Source: a virus. From it: 64,000 nucleotides of DNA. A model generated the notes under the pieces. The model was given only the letters and a program-made list of their open reading frames with translations, was not told where the DNA came from and ran no database searches. The position numbers and the translations under genes are program-made. Positions 1 to 64,000 of the stretch are shown piece after piece (the stretch's first letter is position 1; the number at the start of each line of letters is the position of its first letter). The stretch spans positions 6,625 to 70,624 of the IMG/VR virus record IMGVR_UViG_3300049893_002106; one strand, 5' to 3'.

Positions 1-3000
1 TTCGTAAGAGGAAGAGAGGTGGTGGCGTTAGTGCCTCCAACAATAATTCCGCGCTTAATATCTACAGCTAAGGTGGTAGACGAAGTGGCAACGCCAACTG
101 GAACACTAATATTAGTAATAGTTGAAGGCGAAGTTGCCGTTAAAGATCCAGCCGTGTCTGCACTTAAGAAATAGGCCGAGCCTGCTGTAAGAGAAGAAAG
201 GCCACTAACTTCACCGGAGAAAGTTATTTCAAACCTGTTAGTATCTAACACTTCACTAACAATACCTACAACTTCAGAAGTGTTTTCGGATGTAGCTATA
301 GCCTTGGCGTAAGCAGATCCGGTGTAATACAAGATATTACCAAGAGAAAACCCGTGAGAAGCCTGAGTCACTACTTTTGAATTTGACTGTGGCTTAGAAA
401 TTAAAGTCCAGTTAGTTGTACTGCCACTGTCTTCTTTCTTATAGATTCCGTTTGGAATAGATGACGGAGGGGTGTATTTAGCTAAATACGGATAAGAAGA
501 ACCATTTATTGTAGTGAAATATCCGCCAAAAAGAATATTTCCTTGGTATTTTAATACCTTAGCGATTGAATTATTTGGACCTGTTCCCAGTGCCGACCAG
601 GTTGAGCCGTTCCATTTGGCTATTCTGTTGGCAGAAACACCTCCGGCAGTTGAGAAGTTACCTCCAATGATAAGATTATTATCATAATCCAGTTCAAAGT
701 CGTAGGCTATTCCAGCAGGGTCTAAGCCTGTTCCAAGAGCAGACCAGGCCGAACCGTTCCATTTAACTATTCTGTTGGCAGAAACGCCTCCGGCAGTTGT
801 AAATGGGCCGCTCGCATAAAGATCTCCAGAAGAGGTGATTTTCAGATGCCAAGCATGACCATTCAGGCCAGAACCCAAAGCGGAGAAAGTTGAGCCGTTC
901 CATTTGGCAAGACCTGTAATAGAAACGCCACCTGCCGTTGAAAACTGTCCAGCTACATATACATTATTAGATGAATCAATAGCAAGCTCAAGCCCATTTC
1001 CGTCTAAACCCGTCCCAAGAGCAGACCAAGTTGAGCCGTTCCATTTGGCTATTTTATTGGCGGAAACGCCATCTACAGAAGTGAAATATCCAGCGATATA
1101 TACGTTGCCAGCGCTATCTATTTTTACATCTTGAGGATCACTGTTAGCACCGACTCCAGATCCTACAGCAGACCAAGATGATCCGTTCCATTTAGCTATT
1201 TTATTGACGGAAACGCCTCCGGCAGTTGTAAACGATCCGACAACATATATATTGTTAGATGAGTCTATTGCCAATGAGTTTGCGCCACTATCTAAACCAG
1301 TTCCAAGAGCAGACCAAGCTGATCCGTTCCATTTGGCTATTCTGTTGGCAGAGACACCATCAACAGCAGTAAAAAATCCTACGACATAGAGATTGCCGAG
1401 AGAATCAATTGCTGCCTGCTGAATAAGTCCGTTGAGAGGGGTAGTTGCCATCGCCCCCCAAGCCTCTGGGACACTTGATCCAGGCTTCAAATAAAGCGAA
1501 GAAGAAGTAGCATCCGTAGCTACAAGCCTAGGATCTGATGTTCCGGCTATAATATTTGAAACATCGTTAATGTTAATATTTGAGCGATTAACTTTAGCTT
1601 TATTGGAAATAACTTCAACGGCTGGGATATTTTTGACATACTGCGGGGAATTTGTGATAACAAGATTTCCGCCAGTCCTATCCACAGAGGCCAAGTGTAT
1701 ATATCTAGTCCTGTCGGTATTTTCTGGAGTAGTTGTGAGAGTGACAATATTTGCAGAAGTAATTGGATATACAACAGCCGCGCTATCCGTGATGGCTATA
1801 GTTGAGCTTAAGGTATTGAGATCAAGATATAAATAAACATCGCTCGGTGATCCGGCAGCTACCGTATAGTTAATATCTATTTCAAAAGAAGCGGCTGTAG
1901 TACCTGATCCATTATGAGTAGATAATATCCTGCCATCGGAGAGATACATTGAACCACCGGCTAAAGTAGCTGTTAAGCCGGAGGATTTCACCACAGAAAG
2001 GGCCTCGGCAGATCTAACCTGTCTCCATCCCTTAGTTAATCCATTGTCAGTTTTGCGATACAGTCCAGATGGAGTAGAGGTATCTAATGAATAAGCAGGA
2101 GAATATTCAAAGGTTCTTGGTATAGTCGTCCCATTGACCTCTATGTAATTATCCGAAGTAATAGCGAGAACAGTTCTACCTCCCGCAAGCTTATTAGAAA
2201 TCACCGGCCTATTAAGATTATTGCCGAAAGTATTGATAACTCCAGCGGCTATTTCTATAGAAGCAGAAGTGGAATATTTTATTAACTTAGTATTAGAAGT
2301 ATCAGACACTAATAGCCAAACTAAACCGTCTTGATCTACATTTAAACCGTAAACAGGAAGCGACGAAGACGCTGCCGCAAACCCTGTTAAGTTTGTCCAA
2401 ACAGACCCATCCCATTTTGCTGCACGATCTACAGAAATTCCACCGATAACGGTAAAAAGCCCGCCAACATAAAGATTACCAGCACTGTCGTGATCCAAAG
2501 AGCGAGGCTCATTATTGGGGGCACCTGTCCCTACCGCTGACCAAGTTGAACCATTCCACTTAGCTAGATAGTTTATTGAAACGCCACCGATTTGACTGAT
2601 CATTCCACAGACATAAAGATCGCCAGTAATCGGATTAAAAGACATAGAATAGGCAACATTACCAAAGAAAGAGGAAGCTCCTATTGAAACCCAAGTTGAA
2701 CCGTCCCACTTAGCAATGTAATTAGATGATCCAGAGTTATTTACCTGTCCAAAAGAACCACCGATATATAACTCACCGCTAAGAGGATGGATCGCCATAC
2801 AGTTAATACTAGCAGAAGGGCTTGTCGTATTAACTCCAAGTTGAGTCCAGGCAGAGCCGTTCCACTTATAGACTCCTCCTGCACTATCTCCAACATATAC
2901 GTTTTCATTGCTATCTACTATTACAGACCTGCCGCTATTGGCAAGGCCAGACCCTAAAGCCGACCAAGTTGAGCCGTTCCACTTAGCGACTCTATTGGCC

Positions 3001-3293
3001 GGAGTGCCTCCAATCGTTGTAAACGCTCCTACTACATATAAATGTCCAGACGGCCCATATGCCGATTGGATAACTACATTATTAGTAAGAACGCTTCCCA
3101 AATATCCATACACAGAAGATACTGGAGTTGAAGACTCTACTCTACTTCTTAAATAAAGCGACCCAGAGGGTGCGTCTATTGCCGTCGAGGTTGGATCTGT
3201 AGTTCCGGTTAATAAATAAGAATTGTCTTGTAAGTTTAAATTACCCTTAAGTAATTTTACAAATTGACCTGCGAATATTGCTGCATTTCCCAT
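1..3293 (-). CDS. Tail fibre / receptor-binding protein with two beta-propeller regions (3'-truncated by window edge, >1097 aa)
   Basis: Not in the ORF track (no stop inside the window). ATG at 3293 reads MGNAAIFAGQFVKLLKGNLNL...; the same frame reads ...GGTNATTSLPLT at the left edge. Many blades of the form YVxGxFTTAGGVSANRIAKWNGSxWSALGTGL, then a HGFSLG...YAKAIA...VVGIV fibre domain. Confidence 0.8.
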   Translation of the reverse strand, partial: MGNAAIFAGQFVKLLKGNLNLQDNSYLLTGTTDPTSTAIDAPSGSLYLRSRVESSTPVSSVYGYLGSVLTNNVVIQSAYGPSGHLYVVGAFTTIGGTPANRVAKWNGSTWSALGSGLANSGRSVIVDSNENVYVGDSAGGVYKWNGSAWTQLGVNTTSPSASINCMAIHPLSGELYIGGSFGQVNNSGSSNYIAKWDGSTWVSIGASSFFGNVAYSMSFNPITGDLYVCGMISQIGGVSINYLAKWNGSTWSAVGTGAPNNEPRSLDHDSAGNLYVGGLFTVIGGISVDRAAKWDGSVWTNLTGFAAASSSLPVYGLNVDQDGLVWLLVSDTSNTKLIKYSTSASIEIAAGVINTFGNNLNRPVISNKLAGGRTVLAITSDNYIEVNGTTIPRTFEYSPAYSLDTSTPSGLYRKTDNGLTKGWRQVRSAEALSVVKSSGLTATLAGGSMYLSDGRILSTHNGSGTTAASFEIDINYTVAAGSPSDVYLYLDLNTLSSTIAITDSAAVVYPITSANIVTLTTTPENTDRTRYIHLASVDRTGGNLVITNSPQYVKNIPAVEVISNKAKVNRSNININDVSNIIAGTSDPRLVATDATSSSLYLKPGSSVPEAWGAMATTPLNGLIQQAAIDSLGNLYVVGFFTAVDGVSANRIAKWNGSAWSALGTGLDSGANSLAIDSSNNIYVVGSFTTAGGVSVNKIAKWNGSSWSAVGSGVGANSDPQDVKIDSAGNVYIAGYFTSVDGVSANKIAKWNGSTWSALGTGLDGNGLELAIDSSNNVYVAGQFSTAGGVSITGLAKWNGSTFSALGSGLNGHAWHLKITSSGDLYASGPFTTAGGVSANRIVKWNGSAWSALGTGLDPAGIAYDFELDYDNNLIIGGNFSTAGGVSANRIAKWNGSTWSALGTGPNNSIAKVLKYQGNILFGGYFTTINGSSYPYLAKYTPPSSIPNGIYKKEDSGSTTNWTLISKPQSNSKVVTQASHGFSLGNILYYTGSAYAKAIATSENTSEVVGIVSEVLDTNRFEITFSGEVSGLSSLTAGSAYFLSADTAGSLTATSPSTITNISVPVGVATSSTTLAVDIKRGIIVGGTNATTSLPLT

Positions 3294-3358
3294 TTATTAT
3301 CCCTTAATCGCAAAGCGAGTGGCAAAAAAGCCAGTAAAGAACTATTAATATTGTAACA

Positions 3359-3742
3359 TTAGTCCCAAAAGTTTATTGAAATTTCCGCGCCAACAGATGG
3401 CGCTACCAATGGTCTTAGAGAAAGCCTAGATCCAGCAGCTATTTGAACTGGAATATGGCCGTTACCGCCCGGAAGATCAAGGAAAAGATCCGCTTCAGCA
3501 CCACCGCTGCCGATACCAAATCTCGCAGTGTTACCCGTAGAGTCGAACAATTCAATAAAATTAATCACTTGTGGAGTAGAGTTTATAAGCTCCAACCAAC
3601 TTGAAGAAGCAAAAGTAACCGTGGTAGGTGTTGCGCTATTAAGATATAGCGAAGCATTGTTGGTTGGGTTAGCGTTAATAATTACTACCCTGACCGTGGG
3701 AGCGGCCTTATTCCTGCCTCTAGGGATTCCCATATAACTCAT
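3359..3742 (-). CDS. Hypothetical virion/tail-associated protein (127 aa, beta-rich)
   Basis: ORF with AGGAG RBS, lying between two fibre genes. Confidence 0.6.
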   Translation of the reverse strand: MSYMGIPRGRNKAAPTVRVVIINANPTNNASLYLNSATPTTVTFASSSWLELINSTPQVINFIELFDSTGNTARFGIGSGGAEADLFLDLPGGNGHIPVQIAAGSRLSLRPLVAPSVGAEISINFWD

Positions 3743-3751
3743 AAACTCTCC

Positions 3752-6700
3752 TTAGATAATCATCCATCCAGAGGACGATGCGATAAAAGTTAAACTGAAA
3801 TTAGAAATTGTCATTGCTATAGGAGTCAAGCTGCCGTCAATCGTATTCGCACCACTAGGAGCGATAATAATTGCCTTATTGAGCAAGTTGGCTGCGCCAC
3901 CAACGTCCTTAATAATTATCATCTGTCCTACGTTAGCACCACTAATCAATGGCAGCGTAACTGTCAAGTCAGATATTGAGCTGGTGGTATTGACTGGAAT
4001 TACACAATCAGAAACGGTGGCGGCATAGTTTGCTGTCTTGACTGAACCCACACTAACAGCTAAAGCGCCTCCGATAGAGAAAGTTCCGCCAATAATAAAA
4101 CTACCGTCGGTTTTTAGCGTGTCAGATGCCGACCTATAAAGATTAGAAAGACCAGTTCCAAACAATATTCCATCTGTCGCTGTTGTGCCAGTCGCCAAAT
4201 GGAGTCTATTTGTTGGAGAAGCGACTCCAAGCCCTAGCCTGTCTGTAGACTCATCGACCACTACTTGAGAGCCTAAAATAATTTGGCCTTTGGTGGCATT
4301 AGAAGTGGACTTTAAGGTTAATGTTCCGCCAGCATTAACAGCGCCATAGGCTGTTTGGCCAGATGTTCTACCTGCCAACAATAAATATTGCAAGTGGTCG
4401 TCATCGGAGAGTCCAGATAGGTTTCCGTGATCGTTTGGTTGATATGAACTAGATAGTTGAGTATCAACCCCGCGCCTATAGTCTGTAATATCATGTAAAG
4501 CTGCATTGAAATTATTGGCGTAAGCGCTATTGGTTTTATAAATTAACCTATAGAGAAGTTTAAATTCTTGATATGGAAAGTTTCCAAACTGATTACTTTC
4601 CGGCAAAGCATCCCCTTGAGCTTCTGTCAGAGAGTCGTATTGTCCTTGTCCCATAATAGATACTATTGGGGTTCTAACGTCATTAGTAGCGTATATCCAA
4701 TAGGCTACAAATTTGTCATCTGCGGTGGCATCGACCGCTGCCCAAGCAGAGGATGGCAATGAAGGATCTGTCCAAGTAGCTCCATCGGAAGACCATATCT
4801 TGCCGCCACCGTTATTGTGGCTACATGCGTAAAGTTTGCCACCATATGAAACTAATTTAGTGGCGGAATTATTTGAAACTGGCCATGAAATGCTTGTATT
4901 AGTCCAGGCAGAACCATTATACGACCAAACTTGACCAGAGGAGTCTCCAGAGCCTAGATAGAGATTTGAGCCAAAAGAAGCTAGAGAAAACGCATACGTT
5001 CCAATATATGGGAGTGAGGTATTAGCCCAAGTGACTCCATCGTATGACCAAACTTGGCCACCGCTTCCATTGTAGCTACTGATATATAATTTAGCACTAT
5101 AAATCTCCATAGATAGTGCCTGTTGATTGCCAGCAGACCATGAAACTGAGGCATTGGTCCAAGTGACTCCATCGTATGACCAAACTTGGCTGCCGCTTCC
5201 GTTATAGGTAGCTGCATACAATTTCCCGCCAAAAGAGGCCATACAAGAAGACATCAGATTGGAGCTAGACCACGAAGCATTAGTATTAGCCCAAGTGACT
5301 CCATCGTATGACCAAACTTGGCCACCGCTTCCATTGTAGCTACCTACATATAGTTTGCCACCAAAAACAGCCATCGACATAGTATACTGATTACCAGAAG
5401 ACCATGGAATGTTTGCGTTAGCCCAAGTGACTCCATCGTATGACCAAACTTGGCCACCGCTTCCATTTACGCTTCCAACATATAGTTTGCCTCCAAATGA
5501 AGCCATAGATGTTGCGAAATTATTAGATGAAGACCACGGAATATTAGTATTAATCCAGGAAGATCCGTTGAGCGCCCAAACTTCTGCCGCCCCGCCAGTA
5601 TTCTGACTGCCAACATACATAATTCCCCCATGGACAATCGCGGAGCGTGTATCCACGTTGGAAGACGACCATGGAATGGGGCCAGCAGAAGTTAAATAAG
5701 TGTTATACTGAAGTCTTGATGCTCCTAGCTTTGCCGGAGCATTAACCGGCAGGTCTTTTTGCCAATCTCCATTGCTACCAACCCTATAGGCCACGGGAAC
5801 TTGCGCCACCGGAGAGAGGGTTTGCTCAAAGAAATCATCCGGCACTGCCGCATTAGTAATAGTATGGAGCAAGTCTTCATCACGAATGCTACCATTTCCA
5901 ATATCTACTTGAACCTCTGCATCTGTAGCTCCTGAGCCGCCCATAGCAGCTAACGGAGTAATGGCAAATCCGCTTACATAGCGAGTTCCAAAAGTAGTAT
6001 GTAAATACGAATGAGTGTTTGCATCCATGGTTACGCCATGGCGCTCCTCACCCAGAAGCTCTGCCTTGGAGGTGGCTGCATTCCAATATACATTCGCAAC
6101 ATATGCGTATTGAGTTAATATTGAAGGACTAAAGACGTTAGTATAAGTAAGAGCGCCAGAACTATCTAAATAGAAGAAGTAAGTTCCTGTAGTATTGGGA
6201 ATAATAGCAGCTAAAGGAGAGGTAGAGCGATAGCGAACTCCAGCAATAAGCCAGTCAAAATGGGGGCCAACGGGACTTAAAGTAAAAGTTCTAGTTCCAT
6301 CATTGAAGCTAAAAGTAGAAAGAGAAAGATCTGGGAATCCAGTGGCTTCACTTGTAAAATCGGAATTATCTGTAGGGCGATAGTCATATCCATCATGGAA
6401 TTTTAGCCTACGAGAGTCATTATCGAAATATAAGTCCCCTGCAATAGAAGAAGATGGTTCCGCTATTGAAGGTAAATTAACAGCCCGATTGTCTCTGGCA
6501 GTTAAAACAATATCCCCATCTACAGTGAGATTTATCTCGCCAATCCCCTCTGCTCTAATCTCAAGGTTTTGATCCAAATATCCCTTGAGAAGAGGAGTAG
6601 TAATACTTACTACTACCTCTTCGGTTCCATCGACCTTCAGGTGAGTATTAGCATTGTCCCAAGTTAAATTGGCGGAATAGTCAAGAGTAGAGTCAACTCC

Positions 6701-9646
6701 AGACGGGCCAGCATTGTCGTCATTAACGAATGGGATTCTGGTGGCTTCCATATTAACAGAGTTGGAAGTAGCTACAATGCCATAGCCAGCTACAGGGGTT
6801 AGCGTGACGGTTTGGTTTACATTTTTTACTCTAAATGCCCAAGAGTCCATGCCAGAAAGATCGCCACTTGAATCCGACATTCTAATCCAAGAAGGGGACA
6901 ACCATGTAGAGCCATAGGTGGTTCCGCCTATAACCTTAGTCTCATTAGACGTAGCGGTTTCGGTAGTCCAAATTCTCAAGGTATTTGGGTCGATAATTTC
7001 CGCATCACCGGCTACCAAACCAGATGCCACGATCTTGTAATTACCACTGATCATTCCAGAGGTGATCTCACCTGCATCGTCCGATACCCTTACGCCTACT
7101 TCGTCGCCTAAAGAATATCCGTGAGTAGAAGCATATTCCAAGTCAATATAGATTTGGCTTGTAATTGCTGAATATTGAGCTAAAGATTGGGTATTATCTG
7201 CAACTTCAATTCCGCTTCCACCGCCACCATTAAGAAGATTTCCAATACCTATAGTAATAGTTGGATCTTCTGCTTGAAGGGTTTTAGTAGATACAGAGAG
7301 GGTGTCTCCGTCGATTTGGACGTTGCCCCTGATTCTAATGGTAGATTGGGCGCTACCAATAAAAAGTGTATTGTTGCCGAGATTTGGGAGCCAGTCTTGA
7401 TCTGTAGGGGTAGCGAGAGTCCAATAATTAGTGCCAATTCGGTTGTTAATTAGTCCAAGCTCTGGGATCATTTTGTCATAGAAGAAGTTGGCATTATCTT
7501 CATCAATCCTGCCGCCAACATCAGTAAACAATACCGACAGAGGACTCTTAGTTTCCAAGAAAACATCCATAGCAAAAGTAGCATCGCCCTGGACATCTAA
7601 GTGATTATTGATAGTTTGACCATACTCATTAAGTACGGTTCCGTCGATAAATACTAAACAAACTTGACCGGCAATAGTAGCTCTGCGAGCAACTAAATAT
7701 ACGTCCCTATTGTCAAAATTACGCAACGGGTTGTCTGCTGGAGATCTAACTTCCCAGACATTAGTATTAAGAGATTCATTATTCTCTTCATCTACAGGCG
7801 AATTTTCACTTACGGAACCATTAGTCAAAGCTCCGCCAGTAGAGTCACTCAATTTAACCCAAAGACCGTAACCATCGGCAGCAAATCCAGTTACAGGAGC
7901 GTCTATAGTATAGGTTAGGCTTGCCCCAGAGTTATCACCGGCTGAAGGAGTTTCGGTTAAATTATCTCTCTTGCGACGACGAATAGTTATAAGAGTAGTC
8001 GTAGCATCGTCTTTTAATTTGTATTCGCCTGAGGCTGTCGAAACTGCGCCAAAAGCTTGTTCAAGAATTAATGTATTGTTAGTTCCGCTACTAAAGGAAT
8101 CTTCACCGACGCGAGACTCTTCTCCTGCCTGAAGAACACCATAATTACGCAAATAAAAAAGATCTGCCGTTCTACGACCAAGCCAATAATAAACAATATC
8201 TTGATAAGGATGAAGACCGACTGGATCTACAATAATATCGGCATTGCTATAGTTGGAGCGCCAAAACCTAAGAGATTCTTGACCAACTCCAGAGGCAATG
8301 TCGGCTTCGACTTCCAAGCCCACAATTGAGCTATCCGCAATGGAAGCATCTGCCGTGATAACGGAAGTTCCCGTAGAGAGTTTAACTACTTTATAGTAAC
8401 GGCTATAGCCTTCTGAGAATTTACGGATATAGTCACCGACTGCGATGCCAATAAAGTCACCAGCAACACCGGAAACTGCACGAGTCTGCAAGAGATTTGA
8501 CATGTCAACCGAGTTATCTGCCCAACTAACTGCGTTGCCCGAACCTTTTTGAACATCTCTCTCAAGAAGAAGATATACGTTAGATCCGTCTGGAACAACA
8601 GCAGATTCAAATTTAGCGTCAGAGTAAGTACGCAATCCGCCAGGAGAATTGTTGGTGAATGATCCGCCAAGTTTCCACTTAATACCAGAATAGTTCAACT
8701 GCCAAGCTACCGGCTCTGTTCCTTCGCTTCTTAGCTTATTGTCAGAAGCTTTGCTCCAGGCAATAGAGGAAGTCCAGGCAGGCTGGATGCTATGGCCGCC
8801 TTCACTATCAAGGAAGATGGTATTAGTATTTAAATTTTTAATATAATTTTGAGAAAGACCATTTGCATACCAAATAGTAGAGCCAGTAATCTCCGTAATA
8901 CGGGTCATTACTGCATCCATCCATTCTTTCTGCGAACGAATGCCCTTATCGTTAATAATACCGGAAGCATCTCTTGACCGGAAAGAAGAAGTAACTGCGT
9001 TGCCAGTTCCCTGTCCGGTTACTACTGGCTCCATTCGGCCATTAGAGAAGGGGAACTTATGTGATGGATCTGGAGCAATACCGCCCGTCCCTAGACGGTA
9101 TACCAGTTCCCTTGCATCGGTAATTTCAAGAATAGAAGAAGAGTCGGTCTTGGCAGTGTATAGCTTAATATAGCCCGGTGTAAACCCGACCGTATTAACT
9201 GTGACTTGAAGCTTAAGAATATTTTGAGAATTAGTAGACGCACCAAACTCATTACCGGCTACATCGTCCCCAGAGAGAGCTAGGGGGTTCCAGAAAGCCG
9301 TATTGACCGGGGCAGCCGTCTCGTTAATAAACCTAGCTTCGATAAAAATATTGGATTGTTCGGCTGGCAGCTCAACTATTTGGTCAAGGTCGGATGGCAG
9401 TCCAACATAAAAAGATCCGCTACTATCACCAGGATTCAATACCATTGAATCGGCTACTGATACGGTCAATGAGAGGGCCGACTTCCCTACGACTTCAAAG
9501 CCCCTTACAATATAAGCCTTGTCATATCCAGTAATAAATCCGATTAACGCCCTAAAATCATAAGCAGTAAACGAATCCATAGACAGTAAATGCTGAAGGT
9601 CGAGTCGCTGCTGTGCTACAAGGTTTGCTCTTGATAATACTGACAT
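3752..9646 (-). CDS. Large tail fibre / baseplate-attached adhesin (1964 aa) with beta-propeller insert
   Basis: Follows baseplate genes; 44-aa repeats GGQVWSYDGVTW; HGNLSGLSDDDHLQY motif and C-terminal IIKDVGG...GANTIDG domain typical of phage fibres. Confidence 0.75.
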   Translation of the reverse strand: MSVLSRANLVAQQRLDLQHLLSMDSFTAYDFRALIGFITGYDKAYIVRGFEVVGKSALSLTVSVADSMVLNPGDSSGSFYVGLPSDLDQIVELPAEQSNIFIEARFINETAAPVNTAFWNPLALSGDDVAGNEFGASTNSQNILKLQVTVNTVGFTPGYIKLYTAKTDSSSILEITDARELVYRLGTGGIAPDPSHKFPFSNGRMEPVVTGQGTGNAVTSSFRSRDASGIINDKGIRSQKEWMDAVMTRITEITGSTIWYANGLSQNYIKNLNTNTIFLDSEGGHSIQPAWTSSIAWSKASDNKLRSEGTEPVAWQLNYSGIKWKLGGSFTNNSPGGLRTYSDAKFESAVVPDGSNVYLLLERDVQKGSGNAVSWADNSVDMSNLLQTRAVSGVAGDFIGIAVGDYIRKFSEGYSRYYKVVKLSTGTSVITADASIADSSIVGLEVEADIASGVGQESLRFWRSNYSNADIIVDPVGLHPYQDIVYYWLGRRTADLFYLRNYGVLQAGEESRVGEDSFSSGTNNTLILEQAFGAVSTASGEYKLKDDATTTLITIRRRKRDNLTETPSAGDNSGASLTYTIDAPVTGFAADGYGLWVKLSDSTGGALTNGSVSENSPVDEENNESLNTNVWEVRSPADNPLRNFDNRDVYLVARRATIAGQVCLVFIDGTVLNEYGQTINNHLDVQGDATFAMDVFLETKSPLSVLFTDVGGRIDEDNANFFYDKMIPELGLINNRIGTNYWTLATPTDQDWLPNLGNNTLFIGSAQSTIRIRGNVQIDGDTLSVSTKTLQAEDPTITIGIGNLLNGGGGSGIEVADNTQSLAQYSAITSQIYIDLEYASTHGYSLGDEVGVRVSDDAGEITSGMISGNYKIVASGLVAGDAEIIDPNTLRIWTTETATSNETKVIGGTTYGSTWLSPSWIRMSDSSGDLSGMDSWAFRVKNVNQTVTLTPVAGYGIVATSNSVNMEATRIPFVNDDNAGPSGVDSTLDYSANLTWDNANTHLKVDGTEEVVVSITTPLLKGYLDQNLEIRAEGIGEINLTVDGDIVLTARDNRAVNLPSIAEPSSSIAGDLYFDNDSRRLKFHDGYDYRPTDNSDFTSEATGFPDLSLSTFSFNDGTRTFTLSPVGPHFDWLIAGVRYRSTSPLAAIIPNTTGTYFFYLDSSGALTYTNVFSPSILTQYAYVANVYWNAATSKAELLGEERHGVTMDANTHSYLHTTFGTRYVSGFAITPLAAMGGSGATDAEVQVDIGNGSIRDEDLLHTITNAAVPDDFFEQTLSPVAQVPVAYRVGSNGDWQKDLPVNAPAKLGASRLQYNTYLTSAGPIPWSSSNVDTRSAIVHGGIMYVGSQNTGGAAEVWALNGSSWINTNIPWSSSNNFATSMASFGGKLYVGSVNGSGGQVWSYDGVTWANANIPWSSGNQYTMSMAVFGGKLYVGSYNGSGGQVWSYDGVTWANTNASWSSSNLMSSCMASFGGKLYAATYNGSGSQVWSYDGVTWTNASVSWSAGNQQALSMEIYSAKLYISSYNGSGGQVWSYDGVTWANTSLPYIGTYAFSLASFGSNLYLGSGDSSGQVWSYNGSAWTNTSISWPVSNNSATKLVSYGGKLYACSHNNGGGKIWSSDGATWTDPSLPSSAWAAVDATADDKFVAYWIYATNDVRTPIVSIMGQGQYDSLTEAQGDALPESNQFGNFPYQEFKLLYRLIYKTNSAYANNFNAALHDITDYRRGVDTQLSSSYQPNDHGNLSGLSDDDHLQYLLLAGRTSGQTAYGAVNAGGTLTLKSTSNATKGQIILGSQVVVDESTDRLGLGVASPTNRLHLATGTTATDGILFGTGLSNLYRSASDTLKTDGSFIIGGTFSIGGALAVSVGSVKTANYAATVSDCVIPVNTTSSISDLTVTLPLISGANVGQMIIIKDVGGAANLLNKAIIIAPSGANTIDGSLTPIAMTISNFSLTFIASSSGWMII
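5020..5470. repeat. Near-identical intragenic tandem repeat, ~132 bp period, 4 copies (propeller blades)
   Basis: ccaagtgactccatcgtatgaccaaacttggc recurs at about 5027, 5159, 5291 and 5423. Confidence 0.9.
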
Positions 9647-9710
9647 TAGATCCTCAATAAATCGAATTGCCCATTACGATTTTACACCAATGCCAATAAC
9701 TTTACAAGCA

Positions 9711-12155
9711 TTACTCGTAAGGATCTATAGCCGGGTCTCTATATTTAAGGCTTGGGAAAAGTACATTAAATTCCAAGAAAACACCAACCGCAACTATAAG
9801 TTTTAGTAGTTCTTTCAACGTGTTGCGGGCATTCGCAGTGCCAGTAATATAAATAGGGAAATCCTTACCGTCACCACCTGGAGCAAAAGGGGCAAGCTTA
9901 TGTATATATTGGACTTGAGCATTTTCAAAGTGGCTCTTTTTAAATCTATATGCAGGATCTAAAATTATTTGAGAGTCGCCTGAATTATTATTAATAATTG
10001 ACTGGAAGAAGATCGGCCCCTCTTGCTTATCAGTTCCATAATCTACAATTAAATATCCGTTGGTTGGCCATCCATCTACGCTACTAACTACGAGAGATAT
10101 AGGGGAATCTCCCTTGAGTACGGGTTCAGTTGTCTTGGCGAGAGTTCCAGAGACGGTATATGGAGTGTACTCGCCAATAGGGTCATAGAGAAAGCTTCCT
10201 ACATAATTCTCATTAACTGATGGAGTATAAGACATAAAACAAGCAGACAGATCTCGCATCACAACAGCTTCATTGTGGGGAGAAGTTTTTTCCAAATAAT
10301 AATTGACTTGACCGCCAAAGTGAGCTGCGCGTCTGCCATTTACACCAGAAATAACGAGTCCACCAACTCCAACATCGAAACCAGTAAAAACATTAACAAT
10401 ATTCCCAGATATGCTCTTGACAATCATTTTTGCATACCTCAGTCTGTCCGGGAAATACGGTTCAATATCGGTGCCAGTCATATTGTCGAGCTTAACAACC
10501 GCCCCTACCGTTAACCCACTTGCTAACACTGCTGCCGGAGAGGGAAATTGAAAATAGAAATCACTTTCATCTACTTGCACCGTGCTATGGCGATAAACAT
10601 CAAAAGTGCCAGTAGAAACACCGGAAAACCTGACGGCCACCGGCCCATTAAATATCTTAAATATTATTTTATTTCTTGAAGGAACAGACTCTACGATGTG
10701 TTCCTGGTTCAATTGAAGCAAAGAAATATTGCCAGCTCCATTTGCTGCGGAAATATTAAAACCCCAAGTCGCGTTTAGGCCGTGACTGAAATTTGGAAAA
10801 TTTAAAGTTAAAAAATCATCATCGGGTTCGCCATATATAGTGTTGGTGCCAGTAGGGGCGATAGTAGTAAAAGGCAAAACCCCGTAATCAGGATTTGAAA
10901 TATCCAACAGATAAGATCTGACGATTCCCAAGTCAGAGTCTACAGAGGGGATTTGATTGCTAATTGAAAAATTGGGTCTAAGATTAGGATTACTAATTAC
11001 AATTAAATTTTGCTTATCTGGAGCAATCTCACCAAAGGAGGTATCGACAGTTATGCTGGATCTAGTAAAGTCCAACACAGGAAGCTCTGCGCCATGAATA
11101 TGGGAAGATCCAGATAGAAACCTTCTTGCCAGCGGGGGAATAGCCGGTATTGTTACCGTAGTAGTAACTGGGCCAGTCTCGGTTAAAAGGCCATACTCTT
11201 CCTGATCATAAAGACCCAACTTATCCTGAGAAGTAAATACAATCTGGTCTTCTTCCGCTAAAGAGATTGGAAGATTATCTGTAGATAATTTTCTATTCCT
11301 AACAATAAAATAATCATATCCTACATCTTCAACAATAAAAGATCCATTAAGCTCTCCTTCCGCACCTATAAATCCCTTAATAGTAACGACATCTCTAAGG
11401 GCTACTTTATAGAGAAGGGGATTGGTTCCTAGGCCATTCCACTTAAAAGTGGTCAAATCGGAGTATGGAGCTGGCTTTGTCACTAGCCACTGGGAGCCTA
11501 CTGCAATATTAGTAGGAACTATCTTGGGAAATTTAAGAGTATTCTGAAGAGATCCGCCAGACACTCTTATAAATGCGCCTGGGCCAAAAGTTTTAGGGCC
11601 GATGCGAAGATATTTCAAATTGGTCTTCAGGTCAGTAAATACCGACGCTACATAAACATCTTGTTGTGAATTAATCACACCTGCCAATTCTTGGGCACTT
11701 ACATTAGAAATATCTCCAACTTGAGTTTCAAGGATAGAGATTTCTACTGTAGCAGAATCGGTAGTGATAATTAAATTATCGCCACTTTCTATCGAATATG
11801 GCTCTTGAAAAGAGGCAGTTACAGAAGGCTTCAGCTTATCTGTAGTGTAAAAGATTTCCAATAACTTATTTAAAGTAATGCTTACTTGCTTGGGATAAGC
11901 GACCATAGCAGGAACAAGCAGTCGAAGCGCTCTAATATCAAGGCCGCTATTGGTCGGCATTGAAAAGCCTTCTTGTTCGCCCAGATATAGCAAATACTTA
12001 CCTGTGGCCGTAGCCAAGAAATTCTGATCAACGCCAGCCTCTATCATTTGCTCAAGGCGAGAAGAGCTATCCTCTACCGACTTCAATATAGCCGCTAAGG
12101 TAGTCTTTTCGCCTGTTACAAAATGCTGAGGTATAAACGGTCTAATATTTGCCAT
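9711..12155 (-). CDS. Baseplate wedge-type structural protein (814 aa)
   Basis: Directly downstream of baseplate J; N-terminal FLATATGKYL..LG and C-terminal LKLIVAVGV motifs resemble the gpI-like partners of J. Confidence 0.6.
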   Translation of the reverse strand: MANIRPFIPQHFVTGEKTTLAAILKSVEDSSSRLEQMIEAGVDQNFLATATGKYLLYLGEQEGFSMPTNSGLDIRALRLLVPAMVAYPKQVSITLNKLLEIFYTTDKLKPSVTASFQEPYSIESGDNLIITTDSATVEISILETQVGDISNVSAQELAGVINSQQDVYVASVFTDLKTNLKYLRIGPKTFGPGAFIRVSGGSLQNTLKFPKIVPTNIAVGSQWLVTKPAPYSDLTTFKWNGLGTNPLLYKVALRDVVTIKGFIGAEGELNGSFIVEDVGYDYFIVRNRKLSTDNLPISLAEEDQIVFTSQDKLGLYDQEEYGLLTETGPVTTTVTIPAIPPLARRFLSGSSHIHGAELPVLDFTRSSITVDTSFGEIAPDKQNLIVISNPNLRPNFSISNQIPSVDSDLGIVRSYLLDISNPDYGVLPFTTIAPTGTNTIYGEPDDDFLTLNFPNFSHGLNATWGFNISAANGAGNISLLQLNQEHIVESVPSRNKIIFKIFNGPVAVRFSGVSTGTFDVYRHSTVQVDESDFYFQFPSPAAVLASGLTVGAVVKLDNMTGTDIEPYFPDRLRYAKMIVKSISGNIVNVFTGFDVGVGGLVISGVNGRRAAHFGGQVNYYLEKTSPHNEAVVMRDLSACFMSYTPSVNENYVGSFLYDPIGEYTPYTVSGTLAKTTEPVLKGDSPISLVVSSVDGWPTNGYLIVDYGTDKQEGPIFFQSIINNNSGDSQIILDPAYRFKKSHFENAQVQYIHKLAPFAPGGDGKDFPIYITGTANARNTLKELLKLIVAVGVFLEFNVLFPSLKYRDPAIDPYE

Positions 12156-12158
12156 TGA

Positions 12159-15100
12159 TTAACCCACCGAAATATCGCGGTTAGCGTCTAACACAAAAGC
12201 CTTTTCAATATCAGAAACAGGTATCCGGTCGTCGAGAGCCTGAGGTAGAGACCCTACAATTTGCACAGAGAATACGCCAGGAAGCGATTGGACAATTTTA
12301 ATAATTTCAGACAACACTACTGCTCTTCCTACTCCAAGTCCATTGATATAGGAGGCTACAGAGGCCCTGATTACATCTCCAATAGAGTTAAGAGTTACAC
12401 CGTCTTTCGGTCTTACAACCAAAGAAATAGAGATAGCTTTAATTAGAGGAGGTAATATTTCAATTCTGGTTCCAGAAGCTCTTACGCCTGGATAGGTAAT
12501 ACTATCGACTGGCGACCCGTCAATAATCTTGTGAGACTCTTGAACCAGACCACCATAGACTTTATAGCCGTCGATGCCAGAGAATGTCCGCTGCTCATAT
12601 CCAACCTTATATTGAGCAGTGATTTTTGATCCAAAGATGTCAGTAATCTTATGTGTAGATTTCTGAGGAACCATGAACAATTCAGACTCTTCTGGATTTT
12701 GCGGGTTAGAAGATGAACCTGCGACGATTCTGAATCCTTCATATGGAGTTTTCTCGATAAACCCAATAGAGCCTACATTGCCCGCAAGCAAGAACGCATC
12801 TACATAATTATTCGTACTGTCGAGAATGCCACTAGGAGAATTAGGGATAGCAATATCTACAAATGGACTAATTAAAGAATTATCCAGTGTCCCGTCCGAC
12901 CCATTATATGGAAGAGTGGCAGATGTAAAATCGCGGCCAATAAGACCGATCCCAGTTATTTCCCATGAGCCGAGCATAGAAGAAGGGAACCATTGGCTGC
13001 TTGTCAATGGGGCAGAAATACGGAGACGGTCGCCAATTCTTACAGATTCGCCATCTAATACTCGAATAGGGCGAGCAGCCGTGATAGGGCCGATTCCCCA
13101 TTTGCGAGTTCCATTTCCACCGCCCTCATATGTAGTGGTGTCAATAATTTCGTCTGCGCCACCGGAAGGATTATGAACAATAATGTGATTTCTTCCGTTA
13201 TGAGCAAGCAGCTTAAAGGTTCCACGATTGGCAATATTAAAGCCTTCACCTAATACAACGTAATCGTCAGAACTTACGGACATATTAGACAAAACCATAT
13301 CATCGGTGGCTTCAGCGCTGGAGTTTTGCATCCAAATAGACAGCATGTTGCCGCCAAGCTTCTTAACTAGAATATTTGCATTGCCGGAATTAGATAGGGT
13401 TTCAAAATTAATGCCCTCCTCCCGGTTGGTTCTAATGTTCTTTTCATTCCAAATCGCTGGCATAAACACGAGGTCAGTTTCAGTGGCTAATAAGTATGAA
13501 CCAGGAGAGGTTATATTTGGAGCTATAACCACGACAGACTGAGCATCAATAACGTGAACTACCGGGTATCCCCAATATTCAGGATTCGCTGGGTCTGAAA
13601 TACCGTCCATATCGAGTGCTTTACATTGATAAGTGGAAGGAAAGAAAGATCCAACTTGAGGACGTATATACATCATGTCGCCAGTTCTTGCAGACAATAC
13701 TCCAGCAGCTACGGTGGCGGTTACTTGGACGAGTCCATTTCCTAGGGGAGTTAAATTAATATATTCCCCTGGATTTAAAAACTCACTTTGACCTGGGCCG
13801 ATTCCGTTTCGCAGGAAAATTAATCTTGCGGTATTTAAACCTGTCTTAATGTAGCGAATCGCTGTTGTATTTCTAAAATACGGAGAAATATCTTCGGTGT
13901 TTGCAGGGGTAACGCTGCTTCCAGTCGGAAGAGTACGATAAGCCCTTTGAATCTCTGAAGCTACTGAATTTTCAACCTTAATAAGGCTGCCTACAGGGAT
14001 AGATTTAGCGTCCGAAAACAATATTTTCGCCTTAGAAGCGTCTCCATCCAATACTGCATTACCAAGAACAAAAGACTCAACAGAATTAGCTGTAACTCCA
14101 GTTATTTTAACTGCGCCTAAAGCCCCATCTTGCTTGGAAGAAATTTGAACCTTATTCAATCCATCAATAATTTCAATATTAGACAATACAGAGGCAGAAG
14201 ATACAGCCGTAAAGTTTAACCACCTTTCCAGGGTAATGGAATTGGAAGGAACGATCACAACATCTTCATTAATCGGAGAATAAGTAGTGCCAGCGGCATC
14301 CGTCAGGTTAGGGAAAATACTATCGCTAGTCTGGACAAGAGCTTTAATATTATTAAGAGCCGGATTGAATGAATCATATTGGAAAATCCCGGCAGAGCCA
14401 GAGTGCTTACACTCAAAGGAGTGATAATCAAAGGCTTCCGTCATTTTTGAGCCTAAATACGGAGCAAATAGGTTTTCCGAAGAAATATAAGTAGGATTGC
14501 TAATATAGTAGGTATTAAGTCCAGTGCCTAAAGCCTCTGCTGTAGCCACGGGATTCTCTGGGCTATAGTCGTTAATGGCCGTAACAATTGCGCCTAAAGT
14601 AGTATTTGGCAGGCTAAAACTACGAAGCGGGTTTTCAGAGGCATCGTAGTTAACTGGGGTAACAAAGTCAATCCCCGGTGCCAATACCTCTACTAAGCCG
14701 GATGCAGCGTAGGTGATCTTGTACGAGCCTGCTAAAGCTCCAGAGCCGGATACGTTTAGAATGTTTCCAGCAACATATTGGCTACTTGGATTTAAACCGA
14801 CAGCAGAAAACCTTAATTTAGTCAAATTATTCGACTGGATAGATTCGACTGTGTAAAATCCAGCATCAAAGGTAGAGCCGGAAAGAGTTGAACTCGTGGG
14901 TAGATTTACAAGTAAAGTAGTCCGAGCAACACCGTCTCTGTAGGAGTTAATATGGCTTACTTTAACTTGAGAAACAGAAGGTTCGGTGCCATATCTAATT
15001 GACATGCGGAGCTTGGATTTTGCTCCGTAAGATACAGAGCGAAGCACTATGGCCTTGTCGCTATAAGCTATATCTGTTCCGCCAGCCATTCCAGAAGGGG

Positions 15101-18100
15101 AAAGAGTCTGGCCGTTGGATATTGACTGGGCAATAGAATTATTGCCTAGAGTTCCGGGATTATTGTTTACGAGATCAATAGCCATTCCCGCCCCAGAAGC
15201 AGCGGAAATATTCAAAGTAGCTCCAACTGAATTAATCGCAGACACCATAGCTGCTTTGATGGTGGAAGGAGAAGAAGTATCAACTCCACCTGCCATTCCA
15301 GATGGGGTCAGTGTGCTGGAATTAGAAATTGTCTCGGTAATTGTATTTCCAAAATTACCATACTCAGAATTTTCAAGGTCAATGACCATGCCCGCTCCAG
15401 GAGTAGCGGAAATATTAAGAGATGGAGCAGAATTAATCGCAGAGATAATTGCGGCTTTAATTGCGGCACTGTCTGGCCATTCTAAGCCCCCGGCCATATC
15501 TATCGGAGTAAGAGTAACTCCAACATTGGCAAAACTTTCAGCAATTGGGCCAGTATTCCCAACTAAACCATAGCTATCATTAGATAGCTGGATAAGATCT
15601 CCAGAGCCAGAAGCAGCGGAAATATTGAGGGATGGAGCTGAATTAATAGCGGAGATAATAAGCGCCTTAATTACAGAAGCGGTTTCCACAGAAGAAATCG
15701 CTACGGGGTAGTTCCCTGGAGTTACTGTAGAGTCTGTATCAAATTCAAATACAGTGGGAGGATTAATTCCATCATCTAAAGTAAAAGTATCTCCGTCTGC
15801 TATTCCGGTTGAAGGATCAGCAGCAACAGCCGTGAGGGAACCAACAGCTTTTAATCCAGCGACAAAAGACACTGGGACATTAGAGCCAAGAACAAAAGAA
15901 TCACTGTCAAACTCAAAAGTGGTTGGCAGGTTAATGCCGTCATTTAAGGTAAAAGTATTTCCTTCTTCGATGGACACACCAGGAACAGCGGAAATTGCTG
16001 TGAGGGAGCCAGTTTCCTTAACCGCCAAAGGGAAAGAAACTGGTATATTGCCAGAAACTACAGAAGAATTATCGTCGAACTCAAATACAGTGGGAGGATT
16101 AATTCCATCATCTAAAGTAAAAGTATCTCCATCTTCAATTGACACCCCAGGAATGGCAGAGATTGCCGTCAATGATCCGCGAGCAGAAACATTAGCTCCT
16201 GTAGAGTCTTTATATATACCAATGCTTTTAGCCAGAAGCTTAAAGTCATTGAAGTTAAAATTACGATATACCGAAGTAGGATCAAAGAATGGTCTAGGGA
16301 GATTAGAGTTGCTTGGATCTAAGTCTTCGGGGTCTTTAAGCCTAAAGCTAACTACTTGCCCTTGTCCGTCGCCAGTAATGGCATCTATGTCTTGAATCTG
16401 CGCCTTCTTATACATAGGAACAGCAACGGTCTTATCTACTTGATTTTGATCAAGCTCCACAACAAGCTTATCGAACTCGGTCAATGGAATATCGTTAAGG
16501 CGCAAGCTAATATTTGAATATTGATTCAAAGTATTTGGAGAGGTTTGAGTGGAACCAGAAGACTGGAGAGGCTTGATAGCATCTTCACTTCTCATGAATC
16601 CCGCATATGGGAAGGTAGAGGAATTATTATAAACTCGACCAGTTAGACCATATTGCTTACCAGTAATCCAGGTGTTTTGAAACCCTACTGGATAGTTAAC
16701 GGAAAATGAAGACGCTTCAATTGTAGGATTAGATCCCGTGCCAGTAATCTCTGTTAGATCTTTATCTACAATTAAATACGACCTAGTTGCAAAACCTTCT
16801 TCTGGCTCAGAACCCACAACCAACCCTGTCACTACAGGAAAACCGCCCTGAACATAGTTAGAGGAAGAAAATCCCACATGAGGCTGAATACTAGAGGAGA
16901 CCGCTTTCTGGAATACGGATTCTCCATTGCCAATAATGGCCAAAACAGCCGAAGTGCCGCCAGCAAAAGAATTGGAGCGGATTACTAGAGAAGTTGGGTC
17001 TAGCTTAGAAGCAGTGCCTCCCTTGATTTGAGAATTAACAATAGAGACAATATCATCTACTGTCACAGAAGACACGCTGCCAAAATCCACGACTTGAGGG
17101 ATAGAGGTGCTTTTAAATAAAGAAACCATCCATTGAGCAATAGACTGAGGGGCAAGCAATAAAGAAGACCAGTCTACTAATTGCTGATCAGACACTTCAA
17201 ATTCAATCCAAGCGTCTGGATGGTAAGTAATTGTATCTACATTCCCGGTAGAGTCGAAGGTAGCTGGAGAAGCCATCGTATAAGTGTAATTATCATTATC
17301 TATTACAGTGATAGTAGCAAAAGACGCGGCTACACTAACTCCACCTATAGTCCCAATGTCTGCCACAGAAATTTGTGCGCCAGTTTTAAAGCCATGGCCA
17401 ACTTGATTAACCGTAACCACCGAAGAGCCATTCTCGACCGAAACATCTACAGAACTATACGCCTGTGCCGTTGCAGCCCCATTGACTCCTACCCTCTTAA
17501 GGAGATAAAGACCTTCAATATTATTTCCCCAAGAAGGAGAAACAACTGAGTCTTTTACGATATAAATATAGTCACCAGTAGCAGCTCCCCTAAAAAGAAC
17601 CGTATCGTTAGATGTCAGGCGAATAATATTCGATGCGCCAACCGGGTCGGGCTGAGAAGGAGTAAAAGCTGCCGTTGAAGAAATAACATTATCTCTTACG
17701 GCAAATTCTCCATCAAAAGATACTACTATTTTAGAGTTGCCAATTCCAGGGACGATTGGGGATAAAGTAAATTGTCCGCTAGGGGTTTTTAGAGACCTAA
17801 CTGCTGCTCGCGTTGAGCGGGAGCCAATCTCAATTGTATCGCCCGCATCTGGCTTATTAATAAGACGAATCTGGCCGCTAAATCTATTGAGTTCATAGTC
17901 CTGAGTAGATCCAACGTCTTTCAATATTCCGCCAGACTCTTCGGATTCCCATATCTTAGAGGCACCAATCCAGGTGGCTTGAGCGCCACTTGCTTTTTCT
18001 TTTAATATTTCAAGCGATCCCTTTTCAGAAAATTGCTGAAAAGTTTTCCATACAATAATATTACCAACTACCGTAAATTGAACACCGGCAATTTTCTTAG

Positions 18101-19745
18101 AAAACACCTCTGCCCATTGAGTGAGTGAGGCCGAAGCCACAGTTGTTGCATATTCTGCAAAATCTGAATCAGTAATAGAAAATTCCTGAATAATCCCGTC
18201 TACAGCGACTCTTACATTCGACAGATCAGAAGGAATTAATGACCATGGATATGGGGAGGTCGAAAGAGTAGCGCTACGTCCACGGAAAGAAAGAATCTTT
18301 GAATTTTTATAAAGATAAATTGACCTAATATCAATATCGGAAACTAAACCGAGAATCTTTTGAAGATCGGACGCTTCCACTCGAATAGTTTCAGCTTCAC
18401 CAGAAAGGTCGAAAGCCACTACTCGATTGCCACCATCTGCCGTCCTCCATCCAATAAGACTGGATTGACTATTAAAGTCCCGTACTATCTCAAAAGCAGA
18501 AGCAGAATTGACACTAATATAATTTCTTGCAGTTACAGTATAAGTCTCTGCAACACCATCAACTACCACGGTAAGGCTCTGGCCGCCCTGAATTGAAAAC
18601 GGGCCAAATTCCGCGCCAATAGCTACTGGTGCAGTAATAGGGAATTGAGCAGATCTAAATTGAGTCTCTTGACCAGAGGCAGACTTCAGAAGAAGTTCAT
18701 ATGGTTGAGAATTGAATGTCGGCTCCAAACCAGTGCTATCGTCGATATATACCTTGCTTGAGTCCCCTGGGGTCACTGGCTCAATGATACTAGCAGAAGT
18801 AATCGTGCGACCAGTTCCGGGGTCTCTTGCTCCTTGCAAAGCAGCAAGAATGGCGCTCTTAGTTCCACGAGATAAAGTAGAAGGATAATTTTTAATCCTC
18901 CTTCTTAGGTCTTCGTCTGATTCAGTAGATCTGCCATTAATAAACGAGGTTGGGTTAGTAACAGTTGCTCCGGTAAATGGAGAGCTACTGAATTGCTTAA
19001 TAGCGCCAGCCAGTGCGTTACCTGATTCTCCAAAAACGGAACAAGCTACCGATACGGTGCCTTCGGATTCGCCATCTTCGATTGTTAAAGCAAAGCTAGT
19101 CGTAAATGTAATAGCCGGAGAATTTGAACTAGCAGGAACAATTACGGCTGTTCCTGCTGGAATTAAGCGATCACCGCCTTGAGCCATAACTACCAAATCA
19201 CTGTGAGGATGCGATTTAGTTAGAGGAGAAGCAAGTTCTACCGTCCAGAAGGAGCCGCTATTAGTTACAGAAAGATAGTCGATTGGGCCTTCAAATCGGT
19301 CAGGGGTTCCACGACCGATATAAATTTTGCCAGTAGGATTAAATCCCGATGCGTTTTCCAAATAAAGCCGCTTAGAGCCTTGGAAAGGAGCTGGCTTACC
19401 AGCATATGGCTTTGAGGATACTTTAGAAAAGCCAGAGCCAATTCTTACGGTTCCAGAAGCGGGGGAGGCCGGAATACGGCCAGAGCCACCTATGGTATTT
19501 GGCAGGCCGATAGACTGGGCTTTCTTATCAAGAGAAACACCGATTAGCGATTCAATATTGCTGCTCTCAAGAATCTTAAGAACACTCATCTGGATTTGAA
19601 ATTCCAGGGAAGCGATTGCTTCGATAAGAGTAGCAAGCGATGACCCTGGGGCAATATCTGTGAGATCTGAGTTTACTAGGATTGTTCGGAAAAGATCCCC
19701 GGCTATCTGCTCTCTACTTTTTAATTCTAATGGATTCGACATCAT
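12159..19745 (-). CDS. Giant baseplate J/gp47-like wedge protein (2528 aa)
   Basis: N-terminus TDIAPGSSLATLIEA...GESGN...NGRSTESDEDLRRRI...SRGT and C-terminus YPGVRASG...YINGLGVG..VVLSEII are baseplate-J hallmarks, separated by ~2000 aa of inserted domains. Confidence 0.85.
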   Translation of the reverse strand: MMSNPLELKSREQIAGDLFRTILVNSDLTDIAPGSSLATLIEAIASLEFQIQMSVLKILESSNIESLIGVSLDKKAQSIGLPNTIGGSGRIPASPASGTVRIGSGFSKVSSKPYAGKPAPFQGSKRLYLENASGFNPTGKIYIGRGTPDRFEGPIDYLSVTNSGSFWTVELASPLTKSHPHSDLVVMAQGGDRLIPAGTAVIVPASSNSPAITFTTSFALTIEDGESEGTVSVACSVFGESGNALAGAIKQFSSSPFTGATVTNPTSFINGRSTESDEDLRRRIKNYPSTLSRGTKSAILAALQGARDPGTGRTITSASIIEPVTPGDSSKVYIDDSTGLEPTFNSQPYELLLKSASGQETQFRSAQFPITAPVAIGAEFGPFSIQGGQSLTVVVDGVAETYTVTARNYISVNSASAFEIVRDFNSQSSLIGWRTADGGNRVVAFDLSGEAETIRVEASDLQKILGLVSDIDIRSIYLYKNSKILSFRGRSATLSTSPYPWSLIPSDLSNVRVAVDGIIQEFSITDSDFAEYATTVASASLTQWAEVFSKKIAGVQFTVVGNIIVWKTFQQFSEKGSLEILKEKASGAQATWIGASKIWESEESGGILKDVGSTQDYELNRFSGQIRLINKPDAGDTIEIGSRSTRAAVRSLKTPSGQFTLSPIVPGIGNSKIVVSFDGEFAVRDNVISSTAAFTPSQPDPVGASNIIRLTSNDTVLFRGAATGDYIYIVKDSVVSPSWGNNIEGLYLLKRVGVNGAATAQAYSSVDVSVENGSSVVTVNQVGHGFKTGAQISVADIGTIGGVSVAASFATITVIDNDNYTYTMASPATFDSTGNVDTITYHPDAWIEFEVSDQQLVDWSSLLLAPQSIAQWMVSLFKSTSIPQVVDFGSVSSVTVDDIVSIVNSQIKGGTASKLDPTSLVIRSNSFAGGTSAVLAIIGNGESVFQKAVSSSIQPHVGFSSSNYVQGGFPVVTGLVVGSEPEEGFATRSYLIVDKDLTEITGTGSNPTIEASSFSVNYPVGFQNTWITGKQYGLTGRVYNNSSTFPYAGFMRSEDAIKPLQSSGSTQTSPNTLNQYSNISLRLNDIPLTEFDKLVVELDQNQVDKTVAVPMYKKAQIQDIDAITGDGQGQVVSFRLKDPEDLDPSNSNLPRPFFDPTSVYRNFNFNDFKLLAKSIGIYKDSTGANVSARGSLTAISAIPGVSIEDGDTFTLDDGINPPTVFEFDDNSSVVSGNIPVSFPLAVKETGSLTAISAVPGVSIEEGNTFTLNDGINLPTTFEFDSDSFVLGSNVPVSFVAGLKAVGSLTAVAADPSTGIADGDTFTLDDGINPPTVFEFDTDSTVTPGNYPVAISSVETASVIKALIISAINSAPSLNISAASGSGDLIQLSNDSYGLVGNTGPIAESFANVGVTLTPIDMAGGLEWPDSAAIKAAIISAINSAPSLNISATPGAGMVIDLENSEYGNFGNTITETISNSSTLTPSGMAGGVDTSSPSTIKAAMVSAINSVGATLNISAASGAGMAIDLVNNNPGTLGNNSIAQSISNGQTLSPSGMAGGTDIAYSDKAIVLRSVSYGAKSKLRMSIRYGTEPSVSQVKVSHINSYRDGVARTTLLVNLPTSSTLSGSTFDAGFYTVESIQSNNLTKLRFSAVGLNPSSQYVAGNILNVSGSGALAGSYKITYAASGLVEVLAPGIDFVTPVNYDASENPLRSFSLPNTTLGAIVTAINDYSPENPVATAEALGTGLNTYYISNPTYISSENLFAPYLGSKMTEAFDYHSFECKHSGSAGIFQYDSFNPALNNIKALVQTSDSIFPNLTDAAGTTYSPINEDVVIVPSNSITLERWLNFTAVSSASVLSNIEIIDGLNKVQISSKQDGALGAVKITGVTANSVESFVLGNAVLDGDASKAKILFSDAKSIPVGSLIKVENSVASEIQRAYRTLPTGSSVTPANTEDISPYFRNTTAIRYIKTGLNTARLIFLRNGIGPGQSEFLNPGEYINLTPLGNGLVQVTATVAAGVLSARTGDMMYIRPQVGSFFPSTYQCKALDMDGISDPANPEYWGYPVVHVIDAQSVVVIAPNITSPGSYLLATETDLVFMPAIWNEKNIRTNREEGINFETLSNSGNANILVKKLGGNMLSIWMQNSSAEATDDMVLSNMSVSSDDYVVLGEGFNIANRGTFKLLAHNGRNHIIVHNPSGGADEIIDTTTYEGGGNGTRKWGIGPITAARPIRVLDGESVRIGDRLRISAPLTSSQWFPSSMLGSWEITGIGLIGRDFTSATLPYNGSDGTLDNSLISPFVDIAIPNSPSGILDSTNNYVDAFLLAGNVGSIGFIEKTPYEGFRIVAGSSSNPQNPEESELFMVPQKSTHKITDIFGSKITAQYKVGYEQRTFSGIDGYKVYGGLVQESHKIIDGSPVDSITYPGVRASGTRIEILPPLIKAISISLVVRPKDGVTLNSIGDVIRASVASYINGLGVGRAVVLSEIIKIVQSLPGVFSVQIVGSLPQALDDRIPVSDIEKAFVLDANRDISVG
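15075..16190 (-). repeat. Nested triple repeat (A1-A2-A3-B3-B2-B1) inside the baseplate J protein
   Basis: 3x GSLTA..DGDTFTLDDGINPPTVFEFD followed by 3x IKAAIISAINS..LNISA..GN..L(T/S)P.(G/D)MAGG; DNA identity visible between ~15742-15795 and ~16078-16130. Confidence 0.9.
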
Positions 19746-19846
19746 TTCCTCTTCGGAGGTGTAAACATCAGTATTTTATCATTTTTACGGAAAACACAAG
19801 GGACACATCTATACCACAAATGATATTCTATTATATAGGGAGCATT

Positions 19847-20107
19847 ATGACAAGTTTAAAGCCTCTATTATTAAAATTCATTCAATCTCAAGTAGACTTA
19901 GAGGATGCTGAAGCCCTGTATAATCACTTGCCTACCCTGAGCCATAAATTAAAAATGGTTGCCGCATTTGATAAGTATCAAAGATTATTAGAAGATTTGT
20001 CTGATTTTTCGGAAGACCCTAATTTCACTGAACTTATTAGGGCCGGAGCCAATCTCCATAGAGCTATAGAACAATATGAAATTAATATTCACGAAAATAA
20101 TTCTTGA
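19847..20107 (+). CDS. Hypothetical protein (86 aa), opposite-strand insert
   Basis: Likely start is ATG 19847 after GGGAG; the track ORF 19682..20107 is overextended. Confidence 0.6.
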   Translation: MTSLKPLLLKFIQSQVDLEDAEALYNHLPTLSHKLKMVAAFDKYQRLLEDLSDFSEDPNFTELIRAGANLHRAIEQYEINIHENNS

Positions 20108-20132
20108 AATATTTATTTTAAAAATATATCTT
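20104..20132 (+). promoter_or_regulatory. Sigma-70-like promoter for the 20167 lipoprotein gene
   Basis: TTGAAA-17 nt-TATCTT. Confidence 0.5.
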
Positions 20133-20166
20133 TTCTTAAGGTTCTTCTATAAAGAAAGGGAACATT

Positions 20167-20547
20167 ATGAAAATTATTATTTTAATCTCGACGCTACTAA
20201 CTAGCTGCGTAACGGCTAACCTGAGATATGATAAGAAATTTTTGCCTGGAGAGTGTCTTACATATAAGAACCCAGAAAACGCATTCCAAGAAAAAGCAGT
20301 CAAAGAAGGGGCTTATTTCTTTATAGTCGGAGTTACGAAAAGGGAATACGTCGGCTATTCCTGCGTTGCCAGTAAGAACAGGTGTATTGCCGTACTTCTG
20401 TCGGTGGAAGCGAAAAGTGCTGAGCAAAATACAAAGACAGTAGAGTGTCCGCCTCCAGAGACCATTGAGCTTGTGAAGCCTCAAGATGTCAAGCCAGACT
20501 CTATGGTGCAAAGCTCAGCGGAATCGGAGAGTCAGAGCCTTCTATAA
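20167..20547 (+). CDS. Putative lipoprotein (126 aa)
   Basis: MKIIILISTLLTSC signal peptide with lipobox; AAGGGA RBS; overlaps the 3' end of the convergent wedge gene. Confidence 0.65.
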   Translation: MKIIILISTLLTSCVTANLRYDKKFLPGECLTYKNPENAFQEKAVKEGAYFFIVGVTKREYVGYSCVASKNRCIAVLLSVEAKSAEQNTKTVECPPPETIELVKPQDVKPDSMVQSSAESESQSLL

Positions 20548-22048
20548 GAACTTCCATAGTAACTGACATCGAAGTTCCACCGAATTTAATGTCAGTTACT
20601 TTAATGTCTTTATATCTATTATCGCTCTTAAGACTATCTATAAGAATATTGCTAAAAAGAACAGCTTCATCTTGGGAGCCGTAATATACATCTCCAATAT
20701 TTAAAATAATTCCATAAGAATTTTGATGAAAAGGCAGCTCTCCCCGTGTGGTGCGGACAGCATAGTGTATAGCCTGTCTAATATTATCCATACCTACAGA
20801 CAATTGGAAGTTACCTGACTGGTCAATAAGAATATCATTAGTGGCCAGATCTCTTTTAATATCAATCCCGAAAGAAACAAGTGCCTTATCTAGTCTCCTT
20901 AAACTATCTTTCTTTGGTGAAACAACTCCGGCCACTGGAGATCTGACATCGCTAGGTATCATAATAAAAGACCCACTATTGACCGTATGAGGCTTAAATA
21001 CACGAACATACGCCTGATCTTTTGGCAATAAAGAAGATAGATTTTGAGTGCCAGACAGAAACAGAGTTATAGTCCCATCTCCATTCGTGATTTTCTTTTC
21101 AATAACTCTTCGCTCTTCCTTGAATTTCAAAGACCCTACAGCGACGGATTGAGCGACTGGAATATCCATAGATCTAATATCTGGAATAGTAACACTGCCC
21201 GAAGAGCCTGGGGACACCAAATTAAATTTCTCCCCAAACTCATCAACAAAAGGAGGCTGTAAATTATTTACCGTTACAAGCTCATACCACTTGGTTCTGT
21301 CGCCTAAGTGCTTTTGAGCCATATGCTCAAGAGATATTGAAAAAGGAACGGAAGTTACAGATCTATAGGCCGTATTAACCGAAACAGAAGAGCCTGGTGC
21401 AATATTTTTATTTGAAATTTCTAGTAAATTTGGAGGTCTATCTTCTTTTTGCATGAGGTCGAAAATTACACCCTCAATGATTTGCTGAAGAGCTATGACT
21501 CTTTCCATTTGTTCAAAGTCTTGAAAAGTAGATTGTCTTTTGGCTTTCTGAGGCTCTACCCCAAATAACTTGCCCCCGTCAACATCTCCCTTTCCAATCA
21601 ATGAAGAAGCCTGTGCAGCACCCGTCCTTAAATAGAGGATCATAGATCTGAAGTCTGGAATACTGAATTTTAATATTCGGCTATTTTCCCTGTCTACAAG
21701 CTCCTTCTCGCCCTTAACTAGACTAAGTTCAGTTAAAGTGATTTGACGCATAAAAGGAAGAAATGATACAAATTTCGCATTATCTTCAAAAGGATTTTGA
21801 TTACTGCCAAGCTTATAGGCAAGTATTGTTCTGTCTAATTCGGTTAAAGCCGCCCTTACAACTTGGTCGCCCCCTACATTATCATTAAATCTTTTATAGA
21901 GTTTAACCCAATTATCTACAAACCACTTGAACCTATTCTTAGATAAAGAAGGATACATATCTAAGGTCAATGGCTGGCCTAGCCTAAGAGCCATATATAA
22001 GCTAAAGTCAGTAGTTAATTCAAGTAAGTTTGTGTAATTTTTTGCCAT
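20501..22048 (-). CDS. Baseplate protein with LysM-like segment and C-terminal gp25/gpW-like domain (515 aa)
   Basis: LEHMAQKHLGDRTKWYELVTVNNL (LysM-like); GMDNIRQAI...TTRGELPFHQNSYG (gp25-like). Confidence 0.7.
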   Translation of the reverse strand: MAKNYTNLLELTTDFSLYMALRLGQPLTLDMYPSLSKNRFKWFVDNWVKLYKRFNDNVGGDQVVRAALTELDRTILAYKLGSNQNPFEDNAKFVSFLPFMRQITLTELSLVKGEKELVDRENSRILKFSIPDFRSMILYLRTGAAQASSLIGKGDVDGGKLFGVEPQKAKRQSTFQDFEQMERVIALQQIIEGVIFDLMQKEDRPPNLLEISNKNIAPGSSVSVNTAYRSVTSVPFSISLEHMAQKHLGDRTKWYELVTVNNLQPPFVDEFGEKFNLVSPGSSGSVTIPDIRSMDIPVAQSVAVGSLKFKEERRVIEKKITNGDGTITLFLSGTQNLSSLLPKDQAYVRVFKPHTVNSGSFIMIPSDVRSPVAGVVSPKKDSLRRLDKALVSFGIDIKRDLATNDILIDQSGNFQLSVGMDNIRQAIHYAVRTTRGELPFHQNSYGIILNIGDVYYGSQDEAVLFSNILIDSLKSDNRYKDIKVTDIKFGGTSMSVTMEVLIEGSDSPIPLSFAP

Positions 22049-23058
22049 TATATCACCGGAGGTATTACGCCAAGTGCGCCAGCAATGTTTTTAGGGCCGC
22101 CCTGAATTGTTCCAAGTAATTTACCCGCTGCCGATGCCATGCCAGTTATGGTCAGGGTATTGACAGATTTCAAGTCTCCTTTATATCTATCTGTAGGAGC
22201 GCCAAGTTTAGGGTCAGGCTTTGTTGGCTCCCATCCTTGGAAAGCGATTCTATATCTATATAAGTATGGCTCAGAAACGGATTTTTGCCAAGAAAAATCC
22301 CTTAATGAAACCTGAAGCTGCTGCTGATCTTTGTGATTAATAAAGTACATCTTATATTTAGACGGGTTTTGCTCTCTCAAAGCAGCATAAGCATATAAGA
22401 ACTTTTGAAGCTCATGAAGTTCAGTATAGCCGTTGGTATTTTTGCCGCCTTGAACGGCAGATCTTGCATATGGCAATTGAGGTAAAGCAGCGGCACCTGC
22501 TATAGTGCCAATATTGCCGGTTCCTACAGCTCCCAATACATTTCTTACCTTATTGAATGCTCCTGCAATAGCTGCATTAGCTCCAGCTAAAAGACCAGTA
22601 GTAGAAATATAGTCCCTAAATACTGAAGCTGGAACCGTTCTGTCTGGCTCATCTTCTCCCGACCTAGTAACTGCCATGCCAGTAGTTCCGGCAATATTAA
22701 TTGACCAAAATACGGTAGCAGATACTTCCTCAACCACCCCGCCTATAGTGGCAGACACATTAGAGGCAGGGATCATTCTATAGGAAAGAGATTCTGGAGG
22801 TATGGGCAGAGTATATACAAAGCGATGTGGAGGCTTAGTGGCAGATAAGCCGCCTAATATACCTAACGAAGCGCTGTCATCGAAAGATACCACGATCTGA
22901 TATGGAAATGTTTTATACCAAGCGCTGGGCTGAACCGAACCCCACTCCATTCCAAGTTCAGACTCTTTGCCGGAATACATATCCTGAGAGGAAGAGTTAG
23001 CTCCACCTATAGAAAACATATCCCCAGCTTTTTCTTTGGCAAAATCAAATAATCCCAC
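22048..23058 (-). CDS. Baseplate/tail-tube initiator-like virion protein (336 aa)
   Basis: LPIPPESL...TIGGVVEE...INIAGTTG...PYLYRYRI pattern and position in the baseplate module. Confidence 0.6.
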   Translation of the reverse strand: MGLFDFAKEKAGDMFSIGGANSSSQDMYSGKESELGMEWGSVQPSAWYKTFPYQIVVSFDDSASLGILGGLSATKPPHRFVYTLPIPPESLSYRMIPASNVSATIGGVVEEVSATVFWSINIAGTTGMAVTRSGEDEPDRTVPASVFRDYISTTGLLAGANAAIAGAFNKVRNVLGAVGTGNIGTIAGAAALPQLPYARSAVQGGKNTNGYTELHELQKFLYAYAALREQNPSKYKMYFINHKDQQQLQVSLRDFSWQKSVSEPYLYRYRIAFQGWEPTKPDPKLGAPTDRYKGDLKSVNTLTITGMASAAGKLLGTIQGGPKNIAGALGVIPPVI

Positions 23059-23079
23059 TTTAATCCCTCCTTAGTTATT

Positions 23080-23634
23080 CTACAATACAGGAAGAAAAGG
23101 AGCATTGAGAGGGGTAGGGCCAGCCGGTGGGGGTATAGAATTTATCCCGATCACCGAAACAGTCAATAATTTAAAAGCCTTAAGTATTGCTGGGCCGATA
23201 GCAGCGTCCATAGAATTTTGAACAGGGGCGCTTGCTGTGAGCATTGCGACAATAATTTGAGATCCGGCAGCTATTGATGGAGGATCAATAAGGCTCGATA
23301 TTACTACTGAAAATATAGTAGGAGGCGAAGGTGCCCCTACCGAAGACCCCGGAGCCACTACCACTGTAGAGACCGCTGTAGCTGATTGCCAAGCCGAAGC
23401 TATTACCTGTGCGCCAGAGGCCGTTGTCGGTGACGGAGCCATAGTTTTTAAAATATTTTCAAAAATAGCCTTTTGCCAAGTAAAAGTCACTTGTCCGGTA
23501 ATCCCGGAAATCTGAAGTTTATTGGTAACTCTTTGATCAACAATATTTGCAATATTAGTTGGCCACTCCATCTTGCTATCTGGGGCTAAACTAGCAAACT
23601 GCTGTTTCCATATCGGTTCTGGATCTATGGGCAT
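23080..23634 (-). CDS. Hypothetical baseplate/spike-associated protein (184 aa)
   Basis: Coupled to the spike gene; Pro/Ala-rich. Confidence 0.55.
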   Translation of the reverse strand: MPIDPEPIWKQQFASLAPDSKMEWPTNIANIVDQRVTNKLQISGITGQVTFTWQKAIFENILKTMAPSPTTASGAQVIASAWQSATAVSTVVVAPGSSVGAPSPPTIFSVVISSLIDPPSIAAGSQIIVAMLTASAPVQNSMDAAIGPAILKAFKLLTVSVIGINSIPPPAGPTPLNAPFLPVL

Positions 23635-23635
23635 A

Positions 23636-25024
23636 CTACCCCTTCATCCCGTTAATTTTAACTTTAATGGCGGCAAAGGCAGCCGCATTAATGGGAGGCC
23701 CAGACGGGCCAACGCCAGTGGGGACTGTTAATTGGGAGATTGCATCTATAGCCTCAATAATTAATGCCAGTAATTCGCCAGTAGCGCCTTTGATGGCTAC
23801 TTTACCGCTTTTCATAGTTATGCTGGCTACGGCCTCTTTAATTTCCCATCCGCTTATAGCCGACATAGCACCGCTGCCCTTAGAGTCTAGTGAATAGTCC
23901 CCAGTAACATCGAACGATGCAGCCCCGGTAATTGAAAACGAAGTGTCTCCAGTTACACTAACTGTATAGTTGCCTGTAATGTCTGAAGTTAAATCACCGG
24001 AGACAGTGACAGACATATCGCCAGATACGCTTCCCGTATAGTTACCGGAAATCGTATCTTCTGCATCACCGCCTATAGTTACTGTCCTATCCCCATCAAT
24101 AGATATTTCATGGTCGCCAGTAATAGAGTCGGTTTTACTTCCGCCTACCGTATATTCTTCGTCTCCCTCTATAGATACAGTATTGTCTCCAGTGGCCGAT
24201 ACTTCTATGTCTCCCTCAGAAACTACCGATATTAATTCGGTAGCGCCTATCTCCAGCATTCCTTCACCAGAATCTAAGAGTAGATATTCTCCGTCACTGG
24301 AAGATAGAGAAGCGCCCAAACTCTCAATAGTCTTTTTGCCCGCATTTGTAAGCTTAATTATTCCTTCTGTGCGATCCATGAGGAACTGCTGTCCATCGTA
24401 GTCATATACTGTAAATACCCCATCATCTAAAAATTCCATGATGGTTATACCTTCTTCTGGAGCAGGCTCTACCGCTGGATTAGATTTGGTAGCATTACTT
24501 TCTTTTCCCGTAAGGCTGCCAAGATCTGGAATGGCAAACCCAGAAGCTTTCTTTATAGTTGGCGCTCCACGGTGAATAATTTTTAGCTGACCTGTTTCGT
24601 CAACAAAAAACTCCATCCCTAGATATATTAATTTAGATTGGGGCTTAAGGCTATCGTGCCCCTTAAAGTGATTAGTTTCTTTTGGATGGGGAAGATAGCC
24701 AATAATCAATGGCCTTCTAATGTCTCCACCTAAAAAACAAACAACAACCCTATCTCCAACATTTGTTTCGTTTTCTTTCTCATCCGAAGAAAAGTCAATA
24801 GTCTCTTCGTCATCTGTCCCTCTAAGTCTGCCTTGGAATTGATCCGCAATGCCGCCAAATATAGAAGCCTGCAAAACCTTGCTTACAACAGACCGAGACC
24901 CATTTGGGAAAGTAACCAATACATCGTAATATATTGAAGAAGCTCCGCCCTTGCCAGATCCTTTTGAGACCTTCAATACTTCACCGTCAAGTAAATATGG
25001 CATAGTTATAGATGCAGGTATCAT
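23636..25024 (-). CDS. Baseplate spike (gp5/gpV-like)
   Basis: OB-fold motif VGDRVVVCFLGGDIRRPLIIG; 8-residue beta-helix repeats (xxxSIxGD); C-terminal TVPTGVGPSGPPIN. Confidence 0.85.
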   Translation of the reverse strand: MIPASITMPYLLDGEVLKVSKGSGKGGASSIYYDVLVTFPNGSRSVVSKVLQASIFGGIADQFQGRLRGTDDEETIDFSSDEKENETNVGDRVVVCFLGGDIRRPLIIGYLPHPKETNHFKGHDSLKPQSKLIYLGMEFFVDETGQLKIIHRGAPTIKKASGFAIPDLGSLTGKESNATKSNPAVEPAPEEGITIMEFLDDGVFTVYDYDGQQFLMDRTEGIIKLTNAGKKTIESLGASLSSSDGEYLLLDSGEGMLEIGATELISVVSEGDIEVSATGDNTVSIEGDEEYTVGGSKTDSITGDHEISIDGDRTVTIGGDAEDTISGNYTGSVSGDMSVTVSGDLTSDITGNYTVSVTGDTSFSITGAASFDVTGDYSLDSKGSGAMSAISGWEIKEAVASITMKSGKVAIKGATGELLALIIEAIDAISQLTVPTGVGPSGPPINAAAFAAIKVKINGMKG

Positions 25025-27102
25025 GCGATTATGCCTCTATCTTTCACTCTCTGATAATCTATTGCATCTTGAATGCCCTCTTTACCTTCATCGTTTACGG
25101 CTTTTATAGAATTGCGAATCTCTTTGCCATGAATTACGTTGGTAAGCTCATATGGCTCCATAGGGACAAGATCATTATCTCCGCCAACATCGCCTAAAGT
25201 AGGTCCAACAAACCCAGTTAAAGAAGACAATACGCCCTCTTTGCTTCCCTTGGTTTTAGTGATACGATCCAGGGAAATTGTTACCGATGTTGATTCAAGT
25301 CCGGTGTTTTGAACACTAAAATCAAAATTAAGACTATTAACATGGCCTACAAGATCCATATCGCCAATCCTAAAAATAATATTCATGCCCACCGCCAAAG
25401 GAAGATTACAGTCCTTAATTGATAGGCTGCCGGTCGGGGTTTTATAATATTCTCCCCACCAAATATCTAGCATATCTCTAACTTGAATAAACCACGCAGA
25501 ATTATCTGCACCCCCTGTAAAATCCAGGTCGCCAAGTGCCTGAGACTGAGTAGCAATAGACGTTGGATCTAGGCTGCCCTTATTAAAGTCTTGCCCAATA
25601 AATTGAACCTGAGGAAAATATTCCATCCCTCCAAATCTTAATATTTCTTTCTTTCTTGACCTTACGGTTCCATATGCCCTAGATAAAGTAGATTCAGCTC
25701 CAGACTTTAACAGGCCGCCTGTGTATTCCAATCGAATATAGTTAAATGACCCTGCCGTAGTAGGATTCATTGAAAAGGATTGAATAAATTCTGCCGGAAT
25801 CCTAATCCTAGGAAGATCATCGTATTTAGTCCATTCAGCGCTGGAGAGACTTGGCTTTGCATCAAATAAAGATCTAAGGGCAAAGGGCTTATCTCTTAGT
25901 ACGATAACGGGCTTAGCTATAATTCGCTTTTTATCAGATGAAAGCTCATACCAAATATCGGTAAATAATTCATTAAATTCTGGATCACTATATTGCGATG
26001 CAAGTTCCCATGCAGAAAATCCTTGCGTGAATAAAAGCTGCATACCAAAAGTATTTGGCCTGTTTTTTGGCTTAGGATTCATAATCGGGCCAGATAGCAG
26101 AGAGGAAGTGATCTCCTTCAAAGAAGAAAGAACGCTTGGCCCTCCAATGCCACCTGAAGTAACCCAGGAATTTGAAATTTCATCTTCTCCAAATAGTCCA
26201 TCCCAGCTTCCGTCATTGTGGGCGGCCTTTGTCTGGGTGCCAGTTACAATACTAACAAACCCAGAAGTAAACGGGTCTTTATTATCAACTCCATCAAGCC
26301 CGATAGAAGTTAATAGAGCTTTAGGTATTGCTGGCATCCGAACAGATACATCTGAGAGTTTGAGATCTTGAAATTCTTCAATTTTAGAGTAAGTTACACT
26401 TGTATTAGTAACTCCAATTAATTGAAAAATTAAATGAACATATTCAAACGGATTCAACACGACTTCATGAAGACGATTCATCGCCTCTTTAGTGAGAGCA
26501 GAATTGGCAATCATGCCAAGAGCTGCCTCCGGCTGGGCAGCGTGAATAATTGAGAGATCGTCAAACCTAATAGCGGCCATGAGCATTGCGCCCCAAGACC
26601 TCACCATAACCGTAGTCTGCTGAGACAGCAGGCCGGTCGAAGGGTCTTTTGTATATGAAATACTCATATCAGTAATCATTCCAATGAACCTTGGAACGCC
26701 AAGAGCCGCTATTTTTGTCAAAGAAGGTATCTCCGCTTCACCTTCCTGCGCCATAAGATTTGCAGTAGATCTTAATACGACCCAACTACCTAATACTACA
26801 GACCTGTCCACTGGGCCACGAATAACAAATCGCATGAAATTATCTGGAGCGCCTTTCTTCCGATTAAAAGAAATAGCAGTGACTCCAGTTAAAATAACCG
26901 CCTCTCCATCTGGATCTGGCTCAGGAAAAGATCCGTCTCCAGCAACAGAAGAGAGCATGGAAGAAAATCCAGATAGTGCGCCTGCGGCTGCCGAAGGAGA
27001 TGGAATACCATCAGCAAAAGGGGAGGGGGAACCGCCTGGATATAGAGGCTCCCAAGGGAACACCTCTACTGACCACCTTACTGATGAAATTGCGTTTCCC
27101 AT
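25021..27102 (-). CDS. Baseplate hub protein (gp27-like, 693 aa)
   Basis: Lies between tape measure and spike; DPEFNELFTD...PVIVLRDKPF motif of hub proteins. Confidence 0.7.
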   Translation of the reverse strand: MGNAISSVRWSVEVFPWEPLYPGGSPSPFADGIPSPSAAAGALSGFSSMLSSVAGDGSFPEPDPDGEAVILTGVTAISFNRKKGAPDNFMRFVIRGPVDRSVVLGSWVVLRSTANLMAQEGEAEIPSLTKIAALGVPRFIGMITDMSISYTKDPSTGLLSQQTTVMVRSWGAMLMAAIRFDDLSIIHAAQPEAALGMIANSALTKEAMNRLHEVVLNPFEYVHLIFQLIGVTNTSVTYSKIEEFQDLKLSDVSVRMPAIPKALLTSIGLDGVDNKDPFTSGFVSIVTGTQTKAAHNDGSWDGLFGEDEISNSWVTSGGIGGPSVLSSLKEITSSLLSGPIMNPKPKNRPNTFGMQLLFTQGFSAWELASQYSDPEFNELFTDIWYELSSDKKRIIAKPVIVLRDKPFALRSLFDAKPSLSSAEWTKYDDLPRIRIPAEFIQSFSMNPTTAGSFNYIRLEYTGGLLKSGAESTLSRAYGTVRSRKKEILRFGGMEYFPQVQFIGQDFNKGSLDPTSIATQSQALGDLDFTGGADNSAWFIQVRDMLDIWWGEYYKTPTGSLSIKDCNLPLAVGMNIIFRIGDMDLVGHVNSLNFDFSVQNTGLESTSVTISLDRITKTKGSKEGVLSSLTGFVGPTLGDVGGDNDLVPMEPYELTNVIHGKEIRNSIKAVNDEGKEGIQDAIDYQRVKDRGIIA

Positions 27103-27110
27103 TTAATTCC

Positions 27111-30100
27111 CTAATTTGTTTTGCCGTTTCTTGGAGCCGGTGCCTCTCCACGGTGGGAGAGTTTTCCGCCAAGCTTAGTAGTTGCATTATCTATCGCAGT
27201 TACTAGATCTGTCAAGGCAGATTTAAAATTCTGAGACGATCCGGTTAAATTATTTTTAATTTCATCGGCAGACATTTGAAGAGTCTTTTTAAAGTCCATC
27301 TGACTTTCAGTAACATTCTGAATATGCGGTCTGTCTAAAGCAGCCTGAACATCTCTTGCTTCTGCGCTTCCTTTATATTTCGCATCAGACGCAAGCCGTT
27401 TAGTATGGGCTTCGTAGACATCTCTTGTGATTTTTCTGCCTTTATCTGAAGTGATAAACCCAGAATCTCCCAGTTGATTAAAAAGGGCTTCAGGATCAGA
27501 AACGGATGTCGCCTTGAGCGATGCGCTAATAGATTCTTGAGATTTTGCCCTATTGACATTTACAGCGACATCTCTGCCCGAATCTGCTAGATTATTATAT
27601 GCTTGCATATTGGGAGTGAAAGTTTTAATCCCGGCTTGACGTAGCATATCGTAACCCATGAGCATTCCAGATTGAGCTGTTTGGCCTCTCATGGTAGATC
27701 CAACCTCAGCCCACCTAGCAGTAAAGTTACTAATCATTTCGCGCTTTTTCTTGGTGTCGGTTTCAGCGGAAATCGCTTTAATTTCGTCGGAAGCAGACTT
27801 ACCAGTTACAAACTGATACATAGCTTTAGAAACAGAGGACTGGCCCTTGCTCACTGAAGATAGTTTCTCTTTTGCTTTGGCGATTTTTTCAGCGTCCGTA
27901 GATCCTTCAGAGAGTCTGACGATATTTTGGAGATTAATATCGGTAATATCATCCAAGCTTTTTGCTGAAGACAAAGTTTCAAGGTGTTCTCCTACTTGCT
28001 GAGAAGAAAGACCCATCATTTGGCCTAAACCACCTCCAAATCTAGCTCCAACTCCCATGGCTCCAACAAACTTAGCCGCTCCTGTTAATCCTCCTGTTTG
28101 AGAAGTTTCAGCAGCTACATTTGCGGCAGCTCCCATTGCCATAGACATGGAGCGCAAATCACCCCTTCCGGTCGTACTCATAAATTGAGTAGCTCCGGCC
28201 AAATACTCTGAAGCTCTATTGGTATTCACTAGAGAATTTGACATGGCAAATTGCATGGAAGAATCGGTAAATCTTTGGCGGTCTAAAGCAGATTCCCAAC
28301 CTAAGGAATTGGCGTTAGCGTACATATTTTGCAAGCTTTGGAAATTATTATTTCCACCACGAATAGCATTTAATTGTACGAGCCTAGAAACATTCTGGTC
28401 AAAAGAGCCAAAACCAGCGAACTCCATATCTATCATGCGGTTAACTCCGCCAAGACCAGTCATTTTATATCCTGGGCCAGCAGCGGCATGAAATAAGTTC
28501 ATCTTGTCCGTATAAGCAGCGAGGGACATTCCTCTTTCTGCGGCAGCAGAAGATTTATACTCTCCCGACAACGGATCAATACCGGCCATCGCCCTATTGA
28601 TAGCGGTTGCACTAGCTGCATCCTGCTTCATCTTGCTATCGGTTTTAGCGCCACGGGTTAGATTATTTAATTGTTTATTTGCCGCATCAAACTTATCAAT
28701 TAACTCGTTAGGTATAAAAGCATCTTCGCCAAGAACCGACCACTTTCTGCCCGTAACCGGATCTATCGAAGTCAAAGATCCAGCGTCTCTTGCCTGAACA
28801 GCCCTCATTCTCTCTGCCCTAAGATCTACTGACTGCCTGACTATAGAACGAGAAGCCATACCTGCGGCCAATGCGCCACCCTGTATAATCACTTCATTAT
28901 CCGCTGCTGTATATGTTCCACCGGCAGACATTATCTGAGCTGCTTTTTTTGCCTCAGGAAGTCCAAGCCTATGAATAAGATCAATAGCATCCCCACGGGA
29001 TAGTGAACCTCCAGAAGCGCTTACTACAGAGTGGGACTGAGGGGCGTATTCACTTTTGATAACGTGTTTAAGAAATTTTTCTTGACCTGCCGGAGTATTA
29101 AATTGCGCTGCCGTAATACCAGCTTTTGCAAAGTTTTCTGGAGTAGTCCAAGCGTTGGTAAACTGAAAAGCTCCCCTAGCAGAGGAGGTGGAAGACTGGG
29201 CCGCTGCCGCCTCTTCCATAGACATTCCAGTAGTTTCGCCAGCCTTAATGCCAGCCATAATGCCGCCAAGATTCATTCCATCTACAAACTCATTCCCATA
29301 TTTCTTTCTAAAATATGCAGTAGTTGCAGAGGTTTGCTCTTTCATGATATTTTTATTATAAGCCTGTGCGCTTCTAGTGCTTTGACCTATCTGGCGCATT
29401 TGATCTTGTTTTTCTGAAATTTCCTTGCCAACTAACACCTCATTCCAGGCGTTATGTGACAATGCCCCTAAAAGTCTTTTGCCGCGACCTTGAGCCTGCA
29501 CTACATCGAGATAGTCTCTTCCGCCAACCAATTCCATCTGACGGCTTTGCACTTCAAGATCTTGAAGTTCATTTGCGGTTCCGAGAATATCCCTGCCTGC
29601 CATTTTAGTGGCAAGCATTTTATTTTCAGCGGCCATAAGAGCTTGTTGCTTATCAGTTAATCCAAAATTAAGCCATCCCGCAATGCCGCCAACTGACCCA
29701 CCCTGACGCAACATTTCAGATCTTGAATTAAGAGAGCCTGAAATATCAGATATTCCGCTGGCTGTAAGGCCAGCCGCAGAAGAAGCTAAAATTGCCGATA
29801 CAGGGGGAGCCACCGAACTATATGTCGCGCCAACGGCTGACGCAGCAGCTCCGGCCAGTTTTGCTGCTCCGGTTATTTTCCCCCATAAAGAATCATTTTC
29901 AGATATTCTTAAATTTTGGGAAAACTCTCTTAAAGATTCCATGCGAGCATTAGCTTCGCCCTTCGCTCCAATAAACTGACCTTCACCAGTAGCAAGGCTG
30001 ATTGGGCCTCTATATTTCAATACATTTTCAATATTGGTCATATCTCCAGCCCCAAGCCTTCTGCTCATGAGCAATTGAGATATTTCTGAGTCTACTGCCA

Positions 30101-31388
30101 AGGATTTTCTTACTGCACCTTCGTTAGTACGAAGCATACCCTGATGAATATTAAATCCCGCTGCCGCCAAAGGAGCCATACCAGCGATGGCACCTTTAAG
30201 TCCATTAATCATCTCCTTGAGATTACTCTTAAAGGAGCCACCATCTCCATCTCCTCCGCCACCACCAAAATTCTTTTGAATTTCGTTATTGCGCTCTATA
30301 GTATTATTTAACTTTTCAGTGGAGCGCCTTAGATCCTGCACGGCCTTATCATAAGCAACATCTCCTGGGCCTTTACCAGAGGCTCTAACTTCGGCAAGGC
30401 GCTTATCGGCCTCTAATGATTTTTCTCTAAACTCCCTTAACTCAGAAGCTATCTGGCTTAAGGCGCGAGCAGCTTCTTGGTCTGCACCGGAGGCGCTTTT
30501 TGCCAGTCTTTGAGCAGTAGATGTAGCTGTGGCTGCCATCTGTGCCGTATCAGTTTGCATAGTCCTTTTAATGTCGCCAAAAGAAAGGCCAAGCGAAGGA
30601 TCTTTCAATAGAGATGCCTTAACAGACTGACTCGCCCTGTCTGATTCGCTAAAGAACAAAGGAGATGACGAATGTGCCTCTTTTATAGCCTGTCTAGCAG
30701 TTCTTTTTTCATTCTCTAGGGAAATAGTCCTCTGAAGGTCTTCTTCTGGAAGACCAGCCATCCTGACTGCCATCTGGATAGATGAATCTTTGGATAGATT
30801 TTTAATTCCAGATAAGTGGGCGCGGTTTAAAGACTTCATCTCCAAGCCCAATTGACTTGGAGTAGCTCCCTCTTCTAGCCTTCTCATTGCGGCATTGAGA
30901 ACATCTACCGATGTAGCGCCACCTGGATCTAAAGATGTAACTCCAGAAGAGCTTCTCATATAGGCCAATGCGGAGCGGTGAGCTTCTGGGCCGAACTTAT
31001 TTCTTACTGCGTTTCGGTCGATATGAAGGAAATTCTCTGAGCGCTGACGCTCCATCATTTCTACTGCGCCTCTAGTATTAGCATCTAGTTTGGCGCGGTT
31101 TTCCATTTCTGCTTGGTGCGCTGATCTACTCAGCTCAGCCTGAATATGGGCCTGAAGCGGGTTAGAAGCTCCAGACATCGACTGGAAAGTTGAAGCCCCT
31201 TGAGGCGTAGTAAAACTCAGACCTTGAGAGTTAGCTGTTCCGGCAGCGCTTCCCATTGAGCCAAGGCTTTGAGATACTGCTCTGCCCGCTGTCGTTATCG
31301 TCTCGGACAACGAAGAAATCATGTTTTTCAGTTCGCCTAAGCTGCGAATCTGATCATTAAGATTAAGGGAAATTCTTTTATCTGCCAT
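27111..31388 (-). CDS. Tape measure protein with lysozyme-like domain (1425 aa)
   Basis: Ala/Gly/Ser-rich helical sequence upstream of the hub; IKAGETTG...SSARGAFQFT resembles a lytic transglycosylase/lysozyme motif. Confidence 0.8.
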   Translation of the reverse strand: MADKRISLNLNDQIRSLGELKNMISSLSETITTAGRAVSQSLGSMGSAAGTANSQGLSFTTPQGASTFQSMSGASNPLQAHIQAELSRSAHQAEMENRAKLDANTRGAVEMMERQRSENFLHIDRNAVRNKFGPEAHRSALAYMRSSSGVTSLDPGGATSVDVLNAAMRRLEEGATPSQLGLEMKSLNRAHLSGIKNLSKDSSIQMAVRMAGLPEEDLQRTISLENEKRTARQAIKEAHSSSPLFFSESDRASQSVKASLLKDPSLGLSFGDIKRTMQTDTAQMAATATSTAQRLAKSASGADQEAARALSQIASELREFREKSLEADKRLAEVRASGKGPGDVAYDKAVQDLRRSTEKLNNTIERNNEIQKNFGGGGGDGDGGSFKSNLKEMINGLKGAIAGMAPLAAAGFNIHQGMLRTNEGAVRKSLAVDSEISQLLMSRRLGAGDMTNIENVLKYRGPISLATGEGQFIGAKGEANARMESLREFSQNLRISENDSLWGKITGAAKLAGAAASAVGATYSSVAPPVSAILASSAAGLTASGISDISGSLNSRSEMLRQGGSVGGIAGWLNFGLTDKQQALMAAENKMLATKMAGRDILGTANELQDLEVQSRQMELVGGRDYLDVVQAQGRGKRLLGALSHNAWNEVLVGKEISEKQDQMRQIGQSTRSAQAYNKNIMKEQTSATTAYFRKKYGNEFVDGMNLGGIMAGIKAGETTGMSMEEAAAAQSSTSSARGAFQFTNAWTTPENFAKAGITAAQFNTPAGQEKFLKHVIKSEYAPQSHSVVSASGGSLSRGDAIDLIHRLGLPEAKKAAQIMSAGGTYTAADNEVIIQGGALAAGMASRSIVRQSVDLRAERMRAVQARDAGSLTSIDPVTGRKWSVLGEDAFIPNELIDKFDAANKQLNNLTRGAKTDSKMKQDAASATAINRAMAGIDPLSGEYKSSAAAERGMSLAAYTDKMNLFHAAAGPGYKMTGLGGVNRMIDMEFAGFGSFDQNVSRLVQLNAIRGGNNNFQSLQNMYANANSLGWESALDRQRFTDSSMQFAMSNSLVNTNRASEYLAGATQFMSTTGRGDLRSMSMAMGAAANVAAETSQTGGLTGAAKFVGAMGVGARFGGGLGQMMGLSSQQVGEHLETLSSAKSLDDITDINLQNIVRLSEGSTDAEKIAKAKEKLSSVSKGQSSVSKAMYQFVTGKSASDEIKAISAETDTKKKREMISNFTARWAEVGSTMRGQTAQSGMLMGYDMLRQAGIKTFTPNMQAYNNLADSGRDVAVNVNRAKSQESISASLKATSVSDPEALFNQLGDSGFITSDKGRKITRDVYEAHTKRLASDAKYKGSAEARDVQAALDRPHIQNVTESQMDFKKTLQMSADEIKNNLTGSSQNFKSALTDLVTAIDNATTKLGGKLSHRGEAPAPRNGKTN

Positions 31389-31542
31389 GAAATCCTCAAC
31401 AAATCTATTCTATTTTATCAGAAATAGATAGGGTTGGCAAGGAAGGCTATATCAAGGTGGAATAATTTTGGAAGATAATAATAGGTGGGAATATCGAAGA
31501 CTTACAAGAAAATTAGACAATATAGCCCTTAATTATTTTACC

Positions 31543-31974
31543 CTACTGACGATAAGCCAATAGACTATTCCTAGTGGCTGCACAAGTAATTTTAATTTTC
31601 TCGCCAGAAGAGTGCCATTTCTTGGCGTATGCCCCTTGGCACTTAATTCCTGGCATTTCACATAAAATTAACCTAGGCTTTTCAAAAATAACCTCAGAGC
31701 CTACTACATGCTCTTCAAAAGCATTAATATCTTTAATTAAATGGCAAGCAAATTCAGCCTCACGAACATGATCATCGAAAATATTTGAGCTTAAAGTAGG
31801 TATTTTTGCCAATAATTTCTTATGTATAGAGATTAGCTTCTTTTTCGCTTGCTTCTGAGTCTCCCAGAAAGCTACGACATCTACCGACTCCTCTGAGTCT
31901 GGATAAATAAATACATCGGACACGGTATAAATAATTCCGTTCGAGACAAAAGAAATAGTATATAAATCAGTCAT
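31543..31974 (-). CDS. Hypothetical protein (143 aa)
   Basis: ORF with ATGA overlap to the upstream gene. Confidence 0.6.
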   Translation of the reverse strand: MTDLYTISFVSNGIIYTVSDVFIYPDSEESVDVVAFWETQKQAKKKLISIHKKLLAKIPTLSSNIFDDHVREAEFACHLIKDINAFEEHVVGSEVIFEKPRLILCEMPGIKCQGAYAKKWHSSGEKIKITCAATRNSLLAYRQ

Positions 31975-32369
31975 TTGTACCCCGCAAGCATAGCATCGTA
32001 CTCATTTCTATCCATATCTCTGGAGCCTTTACGGGCTAGACCGAGCTTTGCTAAGTTAGCATCACTTAAATCTGCCAAAGAGCCTGAAGGCAACATGGCA
32101 ATATAATCACCGCCCAATATCTTAAGGATGGCTTCTGCCTCTTCTCTAGTATATTGACGCTCAGATCCCTGAATAACCCACACTGTCTTATCGTCAGCCC
32201 GAACAATCTTAATGCCTTCGATAGCTACTTTAAGTGCTTGAGCTAAACTCCCAATCTCTTTTTCCTGATCCTTAATCTTGTCTTTTAGCGCCTCTCTAGT
32301 GAAGTCAGAGAAATCGTCGCTAAAATCGTCGTCCTCATCTTCATTGTAAGTGTAATTATACGGGAACAT
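31971..32369 (-). CDS. Hypothetical protein (132 aa; acidic N-terminus, coiled coil)
   Basis: ORF, translationally coupled to neighbours. Confidence 0.65.
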   Translation of the reverse strand: MFPYNYTYNEDEDDDFSDDFSDFTREALKDKIKDQEKEIGSLAQALKVAIEGIKIVRADDKTVWVIQGSERQYTREEAEAILKILGGDYIAMLPSGSLADLSDANLAKLGLARKGSRDMDRNEYDAMLAGYK

Positions 32370-32725
32370 TATGGAGTCTCCACAAATTCTAGCCCACCTG
32401 CCGGTAGCGCAACTGGCGTATTTTCACCGTCCTTTTTAACTAAAGCAATAACTGTCAATGCACCCTGTCCGACAGGGACGGCTGAGGTTCCAATTAAGTA
32501 ACCAAATTTTTCCACGGGAACGCTTCCAGTAATCAGCCCAGAATCGGTTTCGCCTTCTTTCCACTTGACTCTCATGTGTCCAGAATGTATTCCGCTGGCG
32601 AGTCGAGATTTAAGCCACTTGCCACAAGCTTCCAGATTCTCATATTCAGAATCAGAGAGGAGCAAAGATTTTGTTGAAACTACATTATCTATTAGGTTGC
32701 AAAGTGCTATGAAATCCGGCTTCAT
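32369..32725 (-). CDS. Hypothetical protein (118 aa)
   Basis: ORF with GGGGA RBS. Confidence 0.65.
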   Translation of the reverse strand: MKPDFIALCNLIDNVVSTKSLLLSDSEYENLEACGKWLKSRLASGIHSGHMRVKWKEGETDSGLITGSVPVEKFGYLIGTSAVPVGQGALTVIALVKKDGENTPVALPAGGLEFVETP

Positions 32726-32735
32726 ATATCCCCGC

Positions 32736-33191
32736 TTAAGCTGCGAATAAGGTATTTAAGTGTTTTTCCCAGTCAAGGAAAAAGGTATCTGGATTATCCA
32801 AATAAGTGTTCATTATTTTCAAGCCATCATTTTCATGTTCCTTGTTAAGGATGCAATGACCGGCTTCATGGTAAATAACAACCTTAAGCATCGCCATATC
32901 CTGGCGAAGTGCATTGTTCAGTAATATGCGTCTTGAATTTGGAACATTGTCTATTAGAGGGTTCTTTACACAAACCCCCAATATATCCTCACCGAGATCT
33001 ACAAAAACAACTTCCCCTAGAATACTATCGTCGATATGTAAGCCTCTAGCTTTTCCGTCACTTAGAAAAGAGTCAAGATCAGGCTTGGCCTGAGGGTCTA
33101 TATATTTAAAGATAGAAAAAGAGAAAACTACCGTCCAGACAGTCACAGCAATAAGTCTTAACAGGAGATAATTATAAAATAACGCTCTCAT
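32736..33191 (-). CDS. Membrane-anchored zincin-like metallopeptidase (151 aa)
   Basis: N-terminal TM helix; LGVC...IYHEAGHCILNKEH...IMN (HExxHxxxxxxH plus Met-turn). Confidence 0.75.
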   Translation of the reverse strand: MRALFYNYLLLRLIAVTVWTVVFSFSIFKYIDPQAKPDLDSFLSDGKARGLHIDDSILGEVVFVDLGEDILGVCVKNPLIDNVPNSRRILLNNALRQDMAMLKVVIYHEAGHCILNKEHENDGLKIMNTYLDNPDTFFLDWEKHLNTLFAA

Positions 33192-33565
33192 GCTTTAGAT
33201 TTTTTCTTTTTTGAAGACTTATCCTGCGATTGAGCTTTTTCTTCTTTAACTTCTTCTTGAGACTCTGCCTTGGCTTCTACTTTTGGGGAAGCAGCTTCAA
33301 GTTCAAGGACGGCTTGCCAGATTGGTTTGCCGTTAAGTTTCACTTCTTTCTCTTCTCCAGTTTTGACATGACGAACCTTTGCAACATCACCGTCTACATG
33401 AAGAACCGTCCAAGTATTTTTCATTTTATTTCCACAAATGGCACAAGATTTATCGGGAGATTTGTTGTGCCGAATACAAATAATCTCCGCTGGCCGCATC
33501 TCTTCTGGCGGCCTACCATATATCTTGCCAGAAGTTAGGTCTAAATACAACCTTGGTGGTTTCAT
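33188..33565 (-). CDS. Hypothetical protein (125 aa) with possible Zn site and basic tail
   Basis: CIRH...CAIC; KKKKSKA tail. Confidence 0.55.
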   Translation of the reverse strand: MKPPRLYLDLTSGKIYGRPPEEMRPAEIICIRHNKSPDKSCAICGNKMKNTWTVLHVDGDVAKVRHVKTGEEKEVKLNGKPIWQAVLELEAASPKVEAKAESQEEVKEEKAQSQDKSSKKKKSKA

Positions 33566-33747
33566 TTTTTATTCCCTTCTTCCTCTTCTACTAAGCTCTT
33601 GAAATCATAGAGCTTTATATATCTATCATTAATTTGCCTAAGAGTCTCAATAGACATGATAGCCTTGTTTTCGGCACTGATCTTAGCCAGCGCCTTAACT
33701 GCCTGATCTACCATTCTTTCTCTTTTTGTTAGCTTTGCCTTACTCAT
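33562..33747 (-). CDS. Hypothetical protein (61 aa)
   Basis: ORF with GAGG RBS. Confidence 0.6.
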   Translation of the reverse strand: MSKAKLTKRERMVDQAVKALAKISAENKAIMSIETLRQINDRYIKLYDFKSLVEEEEGNKK

Positions 33748-33763
33748 AAGTGCCTCACCACCA

Positions 33764-33791
33764 AAAGACAGGGCAATATTGCCCTGTCTTT
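33764..33791. terminator. Perfect 28-bp palindrome, probable intrinsic terminator after the DUF932 gene
   Basis: aaagacagggcaatattgccctgtcttt. Confidence 0.7.
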
Positions 33792-33799
33792 GAAAGAAA

Positions 33800-34771
33800 T
33801 TAAGCTGCCTTTGCCATACTAATAGCTACTTCTAAAGCATTTGCATTTTGAACTGCACCCTGACCAAACCATGTACTGTCCATACGGATAGCGGAGTCTT
33901 TGCCCTTGTAATATTGCATATATTCAATAACTGCATTATATGCTGCCCAGTAGGTGCCTTGAATGCCCTGGAGGTTATTTCCACGGCCAACTTCAAACAA
34001 AGGAATTACCTTTGCAAGAATTTTACTTTCTTGAATCTCACCATCTTCCAATACCTTGTCCTGTAGATTAAATACAACCTTGATATATTTCTTAAGATCT
34101 GCCTGATTAATCTGCTTAGAAGCAAGCAGACGATATTGTTCTGCATTGGCTTCAAATTCAGCATTGGCCAGGTTCATGATTTCACCGAGCTTCTCAAGAT
34201 TTTCAACTACTTTACCGGAGTGGCGGACTCTGATAAGCTTTGAACTGTTATTGCTAATACTAGCAGATAGGGTATTTTGGCATACAACCCGGATAGGAAC
34301 AAATCCTACACGGACTGCCATGGTTCCATCATGGCTATTGGAAAGCAACACATATTTATTTACAATATCATTACCCTTAATAACTAGAGGATCTCTATTG
34401 ATTTTAGCCAAAACCCAAATCCTTTGGCCATCACGGAGGCTACCGGCAGTCTCAAGGGTAGCAAGACCAGCTTCAAGGAAGGGATTGAAAAACTCAAAAG
34501 CCTCAATGTTTTGAAGAGGCTTGTAACCTGTCCCAACTACCCCAAGAATACGGCCATCTGATTGGCGGTAAGTGGCTACAGCAGGAACCACTTGAGCTGT
34601 ATCTACTGTCACCAGCTTTTTAACTCCAACCGACCAATCAAGGCCAGCAGCTACAATTGCCTCTCGAATACTAGGAGGATTATCTAGCTTCTGCCCAAGG
34701 CCATGCCAAGGAGCATCGCCAACATAAAACATTTGCCCTTGACCATTTTTCATTTCGATTTCGTGTGCCAT
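33800..34771 (-). CDS. DUF932 / TIGR03299-like phage-plasmid protein
   Basis: PWHGLG, AGLDW, LGVVG..YKPLQN, ETAGSLRDG, LSNSHDG, RVVCQNTL, VRH motifs; true start MAHEIE at 34771. Confidence 0.9.
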   Translation of the reverse strand: MAHEIEMKNGQGQMFYVGDAPWHGLGQKLDNPPSIREAIVAAGLDWSVGVKKLVTVDTAQVVPAVATYRQSDGRILGVVGTGYKPLQNIEAFEFFNPFLEAGLATLETAGSLRDGQRIWVLAKINRDPLVIKGNDIVNKYVLLSNSHDGTMAVRVGFVPIRVVCQNTLSASISNNSSKLIRVRHSGKVVENLEKLGEIMNLANAEFEANAEQYRLLASKQINQADLKKYIKVVFNLQDKVLEDGEIQESKILAKVIPLFEVGRGNNLQGIQGTYWAAYNAVIEYMQYYKGKDSAIRMDSTWFGQGAVQNANALEVAISMAKAA

Positions 34772-34788
34772 GGTAGCCCCCTTTAATT

Positions 34789-34806
34789 GACGACTTGATT
34801 GCCGTC
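34789..34806 (-). promoter_or_regulatory. 5'-leader stem-loop (copy 1)
   Basis: Sense GACGGC-AATCAA-GTCGTC, identical to 39609-39626, just downstream of the sigma-28 -10 box. Confidence 0.7.
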
Positions 34807-34817
34807 TTATATATCCC

Positions 34818-34844
34818 TTATCGGCATTTTTCAAAAAAACTTTA
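34818..34844 (-). promoter_or_regulatory. Sigma-28 (FliA)-type promoter 1
   Basis: TAAAGTTT-TTTTGAAAAAT-GCCGATAA, perfect consensus with 11-nt spacer, intergenic, upstream of DUF932. Confidence 0.9.
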
Positions 34845-34874
34845 GCTCTTTTTTAAGAAAAACTTATTTATTTT

Positions 34875-35168
34875 TTAAGATACTAATTTTACTGGCTCTT
34901 TTTCGTCAGGAAAATGATCGGCAATGATGCCCACTATATTGGCCAAGAAATAATTGAGGCTATACTTACTGTCGAAAGTCATAGCCCCAGACTCTACAGC
35001 CATCATCAGGTGATCCTGGTGATAAGAAAGATAGTCCAGTATTTTTGCGCGATTGATAAATACTACAGAACCTTCCTCCTTTTCCTGCAATACTTCGTCC
35101 TTTACCCTCTTAATCAGCAAAATCAAGTCCCTGACCGTCGTTTCTTTTGTTGCATCAATAAAAGTCAT
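34875..35168 (-). CDS. Hypothetical protein (97 aa)
   Basis: ORF overlapping the NIF3 gene end, RBS AGGAAG. Confidence 0.6.
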   Translation of the reverse strand: MTFIDATKETTVRDLILLIKRVKDEVLQEKEEGSVVFINRAKILDYLSYHQDHLMMAVESGAMTFDSKYSLNYFLANIVGIIADHFPDEKEPVKLVS

Positions 35169-35886
35169 TTAGTTTCTTCCTTCCTTTGAATATTTCTGTT
35201 CCAAAAACATCAATATCTAACGGTGCAATATCTACTTGAATCCCATGGGGATTTAGTATTTCCTCAAAAAGCTTCCCACCAATCCTCTCAGATAGAGTGT
35301 GGCCTATTTCTATCAAGAAATTAAACCCAGACCCTTCTGGAGAAGCAATATTTTCTCCAATAATATAGCAGTCTACTTTACTAGACCGGGCCAAGTTAGT
35401 TACCATACCACCTAAGCCAGTGCATATAGCTATAGAAGATACGACCTCTGGAGCAGAAGGGGACTTATAGACATGGCCCTTAAGTCCACCGGCAAAATCC
35501 TTAATCTTATAAACAAGATCTTCAAAAGATATAGGCTCTATTTCCCCATAAGGGCCGAGATTGTCATTAAATCTTTTGTTTGTGACTAAACCAAGATGGT
35601 CTGCCCACATATCATTTAGTCCGCCCTTCACACAATCCAGGGCGGTATGAAATATGAGCTGTGGAACACCAGTAATATATGGATGATGAGATATTAAAAG
35701 ATCATATCCTTGATCTTTAAAATATTTCACTACCTTAGGTGTAGGGGTTACACAATATAGAACTCTTTTTATTTCCAATTGAGGAGGGACATGAAAAGCA
35801 CCATAAGGCTCTCCTTCAGTTCCACTCCAGGTATTTGTCGGTGGAATGCGCTTTAAGCACATCTCAATAACGTCTGAGGCTTTCAT
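35155..35886 (-). CDS. NIF3/YbgI (DUF34) dinuclear metal-centre protein
   Basis: LLISHHP, HTALD..GGLND, IAICTGLG, YIIGE, EIGHTLSE motifs; true start MKASDV at 35886 after AGGAGG. Confidence 0.85.
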   Translation of the reverse strand: MKASDVIEMCLKRIPPTNTWSGTEGEPYGAFHVPPQLEIKRVLYCVTPTPKVVKYFKDQGYDLLISHHPYITGVPQLIFHTALDCVKGGLNDMWADHLGLVTNKRFNDNLGPYGEIEPISFEDLVYKIKDFAGGLKGHVYKSPSAPEVVSSIAICTGLGGMVTNLARSSKVDCYIIGENIASPEGSGFNFLIEIGHTLSERIGGKLFEEILNPHGIQVDIAPLDIDVFGTEIFKGRKKLNDFY

Positions 35887-35909
35887 ATTAAGCCCTCCTT
35901 CCATATTCC

Positions 35910-35936
35910 TTATCGGCATATTGAAGAAAAACTTTA
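35910..35936 (-). promoter_or_regulatory. Sigma-28 (FliA)-type promoter 2
   Basis: TAAAGTTT-TTCTTCAATAT-GCCGATAA; the TAA of the -35 box is the stop codon of the upstream gene. Confidence 0.9.
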
Positions 35937-36593
35937 GCTCTTTTTTAAATTATTTTTAACAATCTGCTTAATTTTATTCCTAAGCTTCAGAGATGCCAGG
36001 AAATATTTAAAATATTCACGAGCAGATAGACCGATCTTCATATTTTTATATAAATAAGCTATTCCATCTACCAGATACGCTTGGGCTTCGTCGATAGCTA
36101 CTGACTCGTGATAGCCAAGCTCCTGTATTTTAGTAAGATATTTACCTAAATTAGGCAAAGAATTGACAATAGAGGTAGAATATTTCCTATATTCTTCAGA
36201 AAGATAAAACGTAGCGTGAGCCATTTCATGAGGTAGCGCGGTCATATATGTTCTGGCTATAGCAATAACATAAAACTCTTGCTCCAAGTCTATATTATTA
36301 GCTATCATATTAAGAACGTCTTTTTCATCTTCAGATAGAGGATTAAAATCTCCATCAAAAAATTTTTTCAATACATAGCCAGGGAAGTTGTAGCCGCCCC
36401 AATCGTTATAATAAGTCCACGCCCCATTCTGTTGTTCATACCACTTACGGTATTGGTAAACGGAAAAAACCTCCCCCTTAAACCGAGGGGACTCATAATG
36501 CTCTCCAAATCGAATTAGAGAGCGACACATTTCATTTGGGGTATCGTATACCAATACGACCACTTTTCCGATCATGCTCATTTTGAAATACAC
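35934..36593 (-). CDS. HExxH-motif protein, putative metallopeptidase (219 aa)
   Basis: LPHEMAHA plus downstream DEAQAY. Confidence 0.65.
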   Translation of the reverse strand: MYFKMSMIGKVVVLVYDTPNEMCRSLIRFGEHYESPRFKGEVFSVYQYRKWYEQQNGAWTYYNDWGGYNFPGYVLKKFFDGDFNPLSEDEKDVLNMIANNIDLEQEFYVIAIARTYMTALPHEMAHATFYLSEEYRKYSTSIVNSLPNLGKYLTKIQELGYHESVAIDEAQAYLVDGIAYLYKNMKIGLSAREYFKYFLASLKLRNKIKQIVKNNLKKS

Positions 36594-36636
36594 GATAGAC
36601 CCCGTATTAGCGGCAAATGCCCATATCGGGCATCAA

Positions 36637-36768
36637 TTAGCCGTTTGTGTTAGTAGGAGCGGTTTCTTTAGGTGTGCGAGCGCGATATTTACCGCGTTTT
36701 TGACCCTTATCCGACCGTTGCTTACGAGCTTTCTTGCCTTCTGCCTGTACTGTTGCCGTGTCTGTCAT
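36637..36768 (-). CDS. Small basic putative DNA-binding protein (43 aa)
   Basis: Below the track cutoff; AAGGAGG RBS; MTDTATVQAEGKKARKQRSDKGQKRGKYRARTPKETAPTNTNG; followed by a hairpin at 36617-36633. Confidence 0.7.
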   Translation of the reverse strand: MTDTATVQAEGKKARKQRSDKGQKRGKYRARTPKETAPTNTNG

Positions 36769-36823
36769 AAGACCTCCTTTTTAATCTAAAATAATTATTA
36801 CATTAATTATTAAACAAGTCAAG

Positions 36824-36982
36824 TTATTTTCTTTCAATAACCGGACTGGCCACCTTTTTTTTGCTTTCATAAGATCGCGGAGCCGAAGAGTCCTCTTGAG
36901 ACTTAAGAGCCTCAATAGCCTTTAGATCTTTTTTGATTTTAGCTTCCATTTTTTTATACCAAGAAAATTTACGCGAAACCAT
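36824..36982 (-). CDS. Small basic hypothetical protein (52 aa)
   Basis: Below the track cutoff; AAGGAGG RBS; MVSRKFSWYKKMEAKIKKDLK...PVIERK. Confidence 0.6.
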   Translation of the reverse strand: MVSRKFSWYKKMEAKIKKDLKAIEALKSQEDSSAPRSYESKKKVASPVIERK

Positions 36983-36994
36983 TTTATGCCCTCC

Positions 36995-37534
36995 TTAAAA
37001 ATCCTTAATTAATCTATCGTAAATATCTGAATCAATCAAGAAGTCTTTTTGATCAAGAGAAGTTTTTACTCGTTTCCCATACTTTAGAATCTCTTCGCTT
37101 ACCTTCTCTGCCTCTTTAATCCACGGCCTATCCTCTGGCGGGAGTAAAGTTGAATAAAATTCCTCTTTTGAGTCTTTAGAATCTTTCCAGTGCCAGCCTA
37201 TCTTTCCTCCCGGTGAAGACTTTCTAAGTCGATGGCTCAAGTATTGTTCTATATAGGTAAGGCTCTTTGCAATATGGGAGGTAAGCTCTTCATCGCTCAA
37301 GTCATCGAACAGTGTAACTATAAATCTCCTATCCGAAAAAGATACAAAAGAATTTCTATTACCTGGCTTTCCAAATGGAGTTTTTTTAATTACGAACTGT
37401 ACACGATTCTTCTTTAGAGAAGATGAAATTATCTGAGGCCATAAAGCATAGACTTTTTTTCTAACAATCTTTTTAAAGGATTCATCTGGCGAACTAAATC
37501 CAAGCCTATTCCATATATAAATCATGTCTATCAT
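36995..37534 (-). CDS. Hypothetical protein, degenerate zincin-like (179 aa)
   Basis: IAKSLTYIEQY...RPWIKEA resembles LAHELVHVKQY...PWEKEA phage metallopeptidases but lacks both His. Confidence 0.55.
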   Translation of the reverse strand: MIDMIYIWNRLGFSSPDESFKKIVRKKVYALWPQIISSSLKKNRVQFVIKKTPFGKPGNRNSFVSFSDRRFIVTLFDDLSDEELTSHIAKSLTYIEQYLSHRLRKSSPGGKIGWHWKDSKDSKEEFYSTLLPPEDRPWIKEAEKVSEEILKYGKRVKTSLDQKDFLIDSDIYDRLIKDF

Positions 37535-37535
37535 A

Positions 37536-37982
37536 TTATTTACCCTTTCGTATCTTCCTGTCGAGAGACAGCTTAACTTTAGCGATTGGATATTTACGGT
37601 GAACTAAAGTAGAATATATTCCCTCATCTTTGATTATTTTTTTAGCATAATTATCGCAATCAATCTCTGCCTTGTGCCCTATAGACAGCCTTTTTTGATA
37701 TTTCGCTTCGTAGACAGAGAAGTAGTATTCTTTAAATTCACCAGTAATATAGTGCATTAAGTGGCAAAGCTCGTGGGCAAGCACGAAACACTTATCTCCT
37801 TTAGTTACCCTTTTACCGTTCGGCTTCTTGGCCGTATTAATCACGATCTCTTGCCCAAAAAAAGCAATATATCCATATATATGTAAGCCCTCATCTTTTT
37901 CAATTGGCCTAAAATAAACCTTAAAACCAAACCCTTTGGCTAGTTTTGTCAGTCTTTTTAGTAAATGATCAGCTTTTGACAT
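37536..37982 (-). CDS. ImmA/IrrE-like metallopeptidase
   Basis: FVLAHELCH plus downstream EIDCDNYA; likely start MSKADH at 37982. Confidence 0.7.
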   Translation of the reverse strand: MSKADHLLKRLTKLAKGFGFKVYFRPIEKDEGLHIYGYIAFFGQEIVINTAKKPNGKRVTKGDKCFVLAHELCHLMHYITGEFKEYYFSVYEAKYQKRLSIGHKAEIDCDNYAKKIIKDEGIYSTLVHRKYPIAKVKLSLDRKIRKGK

Positions 37983-38007
37983 ATTGACTCCCTCATCATC
38001 CATATCC

Positions 38008-38034
38008 TTGTCGGCATTTTCTAAGAAAACTTTA
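38008..38034 (-). promoter_or_regulatory. Sigma-28 (FliA)-type promoter 3
   Basis: TAAAGTTT-TCTTAGAAAAT-GCCGACAA (one mismatch), A-tract upstream. Confidence 0.85.
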
Positions 38035-38051
38035 GCCCTTTTTTTAAAAAA

Positions 38052-38483
38052 TCAATTAAGAGGCTGATTCTTATGGCCATTTAAGGCTCTAACGGCAGCA
38101 GTTATCTCTTCCCAGTCCTCTTCGTCCTCTACTAAAGCCGACAGAGAGATATTACTCTTAATTAATTCGAGCCTAGTTCTAGCAACTAATTGCCTCAGGC
38201 AAGTGCGAAACTCTTCTGCCTGTCTCTTATTTGCAGAGGCCATATTGGTTGCGCTAATAAGATTAGACCTGAGTCTGTCCATTTTGATTTTTTCGGAGAT
38301 CAACAGATGTCTCAGCTCATTAGTATCGGAATTGGCTTCTCCTATCCGCTTAAGATAGGAAACGTGAAGTCGATGTATTTCCAACTCTAACTCCCTTAAA
38401 CGGAGCCAAGGAAGGAAAATAAGTTTTAATTTACTTAAAACCTTCACCAATACTCCTAGCTCAATAGTTGCGTTACAAACCAC
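38052..38483 (-). CDS. Hypothetical coiled-coil protein
   Basis: ORF in operon; start uncertain. Confidence 0.55.
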   Translation of the reverse strand: MVCNATIELGVLVKVLSKLKLIFLPWLRLRELELEIHRLHVSYLKRIGEANSDTNELRHLLISEKIKMDRLRSNLISATNMASANKRQAEEFRTCLRQLVARTRLELIKSNISLSALVEDEEDWEEITAAVRALNGHKNQPLN

Positions 38484-38995
38484 ACTCCATTGATTTGGAA
38501 AGGACTTCCATTGCTGACGTTAGAAGAGATTCTCTTGAGCTGCTCACGCTCATTAAGCGGCAAGTCATTGAGGAGGGTATTGAACTTCTCCTCTTCCTCT
38601 ACTGGAACCAGAAGGGAAATGGGTGCGGAAAGAGACTTTTCCTTGAACTGTTTAGCCGCCTTAATAGCAATATCTTCATTAGACAGTGCCGCATATTCCC
38701 TAGAATCCTTAATCATAGACAGGGCATTTAGCACTTCTTCTGGAGTGGGACTGCGCCAAACCTTAACCCTAACAGTAGGGTCCGATAAGGACTCCTCAAG
38801 CTCAAAGGTAGTGCCATTATGGTGCGCCCTTGCCTGTAAGAGCTTCTTGTTTTCTTCTGTTTTCTTTCGATCTATTTCATATCCAGTTTCAATTTTGGAT
38901 GTTTCCATGATCTTCTTCCACCGAGAAGAAGTGCCAAATAGCTCCAAAGAAAGAACATCTAACTTATCGCGTAAGGCGCGTGAAACTCCAGACAT
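38456..38995 (-). CDS. Hypothetical protein (179 aa)
   Basis: ORF with AGGAG RBS. Confidence 0.65.
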   Translation of the reverse strand: MSGVSRALRDKLDVLSLELFGTSSRWKKIMETSKIETGYEIDRKKTEENKKLLQARAHHNGTTFELEESLSDPTVRVKVWRSPTPEEVLNALSMIKDSREYAALSNEDIAIKAAKQFKEKSLSAPISLLVPVEEEEKFNTLLNDLPLNEREQLKRISSNVSNGSPFQINGVWFVTQLLS

Positions 38996-39003
38996 ATTAA
39001 CTC

Positions 39004-39396
39004 CTAATTTGGCGAGTCCTTTTGAGATTCCAAGAATCTCTCTTCTTTTTCAGAGAGAGCCAAAGAAGGCTCCCTTCTTGAGAGAGTATATTCTGCGGCC
39101 TCCATACCAGTCAAGTAAAAACCGGAGTCGGTTATCTCAAAATATTCAGCCAAAGATACAGAATAATTCTGCATTATTGCCGCAGAAACCATGGCTGCCG
39201 TATTAGGCAGAAGCGAAGATCGAAGCGATAAGAACATCCTATCTAGCTCAGGACTATAAGTAAGCTTAGCTAGAAGCATATCTTGCGCTTCGTCTTTTAT
39301 AATCGCCTTATTCTGTCCAGACGGGACAAGGGACTTGCCGGAAATCTTCTTTACCGCCAATCCCAGTGCTGTCCAGTCAGGCTTATTAGGCTCCAT
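39004..39396 (-). CDS. Hypothetical protein (130 aa)
   Basis: ORF in operon. Confidence 0.65.
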   Translation of the reverse strand: MEPNKPDWTALGLAVKKISGKSLVPSGQNKAIIKDEAQDMLLAKLTYSPELDRMFLSLRSSLLPNTAAMVSAAIMQNYSVSLAEYFEITDSGFYLTGMEAAEYTLSRREPSLALSEKEERFLESQKDSPN

Positions 39397-39595
39397 GTCC
39401 TAGCCTTTTCTTAAAAACTTTCAACAAAACAAGAGACAGAGCCAGTTCCACTCCAAGGCCAATTGTTACACCAAGAAACGGATCAATAAAAAATAGATGA
39501 CTGAGACCATAAAACAAAGTAAATGATAGGAATTTATCCAGGGTGTGAGCTGCTGCTAAGGTGTGGGCATTTTTTGCATCAAAGTTAATTTTCAT
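39386..39595 (-). CDS. Small membrane protein (69 aa, two hydrophobic segments)
   Basis: True start MKINF at 39595 after AAGGAGG; hydrophobic stretches and basic C-terminus. Confidence 0.65.
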   Translation of the reverse strand: MKINFDAKNAHTLAAAHTLDKFLSFTLFYGLSHLFFIDPFLGVTIGLGVELALSLVLLKVFKKRLGHGA

Positions 39596-39608
39596 AAGTC
39601 CTCCTTGA

Positions 39609-39626
39609 GACGACTTGATTGCCGTC
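39609..39626 (-). promoter_or_regulatory. 5'-leader stem-loop (copy 2)
   Basis: Identical 18-mer to 34789-34806. Confidence 0.7.
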
Positions 39627-39636
39627 CATGAATCTC

Positions 39637-39663
39637 TTATCGGCATTTTTCAAAAAAACTTTA
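39637..39663 (-). promoter_or_regulatory. Sigma-28 (FliA)-type promoter 4
   Basis: TAAAGTTT-TTTTGAAAAAT-GCCGATAA, identical to promoter 1; -35 overlaps the upstream stop codon. Confidence 0.9.
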
Positions 39664-40191
39664 GGGGTCTCCGTCATTTTTTATATAAGTCATTAATTCC
39701 TCTTGCAAATCTACCCAATTTTCTCGGCAATATTCTTCCGACATCATATAGGGATACATAATATGCCCTTCTTTCTCGGAATGAGCTTGATCAAAAAGAC
39801 AATGAGTTAGCTCATGATATATTAAAGCCCTAAATTTACAAGGATATTCTTCCTGGATATTTTCTACTTCTATATAAGAAAAAGACAAGGCATTAGATCC
39901 ATTGGGCATTTTTTGCCAATATCTATAGCAAACACCAATAACATCGTCATTAAAAGAATTAAACCTTATAGATCGCAAAGCATAGTCATCTCCATGTCCC
40001 AAGCCATTTTGATCTATAACAGCTAAATACTCTCTATAGTAATACTTTATCTTAGGATCTATAAACTTATTTGTAGTTACAAACGGAAGGTCTTGTTCAG
40101 GTAAAAACCTGTCTACAATTGGCGGCCTCTCTTGAGGAGCCATTTGCCCGCAAGAAACTACAAACAAGCATATCAAGAGCGCCCTAATCAT
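39661..40191 (-). CDS. Lipoprotein zincin-like metallopeptidase (176 aa)
   Basis: Lipobox VVSC; IGVC...IYHELTHCLFDQAH...IMYP. Confidence 0.75.
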   Translation of the reverse strand: MIRALLICLFVVSCGQMAPQERPPIVDRFLPEQDLPFVTTNKFIDPKIKYYYREYLAVIDQNGLGHGDDYALRSIRFNSFNDDVIGVCYRYWQKMPNGSNALSFSYIEVENIQEEYPCKFRALIYHELTHCLFDQAHSEKEGHIMYPYMMSEEYCRENWVDLQEELMTYIKNDGDP

Positions 40192-41528
40192 TTGCAAATT
40201 ACTCCTGAGCTAAAGGCCGATAGATTAGCAAATATTTCTAGCGGAACCGAAGCAGAGTAGCATATCTCCCCTGTAGATGAAATTATCAAGTTAGTAGGGA
40301 CAGAGCCATAAGAGGTTTGCCTTACTTTTGTATCTTGGCCATCAGATGATTTCCAAATAACTTGCAGTCCTCTTCCAACTATCTTACTCGCCACCCCAAT
40401 AGAGCCACCGATAGATCCAGAAGATGTGGCACTTCTATTAAGTGAGACAGTAAAAGAATCTACGGTGGAGCTGATTACTCTTTTTTCACCATAAAGATCC
40501 CCGCGAGTTATGCCTCTACCAGAGGATAACATTTCGAGTATTACAAGATCCCCAGCCACTACTCCAAGGGAGGCTCTGTGAGTTCCACTTCCAGCCGATA
40601 CATAAACTACTGAAGAGCCGCCTTTAGTGAGAGAAACCTGGAACGTGTCATTTGTGGCACTTTTAATATAATAAACCGTATTAATATTGAGACCGGAAGG
40701 GAGTGTTCCTGTGGAGCCAAACATTACCGGATCATTATTAGCAAAGCCATGGGAAGCGGAATTAATTAATAATCCCGAACCGCTGTTCGTTGCCGTAAAA
40801 GATATTGAAGATTTATTTACCGTAATGAGATTACTACCGGCAGAGGTGGTTATTGGATTACTGGGCAGCGAAATATATGTAGACTCACCGGACACATAGG
40901 CCAAGATTTGAGAATGGTCTGCCTTGCGCAGCAAGCTCTCGAACAGCGGGCCGCCATAAGATGATCCTTCGCCTACTAGCACTTCTTGCACAGTTCCGCT
41001 CAATGTCCCTGAAATAGAAGATGTCAATATAACTAGATTATCTACTACACTCTGTAAAGTAGAGATGCTTGAAGCGGCTGTATTAATCTGGGATTGAAGA
41101 CTAGAGATAGTGGAAGAAATATTTGCAATCTGTGCTTCGATGGAAGGCACGTTGCCATTTTTTAAATCAGCAATATCTTCTTCGAGAGCTTCAAGTTGAT
41201 TATTAAGTGCATCGCTAAATGCGGCAAGCTGTGTTTTGAGTTCCACTCTAGCCTCTACGGTTGAAGCCTGAGCAACATTACACATCTTCTGGATAAGGGG
41301 GTCTTGAACATTAACCCCAGAGCAAGAAGCAAAGTCGCTATAAATTAGCGCTTCTATGGAACTAGAAATATTACGCAAGGAAGCCATTTGACTTTCTAGG
41401 TCTTGAAGCTTTTGCTCCTGAGTTGGCTTATGAGTGCAGCCATCAAAACAATCGACTGGACTCCCTGGCTCTGGATCACTACACGAAAACGCTAGAGGGA
41501 AAAGAAGCAATAAATATGTAAGCTTCAT
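40188..41528 (-). CDS. Putative lipoprotein with coiled coil and C-terminal beta domains (446 aa)
   Basis: MKLTYLLLLFPLAFSC lipobox; long heptad region; HGFANND..GTLPSGL..TVYYI..DTFQVS domain common in virion proteins. Confidence 0.65.
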   Translation of the reverse strand: MKLTYLLLLFPLAFSCSDPEPGSPVDCFDGCTHKPTQEQKLQDLESQMASLRNISSSIEALIYSDFASCSGVNVQDPLIQKMCNVAQASTVEARVELKTQLAAFSDALNNQLEALEEDIADLKNGNVPSIEAQIANISSTISSLQSQINTAASSISTLQSVVDNLVILTSSISGTLSGTVQEVLVGEGSSYGGPLFESLLRKADHSQILAYVSGESTYISLPSNPITTSAGSNLITVNKSSISFTATNSGSGLLINSASHGFANNDPVMFGSTGTLPSGLNINTVYYIKSATNDTFQVSLTKGGSSVVYVSAGSGTHRASLGVVAGDLVILEMLSSGRGITRGDLYGEKRVISSTVDSFTVSLNRSATSSGSIGGSIGVASKIVGRGLQVIWKSSDGQDTKVRQTSYGSVPTNLIISSTGEICYSASVPLEIFANLSAFSSGVICK

Positions 41529-41531
41529 TTA

Positions 41532-41894
41532 TTAGTCCTTTTTCTCGGCTGCCGGTTCAATTACTTTCTCTTCTTCTTGAGTTGGCTTTTGAAGCTCAAG
41601 AACCTTATCAATAAGCCACCAAACAGGGGCCGTATCTTCGAGATCTAGTCCACGGTCTCCCCACCATTTCGGTGCCTCAACAATATGGAAAGCCAGATGT
41701 GCATATGCCGAAATAAGATCCAGCATCGCGTCATCTGTTACTCCTGCGCCCAACACACCATTGAGGCGGGCAACATCTACTTTCTCTTTAAAGACAAGAT
41801 ACCGCTTAACGGTAAAGCGGCCTGTGTATTTCTTTTTTGTGCGTTCCCCCTCTACATTCTCCATAGAAAGAAAGTCATTGCTATTATTGATCAT
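41532..41894 (-). CDS. Tail assembly chaperone (G-like)
   Basis: YTGRFTVKR...HIVEAPKWW...DLED pattern, near the tube genes; likely start 41894. Confidence 0.6.
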   Translation of the reverse strand: MINNSNDFLSMENVEGERTKKKYTGRFTVKRYLVFKEKVDVARLNGVLGAGVTDDAMLDLISAYAHLAFHIVEAPKWWGDRGLDLEDTAPVWWLIDKVLELQKPTQEEEKVIEPAAEKKD

Positions 41895-42312
41895 TTGATC
41901 CTCCGGTTGGTTCAAATTGTCCAGTTTTCATAAATTCCTTAAACCTATCCATTTCCTGATCAGAAGGTTCTGGGACATCATCCCATTTTCCATCGTCGTC
42001 GTCAAATCCTTTTTCCACAATATCTGCAAGAGTATTGGCCTGTTTCTTAATCTCGTCCGATACAGTTTCTACTACTGGCGTACTTCTCTCTCGAATAAGG
42101 AAGACTTCAAAGGCCAATTGGTCTATCGTTTTGTCGTCGAAATAATTTGAAAAAAATGGAATAGAATATTTTTCGCTCAAGGACATCCTATAGACCATTT
42201 CAAGGTCTATTTCATCCTCTACAATGCCATTAGCTATGCGCCTAGCATAAGCCTTGGCAATCTCTATTCTTTTTTCGAGATACGGCTCTTTATATTTAAA
42301 GGACTTACTCAT
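41884..42312 (-). CDS. Putative second tail assembly chaperone (142 aa)
   Basis: EKYSIP..NYFDDKT.DQL motif, acidic tail, adjacent to the chaperone gene. Confidence 0.45.
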   Translation of the reverse strand: MSKSFKYKEPYLEKRIEIAKAYARRIANGIVEDEIDLEMVYRMSLSEKYSIPFFSNYFDDKTIDQLAFEVFLIRERSTPVVETVSDEIKKQANTLADIVEKGFDDDDGKWDDVPEPSDQEMDRFKEFMKTGQFEPTGGSNDQ

Positions 42313-42329
42313 AATATCTCCAAGTTAAG

Positions 42330-42358
42330 ATATTAATAAATAACCTTTAACTTGTCAA
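42330..42358 (-). promoter_or_regulatory. Sigma-70 promoter
   Basis: TTGACA-17 nt-TAATAT upstream of 42312. Confidence 0.7.
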
Positions 42359-42359
42359 A

Positions 42360-42941
42360 TTATAAAAATCCACCAGAGAATTTCTTAAGGTTTTTATATA
42401 CAGAGCCTACGGCTGACTCTAGCTTACCTAAAAGCTCGCTTTCAGTATATGGCTCAAACTCTTGATATACGTTGCCTTGATACATTACCCCTTGAAAGGT
42501 AGCGTTAATACTTGAAAGCTGGCCGCGAGATATTGATCCGTTAACAGAAGTGAACATGCCTCTGGCGAAGAACAGGGTGGAGCCTGAAACATCTAGCGCC
42601 TGTATTTCCACAAAAGGCTGATGAATAACGGACTGGATAGTATGAAATAGACCTTGGCTCTCTGCCGAAGTTGAAGGATCAATAATTTGGCTCAAAGTGG
42701 CGGTAATGCTCATCTGATTCACTACAGAATCCCAAGGCAGGTGAGTATCTATAGTTCTGATCTCTGTAGCCGGAGCCGATACTTGCCATCTAAAGTCTTG
42801 GCATACAGCTAGAGGCTTGCCAGCAAGTTTGATGTAACTTCTTGCCCCCGAAGAGTGCTTAGGAAATAATTTCCCGTCATTTTTAGCGTTCTGACGCGCT
42901 GCTTCATACTGGGCTTTAATATTGTCTAGCTTGCCGGTCAT
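42360..42941 (-). CDS. Tail tube-like protein (paralog 3)
   Basis: SGARSYIKLAGKPLAVCQ...ISRGQL...ATFQG, similar to the two upstream tube proteins. Confidence 0.7.
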   Translation of the reverse strand: MTGKLDNIKAQYEAARQNAKNDGKLFPKHSSGARSYIKLAGKPLAVCQDFRWQVSAPATEIRTIDTHLPWDSVVNQMSITATLSQIIDPSTSAESQGLFHTIQSVIHQPFVEIQALDVSGSTLFFARGMFTSVNGSISRGQLSSINATFQGVMYQGNVYQEFEPYTESELLGKLESAVGSVYKNLKKFSGGFL

Positions 42942-42977
42942 AAATACCTCTCCTTATATTTTAATACAAGGGGAGTA

Positions 42978-43595
42978 TTAGTCCTCTTCTTCGCCTAAAA
43001 TTGCATCTGCAAGACCAATATCCACCGCCTCTTGAGGGCTTAAAATAGTATCAAACCTCAAAAGCTTCTTTAATTTTGCTTCTGAAAATTTTGGATCTTT
43101 TTCTCTAATGCGCTCTAACAGTATATTATTTAAGTATTTTTCATACTTTATATTCTGCTGAACCCATCTGCGAGCTATCTGCGGGTGATTAGTAGGGACA
43201 GATTCTTCCCCATCATGTATCATTAGGACAGAACTCGGAGCCATAATTCTCTTGTCGGCTGCCTGTAATATCCAAGCTCCCATAGAACAAGCTTCAGCGT
43301 AGACGATTATATGGACAGGATTTACGCAATTACGAATGGCATCATAAATAGCCATACCCTGATAAATATCCCCGCCCGAATTATTCATATAGATAGTAAT
43401 AAGTTTATCGCCCGAAGGCGCTGCCGTATCCAGGAGAGTGAGGGCTTTTATAGCTTTTTCGGCCATCTTAAAGTCGGTGCCCGTTGAGTCTCCGTCTTCG
43501 TTATAATTCCCGCCCAAATAAATAATTCTGCGATCAGGGAGTACACCATGTTCCATGAACTCGTCAACAAAATCATTATTAATTTTCTTAGACAT
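42978..43595 (-). CDS. clpP: ClpP-family serine protease
   Basis: RIIYL, IYMNNSGGD..GMAIYDAI, ACSMGAWILQA (Ser), MIHD (His), DTILSPQEAVDIGLAD (Asp). Confidence 0.9.
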   Translation of the reverse strand: MSKKINNDFVDEFMEHGVLPDRRIIYLGGNYNEDGDSTGTDFKMAEKAIKALTLLDTAAPSGDKLITIYMNNSGGDIYQGMAIYDAIRNCVNPVHIIVYAEACSMGAWILQAADKRIMAPSSVLMIHDGEESVPTNHPQIARRWVQQNIKYEKYLNNILLERIREKDPKFSEAKLKKLLRFDTILSPQEAVDIGLADAILGEEED

Positions 43596-43605
43596 GAAAA
43601 TTCCC

Positions 43606-43646
43606 TAAAAGAAAACCCCTCTATGGTATTTCTATCATAGAGGGGC
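43606..43646 (-). terminator. Intrinsic terminator after the tail-tube gene, overlapping a probable clpP promoter
   Basis: CCCCTCTATGATA-GAAA-TACCATAGAGGGG-TTTTCTTTT; TTGACT at 43658-43653 with TGATAGAAA inside the stem. Confidence 0.75.
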
Positions 43647-43667
43647 GATTAAAGTCAACTAAGGCAA

Positions 43668-44321
43668 TTACCCTTGAACACCGTCTTTATTTTGGGTGTC
43701 TTGTTGCTCTTGAGCCTTATCTCCCTTTTCCTTATCAATCAAGATAAGTCCTTGGAAAGACACAGGTTCATTAACAAGTTGGCCCATAGAGATATTAATA
43801 TTGCTGCTAGTAATCCGGCAATCTTTGATAGTGTAAAGAGCTGCATCGTCGGCTACTGTTGAGGGATCCGAAGACGTTGCTCCTGCCACTGCATGGAACA
43901 TTTTAATTTCCATGTCAAAGGTTCTTGAGAGAAGAACTCTCTCTGGGTTCAAGTGAATACCTAGGCCAGACTTACCAAGAACACTATTAGCGCTACCGCT
44001 ATCAGCCGCAGCACCACGAGCTTTCAAGTATTGAGCAGTGGTAGCGTCTTGAGGTGAAGTAGAGGTGGCTGTTTTTTTAAGCTTCTCTAGTCGCTTATTG
44101 AGTTCGGTCTTAGAAACCAGCTTAATGATTTGGATAGTTCCGGTAACTACTCCATACATTAGAGGCTCAACATTTACACTTTGGTATCCACCGAAAGCAT
44201 AAACAGGCTGAACATCGACGCTAACATCTAAGTTCATACCAATAGCATAAGCTACTGGAGCGCCATCAATGACTAAGCGAATCCTGGGGGCTGATATAAA
44301 AATTGGACGAATACCTGACAT
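43668..44321 (-). CDS. Tail tube protein (paralog 2)
   Basis: APRIRLVIDG.PVAYA...EPL.Y...TFD...TIKDCRI...GQLVNE.VSFQG. Confidence 0.8.
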   Translation of the reverse strand: MSGIRPIFISAPRIRLVIDGAPVAYAIGMNLDVSVDVQPVYAFGGYQSVNVEPLMYGVVTGTIQIIKLVSKTELNKRLEKLKKTATSTSPQDATTAQYLKARGAAADSGSANSVLGKSGLGIHLNPERVLLSRTFDMEIKMFHAVAGATSSDPSTVADDAALYTIKDCRITSSNINISMGQLVNEPVSFQGLILIDKEKGDKAQEQQDTQNKDGVQG

Positions 44322-44334
44322 TATTTACTCCTAA

Positions 44335-44970
44335 TTATCCTAAAGTTGAAGGTGCCGCATAGTCTGTATGAGAATGATCCGTAACCGACCTTGCAATGAA
44401 GGTAAGAGTTTCATTCATAAGACCACCAGGACTCAATGATGTGCGCCAGCCTGTGCAGCGACAGTCTACGATTGTGTAAGTAGCCTCTGTCTGGGTGAGG
44501 TCAGCATCTTCTGTTCCAGTCGTAGCAAAACTACGGGTATAGACAGAAATATCAAATGTAGTGGAAAGGAGAAGCATTAGGGGGTTAAAAGCCTTATACA
44601 TCAATAGGCTGTTTCCGCCTTGAGTAATAGTTCCAGCGGCATTCTTGTCGTTTGTAGTGCGAGCTAAAACGCCAGGAACAGACGATACTCCTGGGGTGAT
44701 CGCCCCAGTAGACAAAGGGTTTCCAGAGGTTCCTGTGGCTACACCATTCATGGCCAAAGTATCCCGTGAGTAACGGGTAACGACTAAAGAGCCTGAAGCA
44801 GAATACTGAAGAGGCTCTAGGGAGTGATACGATGCTCCTCCGATTCCCCCTACTGGGGCCGTACTCATATTATGAGAAAAGCTTAGTGCTTGGCAGAAGG
44901 CTAAGGATTGGCCGCCAATCTTTATAACCAACTGGCTTCCTGAGAGAAAACTTGGTAAGATACCTGACAT
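44335..44970 (-). CDS. Tail tube protein (paralog 1)
   Basis: True start MSGILP; GSQLVIKIGG..LAFCQ...EPLQY...TFDI...TIVDCRC; follows the sheath gene. Confidence 0.8.
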   Translation of the reverse strand: MSGILPSFLSGSQLVIKIGGQSLAFCQALSFSHNMSTAPVGGIGGASYHSLEPLQYSASGSLVVTRYSRDTLAMNGVATGTSGNPLSTGAITPGVSSVPGVLARTTNDKNAAGTITQGGNSLLMYKAFNPLMLLLSTTFDISVYTRSFATTGTEDADLTQTEATYTIVDCRCTGWRTSLSPGGLMNETLTFIARSVTDHSHTDYAAPSTLG

Positions 44971-45071
44971 ACTGACTTGCTCCGTCTTTAAGTCTTTGGA
45001 GTGATAACTTCCTGCCGCCCGAACACTCAAACAGCTAGGCCACTATAAATGATTCTATCATGGAAATTGAA

Positions 45072-45100
45072 TTGACATTTGATGGCAAATTAAATACTGT
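45072..45100 (+). promoter_or_regulatory. Sigma-70 promoter for dUTPase
   Basis: TTGACA-17 nt-TACTGT. Confidence 0.65.
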
Positions 45101-45105
45101 TCGGG

Positions 45106-45609
45106 ATGGAGGCTTATAAAAATATGAAAATTATTAATATTTCTAAAAATGAAGTTAAATATCAGACTCCTTACTCTGCCGGGTTTGACATCCCATGTAG
45201 CCATAACTTTACCATTGCTCCATCCCAGGTAGTGCTTGTTTGCACCGGACTATTCTTAGGAGTCGATGAATTTACAAAGCAATACAAGTGCCTGAAAATG
45301 CAGCTAAATGACTTGGAATATGAATTACAAGTAATAGAAAATCTGGAAATTAGACCAAGAAGCAGTCTGGCGTATAAATATGGAATTACGGTATTGAACT
45401 CCCCAGGAACAATAGACGAAGATTATTTACCTGTAATGGGAAGCCCAAATGAAATTAAAGTATTATTAATTAATCACGGATCGACCACTGTAGAATTTAA
45501 AGCCGGAGATAGGATTGCTCAAGGAGTTGTCACTCTTGCTATTCCGGCAAATAATATAGAAGTAAAAAAAGAAGATAGGTCTGGTGGCTTTGGATCTACC
45601 GGAGTTTAA
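45106..45609 (+). CDS. dut: Trimeric dUTPase
   Basis: All five motifs: AGFDI, RPRSSLA, NSPGTIDEDY, GDRIAQ, RSGGFGSTG (start may be 45124). Confidence 0.95.
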   Translation: MEAYKNMKIINISKNEVKYQTPYSAGFDIPCSHNFTIAPSQVVLVCTGLFLGVDEFTKQYKCLKMQLNDLEYELQVIENLEIRPRSSLAYKYGITVLNSPGTIDEDYLPVMGSPNEIKVLLINHGSTTVEFKAGDRIAQGVVTLAIPANNIEVKKEDRSGGFGSTGV

Positions 45610-45628
45610 TATTTAATCCATACCAAAT

Positions 45629-45665
45629 AAAAAAGCCCCGGTATTTCTACCGGGGCTTCGTTCTT
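45629..45665. terminator. Bidirectional intrinsic terminator between dut and sheath
   Basis: aaaaaagccccggta-tttc-taccggggcttcgttcttt. Confidence 0.85.
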
Positions 45666-45670
45666 TAGGA

Positions 45671-48478
45671 TTAACCTACGTCCCTGCGAGCAAGAACATC
45701 GAGTCCGATGAACTCAAGAGCTTCTGGGAAGAAGATCGACAAAGAAACGCGGTATCCATTGCCTTCTTTAACAATCTTATCTACTGAGAAGCTAATGATA
45801 ACTCCTTGATTACGGAAGGAATTAAGTGTATCGGAAACTGCCTTATTAACCGTGCTAACGCCTACATCGAGAGTGCTGCTGCCGATATAGTTGTCAAGGA
45901 CAGTACGGAGAGTGTCACGAACTTCGTCTGCTGCGAACAGGACGTTTGCACGTTCCCAAACCCATCCTTGAGGATCGTTTTGACGGCTACGAGTTGTAGC
46001 GTCTGGAGACTCCAAGCGAACACCGAAACCTGGGACTGCGCGGAACACTAACAAACCAGCTTCGATAGCGCGAGTTAAAAGGCCAGAATCTTCTGGGTCA
46101 AAATCAAGGGTTAGCGTATCGTCAAGAAGCGACTTCTCACCAATATGCTTAACTGCATTCAAGTTGAATGGCTTGCGAAGCATAGGGGTAGAAGCAGAAG
46201 CCTGAACGCGGCCAGCAGTCAAAGCTACTGCGCCCATCCAAGGAGCAAACCAAGTGAGGCTTCCAGAAGCGTCCGTTGCGCGAACCATTTGGAAAGTCAT
46301 TTGAGTACGCTCATAGGACTGTTCAGTTGCCTTCTGGATAGCATCTTCAAAAGAACAGTGAACGCTGATTGCGCCAAACCGCTCACGACGATTCAAGGTA
46401 GAGCTTGCGGTAGCAACGTGTGCCTTGACAGCAGCGTTAACGGAGTCAATCGTGTAGCTTGAATTTTCATCAGTTAGGCCATCTTCAATGTCGAAACGGG
46501 CATCGCGGCTAACTAGAGGACAGATAACTCGTGCGCTAACTTTAAGAGCAGCGTCAAGACCAGCTTGGAACTCTGCGTCATTTGAACTGCCGACTTCTGC
46601 ACCAGAAAGGAAAGATGCGGAAGCTTCTTCATCTGGCAAGCCACACTTAAGGAGCATCGTGCCTTCAGCAAGAGCTAATAGGCCGAAGTTGTTGTCGAGA
46701 AGAGCCTTGAAGCTTGCATAGTCAGTCTTGATCCGACCGTTATAGGCAGGAGCAGAATGAACGCTCATGATGCTGACTTCAGTTACCTTATCGAGATCTT
46801 TAGGACTAACAGACTTCAAACGACCATCAGGGATACGAGCGGAACAACCAGGGATTGTATTGAGGAAGTCTGCAAGCTCTTGAAGGGTAGAATACTTCTT
46901 AAGGTTAACAGTAATGTCGGTTCCGCCAGTCAGGTCGATTGTCATTTTATTGTTTTGGTCAATCGAGACTTTAGCTGCCGTTGCAACGCCATCATTCCAT
47001 GAAAGCTCAAGGCCAACTGCTCCACCAACTTTATCTGCTGGGAAAGAAGCACCGTCTGTAGAACGGGAAGCAAGAATCTGAACTTGACGCTCTGCCGAGC
47101 TGTCGATTCGACGGCTTGAAACAGTCGTAGAAACAAATCCTGGCTGCAATTTAACAACCGCAGTATTTCCACCGATTTGAGTAGAGGTAACTGCTTCTAC
47201 AGCGAGGCCGTTAGCGCTAACAAGAGTAATTTGCTGAGCAGAAGACTGTGTTACTACATGGCTTCCCACGTTCTTGAGCGTAGCGCCTTTGAGAGAGCTA
47301 GACTCTTCAATGCGAACAACGTCACCGACTTTAGGGATACGAGTCCAAGAAGCAGAAGAAATGCTGATTTTCAATGTAGAAGCAGCGACAACCGTAGCTG
47401 ATACTGAGCCAGAAGTTGCAGCAGATTGGCTTAGAATGTCAGCCAAAGCGCCTTCTTGGTGAAGACTAGCTGCACCTGCAACGCCACCGGCAGCCTCAGC
47501 GATTTCGAGAGTAGCAGCAGAGCCGTTAACTGTAGTAGCCGTTACTTCAACAGTAACAGGCGACCAAGCTACGATGTCGCCACCAGTAGCTCCTACAACT
47601 GGAGAAATATCAAAAGCTTGAGCGTTAACTGGAGCAACTGCGCTATGGGCAACAAGCCTACGAGCAACAAGAACAGTAGTTGTAGCGCTGGTAACAATAT
47701 ATGCACCAGCGTTTTCATCTGATGCGCCAGCGAGAGCAGAACCAGCAGCGATAGTAAGGGTGTCGCCAGCGGCAATTGTTCCCCATACACCAGCTCCACC
47801 AGACTTAGTTAGGGTCAGTGAGCCGTTAGCAGCCGAAAGAGCTATATCCATCGTGCCGCCAGAGATTGAGGTTTTTGCAGCTCCACCAGTAGCCAACAGT
47901 CCAGTAACGCCATTAAGAGCTGCCACGAGTTGAGCAGGGGTTCCATTGGCCGCCAAGTTAAGAGCAGCAGAAAGAACTCCATCTACCGAAACTTTAAAAG
48001 AAGTTGCAGCAGGAGAAGGGAGGTGATTGAAGGTGACTTCTGGTTTAGACTCAGAAGTAGCTGTTTTGATTTGTGATTTAATTTGGTTTCCAGCTTCGCC
48101 ATAACGAGCTGCCACGATTGAGCCGTAGCCAGCAGGAGAAGCGATTTCTTTGCTTGCGCGAGTCGTGCTATTTGTCTTGTAGACATAAAGACGTTGAATG
48201 CTTCCACCAAAAGCAGGAGAAGGTTGGTTAGTAAAAAGTTGGCGAGCGGCATCTACAATTGGGCCGCTTTTGTAAAAATCTTGAACCGATTGATAGTCAG
48301 TAAAGTAATTCAACTGAAGATCCAGGTCTTTGCCTGGGATACCTTCTGAAGATTCGCCTAATACTACTACATTCCGACCGGCTGGCGCAACAGCGGGAAG
48401 GCTATCTTCTACCCGGAATTTGTCGTACACGCCTGGGATTACGGCCCTGGCACCATTGATGATAAAGGGAAGAACCAT
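45671..48478 (-). CDS. Contractile tail sheath protein (935 aa)
   Basis: N-terminal IPGVY...VVLGES.EG.PG, YGEAGNQI, FLSGAE.G, C-terminal LDNYIG...ALEFI; between capsid and tube genes. Confidence 0.9.
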   Translation of the reverse strand: MVLPFIINGARAVIPGVYDKFRVEDSLPAVAPAGRNVVVLGESSEGIPGKDLDLQLNYFTDYQSVQDFYKSGPIVDAARQLFTNQPSPAFGGSIQRLYVYKTNSTTRASKEIASPAGYGSIVAARYGEAGNQIKSQIKTATSESKPEVTFNHLPSPAATSFKVSVDGVLSAALNLAANGTPAQLVAALNGVTGLLATGGAAKTSISGGTMDIALSAANGSLTLTKSGGAGVWGTIAAGDTLTIAAGSALAGASDENAGAYIVTSATTTVLVARRLVAHSAVAPVNAQAFDISPVVGATGGDIVAWSPVTVEVTATTVNGSAATLEIAEAAGGVAGAASLHQEGALADILSQSAATSGSVSATVVAASTLKISISSASWTRIPKVGDVVRIEESSSLKGATLKNVGSHVVTQSSAQQITLVSANGLAVEAVTSTQIGGNTAVVKLQPGFVSTTVSSRRIDSSAERQVQILASRSTDGASFPADKVGGAVGLELSWNDGVATAAKVSIDQNNKMTIDLTGGTDITVNLKKYSTLQELADFLNTIPGCSARIPDGRLKSVSPKDLDKVTEVSIMSVHSAPAYNGRIKTDYASFKALLDNNFGLLALAEGTMLLKCGLPDEEASASFLSGAEVGSSNDAEFQAGLDAALKVSARVICPLVSRDARFDIEDGLTDENSSYTIDSVNAAVKAHVATASSTLNRRERFGAISVHCSFEDAIQKATEQSYERTQMTFQMVRATDASGSLTWFAPWMGAVALTAGRVQASASTPMLRKPFNLNAVKHIGEKSLLDDTLTLDFDPEDSGLLTRAIEAGLLVFRAVPGFGVRLESPDATTRSRQNDPQGWVWERANVLFAADEVRDTLRTVLDNYIGSSTLDVGVSTVNKAVSDTLNSFRNQGVIISFSVDKIVKEGNGYRVSLSIFFPEALEFIGLDVLARRDVG

Positions 48479-48607
48479 TGGATACTCCTATAGAACAGTC
48501 CAAGGTTATTTTAACATGAAAACCTGTTTTATATTCTTTGGATAGTTTTGGCGGGGAAGGGTCTGGTAAGTAATTAATTTTATATACATACAGTCTTTAT
48601 TTTCCCA

Positions 48608-50380
48608 TCAAGGAGCGGGTATATTTTCAATTTTCGGTCTAACGTATTTTATTTGTCCGTAATCCCAAAACTTTTTAAGACCTATATCATAGCCACTATT
48701 TCCAAGATATTTTCTTCTGTTCCAGTGGAAATATCCGTCAGTCCATTCAAACCCAATATGTTCACTTGTTTTGATAAATCCCATAGCTAAAAGGTGTTTT
48801 CCACTTCCATGTCTCCTGTCAACAAAGTTAATTATATCTTTGTCTTTTGGCAATAGCTTTAAAAGCTTAGAATATCCACCAGTTACAGAATGGCCTACCA
48901 GAGAGGCAAACCTGCTTATATGGATAACACCGCTCTCTTCATAAAACCTTATGGCGCATACCAGTTTTCCATTGCTATATAGTCCAAAAGTCTTACCCTT
49001 GCCTCTTCCCCTTAGATGATTATTGTCAAAAAAGGCATTAGATTCAGTATTGTCCACTTCTTTAATTTCACACTTTCTTGCTCTTACTATTTTAGACTTA
49101 CCAAGCTTATTATTAATCATAGAATCAACAATTTCCCTCTTTTCCTTGACCTCAAATTCAGAGAATGCGAGGAGGTTGTAGCCAAGATTGTTAAAGGCTT
49201 CCCATTTTTTAAAATGATAATCTTTGCTTTTCTTTTCTTCTGAGTGGTATCTCATGCCATCTGTTTCTATTATTAATTTTCTCTCTTCCAGTCTAATATC
49301 TGGTCTATAATTAACCCCACTTAGAGCCTTGTTATATATAGCACCTTCTATCTGGATTAATTGTTCAAAAGACTTGGTAGATATGGCAGTTTCCATAACG
49401 CCTATGCCATTTTTTATATTTCTGTAATATCTTAAATTTGGAACTCCCATCGCCTTGCATGCCTTATTTAAGGAAATTCCACTATCTAACAAATTCTTAA
49501 TACCAACTCCAATGTCTATATTTTTCATTCTTCTTACGATAGAGGAGCTTAATGCGCTTTTCCATTTTTGAGTCCAAGACTGACCTCTATAAGTCAGCCT
49601 AGCTTTGCCGTTTTCCAGCTCTTCGATTTCAAGACCTATTGTTTTTAATTTTTCTAAAAACTTTAAATGGTTAGGGTTGTCATTATTAATTTTAGGTCTA
49701 GCTATAGCCCCGTCTATCATGAACCTTCTGATTCTTATACTTCGAGAAACTCCGTCCTCCCATGATACTTGTATAACATTGGACGGGCTGCTTAGATCTC
49801 CGCTATATGATGAGATGCCAGAGTCTTTGATAACTTTTAAAATATCGGCTTCAAAATACTTCTTAGCGTATTTAATGGAATTTTCCCTAGCTCTTTGTTT
49901 ATGTTCCGGTGATTGCGCTGCTGCCCTGACTCTATCCAGCCAGAGTCCGCCTTCTTTTCGTTTGGCGTATTTCTTTTTAAGACACTGTGGGCATTGATAC
50001 GCATGTCCATACCTTTGAAGTGATTTTTGGGCATCTGTCCATGCCGGTGAACCTACAGTGTCACATCCATGGCATTTTATAGATACATGCTCATGAGCCT
50101 TAATAGACCTGGAGGTTGTATCAATAAGGTTGTGGGCTTTAAGTATCTGCTCATCATAGATGACGGCTTTTGCATCTCCGATTTTTTTCTTGAGACATTC
50201 AGGACACTGATACGCCCACCCTTTCTCTTTAAATGAGCGATTGGCCTGATCCCATTTAACTCCACGGCTATTGCTGCAACTGTGGCACTTAAACACCACT
50301 AATTCTTTTTGCTCAATTTGCCTTGTATTTATATCTATAGCCATCATAGTTTCGAGAAGTTCTCTTGATCTAGTTGGCAT
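48608..50380 (-). mobile_element. Free-standing Hef-like / PD-(D/E)xK homing endonuclease (590 aa)
   Basis: Two N-terminal CxxC...CxxC repeats; RPDI...IIETDGMRYHS nuclease; ARKCEIKEV...FFDNNHLRG...ISRFAS...GGYSKLL...FVDRR C-terminal domain. Confidence 0.8.
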
Positions 50381-50439
50381 AACTTTACCCTCCCTCTTTC
50401 CGCATCCATTATCGGACGTTTCATAGGAAAAGTAAAGCG

Positions 50440-50476
50440 AAAAAATAAAAAGAAAAGGCCCGCCGAAGCGAGCCTT
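50440..50476 (-). terminator. Intrinsic terminator after major capsid gene
   Basis: AAGGCTCGC-TTCG-GCGGGCCTT-TTCTTTTTATTTTT (cUUCGg loop). Confidence 0.9.
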
Positions 50477-50499
50477 AACTTACTGATTTAAATCAGATC

Positions 50500-52005
50500 T
50501 TACAGACCTTCACGTTGTTGGAACACGTTATCTGCCAAAGCAAAACTACGCGGACGATCTACAACGCAGCCAACATAGCTTGCGTACACGGTCTCGAAAG
50601 CCAAGCCACGAACGCCAAGGTCAAGCTTGTTCAGCAAGTTACCAAGGGTAGCAAGTTTAGCCCGGTTCTTATCTTTAGGCATGAAAAGAACGCTATCAAG
50701 ACCAGGAACAACTTTACCAGCGTCGCGCCATACAGTAGAAGCGCCACGGGAAGCGATTGCTTTACCGCAGAACATTTCTGTTCCAGCAGCACCGCTTGCT
50801 TCAACTGGGGTTTTGAAGATCAGGTAATGCTCAACGCCAGGGACGTTGGTGATGGTAAGGTCTACGCCTTTGCCTTCGTCACCAGCAGTCATCGTGATGG
50901 TTTGTGGTGCAGAACCTTGGGAAATACCAGAGATGTTTACAGCTTGAACACGGTAAACAGCAACGTCGCCAGCTTTAGCAGCGGTTCCAATCGAAGAACC
51001 AGTCTTAGCTGCTGCAACAGCAGGAGTAGCCGGAGCGGTTCCAACTGAACCAGTAACAGCGATTGGCTTTTGACGGAGGTATTTGAAAACAGTAGGAACG
51101 AAGTCGATAACGCCACCAACAGTTTGGATCGGCAAGCTCATTTGCTCGTCGTTCGTTACGCCAGCGCCACGGATAGCGTACAGTGCGCCAAGATCTCCAC
51201 GCTCGAACGGGAAGAACGTAGCACGGAACTCAGCCAATTGGCTGGTCGTACAGTGAGCTTCTTTAACAGCTCCACGGCTATCACGAACTGCGGTAACGAT
51301 TTTGTCAAGGAAAGGACGGTCAAGAACTGCACCCTTACGGTCGCTAACAACAGAACGGTTGTTGCCGTATCCGATGTAGTCACCAGGGATACCGCGCTGG
51401 CTTTGGTCGCCTTCACGGATGTTAGCTTGGATACCACGGATGTTACGAACTGGGCCATTTGGGTTAGCAGCAGTCGTGCCGTCGATTTCACCAGTCGAGT
51501 CCATGAAGTAGTCGCCACCAACATAAAGGTCACGCTCAAGTTGCTCAGCCATTGCTACAGCAGCGTTGATGTCGTTTTCTTTTTCGATGTCAAGGCTATA
51601 TCCGCCAGCTTCGTTCACGAATTGAGCCATTTGAGTAATCGACTTACGAATACCGTAGACTTTCAGAACTTCAGCAACGCGCATATATTGGCTTGCATCT
51701 TCTTGAGGAAGGAATGCTTCCCAACCAGCCAAGTCAACACCGCTACGAACAGCAGTTTTAACATTGTACTGATAAACAGTTTGGGTTGCTTTCAGCGTAG
51801 GGATGTCTTTGGTCAACATGAAATCTTTGTCTTCCATCGTGATCGAACGGAGGACAGGATCTAGTTGCTCTGCTGCTAAAGCCGAAAGGCCGGTGCGACC
51901 AGCATTTTGAATGCCTTGGTAGCCAGCGCTGAACGACTTAGCAAGGCGGTCTAGCTTCTCGCTTACTTGCTTTAGTTGTGCTTGGTCAATTGCTTGAAAT
52001 CCCAC
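50500..52005 (-). CDS. Major capsid protein (501 aa)
   Basis: LAKSFSAGY...AL.AEQLD.VL.SIT N-terminus as in Herelleviridae-type MCPs; strong codon bias; strong terminator. Confidence 0.9.
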   Translation of the reverse strand: MGFQAIDQAQLKQVSEKLDRLAKSFSAGYQGIQNAGRTGLSALAAEQLDPVLRSITMEDKDFMLTKDIPTLKATQTVYQYNVKTAVRSGVDLAGWEAFLPQEDASQYMRVAEVLKVYGIRKSITQMAQFVNEAGGYSLDIEKENDINAAVAMAEQLERDLYVGGDYFMDSTGEIDGTTAANPNGPVRNIRGIQANIREGDQSQRGIPGDYIGYGNNRSVVSDRKGAVLDRPFLDKIVTAVRDSRGAVKEAHCTTSQLAEFRATFFPFERGDLGALYAIRGAGVTNDEQMSLPIQTVGGVIDFVPTVFKYLRQKPIAVTGSVGTAPATPAVAAAKTGSSIGTAAKAGDVAVYRVQAVNISGISQGSAPQTITMTAGDEGKGVDLTITNVPGVEHYLIFKTPVEASGAAGTEMFCGKAIASRGASTVWRDAGKVVPGLDSVLFMPKDKNRAKLATLGNLLNKLDLGVRGLAFETVYASYVGCVVDRPRSFALADNVFQQREGL

Positions 52006-52060
52006 GATATTTCTCCTAATAAAGATTTCATTAAAAATGGCGCGATATGCGCTATGGATT

Positions 52061-52069
52061 ATTGTAGCA
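52061..52069 (-). promoter_or_regulatory. Putative late promoter motif TGnTAvAAT (representative copy upstream of MCP)
   Basis: TGCTACAAT; sister copies at 3350, 19773, 31412, 45052, 48508, 57982, 59578, 59897, 59932, 62177. Confidence 0.7.
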
Positions 52070-52107
52070 TGTCAAGGCATAAAATTTCCTTGACAAGACA
52101 ACTTTAA

Positions 52108-52149
52108 ATAATATTCAGTAACAGTCTGTTATAATATTCAGTAACAGTC
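52108..52149 (+). repeat. 19-bp direct repeat x2 overlapping an extended -10 promoter
   Basis: ataatattcagtaacagtc at 52108-52126 and 52131-52149; TGTTATAAT at 52127-52135. Confidence 0.85.
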
Positions 52150-52158
52150 GGAGGATTT

Positions 52159-52539
52159 ATGCCGAAAAAAACAAGTTTTTATACAAAAGAAATATTGCAA
52201 GCCCTCAATCTAAAAGATACAACCCCAAGAGCAATACACTCAAAAGATGTAATTAAAGTAATATGCTCTGGCTGTAACTTCACTACAGATGAGCGGCAGT
52301 TTGAATCTCTTCTTAGGAAGTTTAAGTCTCGCTGGTATTCTTGGCTATGTAAAGAATGCTCTGACCGTAGAAGAGACTATGGAGTTAAGAAGTTCTGGGG
52401 GAATAAGGAAAACAAAGAAATAGCTATCAGGAAGCATAAGAATACAATGCTAGAAAAATACGGAGTAGATAATTTTAAAAAAATTCCGGCAAATCCTGAA
52501 TCTTCAGGCCAGACTCCAAAAGATTTAAAACCAGATTGA
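52159..52539 (+). CDS. Zn-binding homing-endonuclease-type DNA-binding protein without nuclease (126 aa)
   Basis: LNLKDTTPRAI...ICSGC...LCKEC matches the repeat in the 590-aa endonuclease; KNTMLEKYGVDN motif; GGAGG RBS. Confidence 0.7.
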   Translation: MPKKTSFYTKEILQALNLKDTTPRAIHSKDVIKVICSGCNFTTDERQFESLLRKFKSRWYSWLCKECSDRRRDYGVKKFWGNKENKEIAIRKHKNTMLEKYGVDNFKKIPANPESSGQTPKDLKPD

Positions 52540-52666
52540 AGTCAGCCAGCGCGGGAGGTAGAGCATAAAAGTTTTCATTCGATACGGACATCCAATAGTC
52601 AAACGCCTCACGAGATACTTCGTGCTTAACTTTGTCAAATAATATTTCAACTTGCTCAAGAGTCAT
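52475..52666 (-). CDS. Hypothetical protein (63 aa)
   Basis: GGAGG RBS; own sigma-70 promoter TTGACA(52711)-17 nt-TATATT. Confidence 0.6.
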   Translation of the reverse strand: MTLEQVEILFDKVKHEVSREAFDYWMSVSNENFYALPPALADFNLVLNLLESGLKIQDLPEFF

Positions 52667-52715
52667 AATGACCTCCAATGACAATATAGCCTATAGGCTA
52701 ATTATTGTCAAAAAA

Positions 52716-53567
52716 TTATGAGCCTATAGTCGTCATTTTAATGGTTCGGCCAAATACCTTGGTAAGTGCTGTAGATAATTGCTCTTTTTTCTTCTCTAGT
52801 TCCTGTGCCCTAGTGGAGAGAAGCTGTGGAGTAATAATAGAAGCGCTTTGACTTACCGAGTCTATGCCCGTACTGACAGAGCTATAAGGGAACATAATAG
52901 GGAGAATGTCGGTTAAAAAGCGCCAAGCCGCCCAAGTCTTAATAAGATCCGACACTACCGTAGGAACTCTATCATTCTCAAATCCTGCGGCATAGCTAAC
53001 TTCAATGACGGCTGGCTGATATGCCCCACGAGCAAAGCCGGTGATGTAGCTAAAAATACCGCCTGCGCTAACTACATTTGTAGAGTCTGTCTGAACAGAT
53101 ACAGCGCCATATGCTGCGATAACATTAATTCTGTTTCTTCTTAAGGAAACCCAGCCAGAGGGGATTGTATAGGTCTGGTATGGGTTAGTAACTTGAGTAT
53201 GAGGGAATTTTAATTGAACAGATACAACCTTGGTGGCTGGCCATCTTTCCAATTTAAGTCCATGGAAATTAGCCTCAAACATCCCATCAATATAATCAAA
53301 AGACTGCCAATGCTGGACAGGAGTAATATTAAAACCCAGAGACATTTCGATCTCTACAATAGCTGACTCAAGGAAAGGTCTTACATGTTCAGGAGTAATT
53401 GGCTCGTTAGTCAATGGGAAAACCTTAGGCAGTCCCATAAGAGCATACTCAAACACATCTCTTGGTTGTGGAACCCCGGAAAGTCTTTTAGTAGACGGCT
53501 CAAACCCATCATCAGCGGAAAACACTGGATAGGTATTATAAACGGAGCCATATAGGGGCTTAGACAT
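52716..53567 (-). CDS. Head-tail adaptor / neck protein
   Basis: FLESAIVEIE..LG, EVSYAAGF...P, TGIDSVSQS motifs; true start MSKPLY. Confidence 0.75.
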   Translation of the reverse strand: MSKPLYGSVYNTYPVFSADDGFEPSTKRLSGVPQPRDVFEYALMGLPKVFPLTNEPITPEHVRPFLESAIVEIEMSLGFNITPVQHWQSFDYIDGMFEANFHGLKLERWPATKVVSVQLKFPHTQVTNPYQTYTIPSGWVSLRRNRINVIAAYGAVSVQTDSTNVVSAGGIFSYITGFARGAYQPAVIEVSYAAGFENDRVPTVVSDLIKTWAAWRFLTDILPIMFPYSSVSTGIDSVSQSASIITPQLLSTRAQELEKKKEQLSTALTKVFGRTIKMTTIGS

Positions 53568-53568
53568 A

Positions 53569-53988
53569 TTAGAATCCTTGAGATGTTTGTTTTTTATTGA
53601 GCGCCCAGTTTTGGAGCCAAACCTTAGTATCTCCAGATTCGGCCAGCTCAAACCTTACCGTTCCGCTGGTAGCCAAATCAACTTCACCTGCCGTCAAGTC
53701 AATTTTAAATAAGCTTCCGTCAGCCGGGACAGGGCACATAGCCGTCTTCGTAATAGTTTGAGGTGCAGCCTGAGTTGGCGTAGCCTGAGTATCTGCCCTT
53801 TGGAATATAACTTTAAGAACAGCTCCAGCGGCAGGCAAATACCTGCGCTGACCAAGAGTATCCTTCACCGTAAGAATACCATAAAGAGTTTTCTTGTTAC
53901 CGCCCAATACCGTCCATTGCTTGTCCTGTAAAGGAACATAGACGTTTGGGGAACTAATCATGTCGATTGGGATAATTTCAAATTCCAT
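53569..53988 (-). CDS. Hypothetical virion protein (139 aa)
   Basis: Coupled within the head operon. Confidence 0.6.
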   Translation of the reverse strand: MEFEIIPIDMISSPNVYVPLQDKQWTVLGGNKKTLYGILTVKDTLGQRRYLPAAGAVLKVIFQRADTQATPTQAAPQTITKTAMCPVPADGSLFKIDLTAGEVDLATSGTVRFELAESGDTKVWLQNWALNKKQTSQGF

Positions 53989-56900
53989 TAGTCTTTCCTT
54001 GGGTTTACTTGTTCACCAGCCTTAACCTTATTCGGCTCCCTAAGAGTTTTCTTAGGTGACTCCGAAGCAATCCCTTTTCCTGGGGAAGCTCCGGTTTTAG
54101 TCTTAGATACTTCTATAGCATCTTTCTTAATTTGGCGAGCGATAATTTTCTTATTCTTTTCCTCGGCCTTAGCTTCTTTCCTCTGACGAACCCGATCTTC
54201 TACCGGCTCAGTTTTAGCGTATTGTGCCTTAATTAATTTTTCGCCTTCAGTTACATGGTGGTCGCGCAGACTTCTCCATTTGTCAGCCTCTTTGCCAGAA
54301 GACTTTTCCATCTTCTCGTGGCACTCTTTAGCGAGCTTTAAATGAGACTGAATAAGACCTTTGCAGTCCGATTTTCCCATCATACCTTTAAACCCAGCAG
54401 AAATATTTTCTGCTAGTGATCCTGCTTTGGGAGTCGATGAATTTTCTGCGGCTGGGGGAGGTGGAGGAGGTGGGGGAGTTCCAAAAGCATTCGTCATAGA
54501 AGATGCCACTGCTGCCGAACGGTCTTCCTTTTTAAGTTCCTCTTTCTTCAGTGGCTTAGATGGTTCTTTTTTATTAAAAGATTTAATATCTGCCATTTTT
54601 TCAGATATACGGTTTAAGCTATTTTTAATCCTCTCCATTCTAGCCGCATGGGACTTGTCAGATGACTCTTTAGCTTTATCCGAAAAACTAGGCTTAACAG
54701 CGCTATTTTTTGTTCCAGAAGCTCCGACCCCGGCCCTCTCCTCAGCATAAGGGCTGCCAGCAGCGGCTTGTTGAGCTAGGGCGGCTTTAATTTTTTCATC
54801 CCTAGTCATATTCTTTCTATCAGTCGCGGCTGGAGCTGACTTAGCAGGCTTAGATGGCTGGGGAGCAGCTTTAGCTTTTTGCGCCTTAGCTTTAGCCCAA
54901 ATAGAGTTCTCTGGAGCCGGAGCCTGTGCATTTACTCTCTTCTTTGTGGCATTAATTTTCTTGCCAGTCTTTAGATCGACAACTTCTTTTTCTAAAGGCT
55001 CAATTTCGCCTTCTTCGCTCTTTTTCATGCCTTTAATAATTTTCAACAAAGAAGACTTTTTCACAAAATCAATATCTTTTTGTGAAAACCCTCTCTTTCT
55101 CATATAATTATCAATTAATAATTTCATATGACCATGCCACTTGTTCTTAGCATGCAACTTTGCCAATGCTCCCTTAGAAGTAGACGGATTAGTAATAAGA
55201 GCGTGGTGTGTAATAGAATCAGGCTTTGTAATGTCGATCATCTCATGAGCAACGTCATCTGGAAGAGATGGGTGATGTGCTAAGCCAGAGGAAATCCTTG
55301 GGCTTTCTCCGTTTCTTACAAACTCTTCAAATAGAGTCCTAAAAAGCTTTGGAGAAGCTTTTGGGTGATTTGCTAATGCTACATTAGCGTCCCAGTCTTT
55401 GCCCACCTTGGATTTAATATAGTCTAAGGTATCCGATCCAGTAGTAGGATTATCTAAAAGAGCTTTTACTACCTTTGAACTAGGAGAATTAAGTTCAGCC
55501 AATAAGTGCAAAGCAGCGGGGTGGGTATTCTGTTTTCTGGCCAACACATAATGCTCATCGCTTCCGGGCAATGAATCTTTAACTCTCTTCAGGTGAGCTG
55601 CCTTATCTATAGAAGACTTGGGAAACTTAGGAGAATTATTTGCTGGACCGGCTGAATTATCGTCTCTTTTATTTGCGTAGGGGCTTCCGGCCTTGGCTTG
55701 CTGATCCAAGGAAGCTTTAATTTTTTGATCCCTTGTCATCTTAGAGCGATCTATTTTTGGCGCACCCTTCTTATTAGAAGGCTTAGGAGCTTTCTTGCTT
55801 TGAAGTCTACCTTCTTCTGGAACCTGCCCCTGAGCTTCTACGCGCTTTTTTGTAGCATTAATTTTCTTGCCAGTCTTTAAATCAACAACTGCCTTACTTA
55901 GCTCTTCAACTGCATCTCCAGATTTACTTAAAGTTGCTAAGCTTTTAAGCAAGCTAACGGTAGACTTTTTTATATCTTTAGACACACTTTCCTCTACCAT
56001 TTTACGCTTAGAGGCACTTTTATCTTTAGGCGCAATATTTTTAGTATTGCCCTCATGGTTCCATACTACAAACCCAGACTTATCAGCCTTTGCTTCGCCC
56101 TTAGCCTTAAGACCTACAACATGGCCGCCTTTCGCATCCAAGAAGCGAAGATCGTGTTCATCACCGCTAATAACCGGCTTACCATTCCAGGTTTTAGGGA
56201 GACTGTCCCCACCAAAAACCACGGCAACATTATGGCCAGCATCTAAAAGGCGCTTAGACATAGTTTCGTTTTTACCGGAATTAGAAAATGTAATATGGTA
56301 GTTTTCGTGCTTATTTTTTAATACACGATCTGGGCGCTTAGTGTAGTCATAAAACTGAACATCTGGATGCGCTTCAAAAATATTTTTACCGCCATAATGA
56401 GGCAGCTTCAGATCTTCCCAGGCAATATCTGAAGTTCCGTTTAGTCTCACTACAGGTTTTTTACCTGAAGCTTTTGCATATTTTTTAATTTTCTCAATGT
56501 CTCCAATTAACTGGTTCATAAATTCGCCAGGATTATTAGCGAGCATTTGAGTTTTGCGAATCCTTGCTTTTTGAATAGCGTTAATATCTTCACCGGCCTT
56601 AAACATACCACCACGGCCAGCAGTATTAAGACAGGCATCGCGGCATCCTTCGGTAGCTGCGACACAAGTATTTCCTACTCCGGCCAAGGTAGCTGGAGCC
56701 AAATGAAGAATTGCAGAAAGAAATCCCTCATGAGCGGAGTTCTTTGCTGTTTTAGCGTTAGACTCCATTGCAGTAAGAATATTATAAGAAGGTTTGTTTC
56801 CTAGTTTACCGCCCTTAGTCGTCTTCAGGCTTAACTCACCTAAATCACGAAGTTTTTTAGCAACAGAATGCTCTAGCCGTCTCTTGGCCATTTCTTCTTC

Positions 56901-57947
56901 TGGGCCATCGCTCTTAGTAAGAGTTTTACCGGCAAAGTGTGATTTGAGTTTATTTTCCAAGATCGACTCAAGCTTAGCGTCAGAATCATGAGCTTCTTGA
57001 CTGAAGAATGGGCCGTTGGCGTGGCCAAGTGTCGCGCTCAAAAGAGAATCAACAGTGTCGCTTTTACTTAAGGGTTTTTTCTTTCCAGTGGTCAGATCTA
57101 CCTTGCCCTTAGTAGTAGTTCCCTTACCAATCCGCTCACGATCAGCAGCTAACTTACTCATAAACTTCATACGGTCGGCAGCGGATTTGGCTTCCCAATC
57201 TTTTTTCCAAGGCGGAGTTGGCTTAGCAGGCTCCTTCTCTTTAGAAGGCTTAACATCTACTTGATCATAAAGCAATTTTACTGGGGGAAGACCTGGAATA
57301 TCTGAGCCGCCTCCCGCTGCCGCAGGAGCGGGTTTCTTTTCTTCCTTCTTTTCTTTTTTATCGTCAGCCGTCTTCTTTGTATAGACCAGCTTCCCAGGCT
57401 CAGCCTTAATTTCATATGACTTAGAAAGATCAGGGCCGCCCTGAGTTTCAGCAGACTCCATTGAAGCCATCTTGCTCATAGAATTATCTGGCTTGCTAGA
57501 TGAAGTCGAAGGTGCTTTGGTTTTAACTTCCTTGCTATCTCCGGCAGAAGGCTTTGCCTTATCTGCTTCATGAGTCTCTTTCGGCCTAGACTCTTTCTTT
57601 GAGTCTTTCTTGTCGGCTTTCTCGGCAGCCTTATGAGCTGCTTCTGTCGGAGCGGTCTTTTGAATATCTTCCTTGTCCTGGCCCAAATGAGCAGCAATAT
57701 CATCATGATGACCGCTTTGTTGTGCATCGTGGTTAGCCTGTGCTTCCACAACCTTTCCATCATGCTTAACATATCTACCTACAACCTTACCATCTTTGTG
57801 TGCTTCTATAGTTTCGACAGCTTTATTTTCTTCGCCCTTCTCAGTGTAGTGATGAAGGACAAGACCAAACATTTTCTTAATTTTATCTCCAAGGCGTGGA
57901 GCATTAGCTGGGATTGGAGTGTCTTTAGTGTCTTTGTTGTCGGCCAT
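53988..57947 (-). CDS. Lys-rich multidomain head-module protein (1319 aa) with GP88-like domain and HEAT/LRV-like repeats
   Basis: CVAATEGCRDACLNTAGRG, RLNGTSD, FYDYTK, YHITFS, DLRFLD, VVGLKAKG (GP88 family); helical ALANHP/LITNP repeats; many hydrophobic-x-K-S/A motifs. Confidence 0.8.
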   Translation of the reverse strand: MADNKDTKDTPIPANAPRLGDKIKKMFGLVLHHYTEKGEENKAVETIEAHKDGKVVGRYVKHDGKVVEAQANHDAQQSGHHDDIAAHLGQDKEDIQKTAPTEAAHKAAEKADKKDSKKESRPKETHEADKAKPSAGDSKEVKTKAPSTSSSKPDNSMSKMASMESAETQGGPDLSKSYEIKAEPGKLVYTKKTADDKKEKKEEKKPAPAAAGGGSDIPGLPPVKLLYDQVDVKPSKEKEPAKPTPPWKKDWEAKSAADRMKFMSKLAADRERIGKGTTTKGKVDLTTGKKKPLSKSDTVDSLLSATLGHANGPFFSQEAHDSDAKLESILENKLKSHFAGKTLTKSDGPEEEMAKRRLEHSVAKKLRDLGELSLKTTKGGKLGNKPSYNILTAMESNAKTAKNSAHEGFLSAILHLAPATLAGVGNTCVAATEGCRDACLNTAGRGGMFKAGEDINAIQKARIRKTQMLANNPGEFMNQLIGDIEKIKKYAKASGKKPVVRLNGTSDIAWEDLKLPHYGGKNIFEAHPDVQFYDYTKRPDRVLKNKHENYHITFSNSGKNETMSKRLLDAGHNVAVVFGGDSLPKTWNGKPVISGDEHDLRFLDAKGGHVVGLKAKGEAKADKSGFVVWNHEGNTKNIAPKDKSASKRKMVEESVSKDIKKSTVSLLKSLATLSKSGDAVEELSKAVVDLKTGKKINATKKRVEAQGQVPEEGRLQSKKAPKPSNKKGAPKIDRSKMTRDQKIKASLDQQAKAGSPYANKRDDNSAGPANNSPKFPKSSIDKAAHLKRVKDSLPGSDEHYVLARKQNTHPAALHLLAELNSPSSKVVKALLDNPTTGSDTLDYIKSKVGKDWDANVALANHPKASPKLFRTLFEEFVRNGESPRISSGLAHHPSLPDDVAHEMIDITKPDSITHHALITNPSTSKGALAKLHAKNKWHGHMKLLIDNYMRKRGFSQKDIDFVKKSSLLKIIKGMKKSEEGEIEPLEKEVVDLKTGKKINATKKRVNAQAPAPENSIWAKAKAQKAKAAPQPSKPAKSAPAATDRKNMTRDEKIKAALAQQAAAGSPYAEERAGVGASGTKNSAVKPSFSDKAKESSDKSHAARMERIKNSLNRISEKMADIKSFNKKEPSKPLKKEELKKEDRSAAVASSMTNAFGTPPPPPPPPAAENSSTPKAGSLAENISAGFKGMMGKSDCKGLIQSHLKLAKECHEKMEKSSGKEADKWRSLRDHHVTEGEKLIKAQYAKTEPVEDRVRQRKEAKAEEKNKKIIARQIKKDAIEVSKTKTGASPGKGIASESPKKTLREPNKVKAGEQVNPRKD

Positions 57948-58011
57948 TTAATTAGTCTCCAGGTAGAGTCTTCAGTTAATGATTTTATCATATGGCGAGT
58001 TTTTTTGCTAG

Positions 58012-58049
58012 AAATAAACAAGGCGAGAACCATATGGCACTCGCCTTGC
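58012..58049 (-). terminator. Intrinsic terminator after scaffold gene
   Basis: CAAGGCGAGTGCCATATGGTTCTCGCCTTG-TTTATTT. Confidence 0.7.
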
Positions 58050-58068
58050 ATTAAGAATAATAACAGAA

Positions 58069-58986
58069 TTACTTAGTAGGAACCTTGATGCCAGCCGAAG
58101 AGATTCGGCTATGAGCTTCTGCAAGCTCACGATCATCCCGAACTGCGTTAGTAACAGCAACCAAGTCGCTAGTTACATTGCGGTTTCCACCGCGCATTTC
58201 GCCAAGAAGAAAGTCAATCGTTTCCGACTTTGAAAGAGTCCGAGCAGTAGCGGTTTGCGTAGTTTTTTGTTTTGCGCTTACCGATCCGGCAATTGCTGCC
58301 CGTTGAGCTGGAAGCGAACGGCTCTTGCGTAGATCTTCAACAGTTTTACGAAGACCTTCAATTTCAGACTTCATCGACTTAACCATTTTCTTCATTTCAG
58401 CTTCAGCGGACTTGCCCATAAAACCCTTTTGAAAGTCTGCAACTTTTTGAGGGTCTAATTGAGGGCCGCCATCCGTTTTACCCATAAAACCTTTTGTAAA
58501 AGCATCGGTTTTAGCTGGGTCGAGGTCATTCAGAAAGCCGCCTTCTTTTTCGAGAGACTCTTCTGGAGCTTCTGCGCCTTCGGCTTCTGGAGCTTCTGCG
58601 CCTTGAGCAGCATGACGTTTTTCAACTTCAGCCTGAAGAACAGCGATCATTGATTCGAGCTGCTCGTCGCTTAATTCAGCGGCATGTTGAGCCATCTCAT
58701 CTTCTTCACTTCCTTGACCTTCAGCGCCTTCTGCGCCTTCGGCTTCTGGAGCTTCTTGGCCTTCTGCTTCAGCTTGTTCAGCCAGTTCGTCGCTTTCTGG
58801 GGCTTCTGCGCCTTCGGCTTCTGGAGCTTCTTGGCCTTCTGCTTCTGGAGCTGCGGCTTCTGGAGCTGCTTCTTCTTCTGGCTCAGCCTTAGCGAGGCCG
58901 TCCCAGCTCTTAAGAAGAGCTTGCACTTCGCTCATGGTCTTAGCGATAGCAGTACGAGCTTCTTTTCCATCTTTAAACATAGTCAT
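58069..58986 (-). CDS. Prohead scaffolding-like protein (305 aa)
   Basis: Acidic APEAEG repeats, coiled coils, multiple LxKS/KA sites, head-module position. Confidence 0.7.
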   Translation of the reverse strand: MTMFKDGKEARTAIAKTMSEVQALLKSWDGLAKAEPEEEAAPEAAAPEAEGQEAPEAEGAEAPESDELAEQAEAEGQEAPEAEGAEGAEGQGSEEDEMAQHAAELSDEQLESMIAVLQAEVEKRHAAQGAEAPEAEGAEAPEESLEKEGGFLNDLDPAKTDAFTKGFMGKTDGGPQLDPQKVADFQKGFMGKSAEAEMKKMVKSMKSEIEGLRKTVEDLRKSRSLPAQRAAIAGSVSAKQKTTQTATARTLSKSETIDFLLGEMRGGNRNVTSDLVAVTNAVRDDRELAEAHSRISSAGIKVPTK

Positions 58987-59013
58987 AGTCAGTCTCCGTA
59001 GTAAGTAGGATTA

Positions 59014-59544
59014 TTACACACCGCCAGCTACAGCTAGACCGTATGGCATGTAGTCACCGGCATCGGTAGTAGCAGCAGTAGCCACTGCACCGTTCGCACC
59101 GTTAACAGTAGGCTCTGTTCCGTTGTTCGTTAACTGCAACGAAACTGGAGCGCCAAGTTGACCACGAAGGATGTGAAGAAGTTCACGTTGGAATTTAGCG
59201 TGAGCGCTTGCTTGACCAGCGTTCGTTAGCGCTACCGCTTCCATATGAAGCGTAAATGAAACAGAACCATCTAGTGTGTGACCAGCAGCATGGCTTTGAG
59301 TCTTCATAGCAGCCGTGTCGTTTGAGTCCGTAGCTGGTTTAGCCACAAGAACTGCACGAAGGTTGCCAGTTGCCCAAGTAGCGGAAGTAAGGTCAATTAC
59401 GCAAGCATCTTTACCAGTTGCTTCACGGCCTTGCCACTTAATAGCTGCGGTTTGTCCGTCTTTAGACATTGCTGCCTTATAGCCTTGACGGTGAAGTTGT
59501 TCTGCTAAACCACTGTAAATTTTTTGAACGCGAGGTGACGACAT
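59014..59544 (-). CDS. Putative head structural/decoration protein (176 aa)
   Basis: High-expression codon bias, own late-type motif, head module. Confidence 0.55.
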   Translation of the reverse strand: MSSPRVQKIYSGLAEQLHRQGYKAAMSKDGQTAAIKWQGREATGKDACVIDLTSATWATGNLRAVLVAKPATDSNDTAAMKTQSHAAGHTLDGSVSFTLHMEAVALTNAGQASAHAKFQRELLHILRGQLGAPVSLQLTNNGTEPTVNGANGAVATAATTDAGDYMPYGLAVAGGV

Positions 59545-59606
59545 TTAGAATACTCCTATTAATTTCGTACCATTATTATTCTAGCACAAGACTACTGTCT
59601 TACTAC

Positions 59607-59858
59607 TTACGGGATTGGTCCTGCATTTAGGACCGCAACAACTGCCGCCAACCGATCCAAAGCTTGCTTATCGGTCGCAGGTGCAGTTCCAGCCCAGTTA
59701 GCTGGGGTTGCTGGGGTGTATGAATCATCAATTGCTTCAGCAATCAAATCGCCTAGCTTGATACCGCTGGTAGCGGCTGGCTCACCTGGAAGGTTAAGAG
59801 CCGGTTGTGATTCCGAAAATTTGTTTAAAAGAGTTTTTACGCTTGCACTTAGAGCCAT
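59607..59858 (-). CDS. Small head decoration/fibre-like protein (83 aa)
   Basis: YTPATPANWAGTAP...QALDRLAA motif seen in phage fibre/decoration proteins. Confidence 0.6.
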   Translation of the reverse strand: MALSASVKTLLNKFSESQPALNLPGEPAATSGIKLGDLIAEAIDDSYTPATPANWAGTAPATDKQALDRLAAVVAVLNAGPIP

Positions 59859-59960
59859 TGAATTAGTCTCCTATTAAGGAATGTCTCACATTCTGCATTT
59901 TAACACAAGTCCCAACTAAAGGACTTATGTAATTTTACCAGATAACTTTTAAGGTAATAC

Positions 59961-61829
59961 TTAAGTGATGTCACAAGCGCCCGATACGCAAGCCAGAGAC
60001 TTGGCACCTTCGGTTAAATCAGACTGCTCATAAAGAGATAAGGCAGAAAAATCTACCTTTGGCATGTCTCGAATAAGCCTATTGTACTGGTCTTCTGAGA
60101 TCTCTTCATAAGGAGCAAGCTGATATTTACCGCCATCATACGGCAAGAAAGAAACTCCATTAATAATATCCCAATTATTATAAACCCAGTTCCCTACCTC
60201 TAACCATTCGCTATCTTTAACATAAACAGTGATAGACTGGTTATGAGTACACCAATTAGTTTGAATGTGCCTATACCATTTCAACTGATCCATGGCAGAA
60301 ACAGTATCCCTGACAACTGCCGTATCGGGGGCTTTACATGGAAAGTCAATAACCCAGGTTGTTGCATTAGTCTCTGTCTGGCCTACCTCTGGAGTACACT
60401 TCACCCCAGAATCTCTCATTAAATGGAAAAGAGGATCTGTAGACGAAATCCTAACTCTGCGGATATAGTGCCTAGCATACCAGGGGTGACACCCAGAGCC
60501 AGAGAATGCCAATTGAGATGAAGTCCCTTCTGGCTTTCCACAAGTTATTGATTTTGAGGGATTAATTCCAAGAATTTTAGCGGCTTCAATATTTGTTTTT
60601 ATAGCTTCTCGCTTCATTGCTTGAAGAAGATCTGCCGTTAATAATTCTGGATTATCCATTTGGCCGGAAATACTAACTCCAAGTAAAGCCTCTTCATCGC
60701 AATTCTCTTTCCATTCTTTTCTTAAATATTTAAAATCGGTAAAAGAAGCTTGGATAGTGCCGATCCAAGAAGCAAGTCTAGCTTTTTTAATTAATTTTTC
60801 TTGATCATCGTCTGGCTTTACAAGAACCGTAGAGAGGTTACAGAACTCTTTGCTCCTCAGCATAATTTCGCCACAAGGATTAACACCAGCTATTTGCTCT
60901 GGATCTCTACCTAATGAAACGCTTGCCTTAGCCGCACCTAGATTAAAAATACCCCTCTCGCCAGAGCCGGATTCCGCTAGGTTGGTCCACTCCCTAAGGA
61001 AATCAACTGAAGAAGGCTTCTCATGGTATACGGCAGAATTATTAGACATATACCTATGAAGCGGGAAAGGCCAATTCTTTGCAGACTGAAGCTCCTTAGA
61101 GTCCAGATCTGATAAAGAAATTAAACTAGACCTTCTTACCCCTCCACTTACAACAATTTCCGCAATTTTACAGCAAATGTCGTGGGCTTCTAGTGAGGTT
61201 AATTTTCTGCCCTGAGCCGCCTTAAAGGTAGTATCAATAAACTGATGAAGAGCAATTAATGGCTCCGGCCCCGAAGAGCGACCTCCCATAATTTTAAGTC
61301 TAGCCCCTCTAGGACGAAGAGCGTCATAATTCATAGTAATAGATGCCCCAGAATATAAATATTCCAACTGGGTTTTAACGGAATCTGCCCATCCTTCCTT
61401 AGAGTCTGGGACAGAGAAACAAAGATCGTGATTTGTTATTTTTGGGATAACCGGCAATTGATCTATATACTTAGACTCAACAGAGAATCCTGCTCCTGTT
61501 CCTTGCATGAGAATGTAAAGCATTTCAGGGAAGGCCAGAGGGGAGTCGATTGCTACAAATGAGCAATTAAAAATAGAAACATTGCACCTTTTAGCTGCTT
61601 CACCTGCCGCCCAAACAAGACGCATAGAAGGCAGGACTTGTAATGTATAGACCGCCTCACGAATATCGGCCAAAACGTCCTGAGGGATATTTGGCCTTTC
61701 TTGTTTAAAAAAATCGACAACGCGATCTACTGTTTCAGGCCAAGACTCTCTCCGCCCTAGATCGTCTCTCCATCTTGCATATGTTCTTAAATAGACAAAT
61801 TCCTGCAAAGTATTCTGAAAAACGCTCAC
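59961..61829 (-). CDS. nrdJ: Class II adenosylcobalamin-dependent ribonucleotide reductase (monomeric RTPR type)
   Basis: RTYAR, PSMR, FNCS, GGVRRS, NPCGE (radical Cys), FCNL, KPEGT, C-terminal ACVSGACDI. Confidence 0.95.
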   Translation of the reverse strand: MSVFQNTLQEFVYLRTYARWRDDLGRRESWPETVDRVVDFFKQERPNIPQDVLADIREAVYTLQVLPSMRLVWAAGEAAKRCNVSIFNCSFVAIDSPLAFPEMLYILMQGTGAGFSVESKYIDQLPVIPKITNHDLCFSVPDSKEGWADSVKTQLEYLYSGASITMNYDALRPRGARLKIMGGRSSGPEPLIALHQFIDTTFKAAQGRKLTSLEAHDICCKIAEIVVSGGVRRSSLISLSDLDSKELQSAKNWPFPLHRYMSNNSAVYHEKPSSVDFLREWTNLAESGSGERGIFNLGAAKASVSLGRDPEQIAGVNPCGEIMLRSKEFCNLSTVLVKPDDDQEKLIKKARLASWIGTIQASFTDFKYLRKEWKENCDEEALLGVSISGQMDNPELLTADLLQAMKREAIKTNIEAAKILGINPSKSITCGKPEGTSSQLAFSGSGCHPWYARHYIRRVRISSTDPLFHLMRDSGVKCTPEVGQTETNATTWVIDFPCKAPDTAVVRDTVSAMDQLKWYRHIQTNWCTHNQSITVYVKDSEWLEVGNWVYNNWDIINGVSFLPYDGGKYQLAPYEEISEDQYNRLIRDMPKVDFSALSLYEQSDLTEGAKSLACVSGACDIT

Positions 61830-61838
61830 AACTTCTCC

Positions 61839-62156
61839 CTATCTTGGCCTACCATTTAACCAACCCTTACTTCCACACTGACAACTATAATACTGCTTAC
61901 CTCTTAATATCATTACTGATATTTTCTCTTCTTCTCTGCAACTCGGACATCTAGCTTTTTTATTATTTTCTTTTTGTGAATACTCTGCGGATTGTTTTTC
62001 TTCCAGGTCGTCCTCATAAGCTTCTTTAGATCTTTCGGCTTCGATAATTTTCCTTCTTAGCATTTTATTTTCTGCTCGAAGTCTTCTGTTTTCTTTTTGA
62101 AGCTCTCGATATGCCTTACTATCTTCAGAATTTTTATGGGACTTTCCCATTAACAC
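61839..62156 (-). CDS. Coiled-coil plus Zn-ribbon hypothetical protein
   Basis: Heptads then CPSC...CQCG. Confidence 0.6.
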   Translation of the reverse strand: MLMGKSHKNSEDSKAYRELQKENRRLRAENKMLRRKIIEAERSKEAYEDDLEEKQSAEYSQKENNKKARCPSCREEEKISVMILRGKQYYSCQCGSKGWLNGRPR

Positions 62157-62238
62157 TCCAGATCTTACTTGAAATCATTTTATCATCGGGTAAGTGGAAA
62201 GTCTACTTTCTATTTGATATAACTCAATAGAAATATTA

Positions 62239-62532
62239 TTATTTTTCCGATATTCTCAATCTTTTCAGCGCCAGCTTTACAATCAAGTAACCTAGCAGGT
62301 CTTTTTCTGAATCTTCCCCATCAAACGATGGATCGGAACTTTGAAGTCTTTTAATTTTATCGTTTATCCTACAGTCAATAGCGTCTTCGGCCAGGATTAT
62401 TTTCCCGCCATAAGCAATATCCCTAAAGGCCGATCCTTCATAGGAAGTGTTTTTTCTTGACAAAAAAAGAGCAATCTCGTCGCACACAGATTTAATCTCT
62501 GCGTTTTGACGCTCAAGCAAAGCCTTATCCAT
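62239..62532 (-). CDS. DUF1599-like nucleotide-modification-associated protein
   Basis: KN.SY..SA...RINDKIKRL...EDSEKDLLGY motifs. Confidence 0.7.
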   Translation of the reverse strand: MDKALLERQNAEIKSVCDEIALFLSRKNTSYEGSAFRDIAYGGKIILAEDAIDCRINDKIKRLQSSDPSFDGEDSEKDLLGYLIVKLALKRLRISEK

Positions 62533-62558
62533 ATTAAACCCTATGGTTAATTTTTTAA

Positions 62559-62882
62559 TTATTCTCGGATTTTAGCGCCATAGCTGCGGAATACTTCTTT
62601 ACATTCCGACACCGTGCCATCTTCACCGAAACCCAAATGATCAGCATGCTTGCGGATACCTGCCCAGTGGTGGTCTTTATATCCAAGAATATAACGCGCT
62701 GCTGCATCTTTTAGCGCAAGGCGAGCTACTGGCTCTTTCATAGAAACTACGGGCTGAAAAGTGGCCGGAGCTTCTGTAGCCGCTGGAGAAGGTTTTACCC
62801 CTACTTGACTATCTTGGGCTTGGGAAGAGGCTTCCTCTGCAACTGAGGTATCTGCTCCCTTTTTTTTCTTAGATTTGGCCAT
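62559..62882 (-). CDS. Hypothetical protein (107 aa)
   Basis: Likely start MAKSKKKK at 62882. Confidence 0.6.
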   Translation of the reverse strand: MAKSKKKKGADTSVAEEASSQAQDSQVGVKPSPAATEAPATFQPVVSMKEPVARLALKDAAARYILGYKDHHWAGIRKHADHLGFGEDGTVSECKEVFRSYGAKIRE

Positions 62883-63136
62883 AATTTCCATCCCTTCATT
62901 GAAATAATATTACTTTTTTCAGTAGGCTCCTCTTCTATTACTTGAGGAGTAATCTGGGATATATTAATTAAATATATCTCTCCAGATAATATTGATTGTA
63001 CCAAACACTCATCGTCAAAGCAATCTATTAGTTCTACTTCTATTTCATCTATAAAAAACTTCACACTATTCGAGAGGGACTGGACTATTACCCTCCGCCT
63101 CCGATATTGCAAAAACGTCCATATCCATATTATCAA
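62801..63136 (-). CDS. Possible small hypothetical protein (start uncertain)
   Basis: Fills the gap 62880-63066 but overlaps both neighbours. Confidence 0.35.
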   Translation of the reverse strand: MIIWIWTFLQYRRRRVIVQSLSNSVKFFIDEIEVELIDCFDDECLVQSILSGEIYLINISQITPQVIEEEPTEKSNIISMKGWKLWPNLRKKREQIPQLQRKPLPKPKIVK

Positions 63137-63992
63137 CTTGATCTGCCTCTTCGCCTATCCAAGCGTCTAGCATGGTGCCAGTTACAGTAAATACGGTTTC
63201 ACCAATAAATTCAAGAGCATCAGACCCTTGAATTACTGGAGGGGTTTGTTGCATTGAAATATTTTGGATACCTAAATCATCCATTCTCTTGCGCCCCTTT
63301 TTGAGGCAATATCTAACTACCTGTCCAAGTATCCTGTGCAAGTCTGGGTCGCCAGAAGTGGTTAATTTACACTGGATGGTAACTTGATCGTGACTGGCAT
63401 TAATATTTGCCGTCTTTTTCTTTTCAAGAGACATAGCCTTCCAGCCCTTCATAGGGGAGCCGCTCAAGTCTGTGTCTAGTAATATTTTGGTATTTTTACC
63501 ATTAGCAACAACCCAACCAACAACTTTAGCGCATTTGCTTCCGTTGCGAATGGTCATGCCGGTAGGGATCTTGTCTTGTAGCGATAATTTCTCTGACACT
63601 TCTACATTATCTTTAGAAATTTTTAAAATATCAAAAGCAGCGTATACTTCTGGAGCTATAGTGAATTGTCCGAGCAATCCTGGATCAGAGGGCTTTCCTG
63701 CGTAGTCTCCGAAATAAGTATTGCTTTCGGCATATGAAGCTGCTATGTCGATTCGAGGATATTGATCTTGATCTGGAACATAATATGGCTTGATCCATAT
63801 TTTGCTATTTAAAATAAACTGAATAGCGTTAGAGATATATTCTGGGCCGACCTTTTTTTTAATGCTTGGAATGTTTGAATAAACACCCAAAATAAATTCA
63901 AGATGGTGAGGATTTTTACGGAGGTTTTCGAGACCCTCCTCTAATACTATTTGAGTTATTAGATCTGCTGCTCCAAATCCTAAATAGCTCAT
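63066..63992 (-). CDS. Neck / tail-completion-like virion protein (308 aa)
   Basis: DLI.Q.VLE.GL..LR.NP N-terminus, PRIDI, VVRYCL...GIQNIS patterns of tail-terminator-like proteins. Confidence 0.55.
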   Translation of the reverse strand: MSYLGFGAADLITQIVLEEGLENLRKNPHHLEFILGVYSNIPSIKKKVGPEYISNAIQFILNSKIWIKPYYVPDQDQYPRIDIAASYAESNTYFGDYAGKPSDPGLLGQFTIAPEVYAAFDILKISKDNVEVSEKLSLQDKIPTGMTIRNGSKCAKVVGWVVANGKNTKILLDTDLSGSPMKGWKAMSLEKKKTANINASHDQVTIQCKLTTSGDPDLHRILGQVVRYCLKKGRKRMDDLGIQNISMQQTPPVIQGSDALEFIGETVFTVTGTMLDAWIGEEADQVDNMDMDVFAISEAEGNSPVPLE

Positions 63993-64000
63993 ATTAGTCC

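Follow-up and report, generated by a model that had tools for sequence, protein, structure and literature searches.

Phage gene programmes are usually attributed to the housekeeping sigma factor of the host, to phage polymerases or to phage sigma factors. Known phage sigma systems include gp28 and gp33/34 of SPO1, gp55 of T4 and the sporulation-like sigmas of Bacillus phages, and phage-encoded sigma factors are reportedly the subject of a preprint (10.1101/2021.11.12.468384). A link between phage-derived DNA and the flagellar sigma factor has been described in cryptic prophages of E. coli, in which flxA (Qin) and ykfB (CP4-6) are FliA-dependent; for flxA, the fold changes are −28.4 when fliA is deleted and 8.2 when it is overexpressed (PMC1935009, Table 2). 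In T4-type phages, repeated promoter modules known as PeSL (promoter-early stem-loop) cassettes flank the non-essential ORFans of hyperplastic regions, and a part in modular shuffling has been proposed for them (excerpt of PMC2839356).

We describe four putative sigma-28-type promoters, P1–P4, in a large uncultured phage with a contractile tail. As with the class 3 flagellar promoters of sigma-28 (FliA, SigD, WhiG), including those of the Bdellovibrio attack phase, P1–P4 have the same −35 and −10 elements at the same spacing just upstream of genes, but they lie in a lytic-type phage and are predicted to drive genes unrelated to flagella. They resemble flxA and ykfB in linking phage-derived DNA to the flagellar sigma, here from sequence alone; flxA and ykfB are single genes of defective, host-domesticated prophages, whereas the four sites (13 in the relative G005) appear to organise an entire accessory region in a large phage. 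Like PeSLs, the near-identical P1 and P4 form a repeated promoter module beside non-conserved genes in a region that is hypervariable between relatives. A PeSL, however, joins a sigma-70-like early promoter to a terminator stem-loop, while P1–P4 are of sigma-28 type, the one terminator detected follows DUF932, and the conserved hairpin sits beyond the promoter, in the leader. Phage-encoded sigma systems likewise partition phage genes by a second promoter class apart from the host housekeeping class, but the P1–P4 consensus is cellular and not phage-specific. Our literature search found no description of sigma-28 promoters in lytic phage genomes.

Four sigma-28-type sites in a hypervariable insert

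The window analysed is a stretch of 64,000 nt within a 70,624-nt contig (G000) from freshwater sediment, which represents ∼43% of a phage genome of roughly 165 kb with a full structural gene set. The pattern TAAAGTTT-N11-GCCGAYAA has exactly four matches in the window, all on the minus strand (Table 1), and none in 100 dinucleotide-preserving shuffles (mean 0.00, largest count 0), which reproduces the sites and the 11-nt spacer reported in an initial annotation of this DNA. We take TAAAGTTT-N11-GCCGATAA to be the enteric sigma-28 consensus. The −10 element is GCCGATAA at three sites and GCCGACAA at P3 (T to C); three sites fit the consensus at 16/16 specified positions and one at 15/16, with the spacer fixed at 11 nt. 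With up to 3 mismatches allowed there are six matches (shuffle mean 1.0), and the two additional ones (24176, plus strand; 53789, minus strand) have 3 mismatches each and lie within long ORFs. There are no exact copies other than P1–P4 in the whole 70.6-kb contig, where the looser TAAA-N15-GCCGA recovers P1–P4 and a single plus-strand match (window position 60740).

Each of P1–P4 falls at a gene junction, as the initial annotation had claimed, and is on the coding strand (4/4); a GGAGG-like ribosome-binding site precedes each of the four starts. The distance to the ribosome-binding site or start, given there as 25–50 nt, was approximately right: between the last base of GCCGAYAA and the start codon we measured 23–46 nt. 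The features of a sigma-28 promoter, namely a −35 element TAAA(GTTT), a −10 element GCCGATAA, an 11-nt gap and a co-directional gene downstream, are found at 4/4 sites, at P3 with the T-to-C change in the −10 element.

Table 1. Features of the cassette block in order of minus-strand transcription (window positions).
Feature	Position	Strand	Remarks
Zincin lipoprotein	39661–40197		Upstream of P4; stop codon TAA shared with P4
P4, sigma-28-type promoter	39637..39663	−	TAAAGTTT-TTTTGAAAAAT-GCCGATAA; 41 nt to ATG at 39595
P4 leader hairpin GACGGC-AAUCAA-GUCGUC	39609..39626	−	Centroid −8.1 kcal/mol; 40-nt leader z −1.3
69-aa hydrophobic protein, P4 unit gene 1	39386..39595	−	No match in family searches
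130-aa protein, P4 unit	39004..39396	−	Only P4-unit gene with a homologue in G001
179-aa protein, P4 unit	38456..38995	−	
143-aa protein, last gene of P4 unit	38052..38483	−	
P3, sigma-28-type promoter	38008..38034	−	TAAAGTTT-TCTTAGAAAAT-GCCGACAA; 25 nt to ATG at 37982
148-aa HExxH (HELCH) protein, P3 unit gene 1	37536..37982	−	Weakly ImmA/IrrE- or M91-like
179-aa protein, after HExxH gene	36995..37534	−	
52-aa protein	36824..36982	−	
Sigma-70-like promoter inside block	36794..36822	−	TTGACT-17-AATAAT, TG in front
43-aa basic peptide ORF	36637..36768	−	
219-aa protein with HEMAH motif	35934..36593	−	Homologue in contig G002; stop codon overlaps P2 −35
P2, sigma-28-type promoter	35910..35936	−	TAAAGTTT-TTCTTCAATAT-GCCGATAA; 23 nt to ATG at 35886
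NIF3/DUF34-family protein, 243 aa, P2 unit gene 1	35155..35886	−	PF01784, E 1.7e-27
97-aa protein, P2 unit	34875..35168	−	
P1, sigma-28-type promoter	34818..34844	−	Spacer as in P4; 46 nt to ATG at 34771
P1 leader hairpin GACGGC-AAUCAA-GUCGUC	34789..34806	−	45-nt leader −10.5 kcal/mol, z −2.9
DUF932 protein, 323 aa, sole P1-unit gene	33800..34771	−	PF06067, E 1.7e-52; phrog_1221, E 8.8e-63
Intrinsic terminator, hairpin and T-run, closes block	33763..33791	−	−23 kcal/mol, z −4.8; 0/200 shuffles as stable

The cassette block is a hypervariable insert of ∼6 kb within the tail-gene array, in the same orientation as the array. In G000 the interval spans 8.3 kb, in the relative G001 it spans 2.3 kb, and only two genes of the block have homologues in the contigs of relatives. 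P1–P4 head non-conserved genes, in agreement with their earlier description as accessory, and the DUF932 and NIF3 labels hold. The protein called an ImmA-like peptidase has the HELCH motif, but its Peptidase_M78 and M91 matches are sub-threshold; the 69-aa product called a membrane protein has two hydrophobic stretches, judged by eye. The moron layout of promoter, gene and terminator is complete for P1 and DUF932, while the P2–P4 units have promoters and no detected terminators. No terminator was found before P2, P3 or P4, and the sole strong one follows DUF932. Because the block is co-oriented with the upstream late genes and lacks terminators before P2–P4, read-through could express it without P1–P4. 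At 30 loci of the closest DUF932 homologues elsewhere, we found no clear motif sites.

Recurrence of the motif in relatives and in IMG/VR

Relatives of the phage were found via capsid protein homology (63–73% identity), and their sites were counted with up to 2 mismatches, using the reversed pattern as control. There are 3 sites in G001, 13 in G005, 4 in G006 and 4 in G007, with 0 control matches in each, and none in the 9.5-kb fragment G008. In these capsid relatives the motif is always co-directional with the genes. G005 is a 183-kb genome rated 100% complete (an estimate; no terminal repeats were found), and its sites are all on one strand (13/13), each at most 70 nt before a Shine-Dalgarno-like sequence and an ATG. 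Across 26 family sites, conservation extends to positions outside the search pattern, with C before TAAAG in 24/26, the ninth T in 25/26 and T before GCCGATAA in 23/26; an upstream A-tract is conserved too, and the spacer is variable. Four cultured distant relatives, Myxococcus phage Mx1 and three Herelleviridae, have no sites. The host of Mx1 is not known to be flagellated.

The exact motif occurs at no fewer than 126 loci (at least 135 sites) in IMG/VR, as compared to 40 loci for the reversed control. Among the matches listed, 16 contigs have 2–4 sites each (control, 0), and 73 of the 131 usable sites are closely followed by a ribosome-binding site and a start codon with an ORF of 50 codons or more, compared with 13/131 for a mirrored control under the same criterion. 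These counts bear on the possibility that the element serves mainly as a repeat for recombination or shuffling, or as an operator bound by some DNA-binding protein of the phage, with only an incidental likeness to sigma-28 promoters. Such a role would fit the ∼60 nt shared by P1 and P4, spacer and leader hairpin included, the conserved flanks of the G005 sites (for example ATCAAAAAAGGC upstream), and the position of the sites at the borders of non-conserved cassettes, like the PeSL shuffling modules of T4-type phages (excerpt of PMC2839356). We consider it improbable, since the conserved positions cluster precisely in the two sigma-28 elements and the spacer is variable, the sites always point the same way as the gene that follows, and gene starts follow the IMG/VR sites far more often than the mirrored control. 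Shuffling would in any case supplement a promoter role and not replace it, as for PeSLs.

Search for a phage-encoded sigma factor

Sigma70_r2 and Sigma70_r4 domains are absent from the contig, which covers ∼43% of the genome. Six-frame searches of G005, together with Pfam (245/254 ORFs) and PHROGs (150 ORFs), found no full sigma factor, and most G005 proteins have no family match. The single sigma-related find in G005 is a 97-aa protein with region 4 only, which aligns to positions 149–223 of the FliA_WhiG model (29 bits) and whose best NCBIfam match is a FliA/WhiG model (37 bits), with ECF-type models nearly equal (36 bits). Its gene is directly behind a sigma-28-like site, and the 70.6 kb of G000 contain no homologue of this protein. 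In IMG/VR, none of the 16 multi-site records reached the FliA_WhiG cut-off or has a FliA homologue, and 0/6 multi-site records at least 90% complete had a Sigma70_r2 match; the multi-site record G012 shows a Sigma70_r2 match below the threshold (20.8 bits).

The initial annotation had named a phage-encoded sigma-28-like factor as the alternative to a host factor, and this alternative is weakened by our finding no full sigma in G005, the relative rated complete. Sigma factors of their own, in some cases split, are known from large myoviruses such as SPO1 and T4. Here the gene could sit in the missing ∼57% of the genome, be too divergent for profiles, most G005 ORFs being unannotated, or be split, the region-4 protein of G005 being one half; this FliA/WhiG-matching protein behind a sigma-28-like site indicates that the lineage carries sigma-derived parts. 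The sub-threshold G012 match likewise counts against the host reading. However, neither region 2 nor region 3 was found in G000, G005 or the six near-complete multi-site genomes, and a sigma divergent enough to escape Pfam, NCBIfam and PHROGs would hardly keep the exact cellular −35, −10 and spacing specificity. The near-equal ECF scores of the region-4 protein and its lack of a homologue in G000 also argue against it, and we regard a phage-encoded sigma as unlikely.

Probable transcription by host sigma-28

We judge it probable, with moderate confidence, that P1–P4 are working promoters from which the cassettes are transcribed by a host sigma-28 holoenzyme of the FliA/SigD/WhiG type. From the motif, its position, orientation, enrichment and recurrence in relatives, together with the absence of a recognisable phage sigma, we infer sigma-28 dependence and transcription start sites at P1–P4. 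Host RNA polymerase with a host sigma-28-family factor would read P4 into four small genes, P3 into the HExxH protein and small genes, P2 into NIF3 and one further gene, and P1 into DUF932 up to the terminator. The core genes of the same phage have a different promoter class, a sigma-70-like extended −10 (TGnTAAAAT), and the cassettes would therefore have an independent input. That input would be on only when sigma-28 is free, i.e. in a flagellated, motile host cell, which suggests that the phage ties its variable genes to the swimming state of its host. Early expression of the cassettes for host takeover would be a guess; against it, the block shares the orientation of the late tail-gene array in which it sits, has no detected terminator before P2–P4 and contains one sigma-70-like promoter (Table 1).

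A more specific proposal, raised in the initial annotation, is that the host is a predatory member of the Bdellovibrionota, in which FliA runs the attack phase, and that the cassettes are phage genes for non-growing attack-phase cells. The nearest cultured relative of the phage, Mx1, infects Myxococcus, formerly classed with Bdellovibrio, and is the only hint toward such a host; the sample is freshwater sediment, and several sites in relatives start with TTAAG, as does the Bdellovibrio consensus. The sigma-28 consensus, on the other hand, is conserved across many phyla. Within the family, GC content extends from 37% to 56%, implying a number of different hosts. A zincin lipoprotein had been offered as a further host clue; this was not borne out, as its gene is upstream of P4, is therefore driven by none of the four sites, and is uninformative on the host. 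The single match in cellular assemblies is a 5-kb contig from an archaeal-labelled bin, probably mis-binned. In agreement with the initial annotation, an excerpt of PMC3627812 gives a FliA-like site in 92 of 140 attack-phase promoters of B. bacteriovorus, with the consensus TTAAG-N16-CCGATA, whose spacing as written there is one base longer than that of P1–P4. The Bdellovibrionota proposal seems very improbable to us.

Implications for phage biology

Returning to host sigma-28, we tentatively suggest that the reading of host motility through this factor is a widespread, undescribed phage strategy. The sediment myoviruses of this lineage, of 165–183 kb, along with 16 or more further contigs of uncultured phages, may run hypervariable cassettes, possibly for host takeover or anti-defence, off the host flagellar sigma, gated by the motile or attack-phase state. 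The promoter modules might double as shuffling points for gene exchange, and the region-4 fragment of G005, if expressed from such a module, could be a decoy for the anti-sigma FlgM or a competitor that tunes free sigma-28. If true, this would be a direct molecular link from host behaviour (motility, or the attack phase in predators) to phage gene expression. Such a link would matter for flagellotropic infection and for phage-host dynamics in sediments, as well as for the regulation and exchange of accessory or anti-defence genes. Judging from motif counts, the IMG/VR loci suggest that the phenomenon may extend well beyond this contig.

Gene content of the contig

The predicted gene products, identified by Pfam and PHROGs scans, show that the 70,624-nt viral contig, of which the window takes up bases 6625-70624, derives from a contractile-tail phage (Table). 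Tail-collar fibre proteins, a class II ribonucleotide reductase and a dUTPase are also encoded in the contig. The tail sheath was assigned because its sole cultured match is Myxococcus phage Mx1 (28% identity), and the capsid protein is distantly related to the capsids of Herelleviridae and Mx1 (24-27% identity). The record is linear and 43% complete, so a full genome of about 165 kb is expected; all completeness values are CheckV estimates. The DNA was present in a single public run, a freshwater sediment metagenome (a DNA run that may be the source), and no RNA run was found to contain it. No tRNA genes were found in the window. Very large virion-type proteins are encoded at five positions, and a 590-aa protein with PHROGs hits to homing/HNH endonucleases sits between the sheath and capsid genes, with a homolog (44% identity) in G005, the relative rated complete.

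Table. Features of the contig discussed in the text.
Feature	Coordinates	Strand	Description
P1	34818-34844	-	GCCGAYAA end 46 nt before ATG of DUF932 protein; unit: DUF932 then strong terminator (-23 kcal/mol, z -4.8)
P2	35910-35936	-	GCCGAYAA end 23 nt before ATG of NIF3-family protein; unit: NIF3 and 97-aa protein
P3	38008-38034	-	GCCGAYAA end 25 nt before ATG of 148-aa HELCH protein; unit: HExxH protein, two small genes, internal sigma-70-like promoter (36822-36794), 43-aa peptide, 219-aa HEMAH protein
P4	39637-39663	-	GCCGAYAA end 41 nt before ATG of 69-aa hydrophobic protein; unit: four small genes
TG[A/G/T]TAAAAT copies	62177-62185, 59932-59940, 59897-59905, 57982-57990, 48508-48516, 31412-31420, 19773-19781	-	candidate second promoter class
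Major head protein	50500-52005		Pfam/PHROGs
ClpP-type head protease	42978-43595		Pfam/PHROGs
gp5-like baseplate hub	23636-25024		Pfam/PHROGs
Tail sheath	45671-48478		935 aa
Baseplate-J fusion	12159-19745		2528 aa, very large virion-type; Pfam/PHROGs
Very large virion-type protein	3-3293		1097+ aa, beta-propeller repeats
Very large virion-type protein	3752-9646		1964 aa
Very large virion-type protein	27111-31388		1425 aa
Very large virion-type protein	53988-57947		1319 aa, GP88 domain
Endonuclease-like protein	48608-50380	-	590 aa, DUF559 domain
Lipoprotein (predicted)	39661-40197	-	signal peptide ending VVSC|G
AT-rich gap	19746-20196		unusually long (451 nt), among baseplate genes
Overlapping ORFs at the gap	20167-20547 (+), 20197-20511 (-)		no family matches

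Four sigma-28-type sites at gene junctions

A pattern scan of the window with TAAAGTTT-N11-GCCGAYAA gave exactly four matches (P1-P4), all on the minus strand and just where the initial annotation had placed them, and no match in 100 dinucleotide-preserving shuffles. Allowing up to three mismatches added just two window matches, both intragenic (shuffle mean 1.0), and a script scan of the whole 70,624-nt contig, which the annotation had suggested, found no further copy. When the minus strand is read against the ORF table each site falls at a gene junction. All four downstream starts carry a GGAGG-like ribosome-binding site, and the measured gaps (Table) bear out the claim of a ribosome-binding site and start just downstream of each match. 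The −35 element overlaps the preceding gene at P2 and P4, its TAA serving there as stop codon. A further −10 element of weak sigma-28 type, TCCGATAAT, stands before the capsid gene; by eye its −35 element has three mismatches, and it was left uncounted.

The four sites lie within the morphogenesis array, between the sheath/tube/protease and baseplate groups and in the same orientation as both. The interval between homologs of 41532-41915 and 32736-33191 is 8.3 kb here versus 2.3 kb in the relative G001. Among the genes at 33800-40197, homologs were found in the relatives' contigs only for 39004-39396 (in G001) and 35934-36593 (in G002, another relative), while the head and tail genes flanking the block are conserved at 30-73% identity among relatives, which marks the block as a hypervariable accessory insert. 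P1 and P4 have an identical spacer and a common leader hairpin, GACGGC-AAUCAA-GUCGUC.

Relatives of the DUF932 protein were found at 30 loci (27-57% identity), and the motif is missing from these loci save for one loose opposite-strand match in one of them (L146), so the promoter does not travel with the DUF932 gene. The NIF3 protein has 143 homologs, the best at 53% identity. When five block proteins were compared by sequence with PDB chains, no match fell below E 0.08. The small predicted lipoprotein has a metzincin-like HELTHCLFDQAH motif and a possible Met-turn (IMYPYM); its gene lies upstream of P4 and is therefore driven by none of the four sites.

The core genes carry a different element, TG[A/G/T]TAAAAT, located intergenically before them on the gene strand and lacking a conserved −35 element. 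In G001 (55.6% GC) it occurs 12 times, always on the gene strand. The element resembles an extended −10 housekeeping promoter, and the sigma-28-type sites thus form a separate class, confined in the contig to the accessory block.

The motif in relatives and across IMG/VR

Capsid homology led to five IMG/VR relatives, including G005, whose 182,732-nt record is rated 100% complete; G002 has two proteins and its GC content in common with G001. Scanned with up to two mismatches, G001 has 3 sites, G002 2, G005 13 (on a single strand), G006 4, G007 4 and the 9.5-kb fragment G008 none, and the reversed-pattern control gave 0 in each. The sites of G006 and G007 are identical, so these two are probably one phage. 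Eight of the 13 G005 sites are within 7.4 kb (96.5-103.9 kb), each before one or two small ORFs and with common flanking sequence, and each of the 13 has a Shine-Dalgarno-like sequence and an ATG in the next 70 nt; genes in relatives were called crudely, as longest ORFs. No site was found in four cultured distant relatives (Mx1 and three Herelleviridae).

The 26 family sites agree at positions left free by the search: a C precedes TAAAG in 24, the ninth T is present in 25, and a T precedes GCCGATAA in 23, with an A-tract about 5-9 bases upstream, giving the extended form C-TAAAGTTTT...T-GCCGATAA. The spacer is variable. Conserved elements around a variable spacer are what a two-element promoter should show. 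At G001 27508-27567, TGGTAAAAT (-) and an exact sigma-28-type site (+) stand back to back 24 nt apart, and the genes are driven in opposite directions.

The exact motif with GCCGATAA occurs at no fewer than 126 IMG/VR loci (at least 135 sites in at least 112 contigs), and at least 16 contigs have two to four exact sites; the reversed pattern was found at 40 loci, every one in a separate contig. This control and the shuffles reject a chance origin of the four sites. Among the matches listed, 73 of the 131 sites with sufficient flank stand just ahead of a ribosome-binding site, start codon and ORF (at least 50 codons), as compared to 13/131 in the mirrored control. In no fewer than five further viral contigs (loci L020, L035, L054, L095 and L099) an exact sigma-28 site stands before the gene of a conserved protein starting MRIA(G/S)H.NK, which has a GHKL-like E..SNA.DA motif; these contigs look like a second phage group with the same promoter type. 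A prophage-like site that turns up repeatedly in IMG/VR records from isolates (L015 and others) was considered as the flxA promoter of Qin. It is unmatched in complete E. coli genomes and is therefore not that promoter.

Search for a phage-encoded sigma factor and for the host

The initial annotation had also called for a search for a sigma factor encoded by the phage itself. The contig (70.6 kb, 43% complete) encodes no Sigma70_r2 or Sigma70_r4 domain. In G005, six-frame searches gave no sigma region 2 (top score 11.5 bits) and no FlgM, Pfam gave no sigma region 2/3 and no RNA polymerase in 245 of the 254 ORFs of at least 60 aa (the other nine being covered by the six-frame searches only), and PHROGs gave no phage sigma family among 150 of the unannotated ORFs. 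FlgM (PF04316) was found in 0 of 5 records. Among the matches listed, none of 16 multi-site records reached the FliA_WhiG cut-off, with one 18-bit region-4 match. No Sigma70_r2 match was found in the six multi-site records at least 90% complete (four with terminal repeats), and one 84%-complete multi-site record has a sub-threshold 20.8-bit match.

The search thus gave no full sigma factor in the contig or G005, and what it did yield is a 97-aa G005 protein with sigma region 4 only (130660-130953; L182:10660-10953, minus strand). It matches Pfam Sigma70_r4 at 25.7 bits and positions 149-223 of the 224 in the FliA_WhiG model at 29 bits; the top NCBIfam match is a FliA/WhiG model (37 bits), with an ECF-type model at 36 bits. 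The gene lies 7 nt behind a sigma-28-like site, and the protein has no homolog in the studied phage's 70.6 kb. Alone, this protein cannot recognize a −10 element; it could serve as a decoy for FlgM, act as a competitor or form one half of a split sigma. G005 also encodes a DNA polymerase III alpha gene with intein/Hint domains (L176:15080-18514), a Cpn60-family chaperonin, RtcB, ThyX, adenylosuccinate synthetase and three DNA methylases.

A predatory Bdellovibrionota host had been called plausible in view of the prominence of FliA promoters in the attack phase of Bdellovibrio bacteriovorus. The statement about Bdellovibrio agrees with PMC3627812, in which 92 of 140 attack-phase promoters carry the FliA-like site TTAAG-N16-CCGATA; the present results contain no link between the phage and Bdellovibrionota. 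The GC content of the family, 37-56%, argues for several hosts. A capsid-alignment search of genome contigs returned a sole match, the 5-kb L191 (CAIQQL010000021.1), whose capsid protein is 68% identical to that of the studied phage and whose bin is labelled 'uncultured archaeon'. L191 is probably a mis-binned phage fragment.

Parallels and possible biological role

With its many strong, close-set promoters, each followed by one or two small ORFan genes, the arrangement would resemble host-takeover modules such as those of SPO1. It also resembles the PeSL cassettes of T4-type phages (PMC2839356). Cryptic E. coli prophages hold FliA-dependent genes, flxA in Qin and ykfB in CP4-6 (PMC1935009, Table 2), and PMC6282759 mentions sigma-28 solely for host flagellar genes. 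Sigma-28-type promoters organizing lytic-type phage genes were not found described in the open-access literature searched. The finding would class as a case of a phage exploiting an alternative sigma factor of its host through moron- or PeSL-like cassettes.

The most economical reading, which we consider moderately probable, is that P1-P4 are promoters for the host polymerase with a sigma-28-family factor. The anti-sigma factor FlgM keeps hold of sigma-28 up to completion of the hook-basal body, which makes free sigma-28 a mark of flagellated, motile cells. On DNA entry, transcription of the cassettes would then take place solely in such cells, without need of the housekeeping sigma. Since no terminators were found before P2, P3 and P4, transcripts of upstream late genes may also run on into the block. 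For the phage, sigma-28 dependence may assure early expression if infection goes through the flagellum, may allow escape from a shut-off of sigma-70 transcription, or may supply functions required only in motile cells.
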